From positions 3,100,001 through 3,164,000 of the forward strand of contig CDPCPM010000057.1 of assembly GCA_976551045.1 (NCBI GenBank): a stretch of 64,000 bases of DNA. The letters run 5' to 3'. Position 1 is the stretch's first letter, and each line of letters starts with the position of its first letter. Made by a program: the position numbers and the translations under genes. The notes under the pieces are model-generated. The model saw only the letters and a list, made by a program, of their open reading frames with translations. It made no database searches and was not told the origin of the DNA. Source of the DNA: Glaucostegus cemiculus (lineage: Eukaryota). Below are positions 1 through 64,000 of this stretch, in pieces.

Positions 1-781
1 TTCATATTTTGCCCCTCGGCTTTAATGCCAGCCATTGTTGGTGGATATTTGAAGTGGGTTGCTAAATTTTGTTAGGTAACTTTTCCTTTGTTTTTGCTGT
101 TTCATGTTTTTTGAGGTTCAAATTTTTTTTCAACTGTTGAACAGTTTGAGACATGTTTAAGATGTGGAAACAGTGAAGAGGTGTAATGGCAGCACAAGAT
201 GTCGCAAGGCCATCACACTGGTCTTAGGACCTAGATGCTGCTTGCACTCTGTTGCACCTTGTGGAATGACAATAGAATAACTTTGGCAGTTGTTGGAACT
301 TGTCTGGTTGCAAAAATATACTGCTGTCTCAGGGCTGACGTGGGCACAACCAGGATCAGTGCAATCTTGCCAATTTTTTGTGATGAATCTTCACACACTT
401 TAATCCAAAATGATCACTGTACCATCAGCAATTGTCTTACAGAATGTGCATTTAAGACATTTTCTTCCTGTGTTGAAGATGAGCTAGATGACATATATAT
501 TTTAAATTTATATTACTTTTCAAGAAAGAGAGGTGCTAAATATAAAATTTATAGTGAGCATTAATTTGCAGGAATCCACATTTGCTAAGTGTGGATTTTC
601 ATTACCAACTTGTGAAAGCATTTGAGTAAACAGTTGGTGCACTTCTTTCCCCTTCCCTTTTTTTTTACTGGAATCTCATATTAAATAGAGGAAATTAAAA
701 TCAAAATTGTGTTACAAGACCAATTTGACACAGTATTGTAATTTTTAAATGGTTGACTATTGAATGCTGCTTTGCTTATAG

Positions 782-992
782 ACTGAATGCGTCATCCTCT
801 GTATCGCAACGTGATGTACAGACATTGAAGACTGAACTCAATAGAGTGTCTGTTGATCGGGATAAACTAAAACAGGAAATGATGGCAAGGGTGGCAGATA
901 TCCAAGAAAAGAACAAAACTATCACCCAGGTTAAAAAGATTGGTCGTAGATACAAGACTCAATACGAGGAGCTGAAAGCACAGTATGATAAG
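782..992 (+). CDS. TPR: TPR coding exon (first in window; the gene starts upstream), coiled-coil region
   Basis: tag| acceptor, aag|gtaaat donor. Encodes LNASSS...[32 protein letters not shown], matching recalled human TPR [32 protein letters not shown]. Confidence 0.95.
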
Positions 993-1889
993 GTAAATTG
1001 TGAAGAATTATTAAATAGAAATGTTTATGCAATCTGGAATTGTTTCATCAATCAAATACTAATTTCCTGATCTTTCAAGATATTTCAGTTCAATCCCTTT
1101 TTGCACATTACTTGTAAATTGTGACTATGCCAATTTAGTTCATTGCGTATTTTCCCCCCACCACAGTAAAAGTTGATCTCCGTGACATAACACATTCTGC
1201 TCACAAAGATCATTGTGGAAAAAAAATGGTCTTTTTAGCAGCAGAGGGAAGGTAGTCTTGTTCTATAATGACATAAAAATTGTAATTTGAATTGAGCTCT
1301 CCCTTTTTATTGCCAAATTAATGTTTTGATTTTGGTATTTTCCTACTGGCTTATTAAGTTGAAAACCAAAGATTCCAACATCAAACTTCTTTAGTCCCAA
1401 TTCATTGTTTAACTTCTGAAAACTATTTCTGAAACATTCTTGCAGTCTTGGCCCACTGTTCAAGTTGGAAAAACGAATAGATGAAAACTGTAGTGATAAC
1501 TGTTGTTCATAATGTACATAAAAGTTAAGCTGGCTGGCAATAGGCTTTGCCATAGCTATTTTAACACCTTGGATTCATAACTCTTGCTAATGCTTGTCCA
1601 GAATTAAGTGTGGATGGTTCAAAACTTTAGTGCAAACGAGTAAGATTAAAGACATTCTTTTCCACTAGAATCTCCAAACTAATGCAGTTCCATTGTCCAT
1701 GGTGCTTATTGTAGCAGAACCCCCCAATCCCAGCACATGTACAATCTAGTATATCAGTTTGATCACAAGGCAAGCTTAAAACCCAAATCCAATCTACCAC
1801 CAAAACAACTAATTTTCAACTCATCTGGATTGTCCACTTCCACCTTTTTTATCTTGCATAACCATGTACCACTCAAAAACACATGCAGC

Positions 1890-2290
1890 TAGTGGAGCTG
1901 ATGCCTCATGGCTCCAGCGACCTGGATTCATTCCTAACCTCTGGCACTGTCTGCGTGGAGTCTTACAAGTTTTCCCTGTGTCAGCATGGGTTTTCTCTAT
2001 TTGCTCTCCAGTTTCTTCCCACATCCCAAAGACTCAAGAGTTGGTAGATTAATTGGCCCCTATGAATTGCCTGTCGTGTAGGTGACTGGTAGAATCTGGA
2101 GGTAGTTGATGGGAATGTCATAAAATCATTGTCATGCAGCAGAGAAACAGGTCCTTCAGGATACCATGTCCATGCTGGCCTTTTGGAATACAAAGAGAAT
2201 AAAATTGGTTAGGGTTCCTTTGTGTAAAAAGGGGTGCTTTGTAATTGGTGTGGATTCAGTGGGCTGAAGGGCCTTTTTCCATGCTGTATT
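1890..2290 (+). mobile_element. Degenerate V-SINE (HE1-like)
   Basis: V-domain-like ccctgtgtcagcatgggttttctc...ccagtttcttcccacatcccaaaga and LINE-derived tail gggctgaagggcctttttccatgctgta. Confidence 0.7.
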
Positions 2291-2379
2291 TCTGACCTAC
2301 ATGCCTTAATCCTTGAGGCCAATCACCTCCTGGCTTGGCTTCTTCGTATCTTCAGTACTGGTCCCAAGTCCTGAATTTG

Positions 2380-2735
2380 GAGTCATAAATTTGTACAGCA
2401 TAGAAACGGGCCCTTCTGCCTACCACCATCATGCCTATCCATTCTAATCCCATTTGCCTGGTCAGGTCGTGGGGATTTATTCACCTTTTAAGCACTTCAG
2501 GACCTCCAACACCACCTTTTATAACTTTGATATGCTCCATAATATCCCTGTTCCCTCCCATGAGCTCACTAGCTTCCATTGTCCTTCTCCATGGTAAGAG
2601 CACCCAATTCCCATTGCTCCACACGTAGATTCTGATCTTAATCCTTAAAGGGACCTGCTCTCTCCCTAGCAACCCTTTTACTCTTAACATAGAATCTTTT
2701 AGGATTCTTTATCTTGGCTGCCAGGGATATCTCAT
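2380..2735 (-). mobile_element. CR1-type LINE fragments
   Basis: Minus-strand peptide EISLAAKIKNPKRFYVKSKRVARERAGPFKD is typical of CR1 ORF2; a tail-like sequence lies near 2385-2420. Confidence 0.6.
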
Positions 2736-2759
2736 TCCTTCTCCCCTCACCTCCCTCAT

Positions 2760-3180
2760 TTGGTATTGGTTTATCATTGTCACTTGTTCCGAGATACAGT
2801 GGAAAAACTTGTCTTGCATACCATTTGTACAAATCAATTCACTACACAGTGCATTGAGAATACAGAGTAAAGTGTCACAGCTACAGGGAAGTGCATTGCA
2901 GGTAGATAATAAGGTGCAGTGTCATAACAAGGTAGATTGTGAGGTCAAGAGTCCTTCTCATCTCTCAAGCCCAACCCCTCACCTGGATCCACCTATCACC
3001 TGCCAGCTCTTGCTCCACCCCTTCCCTACCAGCTATCTCCCCTCTTTCAGTCCAGATGAAAGGTCTTGATCCAAAACATTGATTGGCTGTTTCCCTCAAT
3101 AGATGTTGCTTGACCCACTGAGTTCCTCCAGCATATTGTGTGTTGTTCCAGATTCCAGCATCTGCAGTCTCTTGTGTCTC
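2760..3180. mobile_element. Composite of interspersed-repeat relics (a LINE 3' end on the - strand plus a second repeat, possibly Penelope-derived)
   Basis: ggtattggtttat... is a reversed aataaaccaatacc-type tail. The ...gagttcctccagca...gattccagcatctgcag block has reverse-orientation relatives near 8040-8110 and 30140-30200. Family assignment is uncertain. Confidence 0.45.
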
Positions 3181-3667
3181 AGGAATATCTCATGCCTCTT
3201 TTTTTTGCCCTCCTAATTTGCTCAAGTGTTATACTACACCCCTTATACTCTAAGAGATTTGCTTGTTCCCAGCTGCCTATACCTCACATATACTCCTTTT
3301 TCATGACCATTTCCTCATAATCATTTGTCAACCAAGGTTGCCTAATCTTACCACCCTTGCCCTTCATTCTACTAGGAACAAGCTGGCCCTGAACATATAC
3401 TCATTCACTTTTAAAATTCATTGGTCCTTCACACCTCCCTTTGTCAAAGCAAAACACTATGGATATTGGACTGTTTACCTGTGTTCCATGTCCTGAACTC
3501 AAACTTGATCATTCTTCCTAACTTATCTGCTGATTGGCGTCAGGTTTCATCATTGAAGTACTTCAGTGAATGTTATTATGTTAAAAGTATAAGTGGAAGC
3601 TTTAAGAGGGCTATGTACATCATTTTATTAAATCTTTTTTTGCCAAAACTTTTTCCCTGCCTTCCAG

Positions 3668-3814
3668 ATGGTTGCTGAGACTTCTTCTCAACGTTCAGCA
3701 GATCAACAAGCAGAACAATCCTCTGCTCAAGCCACACAGGATTTGCAAGAAGCCCTGGCTCAGTCTGAATCTAGAGCTAAGGCATTAGAGTCTCAGGCTG
3801 AAGCTCTGCAGAAG
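3668..3814 (+). CDS. TPR: TPR coding exon
   Basis: ccag| and aag|gtaagg; 147 nt, phase 0/0. MVAETSSQRSADQQ...LAQSESRAKALESQAEALQK (human: [20 protein letters not shown]). Confidence 0.92.
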
Positions 3815-5652
3815 GTAAGGTCACAGTGTAATTACTAGCCATCTTAGTAAGATTGTCCTGAAATTATTGGCTTTATCTGAACATGAGATCAAAATTTTAT
3901 CAGGATACATAGTTTGCAGTGCAAATGTGTAAGTTGGTAGTATTGAACATATTGCAAGTCTGAGGCATCCACTACTACCTGCTACCAGTGAAGTTGATTG
4001 TCAGTTTCCTTGAGTAAGCATTGGGTTGTCTCTCCCATCCCAGCAAGCAATAGAAGCTGCAGCCAATTTTGTGACAAAATCTGATACAGGAATACCTGCC
4101 TTGCTGCATGGTGGTGATATTACCAACACATTGTGTCAGTTTAGGGGGCACAGGATGTGCACGAGACCAGCATCAAGCAGCAGCTGCCTTTTAGTTTTTG
4201 TCTCCAGATTAAGGCAAGATGGTATTTGGTGTTTCAGAGGTTGAAATATGCCCATGATAACGATGTTTCAGTGCATCTGGAAGTTGCAAAATTAAAAGTT
4301 GGCAAACCATATGCCATCTTCCCAATATTTACAGAAGTTAGTAAAGATTTAGAATAAGCTTATAGTTAATACAATAAGTGATCTACAAAATGACCTGTTA
4401 GATTTCTTTCACTCACACAATAATTGAATCATGTGTCTTTCACTGCCGCTTGGTCTGTCTGGTTTTAAGACTCTTGACTTGCTCAAGTCATACTTGCACT
4501 GGGCATTATGGGTTCATATGGATGGATTTTCAGTGGGGCGAGGGAAATAGGTGAGGTGGGGGGGTGGAATTAATGGAATTGCTCTGAGAGCTAGCATAGA
4601 CTGGATGGACTGAATACTACCTTCTATATTACCTCTTCTCCACTGAGGTGAGGAGAAAAACATAATACAGTTACATTGGAATCTTCTAAGCTACTGTAAA
4701 ATGGGTCTACATTCTGAAAATGAAAATTTTTAAATCATCAGTTTAAGATTCAGAGATGTCTAATTAAAATCTATTCTCTGACAAATAAAACAATTTGTAT
4801 GTTGGTGCAGCAGCACTTGAGGATCTCACTGATGAGCTGAATAAATTTAATTGTCGTAAATATTTGGGGAAAAATCTGAAAGGATTATCAGTATAGTATA
4901 TCAAGAAAAACAAAGGAAATCATATTTGACTAGACTGATCCAGTGAATTTACATACATGACACAAAATTAGTTTGGCTAGGAACTTTTTCTACATGTACA
5001 TCATTTGTACATTTGAATTCCAAAACCAAATATAATGAGGAAGATTTTTTAAAAGGCACTTGCAAAGGAGCCAATCAATGGCAAAAATTTCAAGTGCTCT
5101 ACATGCAGATAATAACCCCCAAAAAGGGACTGTTACATAAATTGGGGAAAATATTGCGCATAGAACGCAAGAGATCCAGGAATGACACTCGTATACTATG
5201 GTTGTTGGAAATTTAAATAAAAATACTTCCAAAATTAATGCCTGGAGATAATGCTGCCTTTTTCTCTTAAGAAATATCAGCATTCTGATTGACACAATAT
5301 GAGACTGTCACAATTGTGTTTGGTAGCAGTTAAGCAAATCAGATGATGGAATAGATTAAGAGGCCAGTACTGGAATGAAAGATTGGATCAATCATTGATG
5401 CTACTGTGCACGTCTCTAGGTTTTTTTATTTGGACTGACTGATGACAGTCATTTGCCTGTGTTGGGTAAAGAACTCCGTTGTCATTGACCCAGAAAATCA
5501 TTTGCTCTGTTGGGTAAAGAACTCCATTCTTATTGACCCAATAGGTTTGCATATGCTTAATCAATATAGCCTAACATTTCATGGGGGGCGTAAATCTTGT
5601 ACATGTAGCCTGTTGAACAATTACAACTTCTGTTTTCTGTAATTTTTTTCAG

Positions 5653-5851
5653 TCTGTTAGTGAGAAGGAATCCGAACTTAAAAAATTACAGGATGAAGTA
5701 ACCCAGTTGCAAGGTGAACTTTCCCGCTTGCGTCAGGAACTGCAGGAGAAAGCAAACCTCGAAGAACAGCTTCGGCAGCAGATTCTGGAGAAAGAGGAGA
5801 AGACCAAAAAAGCAATATTGGTTGCCAAACAGAAGATAACACAGTTAGCTG
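5653..5851 (+). CDS. TPR: TPR coding exon
   Basis: ttcag| and g|gtcagc. [31 protein letters not shown]...[30 protein letters not shown]. Confidence 0.93.
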
Positions 5852-6078
5852 GTCAGCCACTTTTTTTTTAACAGATGCATTACATATGAATGGAAAAATT
5901 AACTGTAGAAAAGAACAGATTACTAGAATTTGAACTTGTACCTATCATTGTTTAGTGTAATTTCAGCTGCTTGTTTGAGCTTTTTTCTTTAGACAGAAAT
6001 GAATGCAGAGTAATGATATTTTACTTATGGTTCAAGTATTTAGTAGGATTTGAAATTAAGCTGATTGGATTGTTTTAG

Positions 6079-6305
6079 GTTTGAAGGAGCAATTGGCAAA
6101 AGAGAATGAAGAGTTAAAGCAGCACAATGAAGAGTTTAAACAGCGTGTCACTAGCTTAGATCAGCAAAGAGAGGAGCTGGAGGTACGCATGAGTGCCCTC
6201 AAATCACAGTATGACGGTCACATTACTCGACTTAAACGAGAGCTGAAAGAACACCAGGAACGACAGCATGAACAACGGGAGGAACCACAAGAACTAACTA
6301 TTAAG
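6079..6305 (+). CDS. TPR: TPR coding exon (end of coiled coil)
   Basis: tttag| and aag|gtacgt. [15 protein letters not shown]...[33 protein letters not shown]. Confidence 0.93.
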
Positions 6306-6859
6306 GTACGTGGAGAAAGAATTGGGGGACTCAAAATTCAATGTAATTGGCAAAATTGGAAAGGAAATTTTGATGCTTTATAATAGGATAAAAGGATATG
6401 TATGCTTTTTTGAGGTACTCAACATATGAACAGGTACTTAGAGAATTTTATTGCACCACATTGAATTTGATGCAGTGACATTCACAAAAATACACACACA
6501 CTTTTATTCTCTGGATTGTTTTTGTATCAGGTTATTCAGAGCAACATTGAGTTTAACCTAACCTGGAAGTTCAAGTTGTTTTGTGTTGTCAATTATTTTC
6601 ATCAGTGAATTATGCACATCATTCGTTGCAACTATCTCAACAGAGTTTATTGAGAATTGAGGACTGTTGCTCCATTTTCCAATTATGTAATAAAAATCCA
6701 GTGATTTAGGTCATAAAGGTGTATATAATGGGGAAATGATTTTATTAATGCCTTGGAATGGCCTTTGTAAATACACAGCATATCCTTTTTTACATTTTTA
6801 ATACACAGAAATAAAACTACACAGTTTGAGCTTAATGATGTATTTCTGTTATGCATTAG

Positions 6860-6939
6860 ACTTCTGAGCCACAGAGACAACTGGATCCACAGAGACAGAT
6901 CACCTTGAAACAAACTCCAGTATCTACAGACAGAGGAAG
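6860..6939 (+). CDS. TPR: TPR coding exon
   Basis: ttag| and ag|gtatga. TSEPQRQLDPQRQITLKQTPVSTDRG (human: PEQQRQITLKTTPASGERG). Confidence 0.88.
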
Positions 6940-7322
6940 GTATGAATAAGTATCATTTGTAGCTATCTCATTTTCTTAAACTAATCCAATATTGATATAA
7001 AGCATTATGTTGCATATGCCTCTAATAACTTTGAGTGCAACTTAGTGAAGACCTATCTCCTTAAACACAAGAATTAGCCATGGTATTTAATTGCATTCAA
7101 TGGACGGAATCTTGTTTTACTTTAAAAAGAAACAAAATCCTGTTCTTAACCTTGCAGCTTTAATAGTTGCAGTGCACTTCTGTGGTATGTTTACTATCAT
7201 AGTAAATTTTTGGTAAATGTTAAATTCATTATATTTTCATTATGAAAGGCAATGTTTCATTTACAATTGATTTAATTCTGAATGGGAAACATTAACTAAA
7301 CTTTCTTCAAAATTCCATGCAG

Positions 7323-7531
7323 TTCGAGCTCATCGGATCCACCAACAGCCAATATCAAGCCGACCCCTCTTGTGGCAACACCTAGTAAAGTAGCTGCTGG
7401 GCCAGTGCCTGGCAGCAAGTCCACACCAAGAGCCAGTATTCGTCCAATGGTTACTCCAGCAACTGTCACTGGACCAGCCACAACACCAACTGCAACAGTG
7501 ATGCCAACAACACAGGTTGAAACACAAGAAG
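7323..7531 (+). CDS. TPR: TPR coding exon
   Basis: gcag| and g|gtatct. [12 protein letters not shown]...[18 protein letters not shown]...[16 protein letters not shown]. Confidence 0.95.
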
Positions 7532-7717
7532 GTATCTAGTTTAAATATTGAACCAAGGAACAAGCAACCACTATGAAACTAGCAGCTGTGTAATATTCAG
7601 ATTGGCTTGCCACAGTAGAGAAATATGATTTTCAAATCCAATTTGCTTAATGGAAAATAATGTTGGTTGCTAGTCATGTCCTTGTTTTCAATTTCACCCT
7701 CTTGTTTAATTCAGCAG

Positions 7718-7990
7718 CCATACAGTCAGAAGGACCAGTGGAGCACGTAACTGTTTTTGGTAGCACAAGTGGAACAGTACGTTCAACGAGTCCAAATATC
7801 CCGAACTTGTCACAGCCTATTTTAACAGTCCAGCAGCAACAGACACAAGCAACAGCTTTTGTACAGCCCACTCAACAAACTCTTCAGCAGGTTGAACCAG
7901 CAAATCAGGAGCTTTCAACAAACCTAGCAGATGTTGTGCAGAACTCCCCATTGGAACGACCATCCACTTCTACTGCTGTATTTGGGACAG
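7718..7990 (+). CDS. TPR: TPR coding exon (alternative acceptor at 7715)
   Basis: tcagcag| NAGNAG acceptor, g|gttagt donor. [24 protein letters not shown]...[12 protein letters not shown]. Confidence 0.93.
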
Positions 7991-9811
7991 GTTAGTTTGT
8001 TATGATCTGAAAATTGCTTCAACTGATTCCTGAAAATAAAAAAGTGCAGATGCTAGAAATTAAAAGAAAACACAAAATGCTGGAAGCAGCAGGTCAGGCC
8101 ACATCCCTGGGAAAAGAAACAGTCAGCATTTCAGGTCAGAGTTTCAATGCTTTATACCCAATCTGAAACATTGACTCTTATTATTTCCAGCATTTTCTAT
8201 TTTTTGTTTTAGATGATTTGATCTTACTAATCTTGAATTGAAAGTTTTTGAATATTGACATTCAGCAATGAGAGCAAGTCATTCAGCTCTTGTCTGTTCG
8301 GCTAATTCTGTAAGGCAGTGGCTGATCTCCACTCCTTAATCTTTCACAACACATTTCTTTGTGTCCTTGAATAACAAAAATTCTATTGCCATCATTGATG
8401 GAAGTATCAATTGACTTAACATTAAGACTTTCGGCAGGGAGTAGTGTGGTGGTAGAGGAGGTTGGCGGTTGGGGAAGAATTCTGTACCATGCTCTGGTTT
8501 TATTCCTGACTATCTCTAGATTTAAGATTGCATAGCCAAATCCTTCATTCTGAAACTCAAACACCTAATTTTAGCTTCCTTGGATAAGGTAAAATTCTCC
8601 TGCTAATACATTTAATCCTAGAAACTGATGTATTGTACCCTTGATTCCTCTATAGAAGGTCTTTTATTCAGATTAGGAGTTGGAAACTGGGACATGATAC
8701 TGTGGATGTGGTCTCTCAGAAGCCCTACCTGACTGCAGTGAGGCTTCCGTGTTACCCTTGTGGTCCAATCCCTTTGTAATAAAGACTACTACAAGGTTTC
8801 TGAATTCTTACTGTAACCGGTTTGTGTGCAAAAATGTCCTGGTCCTGCTTAATACTAATTATTTCCTCACCTCTCAATGTATTTTTAAAAAATCTCTATG
8901 TTCCAATTGGCACAGCCCTGCTTGATCACAGAGCCTTTCCTTAAACCTTTTCGGTCTTGTTGCCTTCCTCGAAGCTGCCTCTTGTTCTTCTGTATTCTGA
9001 ATATTTGGATTCAGTGACCAATATGAATGTACCTAAATGTTAACTTGCTGAGGTTCAGATATTGATTCTTTGATTATCCCAGTAGGTTGCTTTAACCTGA
9101 AATTGACTTCTATATTTGTATTATTTTCTTCCTATTAACCAAGTTGGAATCTTGCTAATTTCTATACTATGTGAATCCTGCTACTTTCCTAACCCAGTGC
9201 TTTATAGCCAATGAACATTTGTATGCCCTGAAAGGGACATGACAGATCTTGCATAATGTGATTTTTTTTCCATTTATGACCAATGAAGTTGGTGACCAAA
9301 CTTAAATGACTTTTACTTGCCTCTACTTGTTTATTGTAGTAAAACAAAGCCAGGTAAGCTATTTTCCAGCAGACAAACGTTGTGAAAAGTTGATTTTAAA
9401 TTGAATGCGCTTTTTTTTACTTTTTGTGGGGACTGCCCGATCTTCTTGATGATGTTCAAAACCATCATTAAAACTGGAGTGAAATGAGTGCCGTACAGGA
9501 AACTTAAGTTGAAGACCTGTACTTCTGTCAATGCACAACACAATATAACATTTTTTGAAAGTTGATACTGGGACTCTGAACAATTCTAAGCTCTTGCTAA
9601 GAAAAGTAAATAATGCTGTAATCCACAGAGCTCTCAATTCACCACTTTTTGGTCAGTTAATAAGTAACTAATTGGACAACTTCTCTGAAATCTATTTCTT
9701 TTATTGGACATTTCTCATTCAGTGATTGAACTTGTAGGTTTTCGGGCCATTAGGTCTCAGAAAAACTTTTCTGAATTTGAAATGATGGTTTGAAGAAGTG
9801 TCACCTTTCAG

Positions 9812-9951
9812 TTTCAGGTTCGACTACTATGTCTAAGCGTCAGCGTGAAGATGATGAGGAGACCAGTGCAGATAACACAGCTCATGGTCAGGATGAGTCT
9901 TTGGAACATCAGTCAAAGAAATTGAAACTCATCCAACGAGCGGTATGTGAG
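9812..9951 (+). CDS. TPR: TPR coding exon carrying the basic NLS-like clusters (alternative in-frame donor after 9942)
   Basis: ttcag|. VSGSTTMSKRQREDDEE...SKKLKLIQRAVCE (human: PKRTREEEED...PKKLKSVTPVGTE). Two in-frame donors: gcg|gtatgt and gag|gtgctt. Confidence 0.85.
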
Positions 9952-10839
9952 GTGCTTGATATATTGCTGATGAAATTGCAAAACTAGCTGCGAAGTAGGG
10001 ATAAGAGAAGCTTCTCTGATTTGAGAGAGTGTTTAAAATGAGAGAGAATTCAATCATGTAGACAGGAAAATTATTCTCATGTTTTTGAAAATCCAGACGA
10101 AAGGAGTAAAATAAAATTAGAGACAAGCCATAAAGGAACATAGTTCAAGAGTATCTGTTCCTACAAAGGGTAATCATAGTCTGGAAATGTCTCCCATTAA
10201 ATGCATGTGTTTGGTGAAACAAGTGCAATGTTCTACCAGTCAATTAGGGGGAAGGGTATCAAGATAAAAGTGTGCACTATTGAATAGCAATAATCTAATT
10301 AAGTTGCAGAATATGTGCAGTTGAATGGTGTCTGTGAATGGCAAATAGCTTGGAAATGTTCATGAAATCTATGGAGAATTCAGTAAAACTCTTGATAATC
10401 TGACGCTTGGGACCTTCATGGTGCTGGACTGGATTTTCCAGACTATTAGATATTATGCATGTTTAATTGGTTTATTTAATGTGTTACATGATATTATGAA
10501 TTTCCCAGTGAACCAAATACATTTGAGGGGAGCACAGGAACTGGGACTTCGATGAGTGAGAAGGAAGCATGGCAATCATTACCCAGTGAGCTAAATGCCA
10601 AACCTTTGAGATTTGCCAATAGTTGGATGGTCGATTATCTGAGTTTTACTGGAGTTGGAAAAGGACAATTTGGGCAGGTGGGGTGGGGGGGAGGGGGTGG
10701 AGGTAGAAATTATAACTTTCTCACAAATATATACATCGAAGCCTCTGCTCCATGGTGAGTTTTCAGATATTTGTGTAGAATTGATGTTAAATGCTCACAG
10801 TATTGAACACTCTGCCACTAAACTGTATTTCAACTTCAG

Positions 10840-10935
10840 GAAGAGCACATGCAAGAAGTGGAAGAAAGTGCAGAAACAGATACTGAAATGCAGATGCAGT
10901 CAGAGAACCTGGATTCACAGGACTCTATCACCCAG
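10840..10935 (+). CDS. TPR: TPR coding exon
   Basis: ttcag| and cag|gtcagt; 96 nt. EEHMQEVEESAETDTEMQMQSENLDSQDSITQ. Confidence 0.88.
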
Positions 10936-12433
10936 GTCAGTTGATTACCACCAGTTAGTCTTGTAAAGATATGGATTCAGTCCTGTGTGTTTTATACCCA
11001 AAAACAAATGCCTTTTTGCATTGCCTTTTAAGCACATTGTTTCTCTATGCTTTACATTGCATAATTAGGGATGTGTGTGCAAGGGCTTTTGTGAAAACCA
11101 TCTCATTTATGGTAGGGGTTTTGTTGTATCCTTCAAATTATCCTTGCATAATGAAATCTGTGCCCAGGTGTAATAATTATTCCAGTTAATATGTAGCACC
11201 CACATTTCATTGCCCAGGAAGGCTTGAACAATGGAGTCTCACAGCCACCTCTCCTTGACATTCTGGCCACTGGCCAGCATGGATGTAGTGGGCTGAAAGG
11301 CCATTTGCAATGCTGTATGATTATTCCACGGCAGTGTCAAATTTTCCTTCCACTGTAACATGAGAATCCCCATTGATCAGAAACTTGATGTGCGACCCAC
11401 AAAAATTCTGATAATGATAACACATCAGAGCTTGGCACTTCTGTTCAGAGAAACCCACCTCTTGATTGTCCAAAACACTTCCATCATTGTCTACAAAACG
11501 TATCTGAATTTTTCATAATTAATTTATTAATGGCTAGGCTAACATTTATTGTTCTAGAAAGAAAGAGTTTCCTCCTCCAGTGTGAAGTTTGATAAACATG
11601 CAAGAAGCTCTATAACATCAAGGACAAAACAAGCTTGATTAATACACCATCCATTACCTTGAACATCTAGTTCCCTCCACAACAACCACACCTTGCCTGC
11701 TCTGTGCATATGACTTGCAAAATGCTCTGGATCCCCTGCACAAGGCCTCTTCCACAAATCAAAGAGTGAAGGTGATAGAGGTCACAGGTGCCACTTTGAC
11801 TTAATTGACTGTGAAATAAATCATCCCTCTTTCATTTTCACTGGGCCGTAAACCTGGAGCTCCTGATAAAAAAAAGCACAATGAGAGTGTGTTCACCACA
11901 CTAACTGCAGTGCTTCAAGAAAGAAGTTTATCGTCAATACCCCTAGGCCAGATAAGAGCCCAGTCTGTTTTTTAATTAGATTCAGTTGTCTCAAGCTTTC
12001 TGCAGCAAAATAGGGATCAAGTGTAAAGGCCTTAAGGGGGATTCTGAGATGGTTAGGCAAGAAGAGTAACCTCTTTGTTGACATGAAACATTGCATGATG
12101 GAATGTAGCAACCCACCAAGATTTCTCCAATGGCACTTCCAAACCTGTGATCTCTGCACCATTAGTAGACAATAATAATAATTGGCAGGAAAGATGCCCA
12201 TGTGAGGGGATATGGACAAAATAATAATCTATAAAATAAAGTATACTTAAACTGCTTTCACAAGCAAATTGACAAGACAACATCTGGACAAAACATTTCA
12301 AAAGGTTTCGCATTGACAATTTGCCACAATATAGAGAACTTGGCTATAAAAATTTATAACAGCAGAAGCAGGTAACACATGTAACCATATATATTTAAAA
12401 AATCAGTATATTTGAGTGTACTTTTATATAATT

Positions 12434-12688
12434 GGGCGGCACGATAGCATAGTGGTTAGCGCTGTTACAGTGCCAGCGATCGGGGTTCGATTCCCATCGC
12501 TGTCTTTAAGGAGTTTGTACGTTCTCCCGTGTCTGTGTGGGTTTCCTCCGGGTGCTCCAGTTTCCTCCCACATTCTAAAAGACGTACGGGTAGGTTAATT
12601 TGGGGGTTTAAAATGGGTGGTGCGGGCTCATTGGGCCGAAAGGGCCTGTTACCACGCTGTAAATAAAATAAAATTAAAATTAAAATAA
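12434..12688 (+). mobile_element. Near-intact tRNA-derived V-SINE (HE1-like)
   Basis: A-box-like tagcatagtgg, B box ggttcgattcc, V-domain gttctcccgtgtctgtgtgggtttcctccgggtgctccagtttcctcccaca, CR1-like tail gggccgaaagggcctgtt, and a taaaa/ttaaaa repeat tail. Confidence 0.85.
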
Positions 12689-12778
12689 TATTTCTAATAA
12701 TGAAGTTGCTGTTCCCATCAATGCAGTCTTAGTAATTTACCAAATGAAAATCATTTCTATTCTGACATTTTTTTGCAG

Positions 12779-12970
12779 GTGGTCATTGAAGAATACCCAC
12801 CTTCTCAACTGATGGAAGATAATGATGAGACTTCTCATCCTTTAGATTTGGTTCCCCAACCACCGGAACATCAGCAAAATACTCAATCATCACAAAATTC
12901 TCAAACACAAACTGAATACATTATTATTGAGAGTGATGAAGACCCAGACAATGAAGAGGACCAAGAGCAG
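12779..12970 (+). CDS. TPR: TPR coding exon
   Basis: ttgcag| and cag|gtaaac; 192 nt. ...MEDNDETSHPLDL...YIIIESDEDPDNEEDQEQ (human: MEDSEETSQ...VIVIDSDDEE). Confidence 0.88.
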
Positions 12971-13565
12971 GTAAACATTATGAAGCTGGATGGGATTGAA
13001 TTAAAATAGTGCTTGGCAGATCCACCAACCTACTCACATTTTGAGCAGCATTTCATTGTGTATAGTGGACATCTTGAAGTGAGAATGTGTGATTTTTAAA
13101 AATGAATCATTTATTACCTTTAATGAATTTATGTATTACCTATCTTTAAAAACCAACCATGGGCTTCCCAAATTTTAGTGCTCTATATAACTGCATCAAA
13201 CCCTCCCTCCTTTGTATCCCTTCAATAGTGTTGTTAGTGTTCCTAGTTACTTATTGTACTTGCATTGTGGCTTTTTATGAATCATGAACTAGGACGATCA
13301 AATGATCCTGTATCTCACTACTGTGTAATCTCTCATTATTTCGATTGTTTTATTTTTATAAATGAGAAATTTCACATTTCTCTCAAGTTATGATCCATTT
13401 TATTTCCCTTTGTAGCTGCCATGTATCATCCTCACAACTTAACTTCTTAGCTCTCTTTGTGTTACATACATATTTATTGAATATAAATCCTTTTTATCCA
13501 GGTCATAACTAATAGAAAGTTGTGGCTCTAGCACTGATCCCTTTGACACTACACATTACATCTAA

Positions 13566-13976
13566 GCTCTGATAATCTGGTATTCTGGGGCCTTTGGTGT
13601 AGGACTAGCAAATTTTCTGGACTATTGGATGTTACTCATTACCAAAACACACATTTGTTTTGCATGTTTCACGGTGGTATAATTTTCCAGTGAATCTTGT
13701 AAGTTAAAAGGGAGTACAGTAAAAACAACCAGGTGAGTTTCAGTTCTTAAACATGCAAGAATAGCAAACCCCAGTTCTGGCTGCATACTTGCCACACTCT
13801 GGGGCCCAGCTCTGGCCACATTTTCCTGACCCCGCTGGTATTCTTGAGCCAATCCAGGTAGCAGCCCCACACTCAGTAAAACATAACTGACCTCACAGGT
13901 TCTGATGAATGAGCCAGATGTTGTGCCATCAGGATTTCCAAACAATCAGATGTTGGATTATCACAATTTCACTGTA
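13566..13976. mobile_element. Degraded non-autonomous DNA transposon (Tigger/pogo-like MITE)
   Basis: Ends gataatctgg... and ...ggattatcacaatttcactgta are loosely inverted. A related left end, cagtaaaactcttgataatctg, occurs at about 10381. Confidence 0.35.
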
Positions 13977-14493
13977 TGTCTTCCAACCTGGGAAGGATCC
14001 ATTTTATGCCCGTTGTTAGCCAGCCAGTCTTCTGTCCGTGCAGAACCTATTCACGCTGTTATCCTTCTATTTACATAGAGATCCTACCAACATGTTAGAT
14101 AACCCTTTTACAGAGTTTCCTGGGGGTTAAATGTTGGGCAGCATAGTTGGTGCAATGCTCTACTTAAAGCCCTGTGAGACCTTTAAATTCTGCACAAGAG
14201 GGTGAATATAGTAAGATTTTATAAATCATGAATAATCATGTGCAAGGATAAACTTTGTACACAATTGGATAATGTTTCTGTAATAGCAGAATTAGAATGC
14301 AATCCAGCATCCTGTCTTCAGCTAGTTATTATGGAGAAAATTTACAGGTTTTTCTTGCAAAATAGCTGACTTCCAAGTTCTACATGTAGGAAGTCAAGTA
14401 ATTATTGAAAGATGTTTGCTTTGAAATTTTAGATGTAACTTTCAATGTTGAGAGCTGAAGAGTTTGTCTCTCAACTGTTCTCAATCATTTTAG

Positions 14494-14622
14494 GAGGAAT
14501 ATGAAGAGGATGAGGAGGAAGAGGAGGATGATGACGATACTGGTATTGAGGATGGTGATGGTGAAGACAGTAATGAGGGTAGTCCTGAGGGAGAAGATAA
14601 TTATGATGATGGCAACGTTGAG
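14494..14622 (+). CDS. TPR: TPR coding exon, acidic tract
   Basis: tttag| and gag|gtatgc. EEYEEDEEEEEDDDDTGIEDGDGEDSNEG... Confidence 0.9.
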
Positions 14623-15925
14623 GTATGCAAGGTTTTTGAGATCTACACATGTTAGTTTGAAGCTAGCTAAAGTGTCACATTGAGAATTTTTCATGGAAGA
14701 TTTGGTTCAAGATACTTAAATGCCTCTCCGTTCTTCTCTGTCCCACCTTTATGGAATTTACTGATCATTTTAAGTGTTCAGTTTGGGTCACCCCTCAAGC
14801 AGCTCAACTCGAGAGTAAACTAGGCAAATTTGTGCAACTTGTCACCACTAAAACCTTTTGATTCCTGTTCGTGAACTTGAGCTACTTTACCAAAAGCAAA
14901 GCTCTTTCCTGGAGTTTTGTGATTGTACCTGAATGCCATACTCCATGTATGATGTACCCAAAGCTCCATACAGATGAAATGTCACTTTTTCAATTACAGC
15001 TTCTTTGAAATAACAGTCACCGTTCAATTAGCCTCTTTTTTTTCTTCTATTTATCTTTGCTCTAATATGTGACAGCCTTTTTTTCTTGAAACACTGCACT
15101 CATTAATCTTGTCACAGAAATATAATTTATGTAAATCTGTGGTAGATGACCCTATAAAGCTTAATGTTAAATTCTTATCTGCCAAAGGTTTTCACACTTG
15201 CTATGTCTTTGATCTTTCACAACTCTTTCATATTCCATCTGAACGATTACTGTACAGTCTTTAAGAGGGCCAGGGCACCTGTTTATGGAGTTAAGAGCTT
15301 CAATCTGTCATAGGCCAGGTAATAACTATTCTCCTTGTGGGGTGGCTATGCGGGAACTATTTGGAATTGGGGTGAAATTGGAATATTTTAACCACTCGGT
15401 GAGAGGGCTTGGTGTGGGAGCCAGTGATTCGGAGCTGTTGCATGATGACCTGTTAATAACATTTTATTAAGGCCTTGGTTTGTGAGAGTTTGCATAGCTA
15501 AAATGGTCCTATTGGTAGAGTAGTAGTAGAGGTAGAAGTGATATGATGGTATTTTGCAACTTGCGTTTAGCGTCTTGAAGGTGACCAACACCTGGAAAAG
15601 ACCAAGCAGTGTGTCCTCATGGAATGATTGTGAATTTAAAAAAATACATGCAATCTATAAAGGATGCAACATTTCCTTGAGTGCAGTTTACTTCAATGTT
15701 TTGCTGGAAAAAGTATCTGCTTTCAGCTAGTTGTCTCTTTTTTTTGTTGAAGGACTTTCTAAATTGGTATGATCTGGGAGTTTACCTTTGATTTTTGGCC
15801 TTTTTTAGGTCATTGTAATGTTTGGTGATGTTTTCCTGCTGCTGAAGTTAAGTTTTCACAGATTACCTGTTGGATGATGTTTGCTGAAACCTCTACATTC
15901 TTAATCAAGACTGCTTTTCACACAG

Positions 15926-15998
15926 GTTGCTGATGGGACAGATCCTAGTACAGACGAGCAAACTACAAGAGAAAGTACTCAAATCTCAGAGGATAATT
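15926..15998 (+). CDS. TPR: TPR coding exon
   Basis: cacag| and t|gtaagt. VADGTDPSTDEQTT... (human: GGDGTDPGTETEE). Phase fits both neighbours. Confidence 0.85.
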
Positions 15999-17157
15999 GT
16001 AAGTCTTAGTAAATTCCTGGCATTTAAAACAGAACTTGATTGTAAAATGTAAAGTACAGATGAAAAGCATTGGTATTTAAATATTTTACTGAGTGATTTT
16101 TGTGACATATTTTGTGTAAAATTTCCTTCTTGCCTCTTAACTCATTTATCAGTCTCTTGGTTTTGTTAAAATATCCAACAATACCAATGAAGCATTAACT
16201 TTTGTTGTGGAAAGGGCAGAGTTTCATGGCAGTGATATGATGTGCACTGCTCATTACCCACGAAGCCCACATATAAAATGAAGGTAGCTCCACCTTCATT
16301 AAAGAGGATCTCCAGGGCCTTGTGGATGTAAGTGAAATTGAGTGGTGAGGTTTTAACAAGTCCTGCCAACGTGAATGCTGAAAATAAGCTGTTCAGCAGC
16401 TGGCTAGGCCATGCTCCTGGCCTGAACTACTGTTAGCTGGTTTGAATGACATTCTTAATGACTAGTTAGACTGACATTCAACAATTTTCAACAGTCCTCT
16501 CTCTGAAAAATTAAGCAATTAAAATAATTCAGAAAAATTAAAATGCTTTAATTGGTAACATAAAGTTAATTTGGTTCTTTTAAAATCACAGCTGGGAATG
16601 ACCTCAAATGTTGTCATTTGCAGCTGTTTCATTCCTTTGAAATGAATGGAGTCACTGAACCTGCACCAAGTCCAACTTCCTTCTGGTGTAGGTTTGGCAG
16701 GCAGATCCCCCAGTGAAAGCAAATAGCTGAACTCCAGCAATCATCTTTCAGAATTTCCTGTTTTTTATGTCAGGGAATGCCAACAGTTCAACCATTTCTG
16801 TCACTTGTCCTTGTCTCAATTAGAGTAGAATTAAATCCTTCACAATCTTTTAAGATTGTGCACACAGCGATGTTGGTCACTAATGATGGAATATATAGAT
16901 TTAGTGTATTGGGCAACATTATGTCATTATTTGTGTTACATACTTCTAGAGAAGAAAGAATGGGGTTAGTTTTGTGAAGCTTCAAATCTTGTATCAAGTG
17001 GGCATTTTTATTTCACCAAGTATTTTTAGCATAGAAATTTCAACCATGAAATAATTTTAATTTTGCAAAATGTGCAATTTAGAAAATCTAATTATAATAT
17101 AATACAATGTACTAAAATTTCCCAGCAACAAGTATAATATTTACATTTTGTCAATAG

Positions 17158-17339
17158 CTGGAGGTGAAGGTTGTGTCACCACTACAGAGTCATACACTCC
17201 AGAAGCTCCAAGAGAGCAACAGACAGTTGCTGAAAGACAAGCTTCACGAGCTCGACGATCACCAAGGAGACCACCGCATCCTCTTCCTCCAAGACTAACC
17301 ATTCAACCTCCAGCTCCAGAACTGGGACCACCTGCACAG
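17158..17339 (+). CDS. TPR: TPR coding exon
   Basis: aatag| and cag|gtgctt. ...[36 protein letters not shown]. Confidence 0.93.
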
Positions 17340-18235
17340 GTGCTTAAAGCTAAGCTGGCATATGTTCTTTTTCTTAAATATTTTGATATCCACATGAAAC
17401 TTTGTGGGCCAATAGTTTCTTATAATTGTTCGCAAACTGAAATCAATCATGTCATTTTCTCATATAGTTTATTGCATGTTGACCTGTAACTGGAAAATGG
17501 CAAATGTTTTTGTATCAGGATTAGCAATACAGCGATCAACAGCAATTTATTTATACATTGTTGTATGTTCTTCAGACCAATCTGTGTGTAAATTACAAAA
17601 TACCCCTCAATTTTGTAGCATCTGTTCCAGCGGTGTACTTTATTCATCCAATCTGTTAAGTTTTTTGTCATGTGTGGTGTACTCAAATTTGCATATGTAA
17701 GTTTGCAATTCCCATCTACTTTCCTTGCTGAGTTTCTTCCCGTTTTTGAATTGCTAATTTATACCATGCACCTACAGACCATTAGACTGAATTTGGTGAG
17801 CTGGGGATATGTTCACAAAGTATCTTGATTATTGAAATCAGTGGTTCCAAATACCCGTCTCCCTGAATCTGGTTGATTGCTTCTGCTCAAAAGGAAATAT
17901 TTTTGGAAACACCCTGTTGTGAAATGGACTATGTTCATGAGTTGGTATTTTTATTTGGAATATTGCCTTTCCTAATGCATGTGAACACTACGGCTGCTCG
18001 GGTTACGGAAATCTGCCCTTACGAAAAAATGAAAATAATATTTGCTCCACACTTTCTTGATGAATGCACGGGTGATTTGACTTCACGTTTCAGAAAATCG
18101 TGATTACAGGCTGTTTTCTAGGAACACAAACCCCGCCCCCGGTAATGCAGGGATTGCATGTACCTGTCTTGTCTGTTACTAAATTCTCTCTATTAACTAA
18201 AATTTATCCTAGAATCCAGTGAGTAACAAACAGTC

Positions 18236-18690
18236 TTGTCTCCACATTACAGAAAGGATGTGGAGGCTTTGGAGAGGGTACAGAAGAATTTTACCAGGAT
18301 GTTGCCAGGATTAGAGATTATTAGCTCTAAGGAGAGGTTGAATAAGCGTCAGAGGCTGAGGGGTAACTTCGTAGAAGTTTATAAAATTATGAGAGGCATA
18401 GATAAGGTAGAGTTTTTCTCCCCCAAGGTGGAAATGTCATATACTGAAGGGCATAGATTCAAGCTAAAGGGGAAAGTTTGAAGGAGATTTACATTTTTTT
18501 TATGTACAGTGTTAGGTGCTGGGCATACCCTGCCAGGGGAGGTGGTGGAAGCTAATACCATAGCAATATTTAAGAGGCATTTCAATAGATGCATAAACAG
18601 GCAGGGAATTGAGGGATATAGACCACATCCAGGCAGAAGTGGAGTTTCTAGATAACTAGGTAATTATGAACATAGTCCTGTTCTATGTTC
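18236..18690 (+). mobile_element. CR1-type LINE 3' fragment
   Basis: SPHYRKDVEALERVQKNFTRMLPGL...RLRGNFVEVYKIMRGIDKV, followed by a tgttcta-type tail. Confidence 0.85.
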
Positions 18691-19655
18691 TATTTCTGTG
18701 TTGTTGCCCTTTTACTACCAATCTGGAACATGTTTAAGCACTAAAATTATGGAATTATACTGTCATTGCTTCCTCCTGGAAATGCCGTGTGTTTTCCATC
18801 ATCAGTTACTGTTTTGACAGAAACTACTCAGTTTTTCTCTATATCTCATAGGTTTAGTATTTTGTTGTTTTCCTCTGCTCGCTTTTTCCAACACCTTCCC
18901 TTGAATACTTTTAGGGTGGGGTGATGGAAGGGAGAGTAGGCTGGGTAGCAAGAGCCCCTGGTCAGAGTAAAGAAAAGAAGGCAACAGAAAGAAAATGTCC
19001 TAGTATTTCCCCAACCAGCTAGGTGCCCATTGTCTGGGAGCCCAGTCCTCTGACAGTCCTCTGTGGTAGCCATTGCTAAGGTTAATGCAGATGGTAGCTG
19101 GTTGTAGACTTGGCTACATCCAAATTTCATCATGCATGTTTTTAATTTTACCTCTGAGTCAGACAGCAATGGATTTGGGTTCCACTCCAGATACTTCAGC
19201 ACAAAAGTGCAGGGTGAAACTCCAGTGCCATATCTCCTTGGAGGTGCCACCTTTTAATTTGTACAGATGTAAAATTTCAAGGCACAATATGAATATCTGG
19301 ACGTTTCTTTACCTCTAGGCTGATATTTATTCTTTAAACTTTAATTTCTCTGGTCATCAAAATATTGGTATATGTCAGATTTTGTTGGGTGGCAATAGTT
19401 ATTTGGTTCTTATTGTTCTTTTGTTTAGTTTCTGAGTTTGTATTAAAATGAGGTTGCACAGGAAAATATTTTGTAAGGCCCTCAGTACAAGAATTATTAC
19501 TCAAATGGACACCTTCCAAAATCAGATTTAAAATGTGGCCTGTTTCATAAGCTTTGCATGATGTGTTGGTCTCTCTGTTTTAATAATTGAACACCTTTTA
19601 AGGATTGGAGTTTTTCATAATATTTGTTAGAATAATGGTCCTTCCTATTACTCAG

Positions 19656-19727
19656 AGATTTCCACCAGCGAGGCGGCCTTCATCAAGTCGAGGAGGGATC
19701 CAGCTTACTCCAGGCATTGGCGGTGTG
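19656..19727 (+). CDS. TPR: TPR coding exon
   Basis: ctcag| and gtg|gtaagt. RFPPARRPSSSRGGIQLTPGIGGV (human: GRGLQLTPGIGGM). Confidence 0.9.
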
Positions 19728-20193
19728 GTAAGTAACCTAATACTTCGTGCATTATGTAGGAATTATGTACTGCTGTGCTGAGGTTATTTTCTTCCAAGCT
19801 GCTAAGGATTGTCTTTTATGGTCACTTGCCGATCATCTTAGAAAGTACAAATCAACAAGTTTGAATGACAAGCACGTTGTCCATTTACTGGTGGTTTTAT
19901 TCAGAGCGCAAATATGATTTGTGGCAATAGATCTTCTGTCTGCATTAACGCCAATTAACAAGGCCCACCATTAATGTCTCATTTTCATGATCTTCTGATA
20001 CAGCATGCTCTCAGTCTTGCAAAATAAGTGTCGGTGCACGCATGTGTGTGTGTGTATTAATTTTGAGTTTTGAAATGCTATTGTCTTATTTAAAATCCTA
20101 TGTTTGTGGTCAGAGAATGCAGTATTGGTACTATTTGTCTTGTTTTCTAAAAATAATGTTTTTCTTTGACTGGTCTTTACCATTGTCTTACAG

Positions 20194-20288
20194 CAGCAAC
20201 ATTTCTTTGATGAAGATGACAGAATGGTGCCCAGCACACCGACACTTGTTGTGCCCCACCGATCAGATGGGTTTGCAGAAGCCATTCA
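20194..20288 (+). CDS. TPR: TPR coding exon
   Basis: tacag|cag NAGNAG acceptor, ca|gtaagg donor. [31 protein letters not shown]. Confidence 0.95.
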
Positions 20289-20691
20289 GTAAGGGGATTT
20301 CTCTTTTATTGCCCTCAAAGTTCAAAATAAAGCATCTTCTTTCAAAATGTCTTGAATAAACAGGAGGCACGTTTTTGTACGACAATATAACAAGTAAAAT
20401 TCTGAGTGGTGAAGATTTGTGACTGACTGGCTTTTTATTCTGATTGGTTATGATCTTTTAAGATGGGGGAGTCAAGAACAAGTTTGTAGAGACCGCTTTT
20501 GAAAGTTGGTGAGCTTCAAATAAATATAAGAGAAACCAACTTTTTCCATGACATTGATATGCTTATTTTAAACAGTGGTTGGCTATTCAAAATTAGGAAG
20601 TCCATGCCTTGCTAGGTGTTTTGAATTTGTTTGGTTTTTACACTTCTGTGCAATTCTGAATTTAAAAACTCATCTTAGAAACTCTGGTTAG

Positions 20692-20798
20692 TTCTCCTCA
20701 GGTTACAGGAGTCCCTCGCTTTAGGTTTGGACCACCTGAAGATATGAATCAGACTAGTTCAAGTCAGTCTGATCTTGGACAATTGGCATCCCAAGGAG
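20692..20798 (+). CDS. TPR: TPR coding exon
   Basis: gttag| and g|gtaata. [35 protein letters not shown]. Confidence 0.95.
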
Positions 20799-21939
20799 GT
20801 AATATTTTGACAAAAAATTCTAAATCTCTTCAACATAAATGCAGCGTATTATGGAGGACCTTGAAAATCAGTCTCATAATCCATGCTTCCATCACTGGAC
20901 CGAACTGTGGCCGATGATCTCCTGAAGAGAACTGGCATTCTGCTGGTCAGTGAAGTAGGTTGTGGATTTGGTCAGGTAAATTATGAAAGTGGAAGTCTGA
21001 GACATACTGGCGTATGGGGGGGTGGGAGTGATGGCACCACAAAGCCCTGCCTTGCTAGGATTCTCCATCATTACTTGGGAGAAGCGCCACTCTGACCCTG
21101 CACAGGATCAGAAACCTTGTTGATTTTAGGAGGTAATAAGTTTTATAAATTTGCTTTACTTTAATATTTTTAATATTTGTTATTCAATTAATTCAATTTT
21201 GGTAAATTTTAATTATCTCTGAATGTCAGAGATGATTAAGCACTCAAAATCATAAGTTTTGACAGAAGATAACACTCCACTCCCAGCTTTTTCTTCTGTC
21301 AGGGACATCTGGGAACTTCATGGGTGGAGCATGTACACTGTGCTGCCGTTGGCCCAGCTGCCAACCAGAACACACTGCTGGAATTAGATGGAGAAGGCCA
21401 GTGAAAGGGGCATTCTGCATTTGGCAATGAAAATAAGAGAGTAGGTTGACCACAAGTGGCCATCCTGAGTGGGTGAGCCAGGGCAACACTATTCAGCACT
21501 TTGGTAATAATGATTTAGATGCTTTTTGAAGAGTAACACCTCTGGTACTTCAGATGTTTTTTTTCGCTTTATACTTCCGTTACCTTGATTTTTTTTTCAT
21601 AATGAAGGGAACAACTCTGAAAGTTTAGAAGTGTCTTTTTCATTGACAAGTGATCTTCATTCTGATTCTTTTAACGTTTTGCTGAATGGAACTGAATTAT
21701 TTTCATGTCACAAAATTGACCCTCTGAGTCAATTACAAATTGAATCAATGGTAACAATCAGTATGGGAGCAGAGGTGGTACTTGATGTGGAGCAGCTCCA
21801 GCTATCTCATTTAAATTTGAAGAGAGCACCTAAGTAGTCTAAATTTAGTCTAAATTAAATATTGGAAGAAGTTTTTTCCAAAAGGTAAGGTTATGTTCTG
21901 AAGTGTTGCTATAGAGTAAACAATGTAGCTAGCTGCCAC

Positions 21940-22755
21940 ATAGTTATACAACACAGAAATGGGCCCATCGGTCCACCACATTCGTGCCGACCTTTCTGCC
22001 CATCTGTATCTATACCAATCCCATTTGCCAGCACTAGGTTGTATCCTCTTCTGCCTTGCTTATTTAGGTGCCTGTCTTAAATGTCTTTTTAAACGTAGTG
22101 ATTGTACCTGATCCCACCACTTCCTCTGGCAGTGAGTTCTATCAACCACTGTCTGCTTAAAACTCCTTTCATCTTAAACCAATTCCCTCTTGTTTTTGAT
22201 TCTCCTACCACAGGGAAAAGATTCTGACCATCTCCCCTATCTCTGCCTTTTTAATTTTATATACCTCTATCAGGTCATCCCTTGGTCTCCTTCACTGAAA
22301 ACAAGCCCAGCCTGTCCAATCTCTCCCATAACTCAAGTCCTCCAATTCAGGCAACATCTTGGTGAATCTCTGCAGTACAACCATATCCTTCCCATAGCAT
22401 GGTGACTAGAACGGCAAATAATGCTCCAAGTCTATCCTAACAAGTGTTTCATAAAATTGCAATATAATGTCCCAGTTTTGTATACTATGCCCTGTGACCT
22501 ATCAAGACAAGCATGCTGTATATGTTGCCACTTTCAGGGAACAGTGAGCTTGAGCCCCAAGGTCCCTCTGTTCATCAACACGCCTTAGCACCTTACCTTT
22601 TACTGAGATTTCCTAACCATATTTGACTTCCCAAAATGCATCACCTCGCACTTGTTGGGATTAAATTCCATCTGCCAATGTTCCACCAATTTCCCATCTG
22701 ATCTTTCTCTTCCTGTGGCCTCAGACAACCTTCTTCACTGTCAGCAACACCAACA
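21940..22755 (-). mobile_element. CR1-type LINE 3' fragment
   Basis: Reverse of the RT C-terminal region (aaaatgcatcacctcgcacttgttgggattaaattccatctgcca reads WQMEFNPNKCEVMHF) and a tail at about 21945. Confidence 0.75.
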
Positions 22756-22881
22756 TGAGATAATTGGGATCATTTACTGCTCATTGTTTGATCAGATCAC
22801 TGGCAGGTTTTTTTGCTTATTCTCATGATTTTTTTAAAAGTTGCTTTTGTGCTAATAAGTACCTTCACCATGGCTCTACAG

Positions 22882-22983
22882 GGTTAGGAATGTACGAGAC
22901 TCCCATTTACCTTGCTGCTGTTCATGAAGATGAATCTGGAGGCCGCAGTGTACCTACTACACCATTGCAAGTTCATGCACCAG
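22882..22983 (+). CDS. TPR: TPR coding exon
   Basis: tacag| and g|gtatgg. [33 protein letters not shown]. Confidence 0.95.
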
Positions 22984-24416
22984 GTATGGATTTGTTGAAA
23001 CTGCCCTAGTTGAAGAAAGAGCAACTGCACTGGGGATGGTGACTATAATATGCTGGTACTTTTACATTAAAACTTAAAATAACGAATTTCTCTTTGGTGT
23101 TTTTTGACAGTATAGAACAAATTTGGGCATTTGGTTTTTGCAATAAAATTTTTGAGAACTATAAATTGCAAACTTTAAATTACCTCATTTAGTGTTCTGA
23201 CTTTCCCTATTTAATCTCCACAAGGCAGAACTGCATAATAAAAAGAACTTTGTTTTTTTGCTGAGGTTGCTGTATGTAGTAACTCTTACTAAAGTTGGTC
23301 TGTTAATAATGCTGGATCATTCCTTGCAACCCTTCCTCTTCTTTCTGAACAACATGCTACCCCAGCACCAGCATTTGAAAACACAGTGGGCCAGATTTTG
23401 CACCTAGCAACTGATTAACACATTTCATGACCCTGGCACTTTCTTCAGACTTTGTGATTTTTGCACTGGAGCTTCTGCAATAGGATTGAAGCATTTTAAT
23501 GCATAGCAGTGTTTGAACTATGAAGTTAAGTTGGGATATTGGAAGTAACTGCCAATTCCAGTGGAGGCATCAAAATTGAAAGGGAAAGATGAGTTTATAT
23601 ATTTTTAAAAAGTCTGAAATAAAGAGTGGACTGTCACATCTCCCGTGATATTGAATGGCTTGAGGGACTACTCGAGATTATTCATCCCATTCCTTGAGTT
23701 GCTATTGTGTTTGGAGTGGTTTTTTTTCAAAATTAAATAGCTTGCTTTTTCTTTTCCCTTAAATTATTGTACTTTCATAAGACAGAACCACTTGTGGATT
23801 GTAATGATAGCTGAGGTTTTGCGATGGTGAACTCGGTGATTACACGATCAGTATTATGATTCCTTCAGTGATTTATTGATTCTGAAGATAGCTTGAGCCT
23901 TTGCATGTGTAATCACTGAGGTTGTAATGCATGGAAAATACATTGATGTTAAAAGCCAATGGTCGAGCTGGAAATATTGGCTTTCTTATAAGATGTAATA
24001 TCGTCACTGGGCATGTTCTCATTTTGTGAACGGGTTGCTGTGAGTTTAATTCTTTAATGCAAATGGAAACATGCCTGCTTAATCCTCAGAAAATTTTTAG
24101 CAGACATTATTATCTTAAAACAAGCATACAGTGTCACATGTGAGCATGTGTATGAATTAGGAGCTAGGAGTAGACTTGCCCGCTTGAGTCTTCTGATCTG
24201 ATTGTATGTTCTTGCAAATCCGTGGTAATATTTCATTCCCTTTGATTTTCAAGAGTCTGTCTATCTCTGCCTTAAAATATTCAAAGACTGCTTCCACTGT
24301 ACTTAGGTGAAAAATTCCCCTTCCCTCTGTCTTAAAATGGTGCCCCCTTTATTAAAAAGTGTCCCCAATTTTTAGAATCTCCCATACATATACATAACAA
24401 CTTTATATTCTTCCAG

Positions 24417-24576
24417 TGACTGTTTTCAATGAGGGACCACAAACAGATATAACTGAGCATGCCTCCCAGTCTGTTCCTATGGTTGCAACATCCACGAGCA
24501 ATCTATCCAGCACTGTTGAATCTGGAGGTGGCGATGATGGTGATGAAGTATTTATCGAAGGAGCAGACCAAGAAGG
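24417..24576 (+). CDS. TPR: TPR coding exon
   Basis: tccag| and gg|gtaaga. VTVFNEG...[14 protein letters not shown]...[15 protein letters not shown]. Confidence 0.93.
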
Positions 24577-24819
24577 GTAAGAAGAAAGACTAATGCCATT
24601 CACTATCAACATTTACTTTTAAGGACCACCTAAATCATTGACTCTTACAATTGATAATATTTTGTTACAGTTTTCTAAACAAAAATTTAACTCCTGCTTT
24701 AAAATAGCCTTCAGCAATTTAATTTGGTCTAGAATGTTGATTAAATTCTCAGTGGACTCTACATCAAAGATGAATTGACTGTGTATTGGAACAAGAAGGA
24801 ATAGACACTGTAAAGTACT

Positions 24820-26410
24820 AAATAATACTTTCCATTGGCACTCACAAAGGAAATGGACTTTGTAGTAGGAGGAATAAATAAGAACAAAGTACTTGATGCC
24901 TTGATGATCTTAAAGGTGGATAACTCCCAAGAACCGGATGAGATATATCCCAGGCTGTTACGGGAGGCAAGGGAAGAGATTGCTGGGGCTTTGAGATGTT
25001 CGCTGGCCACAAGTGAGCTACCAGATGACTGATGGATGGTAAACGCAGGTCCCCCTCTTCAAGAAGGGCAGCAAGGAAAAGCCTGGTAATTAGACTTGTG
25101 AGCCTAACATCAATAGTAGGGAAAGTAATTAGAAAAGATTGAGGGACAGAATTAGTGATTGCTTGGAAAGCAATGGACTGATCAGAGATGGCCAGCATGG
25201 CAGATCATGCCTGATCGATTGTATTACATATTTTGAAGAGTTAACAAAGTTTACAATTGAGGGCAGTGCAGTAGATGTGATTTACATGGACTTCAGTTGG
25301 GCCTGTCACAAGGTCCCACATAGGAGACCGAACCAAAAGGGCTAGGGTCCATGGGATCGAGGGCAAGCTGGTAAATTGGCTTAGCAATAGGAGACAGAGG
25401 GTGATGGTAGAGTGTTTTTATGATTTAGGTGCTGGTGACCAGTGAGTTCCACAGATCTCAGTGCTTGTACCCTTGCTATTTATAATACGTGATGCAGGGG
25501 GCATGATCAATAAGTGACCCAGATGACACTTATGCCAAAAGTCCATGATGTACCCTTTATTGAGACATGTTGCTCAGTGTACTGATTACCCAACTAGCCA
25601 TATTAATTCCTTGGACATCAAAATGTTGAAGAATGTACAAGGCATGGTTAATAAATTTGCAGGTGAATCTAAAATGGTGGTATCGTAGACAGTGAGGAAG
25701 GTCATCAAGAATTGCAGCAGGATCTTGATCAGTAGGGTAAGTGGGCCGAGGAATAGCAAATGAAGTTTAATTTAGATGAGTGTGAGGTGTTGCATTTTGG
25801 AAAGTTAAATCTATGTGGAACTTTCACAGTGAATGGTAGGACCCTGAGGAATGTTGTCTAACAGAGGGACCTTGGAGTTCAGGTACATGGTTCCCTGAAA
25901 GTGAAGTGACAGGTAGACAGGGTGGTGAAGAAAACTTTTGGTATGCTGACTTTCATCATTCAGGCCACTGAATAGAGAAGTTAGGATGTTACAGTTTTGC
26001 AAGATGTTGGTGAGGCTGCATTTGAAATATTGTGTTCAGTTTTGGTCACCCTACAATAGAAAAGATGTTACTAAACTGGAAAGAGGTTTTACAAGGATGT
26101 TGCGAGGACTCAAAGGACTGAGTTACAGAGGGAGGTTTGACAGGCTAGGACTTTATTCATTGCAGCATAGAAGACTGATGGGTGATATGTTGTAGAGGTG
26201 TATAAGTTCATGAGTGGCATAGGTAGAGTGGAGGCACTCAGTCTATTTCCCAGGGTTGAGGGCACAGGCTTAAGGTGAGAGGGGAAAGATTTAATAGGAA
26301 CTTCAGGGACAACTTTTTTTGTTACAAAAAGGGTGGTACTGATATGGAATGAGCTGCCAGAACTGGTTTAGGCAGGTAAAATACTTTTAAAAGACAGTTG
26401 TACAGGTTAC
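24820..26410 (+). mobile_element. CR1-type LINE ORF2 fragments (disrupted)
   Basis: Peptides LKVDNSQEPDEIYPRLLREAREEIAGAL, AVDVIYMDFS and LVRLHLKYCVQFWSPYNRKDV, with many frameshifts and stops. Confidence 0.9.
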
Positions 26411-27316
26411 TTTACAGATCAAACCTAATGATTTTCCATAACAATCTGCCTGTTGAATGGTGCCATGAATGTAACAAGGACTTATCCTCTTATTTTCACC
26501 CAATCATAAGATAAACTGTCAAACCAGAGCAGAATCTTGTCTCTATTACTTTGATGTTGAAAAATCTCTTTCTCTACCTGAACATTTCAAATGAAAGAAG
26601 CATCACATCCTTGATTCTATCCTGTTAGAGGCCAATCCCCATTATCAGTTTTGTTATCTATATAATGCAACATCATGCTCATCAGTGCAATGCAGCGATT
26701 TATGTATTAAATAATGTAAATTAAGTGTGGCATACAGTTAGTAGCTTAGTGGCTGAGCATTTTTGCTGAGCAACAGTTTGGTTCCATTTGAGAATGACAA
26801 AGCCAAAGGTATAAAGCAGTCCTGAGTGTTCAGTGCAGGATCTTGAGGTGAAAATTTGCTCAAGTAGTTGCTAACTGTGCCACCTCGGGTCTGCTTTCTA
26901 TGGCTTTATTTTTTATGTACATGTAGTTTGCATTTAAACAAGCATTTTCTTAATTCTGGCTGAGGGAGGGAGTTGTATTCATCAGATCAGTGATCTCTAC
27001 TGTTGTGCATTTGATAGTCTGGTTTAAAATCTCTTTGTTTTCTATTCCTTTTTCTTCAAATGCATAGGAATACTGAAACCAATCATCTGTCCAAGTGGCA
27101 GATTGGAAATCATAAGTACTTATCTCTGGAAGTTCATTGACATGGAGTTTTGATGCTCCAGAGTAGTGTTTATTTTATTTTTGTTTGTTTTAGTGTGACA
27201 TTTATGTTAATGTTTCATTTATAATTTTTTATAATGAGTTGCTCTTATGAGAAGGGTTTCACCCAATGCAATGGTTAGTAGATAAACTAAAGATGCCTTA
27301 CTTCCCTCCACCCCAG

Positions 27317-27432
27317 TCTCAGTTCAGATGTTATGTTGGAAATTGAAGGACATCAGGAGGAAGAATCTGCCCAGACTTCTGAAGAAGCAGATATCCCATC
27401 CACTAGCCAGGATCCTCCTTCCAGTTCAGCTG
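27317..27432 (+). CDS. TPR: TPR coding exon
   Basis: cccag| and g|gtatgt. [38 protein letters not shown]. Confidence 0.93.
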
Positions 27433-27769
27433 GTATGTAATTTCAGAGGGCTGTGGTGGATTTGTGCATGTCCTTATTAAACTGCTGGTAGATTGCATGT
27501 GGTGCCCTTGTACCAAAAGGGCAAATTAGTGGAGGGAATTACACAGAATTCTTTAACAAATCGGGGAGTGACTAATATTGTTTGTTCCATGAAGTATAAT
27601 GGAAAGTGTATGTAAAATTTGTGTAAATTGTTAATTTTTTGTAGAAAGACACATGCATTTTATGGAAGGCCTTTTCACGCCATCACACAGCTTAAATCTT
27701 TGAGACATATCAATGTGCTTTGCATCTTATGAAATACAAAGCTTGAGAGTTGGCAGCAAGCTCCCACAT

Positions 27770-28045
27770 GTAGCAGTGAGATAATCAATTTTTTTCACAT
27801 GGTGTTCATTGAAGGATAAATTACCCAGGGCACCAGTTCTTCTTGGAACCAGTGTCATATTGTGTCTTGATTCTTGAATCACTTGAGAAAAAGAGAAGCG
27901 TCATGATTTAACATCTCTTAAGACCACACCTCAACAGTTCTGCACTGCTTCCATTACCACATTGGAATATCAGCTTAAGTTTTTGTATTGGGCTCTTCTG
28001 TGAGGTTTAAACCCTTAGCCTTCTGCTTAAGAGGTAGTAGTGATA
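27770..28045 (+). mobile_element. Old SINE/L2-type relic (Deu/SacSINE-like); related copies at about 33000-33280 and 62400-62745
   Basis: Shared degenerate blocks (ggataaatat...ttgaaatagtgcca...tgaaccc...ttctgactcaga) at several intronic sites. Family name is from recall only. Confidence 0.4.
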
Positions 28046-28221
28046 CTTGGTATGTTACAGAACAGATTATTTAGGGTTACCTTGAAAGGCTGTTCATCTA
28101 AAAACAACTTACCCTGTTGTTTGTCTTGAAGCTACCAGTGTCCAGATCCTTTAACTTTGGGTTATTGTCCTTGCTTATCCCCTCCTGTGCATTTCAGTTT
28201 TTTATTGACATGTTTTGGCAG

Positions 28222-28320
28222 ATGCTGCCATTACACAGCCTAAACCTTTGAGAAGAGTACGACTTTATCCACAGATGGGAAGAACTGCTGCTCGAGGGCG
28301 ACAGTTCCTTAGCCGGAGAG
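28222..28320 (+). CDS. TPR: TPR penultimate coding exon
   Basis: ggcag| and g|gtaaga. DAAITQPKPLRRVRLYPQMGRTAARGRQFLSRR (human: QPKPFRRVRL...RGRQF). Confidence 0.93.
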
Positions 28321-28849
28321 GTAAGAACCATTTAGTTTTATGTAGTGGTGCTGTAATGGGATGCTTTACAAGGGAAAAGTGAACACCAGGAAAAGGAAGG
28401 ATTTTGACTGGAGACTTTGGGCAACAGTTTTGAGATGTGATTTTACAGTATGTGCAAAGTGATGAAAGGGAACTCCTTCCTGAGGGAAAGGCCAGGTGCT
28501 TGAGGGGTGAAGTGATTTAAACAAGCCCAAGATTGGAACTGGAAAGCTGCAAGTGTATGTTCAGACCAGAGACATTTTTATATTAGGCAGGTGGGTGGAG
28601 GGGATAGAAATCAAAGATTAGAGTCAGTATCTTGAAGGAGCCAACAGACCCAGCAAAATTCTTCTAGGTAGAATATGGCTTCAGTTCTGGGTTAACTAAT
28701 TGATTGACCTTTGCAAAGGTGCTTGCAAGGAACCCATTTGAGAAACTCATGCTTTACATAACGAACAGTACTTAGCTATTATGATATAAGAATGCATTCC
28801 ACCAAAGGAGTCCCATTTTTTTTGGTATTCCTACAACTCATTTTCTCTC

Positions 28850-29075
28850 ACATATCCATCAACTCCCCTTTGATTCTTTTGCCACCTACCTACTCTAAGG
28901 AATAATTACAATAGCCAGTTAGCCTACCAGCTCATCTTTAGGACATGGGAAGAAACCAGAGGAAACCCATAAGAGAAGCCATTGAGAGAAGGTGCAAACT
29001 CCACACAGATGGTGCCCAAGGGTTAATTTTGAACCTGAAGCTGTGAAGCAGCAGTACTAACTGTTGCACCACCAA
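28850..29075 (-). mobile_element. Degenerate V-SINE
   Basis: Reverse V-domain catgggaagaaaccagaggaaacccat...gcaaactccacacaga. Confidence 0.6.
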
Positions 29076-29294
29076 GCTGTATAGATCAAGGTTTCAGGAG
29101 CTGTAAGTTTACCAGTAAATATGCATTTTAAAGTGTTCAAACTGCAGTACATAAAAAAAAACAGGCAGCAGTTGTTTATGCTTCAGTTTTAATTATACAG
29201 TGTTATATTGCGGTTACACAGCAAGGAGACAATTCACTTTATAAAACAATTGTTCTCTGTCATAACTCCAGGTTATTGTGTTTCCCATTTACAG

Positions 29295-29350
29295 GTATGA
29301 ACCTTTCAATGGGAGGAAGAAGAGGCATAAACAGAGGAAATCATAGTTGA
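29295..29350 (+). CDS. TPR: TPR last coding exon with stop codon
   Basis: tacag|. GMNLSMGGRRGINRGNHS* with TGA at 29348-29350 (human ends MGGRGGINRGNIN). Confidence 0.93.
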
Positions 29351-29409
29351 AGTGCATGTACCCATGTGAAGCGTATTGATCCCTAGTCATTGGTTTGGCT
29401 CCTTGCTAC

Positions 29410-29415
29410 AATAAA
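29410..29415 (+). terminator. Candidate proximal poly(A) signal for TPR
   Basis: AATAAA about 60 nt after the TPR stop, followed by U/GU-rich sequence. Confidence 0.55.
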
Positions 29416-29478
29416 ACAAATTTTTGAACTTCAAATATTTGTGGGTTCTTGTTCCATTGCAATTTTTTTCCATGGAAA

Positions 29479-29484
29479 AATAAA
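29479..29484 (+). terminator. Candidate distal poly(A) signal for TPR
   Basis: AATAAA followed by gtgttg and T-rich tracts. Confidence 0.55.
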
Positions 29485-29495
29485 ATGATTTCCTT

Positions 29496-29501
29496 TTTAA
29501 T
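29496..29501 (-). terminator. Candidate poly(A) signal for PRG4
   Basis: ATTAAA on the - strand about 40 nt after the PRG4 stop; the only standard hexamer I saw on that strand before the TPR stop. Confidence 0.5.
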
Positions 29502-29540
29502 CAGTGTTGAAGCTTGTTATTTTTTTCTTTCAAATGTTTG

Positions 29541-29626
29541 CTAATGACATTCATACAAGTCCTTCGTTATGCTTCTTTTCATATAAGTAGCTTTCTGGTT
29601 CACTGGATCAACCTTGTAGGATTTAG
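29541..29626 (-). CDS. PRG4: PRG4 last coding exon (end of hemopexin-like domain, stop)
   Basis: Long polypyrimidine tract then tttag|. Phase 1 fits the previous exon. AKSYKVDPVNQKATYMKRSITKDLYECH* resembles the human end DQYYNIDVPSRTA...TLSKVWYNCP*. Confidence 0.8.
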
Positions 29627-30513
29627 CTAAAATGGAGAGAAGTGAAGGAAAGATCAAACACATGCAATATTTAGGTTTAAAACAGAACTGAGCAGTTGCT
29701 TCCTTCTACCATATGGATTGGAAAGGAACTTAAAACAATGTTGTAACATTGAAATTTGAAGCACTTACATTGCTGGTTTGTACAGCAGTTCTTTTGATTA
29801 TACCATAAGTGAGATTTTTATACAGTTGAATTATTTTTCAGTGGTTAACCATGGGGAGGTGGTAAGGAGATATTTAGCTTATCATAGAATTTTAATGTTA
29901 ATGAGTTCACTGTTCATAAGCAAACTGCTTCTACAAAGGGTTATTTCTCTTTTCCATTCACTGTTTGTATCTCCATATGATTCTAGTATAACAACAGGAT
30001 TCTCTTTCACCTGCCATCACTACTGATGGGATTATGGAATCTATAGCAATTCCAAAATTTTAAGATTAAGTAAATTAAACAACATTTGCACCTGAAATCA
30101 AAAGGCAACATTCCCCTGGTTCTGGAAACCTAAAATGAAAAAGAAAATGCTGGAAATACTCTGCAGGTCAGTTACCATATGTGGAGAGAGAAATGGAACT
30201 AACATTTCAGGTTCTGGTGAAAGACTTGAATATTAACTATGCTTCTCTGGATGCTCTCTGAGTTGGATATTTATACCTTTTTCTATTGAGTATTGTACAA
30301 GGTTCTGTGAGCTGTTTCCTTTGAAATACTGGACGATGCAATGCTTGCAACAACATTATGACAATTTTTACTAAACAACCGCTGCAGGAACAGAAGACAA
30401 TATAATCCTTTGTACCCAACCTACTGGCTTTAAGTTTGTATCCATGCATCCTGCTATCCTTATCAAAAAAAATCTATTGCTTTTGGTCTTATGGACAGGA
30501 ATATGAAGTCTAA

Positions 30514-31416
30514 TTTTATTCTGCTCTCTGATTTACATTCCATACCATTTCAAGCTTTAAGCCCCTTAACTATGTCACTGAAAATTCTAAACAAAAGTAC
30601 AAAGCCAGGTTTAGTGCTGTAAATCTGCTATCCCAGTAAATTAGTGGCAATATCCTTCAAGACCACTAGATCTTTATTGAGGTAAGATGCCAAGTACTGC
30701 TTCTGAGGTTTGACCAAACTTATGTCATTAAAATACATCCATCATATGAACTACAGATTACTTGCAGTACTGGTGTTTATGATCACTTAAATTGTGATAC
30801 CAAAGTGAAATTGCTTTTGGAGTATTATGTACAGGTCTGGTCTCTATACCTAAAGGAGGAAATATCTGTGGTAGAAGGAATGCAACAAAGATTCACCAGA
30901 TTAATTCCTGTGCTGAGGAGTTGCCGTATGAGGAAAGAATGAGTCTTTTCAGTCCAGAAGACTGAGAAATGATGGTGAAACATACACAGGTGAGACTGGT
31001 TAGGTGCAATGTTTCTCTGACTGGGGTGTTTCTCTTGGGGGGATTAGCCATTTAGGGCAGAAGAGAAAATTTTCCACCCAAATTGTAGTGAATCTTTGGA
31101 ATTCCCTACCCGAGAGGACTGTGGAAACGGTATATTCAACACATGTCCTTGGGTCTAAGAATTTCAGGGATATGGGCTTAGTGCAAGCAAGTACTGAAGT
31201 GAAAGAACAACAGATCTTTTTGAACGGTGCAGCAGGTACATGGAACAGAAGGCTTCTGCTTTTTCTGTAAATTTAGTGCAGATTTACAGCACTAAATTAT
31301 GCAGCAAAGTTTTACAAACCTGGCTTTGTACTTGTGTTTAGAATTTTCAAAGTGACATAGTTAAGGGGCTTAAAGCTTGAAATGGTATGGAATGTAAATC
31401 AGAGAGCAGAGTAAAA
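30514..31416. repeat. Inverted duplication: arms 30514-30628 and 31278-31416 around a ~650-bp spacer
   Basis: ctgctctctgatttacattccataccatttcaagctttaagccccttaactatgtcact...gtacaaagccaggttt recurs as a near-exact reverse complement. Confidence 0.92.
30805..31260 (+). mobile_element. Degenerate CR1-type LINE 3' fragment inside the inverted-repeat spacer
   Basis: ttggagtattatgtacaggtctggtct...aaagattcaccagattaattcctg (LEYxVQxWS...RFTRLIP) and gtagtgaatctttggaattccctacc (VVNLWNSLP). Confidence 0.7.
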
Positions 31417-31824
31417 GCACTGGCTTTTAGTATTTTGTGTATTAAGATGCCTAATTCCTTTTAATTGTTCAGCTCCTAGTTTTGCCATTAAGCAATTGCT
31501 TTGATTTGTCTTTCACCTTTCCCAGGGGGATGACATCACACCTCCCCCAAGAGAACTATTACAGTAAGTTTTTGTCCCTCCAATATTTTTTAGTAAATTT
31601 CCTGCTCTCATTTTTGCAACTAATTGGGCTTCTTAATGTTTTCTGCAAACTTGGATATAAATCTTAATTAAAGTAAGATGAAATGCTGATGTCCCACTGT
31701 AACAGTCTATGTTCTGGGATACACTTTCCACAGCTTGCTAAGTAGAACATTCCCATTATCCCAGATCCTAAATAAACATTTATTTTGCTATAAACAGTAA
31801 ATGCCCTCTGGAAGTATGAAAGGA

Positions 31825-32370
31825 CATGAGTCCCTCCAGAGGATAGTTAGGGCTGCGGAGAGGATCATAGGTGTCTCGCTTCCATATGCAAAGACCATTG
31901 TGTGAGGAAGACCAAAAGCATAATGGCCGACCCTTCTCACCCCTCCCATCACCTCTTTACAATTTTGCCATCGGGGAGGAGGCTTAAATGTATCAAGGCA
32001 AGAATGACCAGGCTGAACAGTAGCTTCTTTCCGCAAGCCATCAGAACTGCAAACCCTCTCATCCCTCCATCTTCCTTGTTAACACTAAGAGATGCTAGGT
32101 GCACAGAAATGCACCAGCACTTTAAATGCCCGCCACCAGCCCGTTCACTTCAATAACTATTTATTTACCGGCCATTTTTAATTTAATCTGCGTATTAATT
32201 TAATTTTAACTTCCATAGTTTTTAATGTTTTTTAATGTTTATTCTGTTAAGTGTGTCTGTGTGTCTCTGTTGGTTGTTATTTAATGGGACGAGCACCTGA
32301 GGAGGACAGTATCTCGCTCCTATGCATACTATGTATGTATATGGTTGTGACAATAAAACTGATTCTGAGT
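31825..32370 (+). mobile_element. Rex1/Babar-clade LINE 3' fragment
   Basis: LQRIVRAAERIIGVSLP and IMADPSHPSHHLFTILPSGRRLKCIKARMTRLNSSFFPQAIR are the typical Rex1 ORF C-terminus; ends in caataaaactgattctga. Confidence 0.8.
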
Positions 32371-32633
32371 AGGCAATCTATTGACTTGATGATTTAACAA
32401 CATTTAAACATCCATCAGACACAATCTGCCATTCACAAATGTCTGCTAAATTGCTGTTCAGCTCAGGCTTGAATAAATACTTCACTTGAAATAAACTAAC
32501 ATGTCTAATACCTGCTCTCTAACTTGTTTAAATAATGAAGTAACATTTACTAATTCCATCTGCACTTTCCTCATCCTTTTTAAATGCCCTGTTGATTACC
32601 AAGTGCACAGAAACAAATCAGTCTGAAACTTAC

Positions 32634-32759
32634 CATGAGAGAGGACATAATATTCATATTTTTCTGCAAGTCTAGTATTTGGAAGTGAAATGGCTGATGT
32701 GACTCTTATAGGAAAACCAAGCCAGTTCTTTCTTATCGACATTTCAATGGAGAGTTGAG
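32634..32759 (-). CDS. PRG4: PRG4 hemopexin-domain exon
   Basis: ttcag| and g|gtaagt. AQLSIEMSIRKNWLGFPIRVTSAISLPNTRLAEKYEYYVLSH (human: WRGLPNVVTSAISLPNIRKPDGYDYYAFSK). Confidence 0.92.
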
Positions 32760-34355
32760 CTGAAAGAAAGTTAATTAGTAGTGGAAAGTAAATGTATTTT
32801 AATATGTGGCATGAAAGAAGTAGTTGATGTATTTTCCTTTTATTCAGCTGACACAACTCATTGCCCAGTTCAGTGACCCATTTTGGGGAAAAACTCATTC
32901 TGTCTCTGGAACATCACAGAGTGATTTGCTATTACACAAGTGCTTAGAAGCATAGGTAGTGCATTGGCTAATCTCCACACTTCTAGTTCTTATTAGCTCC
33001 AGCCTGCTGATGAAAATTTGTTTTTCAGTGAATGTTGAGTGAAACTCCAAATATTGGCCAGGCAGTAGCTATAACTTCCCCACTCTTTGAAATAGTGCCA
33101 AGGGAATAATCAGGTTCATGCAAGAGCAACAGGACTTAAGTTTCAATGGTCTTGTCTGACAAGCAGCCCTTTCATGTGACAATTCCTCAGCCCTGTAGCC
33201 TTGGATTTTTATCCTCTGGAATAGGATGAACTCTGTACCCTATGACTTTGGATTTGGATGATAACAACAGAAACTCAGCTAATTTGATGACCTGCAACTT
33301 CATAATTGCAGACCATCAAGGCAATCTTCCAGCAACCCCATATACATATGGGAGAAAGAAGAAATTTACTTGGTAATCACTACTAAAAGTAGATCTTGTA
33401 GAAAGAGCTTTCAACCAATGTTCCTCATGTTGACTTCAAATAAATCCACTTAAGTTGAGCGGAATCATTCAACATTATCCAGGCTTTAATGATGCAGTTA
33501 AGATTTATGACAATTCACAGGAACTTTGATTACACCCTAACAGCCAGCTTCTAATTGCTGCCCATTTTCAAAAAGGGTTGCCCTCATTTTGCTCTCCACT
33601 GTTGCACAATTTGCACATCCTATCCCAAAAGTTCATAGCATCTGTGTTTTTAAAGAAAATATGACCAAAAAGCAGAAGGAGAACAAGCAGTTTGGTTTTT
33701 CAAGTTGCTTCTGACCTGTTCCAGTGCAAACTTTTTTTTAGATAAAAAGCAAAATTTAAAAAAGATCCACACAGGTCAATTCACCAATGGGTTGAATCAG
33801 TTGTATCATTCTAGAGCATATCATTAAGTGATTTGCAGCTGAAAAAATTAAGACATCTTAAAAGAAACAATTGCCCTAAATGCTACACAATTATCACTAG
33901 ATCAGTCCCATTCAACATTTGCAAAACTATCACTAAATAACCATATAAATTAAGTAGCAAGAGTGATGGTTATTTTCATGTCTTCTGCAAAATTGTCCAT
34001 TGTGGCATTTGTTGAAAATGTACAAGCTATTGCATAACTATCATAATTTTCAAATGGTTGTACATAATGCCATACTTCAGAATGAGTTCAGAACAGAGTT
34101 TAAATTTTATATTTGCACAACAAATTGAGTTAATTGAGTAAAATTGTTTATTGGTATCTCAATTTTTCTTAATACTTAAACCCCATGAATCTTAACCTAA
34201 CCAATGAGAGAGAATATCCCCAAACCATATTAATTCATTGGACATACAAATATAAAATTTTAATTTTTAGGAAGTTGACTAACTTCGAACTCCACAAACT
34301 GGTTTCAAAACCACTTGCTTTAGCTACTGAATCTGAGCACACAAGAATTTTGTAC

Positions 34356-34505
34356 CTATATTCTGCAGTTTCATGTTTTTTTGTACGCCCACCATTGCTT
34401 GCCGCCTGTAACGTTGCCTTACCACCTGATAAGTGTAGCTACGAGTGCGTTCTTGTGGGCAAGATGTGATGGGTCTTTGATATACATATTTCTGGTATAA
34501 TCCAC
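34356..34505 (-). CDS. PRG4: PRG4 hemopexin-domain exon with furin-type site
   Basis: tccag|. GGLYQKYVYQRPITSCPQERTRSYTYQVVRQRYRRQAMVG... (human: GGSIQQYIYKQEPVQKCP...QVRRRRFERA). The phase-1 donor g|gtacaa is weak, so the 3' boundary is less certain. Confidence 0.85.
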
Positions 34506-34689
34506 CTGGAATATAGAATGCATTTTGATTAATGATGTAACTTTAGTCGTTGATTGACCATTTGTGTATTTACAGTATAGCTGTAGTTGCAAAAAGTGTT
34601 CAGGATGAGTTACTTACGATGATAATTGGCCCATCAGGTCCACACTAGCTGCAGCAGAGAAATCTAATCAGTGCCAATCCACCTCTTAT

Positions 34690-34890
34690 TTCCCACACAT
34701 GCCCTTCAACTCCCCTTCAATCCTAGTTCCACTTGCCTATACTGGGGTTAATTTTCGGTGGCCAATTCACCTACCAGCACACCTTTGGTATAGGAAACCA
34801 GAGTACATGGGGGGAACCCACAGTAAATTCCACCCAAAACAGCACTGGAGGTCAGGATCAAACCCAGGTTGCTGGAGCTGTGAGGTTGCC
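34690..34890 (-). mobile_element. Degenerate V-SINE
   Basis: aggaaaccagagtacatggggggaacccac...ggaggtcaggatcaaacccaggttgctggagctgtgagg is the reverse of the SINE head and V-domain. Confidence 0.6.
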
Positions 34891-35053
34891 CTTACTTGTA
34901 AATAGTCTGATGCTTAATAATCAAATTATGTACATTGGATGACATGGCAAAATACCCAAAATACTGTATAATAGATTGCATGTGTAAACTTCCATTAAGC
35001 AGAAACAATAAAGAGGAAAGATATGTTTACAAGGGAACTGAAAAAGAACTAAC

Positions 35054-35210
35054 CTCTTTTGAAGAAGTACACTGTTTCAGGTCTGTCATGATATGCAGCC
35101 ACTGAAAGAGCAGCTGTTATTTCCCCACTCAATCCTGAAAAGCCATCTGCAATTTTTCGAGGATAGCCAGTGTCCATAGCCCCATTTTGAAATCGCCAGT
35201 ATTGTTCCCC
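35054..35210 (-). CDS. PRG4: PRG4 hemopexin-domain exon
   Basis: tatag| and g|gttagt. GEQYWRFQNGAMDTGYPRKIADGFSGLSGEITAALSVAAYHDRPETVYFFKR. Confidence 0.95.
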
Positions 35211-36398
35211 CTATAAATTCAACAAGAACAAGTGCTATTGGAGAAGTTTCTATTGAAATGCGATGAGTATATTGACACACTTAGTCAAGCAGGTGGAAAT
35301 TCAAATTAAACTTCTGTTGCATTGATAACACATTTCACTTGATTCCTTTTAAATTCATCCTGCTGTACAATGGACAATTTGCAGGAAGATCAAAAAATGG
35401 AACTTAATGTTCCTAACACTGCTTAGTTTTTACAGTATCTATATTTGAATATACTGGCATACTTACCAAGTGGTATTTCCAAGTTAAATTCTGCTGCTAA
35501 TTTCCAAATAGATTTTGCAATGCACTACATTTTGGTAGAGCTGCTATATGCTTCCAGGCCTATGGCTAATACTCATGTTAAACAGATAACTCTGCAGGAG
35601 AATCAAACACAATGTACCTCTAGTTATGGCAGTTGCATTTTTGACCTCTGTTGAATTGTGGGCATGTCTAATACAAATTTACCACCATTATCAGCAGTCT
35701 TGTTGACAAAAAAGACCAACTCATTGTTTGGTGGTATCATTCTAGGAGAGAAACCTTTTTGCTTTTTATCCATACTCTTTCACCACCTCCTTTCTCAATG
35801 GCAGCTTGTGCTAGCCTCAATGCTTGGTACAGAGATAAATGGATAATAGATTGCAAATGCAGGAGCCCAGTTTCCTACACCGACTGATGTGGTCTTAATT
35901 CAAAGGTGTAATTGTAGACCCACGTCTTCATGAGTTTAGGATGCTACATGCATAAGTTTGGTTGTCTTGCAATTCAGATTCTCATAGTTCTTGTGAGCAA
36001 CAACTTTGTAACTGATTGCACAGATGAAATTAAGCAGTAGACCAGAAGCCTTTGGTAATCTAATCTGGATTGAACAACCTGGAAGGGTGTTGGAGGCAGA
36101 ATCTTTAGTAACTATAATTGGATAAATAATTTGCAGAGCCACAAGGAAATGACGGTGTGTGGGACAAATTGATTTTCTTTTTCAAAGATCCTAGGTTAGA
36201 CTAACTTTGTGTTCTGCTTCATTTAGAATAAAAGCAGGAAGAGAGGATATAGAAAATCTTGATTTGGTTTCTTGAGAAAATTCATGAAGGTGTTAAGTCC
36301 ACAGCATTTTGTTTTACAGCAATTACAATCACAATTATGTTATTTTGTTATTAAATTTATTACTTCCATCAGGCAAACAATGGGACAAAGAACCTTAC

Positions 36399-36538
36399 CT
36401 TAAAAAAATATGTATTTCCATTGCAGTTGCACCTTGTGAAGACTGTGTCTATTGGGGATGGAATGCCCCACACATCAGTGATTCTACGAGGGTGCCCTAA
36501 TGTCTGTCCTTTCTGGCTTATTGTCCAAAACAAATGAC
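36399..36538 (-). CDS. PRG4: PRG4 hemopexin-domain exon
   Basis: ttcag| and aag|gtaagg. GHLFWTISQKGQTLGHPRRITDVWGIPSPIDTVFTRCNCNGNTYFFK (human: RRITEVWGIPSPIDTVFTRCNCEGKTFFFK). Confidence 0.96.
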
Positions 36539-37170
36539 CTGAAAAAATACAAGCAAACCATTTGGTGAATAGCTTTGTCAAATGGAAAGGATGACTGGTG
36601 TGTAGGAATATTTTAAATTCTGGTAACTACTTATTAATTACTACCAGGCAAACGATCAACAGTGTGATCAGCTGTGACTATTTAATGCCATTATATTATT
36701 GCCAAAGATGGTTGGATTTAAATTCCAATTGACTTAATCCTGTAGTCTGCTGGAAAACATTGTGCAGCACCTGCCAGTCCCCCTGGTCAATGTGTTGGTT
36801 TCATTTGGGCAGGTGGTGAGCTGCAACATTTCCACTTCAACAGACTTGCCCATTTTGACTGGCATTCACTCACTTTGGATTAAAAAAATATGAGCTACAC
36901 CCAACATTTAAAACATTTCGGTGGGTTAAATTAGCTTGTGATCAGTCCATATATTTTTAATCATGAGTTACTTCTGATATTTGTCCAGAGTTGAGGCTCT
37001 GACACTTTCCCAGAGGTGCAGCCAAACTGTAAATTAATATAACTTTCTGGGGCTGATTTCTGAGTGGCATGGGTTGAAATATGGCATCTTATGTCAGAAC
37101 GTAAAAATAAATATTCAAAGATTGACATTGAGATATTTTGTAAACCTCCAAAGTTTCCTTCATATCTTAC

Positions 37171-37257
37171 CTCTAAAAATATATGTGGTTCCATTTTGTA
37201 GAGTTGTCAGAGCATCTGAAGGCTTCTTATTACACAAATTGGAATCATTAAGACTGT
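37171..37257 (-). CDS. PRG4: PRG4 first hemopexin-domain exon
   Basis: tttag| and g|gtaaga. DSLNDSNLCNKKPSDALTTLQNGTTYIFR (human: DETNICNGKPVDGLTTLRNGTLVAFR). Confidence 0.93.
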
Positions 37258-37735
37258 CTAAAATGATAATTTTAAGAATTATTGGACTTTAAAATCAAGA
37301 AGTCATCCATATTTCATAACAGTTAACATTTATTGAAATTTGTTGTTTCACATTTAGTATTGTAATTCTCTGACAACTTCAGGCTTGTGCTTACCAACAT
37401 CATGTGCCATAGAGGTGCAGTGAGTTATAGCAATTATTATGTTATGCCACATTAATGAAGTGGCTATGTTTCCACAAAAGTTTAATTGTTTTTTCTCTGA
37501 TGCTATCCCACAAATTATTATATTTACTGAATTCAGTTTCATAACTTTTCATGGATCAAATTGAAATCAAGATAATATGGGTTACATGTCCATAACATTT
37601 TTTACTCTTCCTTTGCCTCATTTTACTTGTGCATATTTGGAGCACTTTCGTTTATGTTTTTTTTGTTGTTCTGAGTTTCCACATAGATACCTCAACATTA
37701 ATTACAATCAACAGCAAGTAAATTGTATGTCCTAC

Positions 37736-37826
37736 CTTCATATGACTGGGTTTTCCCAGGTGTCTGTTTTCCCAGTTCTCGATTTGGTTCCTTTACCATG
37801 TTATCACTCTCAGCAGATCTAGTAAC
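37736..37826 (-). CDS. PRG4: PRG4 candidate linker exon between the mucin and hemopexin regions
   Basis: gatag| and g|gtagga; open frame VTRSAESDNMVKEPNRELGKQTPGKTQSYE. Phase 0 in and phase 1 out bridges the mucin exon to the first hemopexin exon. No homology support. Confidence 0.65.
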
Positions 37827-38899
37827 CTATCAAATGAAATACATTTTAGTGCTTTTTCTAATCTAATGGAGGAGGGAGCTCTACTTTTGGTGCTGCTGTA
37901 GATATAGCTTATTTGATTTTTCACCAAAATGGATGATCTTTTCCTGAGCTGAAATGTTCCATAGGACAATGCTACTATTATGCTATTTGCCCCAACAATT
38001 GATTGGACTGATAGGATGTTTTTTCAGTGGGGCATAATTATGATGCTGGAATATCTCAAGCCTACATAAATATTTTAAAAGCTGCATCATGCAAGTCAAG
38101 TGAACCTATTCCCAACAGAACAATTGAATTATGTAGCGCACACTTTCAAAGAAAAGCATTCTGCTTCCAAAAAAAAAATCCTGCCAGAAATAGTTGGAGG
38201 TGGAAGAAATATTCCACATCTCCTCTGCTGAAACCACATCAGGCTGATACACTGCTGCTTTCTTGCATTTAGGGCTTGCAATGTCATGAATTGCTGAAGG
38301 GGTCCTCTCTGCAGATGGTGGGGTGGGGAGTGCCAGCTTGTGTAATTCTACTGAGAGAGCCTAGAGCACTGACCAACTTACTTCTGACTCAAGTGACAGC
38401 TTCTCTCTCAAATATTTGAGAGATTATTGGCACAAAAATCCCTTTTTTGCAGATTTGTGCCAGAAGCAGGAGGTATCAGTTTTAAAATATTTTTCATATG
38501 GGGTTTTTTGGACAATATGCAACTGGATAATAGCTGAATTCAACCTTCGAGGTGGACATCTGAGTTACAAGGTTCACCTCTTTTGGAAATAGCTATTTTG
38601 TTAACAAACACACACTTACTGATTCTGGATAAGCAATGATTCTGCATTATTAGATTTTGTGATATTTAAAATAGAAAAATTGCATTGATTTAACTGTTTG
38701 AATTCTTAGAATTGACAAGCTGTCTTTATTTATCTTTGTTTATATTTGTCCTTATTTATGTTAAGATCTGTTACCTTGTGTTTAACAGGAACATTGGGCT
38801 TTACATTTTCTCTTTTTAAGTTTGAATCTGTGGCAATTGATTCTTCTGTACTGGTCTTTACTTCTATATCGAAGTTACTAGTTTTTGCTAGATATTTAC

Positions 38900-41800
38900 C
38901 CGTACAATTTCCACTTGTTCCAATATTGGATCTGTGGCTACAGGTCTTGCAAGTACAGTGGATTGTGATATTCTTTCTTTGTTTAAGTTTGAACCAATGA
39001 AAGGAGTTTCCTGAGGAACAGTAGGCTGTATTTGTCCCATAATATGGAAGCTTTTAAGATGAAGAGTACTTTGTTTTAAAGTGGGGATTGCCATTCTTTC
39101 TTTATCCAAGAACTTAAAGTTTTGGGGGCCACCTTCTGGAATAGTGCCTCCTTCTTTGTTTACCCTTGGGAACATTGTTACTGCTTTTGCAGTAAGAATG
39201 GATGGTATGGTTATCTTGTTATCTAAATTCCCTGTATCCAAAGTAATAACTTGATTTCGAGGAAGGTGTGAATTTTTTAGATTAGTGATTGCGGGCTTTT
39301 TTGAAAATATGGGTTTTATGGTTTTAGATTCCATGGTCTCACTTTCAGCCACAGTGGTAGCTGGTTTTCCTTTATTCGGATTTTCCAAATACATGGTGCC
39401 GTGATCAGGAGGAATGCGTATTTTTTTGTTTGTGGAATATGAATCAACGGAACCACCTTTCTGAATGGTGGACATTGACATTCCTTCATCTTCAATTTTA
39501 GAATCTGTAGTCCCATCTCTAGGAACTGCAGGATTTGTTATTCTTTCCTTGTCCATGTTTGGGAGCAGAGTTACAGCTTTATTAGGATGAATGGTTTGTA
39601 TTGATTCTGCATAATCTGAGTTGTCAGGAACCAGAGTACTGTTTGGAGCAAAGGAATGCAAAATTTTAGAACTTATGTTTTTCGATCCTTCAGGATTAAT
39701 TGTTTTTGTTATTTCTTCTTCCTCCAAATATTTAGAATATGAGGAACCATCTTCATGAACTGTGAACATTGCCATTCCTCCTTTGGTGCCATCTTCAGTA
39801 ACAGAGGCTGTAGTTAACTCTTTGTCCAAGATATTATAATCTGTGAATTTAACTAGAGGAATGGAGGAAATTATTACCATGTTATCCAAGACTTTGGAAC
39901 TATCTTCAGGAGCAGAGTGTGCTGCTGTTCCTTTACCCAAGATTTTAGAATTTGTGGAGCTATCCCTGTTACTAGAAGAAGCTGTCACCCCGTTGTCTAA
40001 GATTTTAGACTCGATGGTTCTATAGTCAGTGACAGGATACACTACAGTTCCTTTATCTGAGAGTTTAGTATTTGAAAAACCATCGGTAGGAATAGAGTGC
40101 GCTGTCACTCCTTTATTCAAGGCTGTAGAATCTGTGGGACTACCTTTGTTAATGGAAGATGCTGTCACTCCTTTGCCCAAGGTTTTAGATTCTGTGGGAA
40201 CAGAGTTAGGAATGAAGGCTGTTGTCATTAATTTACGCAGTATTTTGGAATTTGTGATGCTGTCTGCAAGGACAAAGGGTGTTGTTATTCCTTTATCCAA
40301 GATTTTAGAACGTATAACCTTATCCACAGGAATAGCGGGCCCTGTCATCCTGTTAACCATTTTGGAATCTGTGGTCTCATCTTCAGAAATAGGAGGTGTT
40401 GTCGTTCTATTATGGAAGACTTTGTGAAAAGATGTTGTCATTCCTTTATCCAAGGTTTTATAATTGATGGATGCAAGCTCAGGAACAGAGGGAGTTGTCA
40501 TTCTGTTATCCAAGGTTGTGGAAAATGTGGAAATATTTTCAGTAACATTTGTAACAATAGAAGCATCTTCAGGAACAGTGGTTATTGTTCCTTTATTCAG
40601 CACATCAGGATTTATGGAAGATTCTTCTGGGATAATGTATGTTGTTATTCCTGTATCAAGGATTTTAGTTGCAATGGAAATATCTTCATGGACAGAATGC
40701 ATGGTCCCATCTTCAGAAACAAAAGATGTTATTATTTCTGTATCCAAGGATGTAGAATCTATGGAACTATCTTCATGACTGAGGGGTGCTGGCAATCCAT
40801 CGTCTAATACATGAGAATCTGTAATCCTATTATCAGGAAATAGAATGTAGGATGTTGTTGTTGTTGTATTGAAGATTTCTGAACCTAAGGAAGCATTTTC
40901 AAGAACAGAGGGAGTTATACCTTTATCCAAGATTTTAAAATCGGTGGAAACACCTTCAGGAACTGAGGACATTGTTGTTTGTTTGTCCAAGAGTTCTGAA
41001 CCTGTGGGATCCTTTTCAGAAATAGAGAATCTGGTGCTTTTATCCAATATATTAGAATCTGAGGAAGTTTCTTTTGGGATGATGTATGTTGTATCCAAGA
41101 TTTGCAAATCAGCAATTCCATCTTGAGGAAAAACTTTAAGCATGCCTTTAGAATCTCTTGTCACCTCTTTGGTAACAAGGGGAGATCCTGACATCTCTTT
41201 GTCCAAGATTTTAGAATCAGTAGTCTGCTTTTCAGGAACTGGGGACATTGTTATTCCTGTATGCATGATTTTAGGATCTGTAGATTCACGTACAGGAACA
41301 ATGGTTGATATTTTACCTTTATCCAAGATTGTAGAATCTGTGGGAGCTACTTTATGAACTGAGGGAACTATCGGTTGCTTGTTCAAGATTTTTGGATCAG
41401 TGGAAATATCTTGCGGAACAGTGGTTGTTATTCCTTCATCTAAGACTTTGGAATCCATGGTCCCACCTTCAGGAACAGACAAAGTTATCCCTGCATTATC
41501 CAAGATTTCTGAACCTGTGGAAGCATCTCCAGCAATAGTGGAAGTTCCCAGTTTATTACCCAAGACATTAGAATCTGTGATCCCAATTTCAGGGTAAGGG
41601 GCAGTTGTTATTCCTTTATTCATGGTCCCATTATCAGGAACAGAAGATGTTGTTAATCCTTTATCCAAGATTTTGGAATCCATGAATCCATTTTCAGGAT
41701 CAGTGGGAGTTGCTGTTCTGTTATCCATGTTTGCATCTTTGGGAAATGAGGATAATATTATTTGATGAAAGGTTTTAAATTCTGTGGTTTCACCTTCTGG

Positions 41801-44800
41801 AATTGAGGATGTGATGATTCTGTCATCCAAGGTTTTTGAATCTGTTAAAGCAACCACAGGAACAAAGGGAGTTGCTCTTCCATTAACTAATTTGCTAGAA
41901 CCCACGGAAGTCTCTTCAAGGAAAGTGTGTGTTGTCATTTCTGCCTCCAAGGTATTTATTTCTCTGGGAGCAAATTGTGGGATAAATGTTTTTTTAGTTG
42001 AGATTTTAGAAATATCCTCAGTAGCGGAGGGCCTTGTTATCCCATTGCTTAGAATTTTTGAATCCATAGCATTGTATTCATGAATAGTGGTTGTCACTTT
42101 ATCCAGAATTTTAGAATCATTGGTCCAACCTTCAGGAATGGAGAGTGTTGTCATTTCTGTGTCAAATATATTTGGAATTGTTGCAGCTGAGCCTGTTGTT
42201 ATTCTTGTGTCAGAAGTTTTAGGTTCTATGGAAGCAGCTATTGCAACAGAAGATAATGACATTTCTTTTTCAACGATGTCAGCTTCAGGAATAGTGTTTG
42301 TTGACATACTGTTATTCAGGATTTTAGAATATGTTGTCCTATCTTGAGGTACAGGTGGCATTGTTATTCCTTTCGCCAAGATTTTTGAATCAGTGGAATC
42401 ATCTTTGGGAACAGTTGTTGTCATTGTTTTATCCAAGATTTTAAAATTGGTGTTCACATCTGTAGTAACAGAAGAAGTTGACATTTTGTCATCCAAGATT
42501 TGAGAATTCTTAGAAACATCCTCAGTAACTAAAGGCATTGTCACATCATTGTTCTGGATTTCTGAATCCATAGAATCATCTTCAGGAGTATCAGTTGTTG
42601 GTACTTTATACTGGATTTTAGAACGATTACTGGTATCTTCAGGAGTGGAGAGACTTTCCATTCCTTTTTCCAATTTACCAGGATATAAGGAAGATTCTTC
42701 TGAGAGAATCTGTGTTGTATTTCCTCTATCCAACATTTTAAGTTCTATGGAAGCATTTTCTGTAATAAAAGCTGTAGTCTTTTCCTTTTCCAAGAATATG
42801 GAATCCATGGTACCATTTTCAGGAACAGTGTCAGTTGACATTACTTTATATGGGATTTTAGAAGACATTATTGTCTCTTGAAGAATAGGTGATGTTGTTA
42901 TTACTTTGACCACTACTTTAGAATTAGTGGAATCATCTTCAGGAACCGTGGTTATTATTCCTCTATTCAAGATGGTCCCATCATCAGAAACAGAAGGAGT
43001 AGTCCATGCATTATCTAGGATTTCAGAATAATTGGAAGCATCTCTAACAATAATGGGTGTTGACAATATTTTGCCCAAGGTATTAGAACTTGTTATATCA
43101 TCTTCAGTAAAAGGGGCGTTCATTATTCCTTTATTCACAGTCCCATTATCAGGAACAGAAGTTGTTGTTATTTCCTTATCTACAAGTTTAGAATCTAGGA
43201 ATCCATCTTCAGGATCAGTAGGAGCTGATGTTCTATTAGTCAAGAATGTGGATGCCGTATTTACATCTTCGGGAGATGGTGTCATTATTTGATGAAATGT
43301 TTTAGAATCTGTGATTTCACCTTCTGCAACAGAGGATGTGATGATTCTGTTATCTAAGGTCTGTGAATCTGTAGAAGCATCTGCAGGAACAAAGGACGTT
43401 GTCATTCCATTAATCAGTGTATTAGAACTTCCAGAAGCCTTATCAAAGGCTGTGTGTGTTGTCAATCGTGTCTCAAAGATTTTAGCTTCCATGGAAGCAT
43501 CTTCTCTGGTAAAGGCTGAAGTCATTGTCTTACCCAAGATTTTAGAATCTGTGGTCACAGCTGCAGGAACAGAAGAAGCTGTCATTTTGTTATCCAAGAT
43601 TTTAGAACCCGTGGAAATGTCCTCAATAACTGAGGACATCTTATTCCCATTATTCCAGATATTTGAATCTACAGAATTGCCTTCAGGAACAATTGTTGTT
43701 ACTAGGTTAACCAGCATTTTGGAATCACCAGTCCTGTGTTCAGGAACAGAAAATGCTGTCATTCCTTTATCCAATGTAGTAGGAACAGGGGAAGCCTCTT
43801 CAGGGACGGTGGGTGTTGTCATTCCCCTGTCTGAGAATTTGGCTTCTATGGAAGCAACTTCTGTGTTAAAGGCTGCAGTGATTCCTTTATCCAAGAATAA
43901 AGAATCTGTGGTGTCATTTTCAGGAATTGTGTCTGTTGATATTATATTATCCAACATTTTAGAATATGTTATCCTATCTTGAGGAACAAGTGACATTGTT
44001 ATTCCTTTAACCAAAATTTTTGGATCAGTGGAATTTTCAGGAACTGTAGTTGTTATTGCTTTATCCAAGACTTTGGCATCCATGGTCCCATCTTCAGGAA
44101 CAGACAGAGTTATGTTTGCACTATGCAAGATCTCTGAGTCTGTGGAAGCATCTGCAATAATAGTGGGGGTTGCCAGTTTATTAGCAAGAATATTAGAATT
44201 TGTTATCCCACTTTCAGGAAAAGGCACAGTTGTTATTGCTTCACTCATGGTCCCATTATCAGGAACAGGAATTGTTGTTATTTCTTTATCTACAATTTTA
44301 GAATCTAGGAATCCATCCTCAGGATCAGTAGGAATTGCTGTTCTATTAGTCAAGAATGTGGATGCCGTATTTACATCTTTGGGAAATGATGCCATTATTG
44401 GATGAAATGTTTGAGAATCTGTGATTTCACCTTCTGCAACAGAGGATGTGATGATTCTGTTATCTAAGGTCTGTGAATATGTAGAAGCATCTGCAGGAAC
44501 AGAGGAAGTTATCATTTCATTAATCAGTGTATTTGAACTTGCAGATGCCTTATCAGAGACTGTGTGTGTTGTCAATCCTATCTCAAAGATTTTAGATTCC
44601 ATGGAAGCATCTTCTCTGGTAAAGGCTGAAGTCATTGTCTTACCCAAGAATTTAGAATCTGTGGTCACGGCTACAGGAACAGAGGAAGCTGTCATTTTGT
44701 TATCCAAGATTTTAGAACCTGTGGAAATGTCCTCAGTAACTGAGGACATCATATTCCCATTATCCCAGATTTTTGAATCCACAGAATTGCCTTCAGGAAT

Positions 44801-47800
44801 AATTGTTGTTACTAGGTTAACCAGCATTTTGGAATCATCAGTCCCGTGTTCAGGAACAGAAAATGCTGTCATTCCTTTATCCAATGTAGTAGGAACTGGG
44901 GAAGCCACTTCTGGGACACTGGGTGTTGTCATTCCCCTGTCTGAGAATTTGGCTTCTATGGAAGCAACTTCGATGTTAAAGGCTGCAGTGATTCCTTTAT
45001 CCGAGAATAAAGAATCTGTGGTGTCATTTTCAGGAATTGTGTCTGTTGATGTTATATTATCCAACATTTCAGAATATGTTAGACTATCTTGAGGAACAAG
45101 TGACATTGTTATTCCTTTAACCAAAATCTTTGGATCAGCAGAATTATCAGGAACTGTAGTTGTTATTCCTTTATCCAAGACTTTGGCATCCATGGTCCCA
45201 CCTTCAGGAGCAGACAGAGTTGTGTTCGCAATATCCAAGATCTCTAAGTCTGTGGAAGCATCTGCAATAATAGTTGGGGTTGCCAGTTTATTAGCAAGAA
45301 TATTAGAATTTGTTATCCCACTTTCAGGAAAAGGCACAGTTGTTATTCCTTCACTCATGGTCCCATTATCAGGAACAGAAGGTGTAGTTATTCCTTTGTC
45401 CAAGACGTTAGAATCGATGTGTTGATCTTTAGGATCAGTGGGAGTTGCTGTTCTATTGTCCATGTTTACATCTTCAGGAAACGAGGACGACATTGTTATT
45501 TGATGAAATGTTTTAGAATCTGTGATTTCACCTTCTGCAACAGAGGATGTGATGATTCTGTTATCTAAGGTCTGTGAATATGTAGAAGCATCTGCAGGAA
45601 CAGAGGAAGTTGTCATTCCATTAATCAGTGTATTAGAACTTCCAGGAGCCTTATCAGAGACTGTGTGTGTTGTCAACCCTGTCTCAAAGATTTTAGATTT
45701 CATGGAAGTATCTTCTCTGGTAAAGGCTGAAGTCATTGTCTTACCCAAGATTTTAGAATCTGTGGTCACTGCTACAGGAACAGAGGAAGCTGTCATTTTG
45801 TTATCCAAGATTTTAGAACCCGTGGAAATGTCCTCAGTAACTGAGGACATCGTATTCCCATTATTCCAGATTTTTGAATCCACAGAATTGCCTTCAGGAA
45901 CAATTGTTACAAGTTTAACTGGCATTTTGGAATCATCAGTTCTATGTTCAGGAACAGAAAATGCTGTCATTCCTTTATCCAATGTTGTAGGAACAGGGGA
46001 AGCCTCTTCTGGGACGGTGGGTGCTGTTATTCCCCTGTCTGAGAGTTTGGCTTCTATGGAAGCAACTTCTGTGATAAGGGCTGCAGTGATTCCTTTATCC
46101 AAGAATAAAGCATTTGTAGTGTCATTTTCAGGAATTGTGTCTGTTGATATATTGTTCAAGATTTTAGAATATGTTATCCTTTCTCGAGGAACAAGTGGCG
46201 TTGTTATTTCTTTAATCAAGATTTTTGGATCAGTGGCTCCATCTTCAGGAACTGTAGTTGTTATTTCTTTATCTAACATTTTAGAATCCATGGTCTCACC
46301 TTCAGGGACAGACAGAGTTGTCTTGGCTTTATCCAAGATTTCTGAATCTGTGGCAGCATCAGCAATAATAGTGAGAGTTGCTGTTTTATTATCCGTGTTT
46401 GCATTTTTGGGAAATAAGGACAATGACATTATTTGGTGAAATGTTTTCGAATCTGTGGTTTCAACTTCTGGAACAGAGGATGTGATGATTTTGTTACGCA
46501 AAGTTTTTGAATCTGTAGAAGTAACTACAGGAACAGAGGGAGTTGTTCTTCCATCAGCTAATTTGCTAGAACCCATGGAAACCTCTTCAAGGAAAGTGTG
46601 TGTTGTCATTTCTGCCTCCAAGACTTTTGTTTCCCTAGCAGTATCTTGTGGGATATAGGTTGCTGTCATAATTTTATCCAAGATATTAGATTCTGTGGTC
46701 ATATCAAATGGAATAGAGGAATTTACCATTTTGCCATCCAAGGTTTTAGAACTTGTAGAAATGTCCTCAGTAAATGAGGGCATTGTCACCCCATTGTTTT
46801 GGATTTTTGAATCCATAGAATCATCCTCTGGAATACTGGTTGCTACTTCTTTATCCAGTATTTTAGAATCATTGGTCTTATCTTCAGGAACAGAGAATGT
46901 TGTCATTTCTTTGTCAAATATACTTGGAAGTGAGGATGTTTCATCTGGGGCAATGCATGGTGTTATTCCTGTGTTTGAAGTTTTAAGTTCAGTGGAAACA
47001 ACTTCTGCATTTGACGCTGTTGGCATTCCTTTATCCGAAAACATAAAATCAGTGGTGCCATCTTCAGGAACAACATCTGTTGATATTATTTTGGAACCTG
47101 AGGAAATACTTCCGGTGATTGAGGGCATTGTTGCCCTGTTGCTCATAATTTCTGAATCCATGAAATCATTTTCAGGAACAGTGGTCATTTTCATTCCTTC
47201 ATCCAAGATTTTGGGTTCCGTGGACCCACTTTCAAAAACACTGGATGTTGTCATTAAGTTGTCTATGATTTTAGAATCCACCTTCCCATCTTGAAGAACA
47301 GAATGTGTAGTCATTCCTGCTTCCAAGAGTTTAGAATCTATGGAACTAACTTCATTAGAAAAGGGTGTTGTGAACCCTTCAGTTAAGACTTCAGAGTCCC
47401 TTGTCCCATCCTCAGGAACAGATAATGTTGTCAATACTGTATCTAGGATTTTAGAATCAGTGGTTTCATCTTTAGGAATAGATGATGGGCTGATCACAAT
47501 GTTGGTAATTTTAGAGTCTGCCATTCTATCAACAGTAACAGCAGACATTGTCGTTATTTTCAACATTTTTGAATCCATGATAGTAGCTTGAGGAACAGAA
47601 GGAGTTATCATTCTGTTATCCACAATTTTAGAATCTTTGGAATAATCTGCAGGAACAGAGGGAGTTGTAATTTTGTTAGAACTAATGGAAGGATCTTCAG
47701 CAACTGATTGCATTGTTATTCCATTGTTCAGGATTTTTGAGTCCATAGAATTATTTTCAGAAGCATTGGTGGTTGCTTTTTCCAGGATTTTAGAATGATT

Positions 47801-50800
47801 GGCTGTATCTTCAGGAGCAGAAAGTGTTGTCATTCCTTTATCCAATATACTAGGAACTGAGGAAGCCTCTTTTAAAGCAACGTGTGTTATTTGTGGATCT
47901 GTGGGTTTGGTTTCTCGGGAAGCAATGTCTGCAATAGGGCCTGTTGTCATCCCTTTATCCAAAAATACAGAATCCAGGGTGTCATCTAAAGGAACAGGTG
48001 ATGTTATTTCTTTAATCAAGAGTTTTGGATTTGTGGAAGCCACTTCAGTAAGAGTGGTTGTTTTTATTCCTTTATCCGTGATTTTAGGATATGTAAACCT
48101 ACCATCAGGATCACTGTATGTTGCTGTCCTGTTACTCAAGATTTTAGAATCCATGGTTCCACCGTCAGGAAAAGCTGATGTTGTCAATGTATTATGCAAG
48201 ATTTTGGAATCCTTGGTCCCTTCTTCAGGAAGAGGGGAAATTGTCATTGCTTTATCCAATATTTTTGAATCTGTGGAAGCAATTGCAGAAACCTTGAGTG
48301 TTCCCAATTTTTTATCCAAAAGTTTAGAATCTGTTACCTCATCCACAGAAAAAAGAGGAATTGTTATTCCTTTATCCATGATCCTATCCTTAGGAATAGA
48401 AGGTGTTGTTATTCCTTGATCTGAGAATTTAGATTTTGTGGAAGCATCTTCAGAAAAAGAGGATGTTATCATTACTGTTGACTGGATTTTTGAACTTATG
48501 GTCTCATCTGCTGGAACCGGGAGCATTGTTATTCCATTATCCAAGATTCCAGAATCAGTAGAAACATCTACATGAACAGAGAAAGTTGTCATTCCACTCT
48601 TGGATATATCAGGGTTTGTGGATGCTTCTTCATGGGCAGTGTGAATTTTCATGCCTGTGTCTAAGATTTTAGATTCTGTGGAATTATCCTGTGGGATAAA
48701 AGCTGTTGTCCTTCCTTTATCCAGAACTTTAGAAACTGCGGAGGTATCAGTGGGAATGGAGGGAGTCTTCGTTCTACTATCCAAGATTTTAGAACTCATG
48801 GAAACATCTTCAGTAATTGAGAGCATTGTCATCCCATCATTCGGGATTTTTGAATCTATGGAATCACTTGCACGAACAGTGGTTGCTATTCCTTTATCTA
48901 GGATTATAGATTCACTGGTCACATCTTTGGGAATGGAGCTTGTTGTCATTCCTTTGCTTAGTTTACCAGGATCTGAAGGAGGCCTTTCTGGGACAATGCG
49001 TGATGTCATTCCTGTGTCCAAGGTTTTAAAATCCACAATCCCATCTTGAGGAATTGTTTTAGAATTTGTCCTCTCAGTTTCAGGAACTTTGGACCACGAC
49101 ATTAATTTATGCAGCATTCTCGAATCTGTTCTCATTTCTCCTGGAGTAGGAGTGGTTGACATTCCTTTATATAAGATTTCAGATTCCATGATCCCATTTT
49201 CAGGAACAGAATGAGTTGTCATTTCAGTATCCAAGATCTTTAAATCGATGGAAGCATTTTCAGAAAATTGTGTTGGAAATTTCTGATCCAAGATTTTGGA
49301 ATATGTGATCCTATCTTCAGGAAAAGGGGAAGTTGTTATCATTTGATACAGGATTTCAGAATTAGTCGCATCATCTGTCATAACAGGGAATGATGTAATT
49401 CCATTATTAGACATCCTTGAATTTGTAGAAGCATCTACAGGAACAAAGGAAGTTGTCATTCTATTATCCAATATATTAGAACCCATGGAAGCCTCTTCAG
49501 AGACAGTGTGTGTTGGCATTCCTGTGTCCAGGATGTTATAATCCATTAACTCACCTTTAGGAACACTAGAGGCTGTTGCTCTGCTAACCAAGGCTTTAGA
49601 ATACATATTCCCACCATCAAGAACAGAAGATGTGGTCATTCTTGTATTGGAGATTTTAGCATCTGTGAAACTATCTTTATCAGCATAATGTGTTGTCAAT
49701 CCTTCATCAAAACTTTTCACATCCCTGGTCCCATCCTCAGGAACAGAGGGTGTCATCACTACTTTATCCAAGGTTTCAGGATCCCTAGTCCTATCCTCAG
49801 ATAATGGGGAAGATGTCATTATTTTATGCAAGATTTTAGATGCTGTGGTCTGACCTTCCGGAACAGAGAGCAATGTCATTCCCTTATCCGAGATTCTAGC
49901 ATACGTAGAGGCAGCTGCAGGAAGAGCAGAAGGTGTCGTTCCACTCTCCAGTATTCTAGGACCAACAGTAACCTCCTCAGGGTCAATGTTTGTTGTCATT
50001 CCCCTGTCCAAGATTTCAGAATGTGTGGAAGCATCTTGTGGGATAAAGGATGTTGTCATTCCTTTATCCATGATTTCAGAATTTGTGGAATAATCTGCAG
50101 GAACAGAGGGAGCTGTCATTTCATTATCTAGGGGTTTAGAACTATTAGAAACATCTTCACTAACTGAGGGCACTTTTGTGCCATGGTTTGGGATTTTTGA
50201 ATTGAGGGAATCACTTTCAGGAACAGTGGTTGTCACTTCCTTACTCAGGATTTTAGAATCAGGAGTGGGGAGTATTGTCATTCTTCCAGGAACTGAGTAA
50301 GCCTCTGCTGTGGCAGCATGTGTAGTGATTTTAGGTTCTGTGGAAGCAACTTTATCGCAAGAGGCTGTGGTCATTCTTTTATCAAAAAGCATAGAACCTG
50401 TGGTCCCATTTTCAGGAATAACTGATTTTGTTATTCCCTGACCCAAGATATTTGAATTTATGGATGCATCATCAGGAAGAGTGGTTGTTTTCATTATTTC
50501 ACCCAATGTTTTACGATCTGTGGATCTACCTTCAGAACCACTTAACATTGTCATTATGTTCTCCCAAGTTTTAGAACGCAACTTCCCATCTTCAAGTACA
50601 GAAGATGTGGTCATTTCTTTATCCAAGTGTTCAGAATCTCTGAAACTATCTGCATTAGCAAAGGGTGTTGTCAACCTTTCTCCTAAGATTGTAATATGCT
50701 CGGTCCCATTCTCAGGAACAGAAGGTGTTATCATTATATTACCTAGGATTTTAGAATCCCTGGTCCTATCCTCAGGGATAGAGGTTGTTGCCACTACTTT

Positions 50801-51897
50801 AGCCAAGATTTCAGGATTGCTAGTCCTATCCTCAGGAAATGGGGAAGATGTCAGTATTTTATGCAAGATTTTAGATGCTATGATCTCACCTACCGGAACA
50901 GAGAGAGATGTCATTCCCTTATCCGAGATTCTAGCATATGTAGAAGCAGCTGCAGGAAGAGCAGAAGGTGTCAATCCACTCTCCAGTATTCTAGGACCAA
51001 CGGTAACCTCCTCAGGGTCAGTGTTTGTTGTCATTTCCCTGTCCAAGATTTCAGAATGTGTGGAAGCATCTTGTAGGATAAAGGATGTTGTCATTCCTTT
51101 GTCCATGATTTCAGAATTTGTGGAATAATCTGCAGGAACAGAGGGAGTTGTCATTCCATTATCTAGAGGTTTAGAACTATTGGAAACATCTTCACTAACT
51201 GGGAGTTCTGTTATCCTATTGTTTGGAGTTTTTGAATTGAGGGAATCACTTTCAGGAACAGTTGTTATTTCTTTATCTAGGGTTTTAGAACCATTGGACC
51301 TGTCTTCAGGAATGGGAAATGTTGTCATTCCTTTTTCCACGAAATCAAGAACTGAGGAAGCCTTTTCTGGGGTAGTGTGTGTTGTTATTTGTGTGTCTGA
51401 GATTTTAGGTTCTGTGGAAGTAACTTCTGCACTCGAGGGTGTAGTCGTTCCTTTATGCAAAGACACAGAATCTGAGGTTCCATCTTCAGGAACAGCTGTT
51501 GTTGTCATTTGTTTATACAGAATTTTTGAATTTGGGGCAGTATCCTCTGGAACAGTAGTTGTTTTCATTCCTTTATCCAGGATTTTGGGATTTGTGGATC
51601 TATCTTCAGGAACATCGTATGTTGTCATTCTGTTATCCAAGGTTTTAGGATCCATGGTCCCATCTTCAGGAACAGCAGATGTTGTCATGGTTTTCACCAA
51701 TATTTTAGAATCAACGGTCCTATCTTCTGAAACAGAAGGTGTTGTCATTCCATTATCCAAGGTTTTAGAGTCCATGGAAGTATCTGCAGGAGAACTAGTT
51801 ATTATTTTATCCAAGATTTTAGAATAATCTTTTCCAATTTCAAATCTGATGGGATTTATGATGGTTGATCCTTCAATTGCTTTAGCACTTCCATTTT
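38900..51897 (-). CDS. PRG4: PRG4 giant single mucin-like exon (12,998 nt, about 4,332 codons)
   Basis: Uninterrupted ORF (ORF track 38888-51814, extendable in frame to a ttttacag| acceptor at 51897). Phase-0 donor cgg|gtaaat at 38900. Ser/Thr-rich. Lies between the SMB and hemopexin exons, where the PRG4 mucin exon belongs. Confidence 0.9.
39400..51830 (-). repeat. Coding tandem repeat, 60-bp / 20-aa degenerate monomer, roughly 200 copies, with higher-order units
   Basis: Consecutive units such as DSKTLDNGMTTPSVSEDRTV, DSKILVKTMTTSAVPEDGTM, DPKTLDNRMTTYDVPEDRST. The + strand repeats tcaggaacag...gttgtcattcctttatccaagattttagaatc. Copy number is estimated as length divided by 60. Confidence 0.9.
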
Positions 51898-52920
51898 CTG
51901 TAAAAGTAAGTTGTGATAGGTCAGAAAAAAAAAATCACTAACATGTCATCTCTATTTACTTGGCACGGACTCCCACTCAGCTATCTATTAATTACTTTGT
52001 AGAGGAAACATCATTTGTGGACAAAAATCTCAGAAATGACAATGTCCTGTCTTCCTCCACAGGTGATTTTCCTTTTGTCCCTATTTATTCACACATTAAC
52101 TTAAGATGCATGCAAAGCATTTGGGAACCTTACAACTCCCATGTTTTAGCTAAGATTGTCTTTTGCTAATATCTTATTCCGAGAAAAGTACTGAGACACA
52201 CTGTTTCCTGGTTATTCAAAATATTCATTTGATATTTCAATGGATCTTATTCTTGTCAGATGCATCTGCGGTGCTTCAATAGTCCCTCCCTTTGTGGCTG
52301 GATTTCCTATGCCTCTACCCCTACTGGATTCCTGTATTTGGTGAGATTCATGTGTTTGTACGTCCCTAATGTTGTCAATGGACCACGTCAGAGAATTATC
52401 TGTCGTCTGCTTTAAGATTTCTGGCTCAAGAGGGATCCCATTTCTAGTCCGACTGGCAAAGCTGTTCTTCCTCAAACAAGTTTCTTTCAGCTATGATTGT
52501 CAAAAGTCATTAATTTCCTCTGGGTTCCCTTATCCATTTCCAGACCTTTAGTTAAGAGAACAGTACCAAGCATTTCTCCATCTACTATACTTCCTAGAAT
52601 TGGAATTCATTTGTTTCAATAAATATCTTGAGAATTTCTGCCCAGTCTAATAGTCCCTGGTCTTTAGCCTTCCATAACATGATCTTCTTGTCCTACAAGT
52701 TAAAGAGCTTGTCCACACTGGAAAATATTCTGCATTATTATTATGAAGCACTTCCATAGAATAAATCAGTTACATTTTAAAGTCTGGAATCTGAAAACAA
52801 AATCTGACTGCATTTGCTGCAGAAATAAATATTGTCTTTGACAATGGTACTCATTTCTGAAGGTTTAGACACATGACTGAACTCCCTGTCACTCATTTTG
52901 TTATAAAAACTTCTTCATAC

Positions 52921-53097
52921 TTAGCTTCATAGGTTCTTCCTTGATTTTCACTTCATCATACAAATAGCTGGCAGAATCTTGTTGGTACAATGTATCACTG
53001 ATGATCTTGGGTTGCTCTGCTGTTGGTTTTCTTGTGGAGCTAGTGAACAGTAAACTTGATCTTGTTGTTGGGATGAATGTGGGACTTTTCCCGATAT
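52921..53097 (-). CDS. PRG4: PRG4 candidate linker exon after the SMB domains
   Basis: cacag| and a|gtatga; 177 nt, phase 1/1, open. DIGKSPTFIPTTRSS...TLYQQDSASYLYDEVKIKEEPMKL. Occupies the position of the mammalian post-SMB exon(s), but sequence similarity is weak. Confidence 0.65.
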
Positions 53098-54200
53098 CTG
53101 TGATCAAAGTAGTAGCAGGTGGTGAATCATGGCAATTTATTTTTATAGTTTTAATTTAATGTTTTCATAATCAAAATGCAATTTATTGCCAGCAATAAAG
53201 GGAAACAGTGTGGTTTAGAAGTTGATCTTGGGCATTCAAAGTGTGCTAAAAGATTTTTGCATGGCATGCCAACAAATATTTTGTTCATGGGTCTTCTATA
53301 GCAGAATTTAGTGGCACCTGAGACCCAGAGTAAAACTGGATTAGGGGCAGGAAGGGCTGGTGGTGGGGAACCTGATTGGAGCAGAGGATAGGGATGGCTG
53401 TTGATCGAAGCCCGGGAGTGGGATGGTTGGAGACAAGAACCTGGCGAGAAGTTTGGACAGAGATTACTGCCAGAACATTGGTGGCATGGGGGAGCACTGA
53501 TTGAAGATCAGGCCTTTGGGAAGATGGTGGCCAGAGGCTCTAGAGAGATGGTCACAATCATATTCCACATAGGCAAAAGCAATTTCAGATGTGTAACTTC
53601 AACAAAAATAAAGGTACACATCCAGTTTTCTAGGTTGTTGCACCATTGCACATGGCAACATTAGTTAGAGATGAGGAATAGAGATATGGTGGTTGATATC
53701 TATAAATCTATTCAACCAAGAGCAATATTTCTGAATTCAGGGTCAGGAAGCAGAAAGAATGCTATAATGAGAAACTTGCTGGTCTTCTTTTATCCATATT
53801 TAAAAGTGTAGTAAAAAGAATGAAGCTTCCTGGATTTTTAAAGATTTACTATGTGACTGAAGACAAATTACACCTCTGCACAAGTTACTAGTCATTTATT
53901 ATTCAATTAACATGTATCAATAAGGAGAGTAAACAACATTTTGTTTAACTATACTGTGCCTCATAATGAAGAAAGCACACCATTGAGTTCAAAAATGCAA
54001 GGTTCCTGTACTGGCAGAAGTACCAACACAAAACAACAAATGAGATTTTGCCCAGATAGTTTTTAAGATATTACAGTTGGAGTCATCTAATCTTGTAATT
54101 ATTGACTTTGGCTAAAATATTTTATTTTAAAAAGCACAGAGAAAAATGGAAAAGGAAAAGACATGTAGCCACACATTAGGACCAGGATAGTTTATCCTAC

Positions 54201-54320
54201 CTCTTCCACAGTTTGCAACATAATCAGAGCAGCAGTCACCGTATTTCATGCAGTTAGGATCACACTGACATTCTCGCCCGCGTTCATGTTGCTCAAAGCA
54301 GCGTCCAGAACAGGAGGTTT
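54201..54320 (-). CDS. PRG4: PRG4 somatomedin-B domain 2
   Basis: gacag| and g|gtagga. ETSCSGRCFEQHERGRECQCDPNCMKYGDCCSDYVANCGR, 8 Cys (human: ELSCKGRCFESFERGRECDCDAQCKKYDKCCPDYESFC). Confidence 0.95.
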
Positions 54321-54945
54321 CTGTCCAGAGTCAGAGGAGATTTGGTATACAATACAATGCAAAAGAACTGTACAAGGTGCATCATCACATTGAGTAGACT
54401 GGGGGAGAGTGGTATAGTACTGAGTCAGGCATTTCAGTAACATCTCTGCTCGAACAGTATTGGAAGTTTAGGATGAGCCTAATTATTGAACCCCTATCTT
54501 GGGTGTGGGCACAATTAAACTTGATAGTGAAACTTTCCTATTCACAAATACCTTGTTGACAATCTGCAGAGACATAGTGAATAACCAATTGGCTGAGATA
54601 CACATGTGTGTCTGAGCCGCTTGGGGTTGTTCACCAACATAAGCCACTGTATTCGGAGAACTGGAGAAAACTGCCAGTTGATCAATTCATTTTATTGACC
54701 AGATCATGAAATAACAACGATATTATCATAACAGTACTAAATAAAATCCATTGCTATTAAAGAACAAATGTAGCCACTCTTACATATTTGGTTTATATAT
54801 CATATTCAGGTTTAAAGATAGTTTGAAATCAGAGTACAGGATTTTATCTTTGAAGAAGCGAAGACATGCTTTTTACTTGATAGATTTTCCTCAGAATTTA
54901 ATCAATGTTTAAAGACATGCTCGGTCGCTTTTAGCTGATGGTTAC

Positions 54946-55062
54946 CTGATGTACAGAAAGTTCTGTAATCTTTGCAACATTCACCATAACGAAGACATTC
55001 ACTGTCACAGTTGCAATTGTAGCTTCGATCGTACTGAGAAGCACATCTGCCTCTACAGCTGT
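54946..55062 (-). CDS. PRG4: PRG4 somatomedin-B domain 1
   Basis: tgaag| acceptor, g|gtaacc donor. DSCRGRCASQYDRSYNCNCDSECLRYGECCKDYRTFCTS, 8-Cys SMB pattern. Confidence 0.93.
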
Positions 55063-55343
55063 CTTCATTTTACCGAAGAAAAAAAATACACAAAATGACA
55101 TAAAACCTCCAGATATTGATCTAATTTACTGAGACGCACTCCCGAGATCATCACAAATTTGCTTATTACTAATTTCTACTCCAATTTAAAAAAAAATTAT
55201 TTTCCAGATATAGCTTTATTGATAAAGAACTGGTGAATATTGTCCGTTTTATGTTTAGTGTGTCCCTGCACTGGAAGACATCAGAGTATTTTAAAATTTG
55301 TGTCATGGTGGCGGGGCTAAAAGTGCCACCCAGCTGGTCAGGC

Positions 55344-55995
55344 AGAGAGAGAGAGAGAGAGCTGGGGCTTCCAGTGGCTGTGGAGCTCCGAGATGGGGAG
55401 GGGGTGTGACTGGGGCTCGGGGGAGGGGAGGGGGTGTGACTGGGGCTTCCGAGATGGGGAGGGGGTGTGCCTGGGGCTCCCAAGATGGAGAGGGGAGGGG
55501 GTATGACTGGGGCTCGGGGGAGGGGAGGGGGTGTGACTGGGGTTCCCGAGATGGGGAAGGGAGGGGGTGTGACTGGGGCTCTGGGGAGGGGAGGGGGTGT
55601 GACTGGGGCTCGGGGGAGGGGGGGTGACTGGGGCTCGGGGGAGGGGAGGGGGTGTGACTGGGGCTCCCGAGGTGGGGAGGGGAGGGGGTGTGACTGGGGC
55701 TCGGGGGAGGGGGTGTGACTGGGGCTCGGGGGAGGGGAGGGGGTGTGACTGGGGCTCCCGAGATGGGGAGGGGAGGGGGTATGTGGATCGGGGGAGGGGA
55801 GGGGTGTTACTGGGGCTCATGGATGGGGTGTAAGTGGGGCTCTGAGACGGGAGAGGGGATGTTACTGGGGCTCGGGGGATGGTGTCACTGGGGCTCCGAA
55901 ATGGGGAGGCGGTGTTACTGTGGTCCTGGGATGGGGGAGGAGGTGTTACTGGGGCTCCGAGCGGAGGCCGGGGGCGGGCAGTGGGGCTCCGAGGA
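55344..55995 (+). repeat. G-rich minisatellite (unit about 28-34 bp) preceded by (GA)n
   Basis: Tandem ggggaggggagggggtgtgactggggctc(ccgagat) units, degrading towards 55990. Confidence 0.92.
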
Positions 55996-57209
55996 TGGCG
56001 GGGTCGCTGCATGAACTGACAACACGAGGGCTGCTCCGCTGCCAGGCAACACCTGTCAAATTTTGCAGCTGATCGCTGCACCTGTGTCTTATTGGCAGCC
56101 AGAACGGTCACTGATGATGACCTGCACCGGGGGTGGGGGCTGCACTTCAGGCTTGTCGGTTCAGATCGTCACCGAGTGTTGCGACGGGAAGTTGGACAGA
56201 AAGGTATCGTTGTTCCTGTAATGTAGTTCGAACACTCAATTTCGGAAGTAAGCAAAGGCTTGAAGTGAGACGTGGGGAAAGGATTGAGGGGAATGGGAGC
56301 AGAGAAGCGGTGGGGAGTGGGGCCGTGCTCAGCACCCGTCTTGAAAGAAGTGGGGGAGGGTTAGGGATGAGTGACAGCTGAGCGAGGGGGCGGGCGACTC
56401 CAAGAAGCAGTGGTGCTTGAAGTGAGCTTGCGGAACGTACAGTGGGGGAATGAGTTTGGGTCAAGGACTAAAATAGAGACCAATGTATTTGGCTGCTGAA
56501 AATCATCGCTGCACCCCTCTCCCTCACGAAAACTTTTTAGAGCCAAGCAGAGATTTCTTCTGTCCCATGTTGTGTGTCAGCAAAAAGGAATGGAAAGCAT
56601 AAGAGGAGAAGGGATGAAAAAGGAAGACGGGGAAGCGAAGAGGAAAGGGAAAAGAAGCTCCAAAGTGAAGATTGATTTGTTGATTTCTGTGTAGGTGATC
56701 TATTAACACAGAGACTACTGAGTGTACAATACTCATGCATACATGAGAATTCGTTTCATGGCCTTGCTCTATTCCTGTTATGTGTTGTAAATGTGGAGGT
56801 TACTTCGCTTGGTTTATTGCTTGTTTGTCCCTACAACATTGGAATGTACTGGAATGCTTAGGAAACTGCATAGGCTGGCAGAGAATGAGGGCCTGATTTA
56901 GCATGAGACAAGGGTTACTTCTTGAGCTTTGTTAGGAATCTGCCACTGAAGTTGGTGATGAAATCTCCAATGGATCAGATAGCTGTATGTATGGACTTCA
57001 TTAATATCTATGGACTGCCTAGAGCCCCCTCTCTTCCCCACCCCCCCCCCCATGCTCATGTATGTCTATCTCTTTTATCACTATGTCCATGCGCCACAGA
57101 AGGAGACAGTTTCAGCCGTTTATGTCTATGTCAGGTTATAGAGCAATTTCATTCCTACTAATTCTCCGTTGTTTTCTCCCACCCCACCCCACATGCGTGC
57201 ACATACACA

Positions 57210-57750
57210 CCAGGATATGGATCAGTTGGAAAGTTGAGCAGATGCAATTTAATCCTGACAAGTGCAAGGTGATGTATTTTGGGAAGTCAACTAGGGGTAG
57301 GACAAAGGAATATTGATGAATGGCAAGACCAAGCGGTCCAAGTCCATTGTTCCCTGAAAATGGCAGCGTAGGTTGATGGTGGCGAAAAGGCAGATGACCT
57401 GCTTGTGTTCATAGGTCAGGGCGTGGGATATAAAAGTTGGGGAGTTATGTTGCAACTTTACAAAGCATTAGTTAGGCTTTGCTTGGAGCAATGTGTACAG
57501 TTCTGGTCACCACACTGTAAGAAGGATGTGATTTGTGCAGAGGAGAATTCATCAGTACATTGCCTGGATTGGAGGACTTTAGTTATGTGGATAGACTGGG
57601 CTTGTTTCCCTGGAATGAAGGAGGCTGAAGGGGTGACCTGATAGAAATATTGGGTTAAGGTGAGAGGAAGGAGCTTTAAAGGGCATCTGAGGGTTAAGTA
57701 TTTTACAGAGTGGTTGATACCTGGGATATTGCTGTGGAGAGTGGTTGATA
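57210..57750 (+). mobile_element. CR1-type LINE 3' fragment
   Basis: QMQFNPDKCKVMYFGKS and MLQLYKALVRLCLEQCVQFWSPHCKKDV. Confidence 0.85.
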
Positions 57751-58607
57751 TTTGATAATGATATATAAATTCTCTCTTCCAACAATCAATGATTTTTGTC
57801 TAACGATGATACCTTGATGTGTGAATTTTGAGGTGAGCTCCTTTTGAGGCCATACCCATGACATTAAACCTTCAGCTGCAAAGCTTAGTCTATTTTAAAG
57901 TCATAGAGTCTCAATGAAATGTTGAAGATTTTTAAAATTAAAAAAAAAATTAATTAGTACTAAATCTGTAGTCTAGAAGCAGACTTTTTCCAAACTAAAT
58001 ATCTGATCATATTGTATTATCTGTAACTATTCTTATTTTTTGCTTTCAAATGTAATTCTCAAGTTGTTGCATTTATTCAATTTCAACATGTTTTGATAAG
58101 TTATGAGTAATGGCTGATGACTGAGCCCATTTTCATCCTATGAAGATGATTAGCACATAGAGAATATTGGTCAAAATATTTGGAAAAACCGATCCACAAA
58201 GCCAATTCAGGGTCACAACCGAAAAAAAAGCACTTTCTCTTGAGCCCATTGGGAAGGCTGATGTGGCCTCAATTTAATATGAATACATTTTGCAAATAGA
58301 TGGCTGCCTGTTGACTGATATGGCCAGGTAGTACTGGAGTCAATAGTTGAATATTTGTATTTTGGACATCACTGTGCTGTCCAGATGTGTTCAGAGCACT
58401 GTGCTAGGTGATTTGAGTTCTAGGGCATCATAATCAGACCCATCCTCATGGCTGCTTCTGGCAGATTCTTGTATGAATTGTAACAGACTTTTAACCTGCC
58501 TAAATGGATCAATACAAATCTATTGTAGCAAAAGTGCCTCATTTCTGCGTTCATTAAAGTTAATTAAATAATTTTGTCATTAATGTTATTTCAGTTCCAT
58601 CACTTAC

Positions 58608-58701
58608 CTTCAGTTGAGATCACTGTTAGCAAGTTAAATGATGAAACAATTAAAAGAATTGTTTGCCATGTGATGAGATTTTGAGGACTGGCCATCTTCA
58701 T
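58608..58701 (-). CDS. PRG4: PRG4 first coding exon, signal peptide (ATG at 58701 or 58695)
   Basis: MKMASPQNLITWQTILLIVSSFNLLTVISTE then g|gtaagt, a phase-1 donor that fits SMB1. Hydrophobic core resembles human MAWKTLPIYLLLLLSVFVIQQVSS. Confidence 0.82.
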
Positions 58702-59470
58702 CTGCTTGTAACTACATGAAAGAAGCACAGGTTCATGGTAGAGAAGGTGTAATCCAAGGCAATAAAGGCCATTTCTGCTAACAACTTGTTATTTTGATTA
58801 AATTTTGTTAAATTAGCATAGGGCAAGGATTAACTTTGCCATTTGTATAACTCTGCAATGACAGACATGGTCTTTAACTCCATCAATCACCAAGGAAGAC
58901 ACAACAAGTATTCACAAGACATGTCAGGTTCAATGGCAGTGCACACTGGGGGCCACTTCACATAAAATGCAAACTGTGGACTGAAGTATTTAACTGCACA
59001 TGCTCTTTCTTTACATTTGGCTAGTTTAATTGAGATTTTTACTGTGTAAAAACTGGATTTTAATGGGTTATTACATATTTTGTGTCCTTCAGCAATAATT
59101 GGGCCACTTTTTACATTAAAAGCACTGCTGTGGCGTTTTGCCCACAAGCAAGCGTTAAATTGGGACGTTATTCCTATTGGAAGCTGCATGTGCTGCTTTC
59201 TATCAGTGTGTTTGTAGTTGCATTGACCTCTGGAAAGCAAGTTGAAGACACTAAGGGGAGGATGGTTAAAGGGTCCAGTTATATGAACAAACAAGCTGTA
59301 AATAGTGAAGGAACTATCAATGAATCATTTTCCTTGTTGATGACCATTGAAAATGGAAGCTGGCAGATGCTGTGTGCAAGACATTGATGCAGTTCTTTGA
59401 ATTGCTGTATCAACTCAGATCCTTGGTGACATGGTTTTAGTTTATCTGTGAATGATCTCTGGTTCAAGTT

Positions 59471-61790
59471 AACATAGAACACTACAGCACAGTACAGGCC
59501 CATCGGCCCACAATGTTGTGCTGACATCTTATCTGCTATAAGAGCTATCTAACCCTTCCCTCCCACATAGTCACTCAACCTATCCTCATAAGACATGCTC
59601 TCCAATCCAGGCAGCATCCTAGTAAATCTCCTCTGCACCTTCTCCACATCCTTCCTATAATGAGGTGACCAGAACTGAATACAATACTCCGTCTGGTCTA
59701 ACCAGAGTTCTATAGAGCTGCAACATTACCTCATGGCTCTTGAACTCAATACTTAGACTAATGAAGGCCAACACCATACGCCGCCTTAACAACAACCCTA
59801 TTGACCTGCGTGGCAACTTTGAGGGATCTATGGACTTGGACCCCAAGATTCCTCTGTTCCTCTAGACTGCTAAGAGTCTTCCCATTAACCTTGTATTCTT
59901 CCTTCAAATTAGATCTCTTGAAGTGTATCACTTCACATTTTCCCCGATAGAACTCCATCTGACACTTCTCAGCCCAGCTCTGCATTCTATCAATATCCTG
60001 TTGTAATCTACAGCAACCTTCTACACTATCCACAACACCACCAACCTTTGTATCATCAACAAACTTACTAACCCACCCTTCCACATCCTCATCCAAGTCA
60101 GTTATAAAAATCACCAAGAGCAGGGGTCCCAGAGCAGATCCCTACGGAACACCATTGGTCACTGACCTCCAGGCAGAATATGCTCCATCTACTACCACCC
60201 TCTGTCTTCTATGGGTGAGCCAATTCTGAATTCACACAGCCAAATTTCCCTGGATCCCATGCCTCCTGACATTCTGCATGAGCCTTCCATGAGGAACCTT
60301 ATCAAACGCCTTACTGAAATCCATGTACACCACATCCACTGCTCTACCTTCATCAATGTGCTTTGTCACATCCTCAAAGAATTCAGTCAGGCTTGTGAGG
60401 CATAACCTGCCCCTCACAAAGCCATGCTGACTGTCCTTAATCAGCCTATGCTTCTCCAAATGCCCATAAATACTGTCTCTAAGAATCTTCTCCAGTAATT
60501 TGCCCATCATTGAAGTAAGACTCGCTGGTCTGTAATTCCCAGGATTATCTCTACTCTCTTTCTTAAACAAAGGAACAACATTTGCCATCCTCCAACCATC
60601 TGGCATTACTCCTGTGGCCAGTGAGGATGCAAAAATCATCATCAAAGGCACAGTAATCTCTTCCCTCACTTCCTGTAATAACCTTGGATATATCCCGTCC
60701 GGCCCTGGTGACTAATGCTTTTCAAAAGGTCAAGCACATCCTCTTTCCTCATGTCAACGTGCCCTAGCGTATCAGCCTGTTGCATCCTCACAAACGTCGT
60801 CTCTCACGGGTGAATACTGAAGCAAAGTATTCATTAAGGACCTCCCCTATCTCTTGCAATTCCAGGCACGTTTCCTCATCCCTGATTGGTCCTACCCTCG
60901 CTCTAGTCATCCTCCTATTCTTCACATACATGTAGAATGTATTGGGGTTTTCCTTGATCCTACTCACCAAGGCCTTCTCATGCCCCCTTCTAGCTCTCTT
61001 CAGTGCATTCTTAAGCTCCCTCCCGGCTACCTTGTAACTCTCCAGAGTCCTGTATGATCCTTGCTTTCTAAACCTCAGATGTCTTTCTTCCTCTTGACAA
61101 GATATTCTACATCTCTTGTCAACCGTGGTTCCTTCACTCTACCATCCTTACCCTGCCTCAATGGGATAATCCCATCCAGAACACCATGCAAGTACTCCCA
61201 AAAAAAATCCACATTTCCGCTGTGCACTTCTCCCAAGAACATCTGTTCCCAATTTACACTTCCAAGTTCCTGCCCAATAGCATCATAATTCCCCCTCCCT
61301 CAGTTAAATACTTTCCCATATCATCTGTTCCTGTCCCTCTCCAAGGCTAAGGTAAAGGTCAGGGAGTTATGGTCACCATCTCCAAAATGCTTGACCTGAT
61401 TGGGCCCATTGCCCAGTACCAGGTCCAGAATGGCTGCTCCTCTAGTCAGCCTGTCCACATGCTGTGTCTGGAATCGTTCCTGAACACTCCCAACAAACTC
61501 TGCCCCACTTATCCACTTTACACAAGGAGGTGCCAATCAATATTAGTGAAGTTGAAATCACCCGCGGCAACAACACTGTTATTTTTGCACCTCTCCAAAA
61601 TCTGTCTCCTGATCTGCTCCTCAGCATCTCTGCTGCTATGGGGGGAGGGGGGTGGGTCTGTAGAATACTCCCAATAGAGTGACCGCTCCCTTCCTGTTTT
61701 TGACTTCCACGCACACTGACTCAGTGGACAATCCTTCCAGGACATCCTCTCTTTCTACAGCTGTGACACTGTCCCCAACATCTAATCCCT
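59471..61790 (-). mobile_element. CR1/HER1-type LINE, long disrupted ORF2 (endonuclease to RT) with 3' tail
   Basis: AGDFNFTNIDW (endonuclease), ILDLVLGN, WRMANVVPLFKK...GNYRPASLTS, VDVVYMDFSKAFDKVPH, SKFVDDTKVGG; tail gggcctgtactgtgctgtagtgttctatg. Confidence 0.92.
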
Positions 61791-63977
61791 GCTGGCAACG
61801 GAGAAGCTGTATCCAATACAACCTGGTGCATGACTGATGTTAGGCAAACATCAGTTACACTTAAGTGGACCATGTGTGGAAATGCCCAGGCCAGTTTTTT
61901 GATAGCTTCAATTTCATCCAGAAGTCATCACTGACGCAATCTACTCTGGGTAAAACTGCTTTGTGTATTTGCACACAAAGAATATTTAGGCAAATGGGTC
62001 CAATTTCTGGGCTGCAATTCGCCAAACAATGTTGCAATAAATATAGTGCAGTTAATACTGATTTCCTTTTTAAAAAAAAGGTTAAATTGAAAAGAACTGT
62101 TTAAAATTATGTTGCAATAGTTTAGCTTGCAATAATCAAGTTATACCAATTAACGTCTTGTTATAAGTGTCCAAATGATATGAAAGGGGTATGTGATTTT
62201 CTTTGAACAAATGTATTTGTTTACTTAATGCGCTTTAGGTGGAGAGTAACAGTTCTGCAGAAGCTAAGATTTCCATTTGTATCTGGTACCAATACTGGGT
62301 CCTCTCTTTCATAATCACTTTAAATTCTGTGATATTAGGAGTTCTTGTTATGGAGCACATTCTGCTTAGATGAGAGCAAAGACTTGCATAATGCCTTTCA
62401 AAACTTCAGGCTGCCCCAAAAATACTTTACAGATGAAGTTTATTTAAAATGCAATTATAACAAGAAGCTAATTTTCCTCTGGCTCCAAAGACAACAGTGA
62501 GGAGATGATCAGATAACCTGTTTTAGTGATGCTGCCTGATAGATAAATATGGATCAGATCCTGGGGAAATCTCTCCTCCTCTTTCAAATAGTTTCAGGGG
62601 GTCTTCCATGTTTACCCAAGAGAAGAGAGATGGTATCCCTGACAGTACACCACTCCCTTGGCATTACATTAAAGTATTACTACTTTTTAATCCTCTAGTT
62701 CTTGGAATAGGCTTGAACCCAAAACTTTGACTCAAGGGTATTGAATGTGATTACCTCTTGAACACTGTCATTAAGTCAGCATGAAAGTCCTAAGATTTGT
62801 CTCGCTCATCCTCATCACCTGTTCATTTTTATATCCTTTCTGTATTGAAATCCTTTCTGTATTCATTATGAGGTTTGTAAGTCTTTTCAACAAACCATTG
62901 GATTTTTAAAATTTCTGCAAGTTTTCTCCACTTCCTGCAATTTACAAGCTTTTAATACAGAAGTGTCTGTTGGTAGTAACTCTTTCATTTATCATATCTT
63001 CCCTCTTTGTAGACTTGGTGGTGTTCTGTATATTGGTGTTGGTCATTTATTCAGTTTTTAATTCAAAAACGTATTGCCAATGAAATCAGTAACTCTTATG
63101 TTTAGGATCATTATCTTCTGAGTTTGGAAGTATTTGATCTTTCCCAATTTATGAACCTTAACAGGCATTTAGAGAGGAAATTTGTCTTTGTACTGGCTCT
63201 AATACTTTTTCAATGGGGTTTAATCCATTTCTCATCAAGGCATTTCATTTAGACTGGAGACTATTATTAGTTAAAACGTGCACCTAGTTTCTGATTTGTA
63301 AAAGAGATTGCCATGTATCCCAAAAGATGTGCTGAAAATCACTAATTGTACTAATAAACTGTATTCTCATTAAATTATGTTTTAAGTTGATCATTTATTG
63401 CAACCCGGTGACAGAATCAATTGAATTCAGGACATCAAAAGAATGTAAATATCATAGATTCTGTATTAACAAAAATTGCTGCTATAAAGAAGTATTTTTC
63501 CAGTAATTTGTATCAATATAAATAAAAACATTTGTTAAGTTAATTAATTCTTAAAAAGCAATAATGAATGTCGTAGAATTAACATTGTAAATTAAGTTGT
63601 TTAATCTTTTGAATTGGTCATTCCTGCACTCGGTCTTTATTGATTCAGTCACATGAAATACTCTGAAACATTGTGATATTTTGAAAACATGATCTTCATT
63701 TCATGTAATGAAGTCAAATAGTCAGAATATAGCATATATTCACAAATGTCTTTATGTTGTCAGACAATTAACATGGAGAACTTTGACAGCCTTTTTGAAT
63801 TAACAGCTTTCTTTGGACTAACCTTATCCTATTATAAAATGCTTAAAACTTTTTTAAAAAAATGAATGCTCAAGAAATGTATCAGCAGAAAAACTAATTT
63901 AGTCAATAGTTACGTTGGCAAATAACATTTAAATCAAAAGATCTGAATGAATATTTTAATGCAGTTTAAGTACTCAC

Positions 63978-64000
63978 CATATGTCAATCCAGTCTCAGAA
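63978..64000 (-). other. Possible 3' end of an upstream (5'-UTR) PRG4 exon, truncated by the window edge
   Basis: Consensus donor atg|gtgagt on the - strand, about 5 kb upstream of the signal-peptide exon. That exon has an acceptor-like ttctttcatgtag just before its ATG. Confidence 0.4.

Follow-up and report, generated by a model that had tools for sequence, protein, structure and literature searches.

A stop-free stretch of about 13 kb in a putative lubricin gene (PRG4) of the ray Glaucostegus cemiculus raises the question of whether this animal makes a giant lubricin from a single central exon, or whether most of that exon is spliced out. A passage of a 2025 Primer names lubricin expression in the joints of cartilaginous fishes as an open question (PMC11864516), and in the relevant part of a skate study, which reports synovial joints with aggrecan and CD44, lubricin is mentioned as background only (PMC11856278). 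The literature that we searched, mainly the main texts of open-access journals, contained no description of shark or ray PRG4 or of its repeat; an earlier characterisation of the repeat in fish PRG4 was a possibility that a previous, sequence-only reading of the DNA had allowed for.

A predicted 12-exon PRG4 gene with a giant central exon

We analysed 64,000 nt of assembly GCA_976551045.1 (contig CDPCPM010000057.1, positions 3,100,001-3,164,000), a window that contains no N. On its minus strand, positions 51,934-38,891 form an open frame of 4,348 codons with 0 stops between the somatomedin-B and hemopexin exons, as the sequence-only reading had described, and the 12-exon model proposed there was reproduced exactly: it stays in phase, has GT-AG boundaries in 11 of 11 introns and no internal stop, and yields 4,780 aa with the stop codon directly after the last codon (Table 1). 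The giant exon, entered in phase 1 and left in phase 0, is spliced in the model to a 91-nt exon, and the use of the whole 13-kb stretch as one spliced-in exon is a prediction of that model. The suspicion that the 12 exons were out of phase was rejected, because the 91-nt exon, which was revealed by ray homologues, restores the frame. When the giant exon alone was skipped in the model, the frame was broken and 22 stops appeared; skipping it together with the 91-nt exon kept the frame and gave 417 aa, a form seen in none of the homologue models examined. A 22-nt mini-exon near 38,620 was dropped, since the frame holds without it and it shows no homology.

Table 1. Features of the predicted PRG4 gene, in window coordinates.
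Feature	Position	Strand	Evidence and remarks
First coding exon, signal-peptide-like N-terminus (by homology)	58608..58701	-	79% identity to Hypanus PRG4 aa 1-29; donor AAG|GTAAGT
Somatomedin-B domain 1 exon	54946..55062	-	Pfam PF01033, E 2.5e-11, over cut-off
Somatomedin-B domain 2 exon	54201..54320	-	Pfam PF01033, E 1.2e-12, over cut-off
Ser/Thr/Lys-rich linker exon	52921..53097	-	62-68% identity to other ray models; weak donor, 4.1 bits; missing from Narcine and Rhinoraja models
Long form of the giant repeat exon: 192 units in 12,998 nt, 4,332 full codons	38900..51897	-	Inclusion inferred from frame selection
Short form of giant exon (1,004 nt)	50894..51897	-	Ends at internal in-frame donor CCG|GTAGGT, intron start 50,893
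Three near-complete tandem blocks inside giant exon, ~1.1 kb (~370 aa) each	42361..46391	-	Self-BLAST 84.7% over 2,960 nt; block pairs 88.9-92.6% identical
Ancestral 3' tail of giant exon, frame shifted by one base	38760..38899	-	Tail identity of 40-53% to four shark models
91-nt linker exon, phase 0 to 1	37736..37826	-	Narcine 60%, Hypanus 53% identity; required for frame
First hemopexin-region exon, conserved NGT sequon	37171..37257	-	78-88% identity to shark and ray PRG4
Hemopexin exon	36399..36538	-	Pfam PF00045, E 3.3e-05, over cut-off
Hemopexin exon	35054..35210	-	Pfam PF00045, E 2.2e-09, over cut-off
Exon with basic RYRR motif (putative convertase-type site)	34356..34505	-	Homology
Hemopexin-region exon	32634..32759	-	77-80% identity to ray PRG4; alone without Pfam match
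Last coding exon and stop codon	29541..29626	-	81-92% identity to ray PRG4

Judged by its sequence, the gene is the ray orthologue of PRG4, as first proposed, and several lines of evidence agree on this. Pfam finds two somatomedin-B and two hemopexin domains in the predicted protein, and the hemopexin-like region shares 85% identity with Hypanus PRG4; in a tree that contained no vitronectin row, it is placed within ray PRG4 (99/100). The only other match to the hemopexin exons in the genome is 51% identical and lies at a separate locus, which we take to be vitronectin. A TPR N-terminal domain (PF07926) is found on the + strand at 3,093,589 of the contig, 6.4 kb left of the window; human PRG4 and TPR lie tail-to-tail, and the position and strand of the ray TPR match this order and thus support orthology. 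A TPR exon inside the window had also been considered and was discarded, as a PDB search gave it no support and Pfam placed TPR outside the window. Besides this neighbour, the gene shares with human and mouse PRG4 a hemopexin region carrying an NGT sequon, a large Ser/Thr-rich exon in the centre and, ahead of it, a signal exon and a pair of somatomedin-B exons.

An acidic, low-proline repeat common to sharks and rays

The 192 repeat units make up ~89% of the giant exon, with 141 of 191 spacings at exactly 20 aa, and the commonest residues of the unit are DSKILDKGMTTSSVPEDAST. The central domain of 4,332 aa contains 26.5% S+T, 6.4% Pro, 3.7% Met and 2 Cys at a net charge of -5.1 per 100 aa, in agreement with the acidic, low-proline and Ser/Thr-rich repeat that had been read from the sequence, and KEPAPTT occurs in it 0 times. 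By one published description human PRG4 has 1,404 aa and KEPAPTT-type repeats (PMC7060204), and the five mammalian central domains that we measured combine 14-22% Pro with at most one sequon and a net charge of 0 to +7 per 100 aa, compared with 45 N-x-S/T sequons in the ray domain. The many sequons noted earlier are therefore present, but 200 shuffles gave 46.7 +/- 6.2, so N-glycosylation sites are not enriched beyond composition, and the N-glycosylated lubricant that had been suggested gains no support. Dense O-glycosylation is not assured either, since the Pro content does not reach half of the mammalian value and S/T-x-x-P, at 3.0 per 100, is rarer than in mammalian domains (3.7-5.2).

Scored with a profile of the repeat, all six ray proteins and all six shark proteins contain units of at least 8 bits, whereas 10 of 11 bony-vertebrate proteins contain 0 units and the eleventh contains 1. 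By this profile the 20-aa repeat type is common to sharks and rays and is therefore not particular to the lineage of Glaucostegus cemiculus. Low-Pro, acidic, sequon-bearing central domains were also found in coelacanth, bichir and Xenopus, so that it may be the mammalian, Pro-rich repeat that is derived; the proposal that the ray lineage replaced the brush is not supported by these comparisons.

Shark PRG4 models have the same exon head and tail and a related, acidic, low-Pro repeat (DSKILDKEGTTKP...), but their unit has a period of 21 instead of 20, identity over the array is ~25%, and they are shorter and less hydrophobic. They measure 3,222 aa in Chiloscyllium (chiPu_0008213), 2,248 in Scyliorhinus (scyTo_0008187), 1,657 in Carcharodon, 1,054 in Heptranchias and 1,382 or, ab initio, 3,021 in the whale shark. 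Frog models (Hyla sarda, 3,578-3,927 aa; Xenopus tropicalis, 2,685; Rana temporaria, 2,170) also have a central Ser/Thr-rich domain that is expanded several-fold, but from unrelated repeats, no unit of which matches the ray profile, and Hyla and Rana avoid sequons (10 vs 42 and 7 vs 30 expected). At 4,780 aa, the ray model is the longest PRG4 among the homologues returned by our searches, but its size is not unique, given the Hyla sarda, Chiloscyllium and whale-shark proteins. The predicted giant ray form is a variant of a well-known gene with shark and frog parallels already in databases.

A conserved internal donor predicts a short form

The in-frame donor at 50,893 predicts a short form of 782 aa. 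End to end, this model is 72.6% identical to Hypanus PRG4 and 71.1% to Mobula PRG4, and identities in four full-span ray comparisons range from 52 to 73%. The annotated ray models that we found, 11 from 8 species with lengths of 523-855 aa, do not include isoform X1 of Leucoraja or of either Mobula species. All 11 exit the giant exon early, nine of them at S-L-[SA]-[VG]-[PR]|V, the homologue of the 50,893 donor, and the other two 8 codons earlier. In Glaucostegus, 11 of the 192 units carry GT at that repeat position, and the 50,893 donor scores best among them. The Narcine model runs ~150 residues beyond the first donor site, and a whale-shark RefSeq model exits at an internal site where an ab initio model of the same gene continues for 2,125 aa. 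Loss of most of the exon by splicing, which the sequence-only reading had named as evidence against itself, is thus in part what the annotated ray models show.

The ray RefSeq 'proteoglycan 4b' models (Hypanus XP_059840485.1, Mobula XP_062920099.1, Narcine XP_069794287.1 and others) represent the same gene with the same 20-mer, but are without the distal 4,000 residues and the exon tail present in the Glaucostegus frame; current ray annotations may miss ~4,000 residues of PRG4. According to the pertinent section of a preprint, mouse has long and mucin-poor isoforms, Prg4-L and Prg4-S (bioRxiv 10.1101/2025.09.15.676417). Prg4-S is described without exons 5 and 6 and the exon 7 mucin repeats, whereas the predicted ray short form uses a donor within the exon.

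The distal frame has stayed open

Our data support the conclusion that the distal 12 kb has been kept open and that the long frame has been under selection. The other five frames of the giant exon contain 55-528 stops each, and the longest open run in 200 base shuffles of the exon was 162 codons. The 148 distal units differ by at least 2,027 substitutions, which should have produced ~42 stops, yet we counted 0 in the distal 12 kb; across the whole giant exon we counted 2 Cys where ~25 would be expected. In the closest DNA self-alignments, 10 of 14 gaps are multiples of 3, and a pair of gaps of 14 and 1 adds up to 15; of the 30 listed self-alignment hits, 29 start in the same frame. For single block pairs, the probability of finding no stop is 0.03-0.24, which for pairs taken alone is compatible with neutrality. 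Raw dN/dS between duplicated blocks is ~0.7, but after correction for transition bias amino-acid constraint is weak and significant in 1 of 4 block pairs (p=0.011); a raw value below 1 is thus not good evidence and was rejected as an indicator of selection. From 12 kb past the first donor without stops or frame shifts, and from the avoidance of Cys despite a copy divergence of up to ~30%, we infer translation of the giant form in at least one tissue; selection would target its frame, length and composition, not the identity of single residues.

The far end of the giant exon is homologous to the far end of those shark models that include it, and this homology continues past the 38,899 donor to about 38,760 in a shifted frame. 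The shark donor position reads AAC|ATAAAT in the ray and is without GT; a possible alternative donor, AAG|GTAACA, lies at 38,774. With its ancestral end shifted in this way, the long form needs either a donor unseen in sharks or a one-base assembly error at the 3' end of the exon, and such an error is possible. The in-frame donor at 38,899 scores 7.4 bits, within the range of the other ten model donors (3.7-12.8).

One central exon, two predicted lubricins

We consider it reasonably probable that two alternative 5' splice sites in the central exon of this ray's lubricin yield a short form of 782 aa and a giant form of ~4,780 aa, the latter predicted to be a secreted, unfolded, O-glycosylated and negatively charged surface lubricant. 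In favour of an unfolded chain, AlphaFold2 returned no fold for two repeat stretches (pLDDT 41 and 35), a result weakened by shallow alignments. Compared with PTS mucin domains in general, high S+T, the scarcity of Cys and low pLDDT fit, whereas low Pro and a hydropathy above the disorder boundary do not. It is unlikely that only the short form is made today, the distal 12 kb being former coding sequence that turned into intron not long ago, when the 3' end of the exon broke. The frame shift near 38,900 and the missing GT at the shark donor position would fit such a loss, as would the shortness of all annotated ray models and the absence of a giant ray protein from our homologue searches and from the full representative search, yet 12 kb without a stop or frame shift would make it very recent, at most a few million years at known substitution rates, and the in-frame donor at 38,899 is of ordinary strength. 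Conversely, the giant exon might always be included whole, as the sequence-only reading had assumed, with the short ray models being artefacts of short-read annotation or reflecting shorter exons in those species. Although shark models contain both exon ends, and the Hypanus X2, Amblyraja and Mobula X3 models skip parts of the repeat at variable positions, a pattern that misplaced reads could produce, we regard this as improbable, because skates, stingrays and devil rays share one exit, which an electric ray uses at a homologous copy, and because the usual Pro-Glu codons have been turned into the strongest donor at exactly that repeat position. Hardly credible is an assembly artefact in exon length, against which the sequence-only reading had also cautioned: repeats can be mis-assembled, and a single-base error at the 3' end of the exon is possible or even probable, but the largest duplicated blocks are 72-93% identical rather than near 100%, with copies diverged by up to ~30%, so that the array is no assembly echo, and all 34 genome matches to the repeat fall in this single frame.

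A further reading accepts the giant domain but not the glycan brush, and sees in it a self-associating or fibre-forming spacer of degenerate paired 10-residue units, or an acidic matrix component. The mean hydropathy of 0.458 lies above the charge-hydropathy disorder boundary of 0.432, which the horse domain does not exceed. The hydrophobic pattern is regular, and self-similarity of the repeat is raised at lags 10 and 30. A search of 1.84 billion proteins gave, next after sharks and rays, matches that include carriers of T-x-K-I-x-D-x-x-V-T decamer repeats; three of these proteins were scanned against PHROGs, and all three match phage tail-fibre families. The decapeptide repeats of phage tail fibres (PHROG 892, 28766; Pfam PF25296) form a trimeric shaft, and this motif resembles each half of the ray 20-mer. 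The decamer targets align in register, with 92-144 bits for the forward and 31-48 for the reversed query; permutation gave P values of 0.002 and 0 of 2,000, which are not a fair test because the targets were picked for matching. Identity is 22-29%, the ray side matches none of the PHROG 892, PHROG 28766 or PF25296 profiles, and the repeat stretches had no match in PHROG, NCBIfam, Pfam or PDB as a whole. Together with negative mean decamer-profile scores of the ray units, Pro in half of the units, the shark period of 21 and near-neutral residue changes, these results make the fibre or matrix reading quite improbable, and the phage-fibre likeness most likely reflects convergence or chance among low-complexity repeats. 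A metagenome scan found no relative, and the ESM Atlas returned low-score matches only (best 0.83, recognition 749). The bolder version is a long shot: both rays and sharks would have a giant lubricin of 3,000-4,800 residues that annotation has missed, made by skipping the conserved internal donor and with a fibre-like, self-associating middle of paired decamers convergent on phage tail-fibre repeats. If true, jawed vertebrates would, at their base, have found another molecular way to lubricate joints or surfaces.

Under the favoured reading of two lubricins from one exon, the somatomedin-B and hemopexin ends would bind tissue surfaces, by analogy with human PRG4, and the middle of the long form would be a hydrated brush on up to 1,147 Ser/Thr residues. 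The Ile-Leu...Met...Val patch in every 20 residues may give weak chain-to-chain stickiness, and splice-site choice would tune brush length ~13-fold (334 vs 4,332 residues). Joints are the default guess for the site of action, by analogy with bony vertebrates, and for the question of lubricin in cartilaginous-fish joints the locus provides a gene model, two predicted isoforms and exact junctions. Across vertebrates, the middle domain of lubricin tolerates wide differences in chemistry and in length, and this is informative about the needs of a boundary lubricant.

The gene is a ray PRG4 with a predicted giant repeat exon

The gene is the PRG4 (lubricin) orthologue of a ray. Above curated cut-offs, Pfam places somatomedin-B domains in two exons and hemopexin domains in two others, with no match for the large exon or for one other exon. 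A tree built from 20 hemopexin regions nests the window PRG4 within rays (99/100), next to stingrays and devil rays (93/90). Its hemopexin region is 85% identical to that of Hypanus, and across the 2.85-Gb genome the hemopexin exon has one other match, at 51% identity (L002:1363-1900, G000:C489), which we take to be vitronectin-like exons. Human PRG4 and TPR stand tail-to-tail; in keeping with this order, a plus-strand TPR N-terminal domain is found 6.4 kb beyond the left edge of the window. A PDB search gave no support for the TPR-like frames within the window.

The sequence-only reading had proposed a stop-free giant exon in an in-phase 12-exon model, and both were recovered. The open frame spans 4,348 codons with no stop and the window contains no N bases, whereas the other five frames of the large exon carry 55-528 stops each and the longest open run in 200 shuffles of the DNA was 162 codons. 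With exon ends taken from the DNA itself, the model yields exactly 4,780 aa, GT-AG at every intron and no internal stops. The large exon is entered in phase 1 and left in phase 0, and a 91-nt exon revealed by ray homologues brings the phase back to 1.

Features of the PRG4 region (window positions)
Feature	Position	Strand	Remark
TPR-like short frames	14,000-25,000, e.g. 17,163-17,402	plus	resemble 3' exons of TPR, tail-to-tail with PRG4
Smaller LINE-like pieces	near 22,000-22,800		
91-nt exon	37,826-37,736	minus	
Exon end if the assembly lacks a G	38,775	minus	
In-frame donor if one base was lost	38,899	minus	
Large exon	51,897-38,900	minus	
Stop-free frame	51,934-38,891	minus	
Perfect phase-1 donor-like site	49,554	minus	AAG|GTGAGT
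Internal donor	50,893	minus	CCG|GTAGGT, phase 0
Acceptor of first somatomedin-B exon	55,063-55,085	minus	odd; AG ~11 bases past pyrimidine run (TTCTTCGGTAAAATGAAG|AC)
G+C-rich tandem array	55,381-55,961		period ~30 bp, 16-19 copies, intron after first coding exon; Pro-rich open frames on minus strand
Broken retroelement, presumably LINE-type	59,500-62,000	minus	~1 kb upstream of PRG4 start codon; frames resembling endonuclease and reverse transcriptase, interrupted by stops and frameshifts

A repeat shared by sharks and rays

An iterated profile recognised 192 units covering ~89% of the large exon, spaced by 20 aa in 141 of 191 cases, with DSKILDKGMTTSSVPEDAST as the commonest residues. When the first 200 residues were compared with the genome, all 34 matches fell inside the large-exon frame. 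The same profile scores units in six of six ray and six of six shark proteins (period 21 in sharks), but none in 10 of 11 bony-vertebrate proteins and a single one in the eleventh. Judged by this profile, the 20-aa repeat is thus an elasmobranch feature and not a novelty of G. cemiculus. The model does exceed every PRG4 model among the matches listed, including those of Hyla (3,927 aa), Chiloscyllium (3,222 aa), whale shark (3,021 aa, ab initio), Xenopus (2,685 aa) and Scyliorhinus (2,248 aa). The searches covered proteins of 30-5,639 aa for hemopexin (120 of 178 short matches listed), 2,383-7,585 aa for the repeat, and any length for representatives (one protein per 50% cluster).

The large-exon domain contains 26.5% S+T, 6.4% Pro, 14.2% D+E, 9.1% K+R, 3.7% Met and two Cys, with a pI of 4.65 and an unmodified mass of 465 kDa. 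The suggested richness in N-glycosylation sequons dissolved on comparison with shuffled sequence (45 versus 46.7 +/- 6.2). Among 20 of the 25 listed proteins taken into the composition comparison, five mammalian domains avoid sequons (0-1 versus 2.5-4.9 expected), as do, strongly, the central domains of Hyla (10 versus 42) and Rana (7 versus 30), whereas no such avoidance is seen in rays, coelacanth, bichir and Xenopus; the Xenopus, coelacanth and bichir domains are acidic, low in Pro and carry ~1.2 sequons per 100 aa. The regular hydrophobic patch is real, occupying unit positions 4, 5, 9 and 14 with a helical moment of 0.34 versus 0.24 in shuffles, and overall hydropathy puts the domain across the charge-hydropathy boundary on its ordered side, in contrast to the horse, frog and bamboo-shark domains. 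AlphaFold2, given shallow alignments, returned no fold for repeat stretches (pLDDT 41 and 35).

A conserved internal donor predicts a short form

Among the matches listed were 11 annotated ray models from eight species (523-855 aa each). Isoform X1 is absent from this set for Leucoraja and the two Mobula species, so a long annotated form may exist. The 11 models align to the first 334 residues of the large exon, after which they skip to the 91-nt exon, exiting at S-L-[SA]-[VG]-[PR]|V in nine of 11 models and eight codons earlier in two Mobula X3 models. The homologous place in the window is the internal donor, which the sequence-only reading overlooked. GT occurs at that repeat position in 11 of 192 units, and by a rough weight matrix the internal donor scores best (7.8 bits; next 5.3). 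Its use gives a 782-aa protein; over the full length this is 72.6% identical to Hypanus X1, and identity to Mobula X2 is 71.1%. The Narcine model continues ~150 residues beyond the first exit site before exiting at a second such copy, while the whale-shark RefSeq model matches the ab initio model over 896 residues and then exits, the latter continuing for 2,125 aa. RefSeq models usually draw on RNA-seq. The repeat also holds 30 phase-1 donor-like sites of at least 5 bits; these would be in frame only with the 91-nt exon skipped, making further length variants possible.

The distal 12 kb and the end of the exon

Internal duplicates in the 12 kb beyond the internal donor are 69-93% identical, which excludes a simple assembly echo and implies time enough for decay. 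Linking 148 distal units in a minimum spanning tree takes at least 2,027 substitutions, and since 2.1% of random changes create a stop, ~42 stops would be expected where none is found; the whole exon has two Cys codons versus ~25 expected. Of 14 gaps in the closest alignments, 10 have lengths divisible by three, and one 14+1 pair sums to 15. For single block pairs, stops alone still allow neutrality (P 0.03-0.24), and with transition bias included amino-acid changes are fewer than neutral in only one of four pairs. Taken together, these results are consistent with selection on the domain for open frame, length and composition. Shark models give the best match to the final 1,000 residues (Scyliorhinus, E 2.5e-78), which makes the far end ancestral.

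Past 38,900, homology to four sharks carries on to ~38,760 but one base out of frame, with 40-53% identity in this tail and 33-44% in the preceding 120 residues, and the shark donor position reads AAC|ATAAAT in the window. Either a real one-base loss made an in-frame donor, or the assembly has dropped a G from a short run, in which case the protein would reach ~4,822 aa, the giant form being kept in both cases; or else the long form has just died. We consider a giant isoform of ray PRG4 likely, as a prediction from sequence.

Relation to known lubricins and proposed working

The literature search, with subscription journals and supplements outside its scope, found no account of shark or ray PRG4 or of this repeat; PMC7217701 has 'prg4' in its reference list only. 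Excerpts of PMC11092771 describe repeat conservation across mammals and leave sharks unmentioned, and a passage of a 2025 Primer (PMC11864516) counts among open questions whether joints of cartilaginous fishes express lubricin. RefSeq already holds both the repeat and the short form as unremarked models, and the giant ray form and two-donor arrangement were absent from the databases and literature searched; we regard the locus as a genuine, novel variation on a familiar gene.

Human lubricin carries a heavily O-glycosylated mucin domain between its somatomedin-B and hemopexin ends (excerpt of PMC7060204), Prg4 is expressed at joints of zebrafish and other ray-finned fishes (excerpt of PMC4951194, where a word search of the text found no mucin, repeat or shark), and mouse has long and mucin-poor isoforms with different roles (excerpt of bioRxiv 10.1101/2025.09.15.676417). 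The architecture, both donors, the homology and the selection on the frame are shown by the DNA and its homologues. Beyond these, we propose that ray PRG4 would be secreted, its ends attached to surfaces and its middle an anionic, glycosylated chain without a fold; splice choice would set the length of this chain at 334 or ~4,330 residues. The hydrophobic patch and ordered-side hydropathy leave room for weak self-association.

Below the shark and ray matches, the representative search returned long proteins of T-x-K-I-x-D-x-x-V-T decamers (seven of 31 unnamed matches inspected); three were compared with PHROGs, and these belong by profile match to phage tail-fibre families. Each half of the ray 20-mer resembles the decamer, and the two halves align to it in register (92-144 bits versus 31-48 reversed); ray self-similarity is also raised at lags 10 and 30, and column permutations seldom score as high against targets that were chosen for their match. 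Identity is however 22-29%, mean profile scores are negative, the targets had been picked by that very match, and the ray side matches no library profile; we regard the likeness as probable convergence and as a minor alternative.
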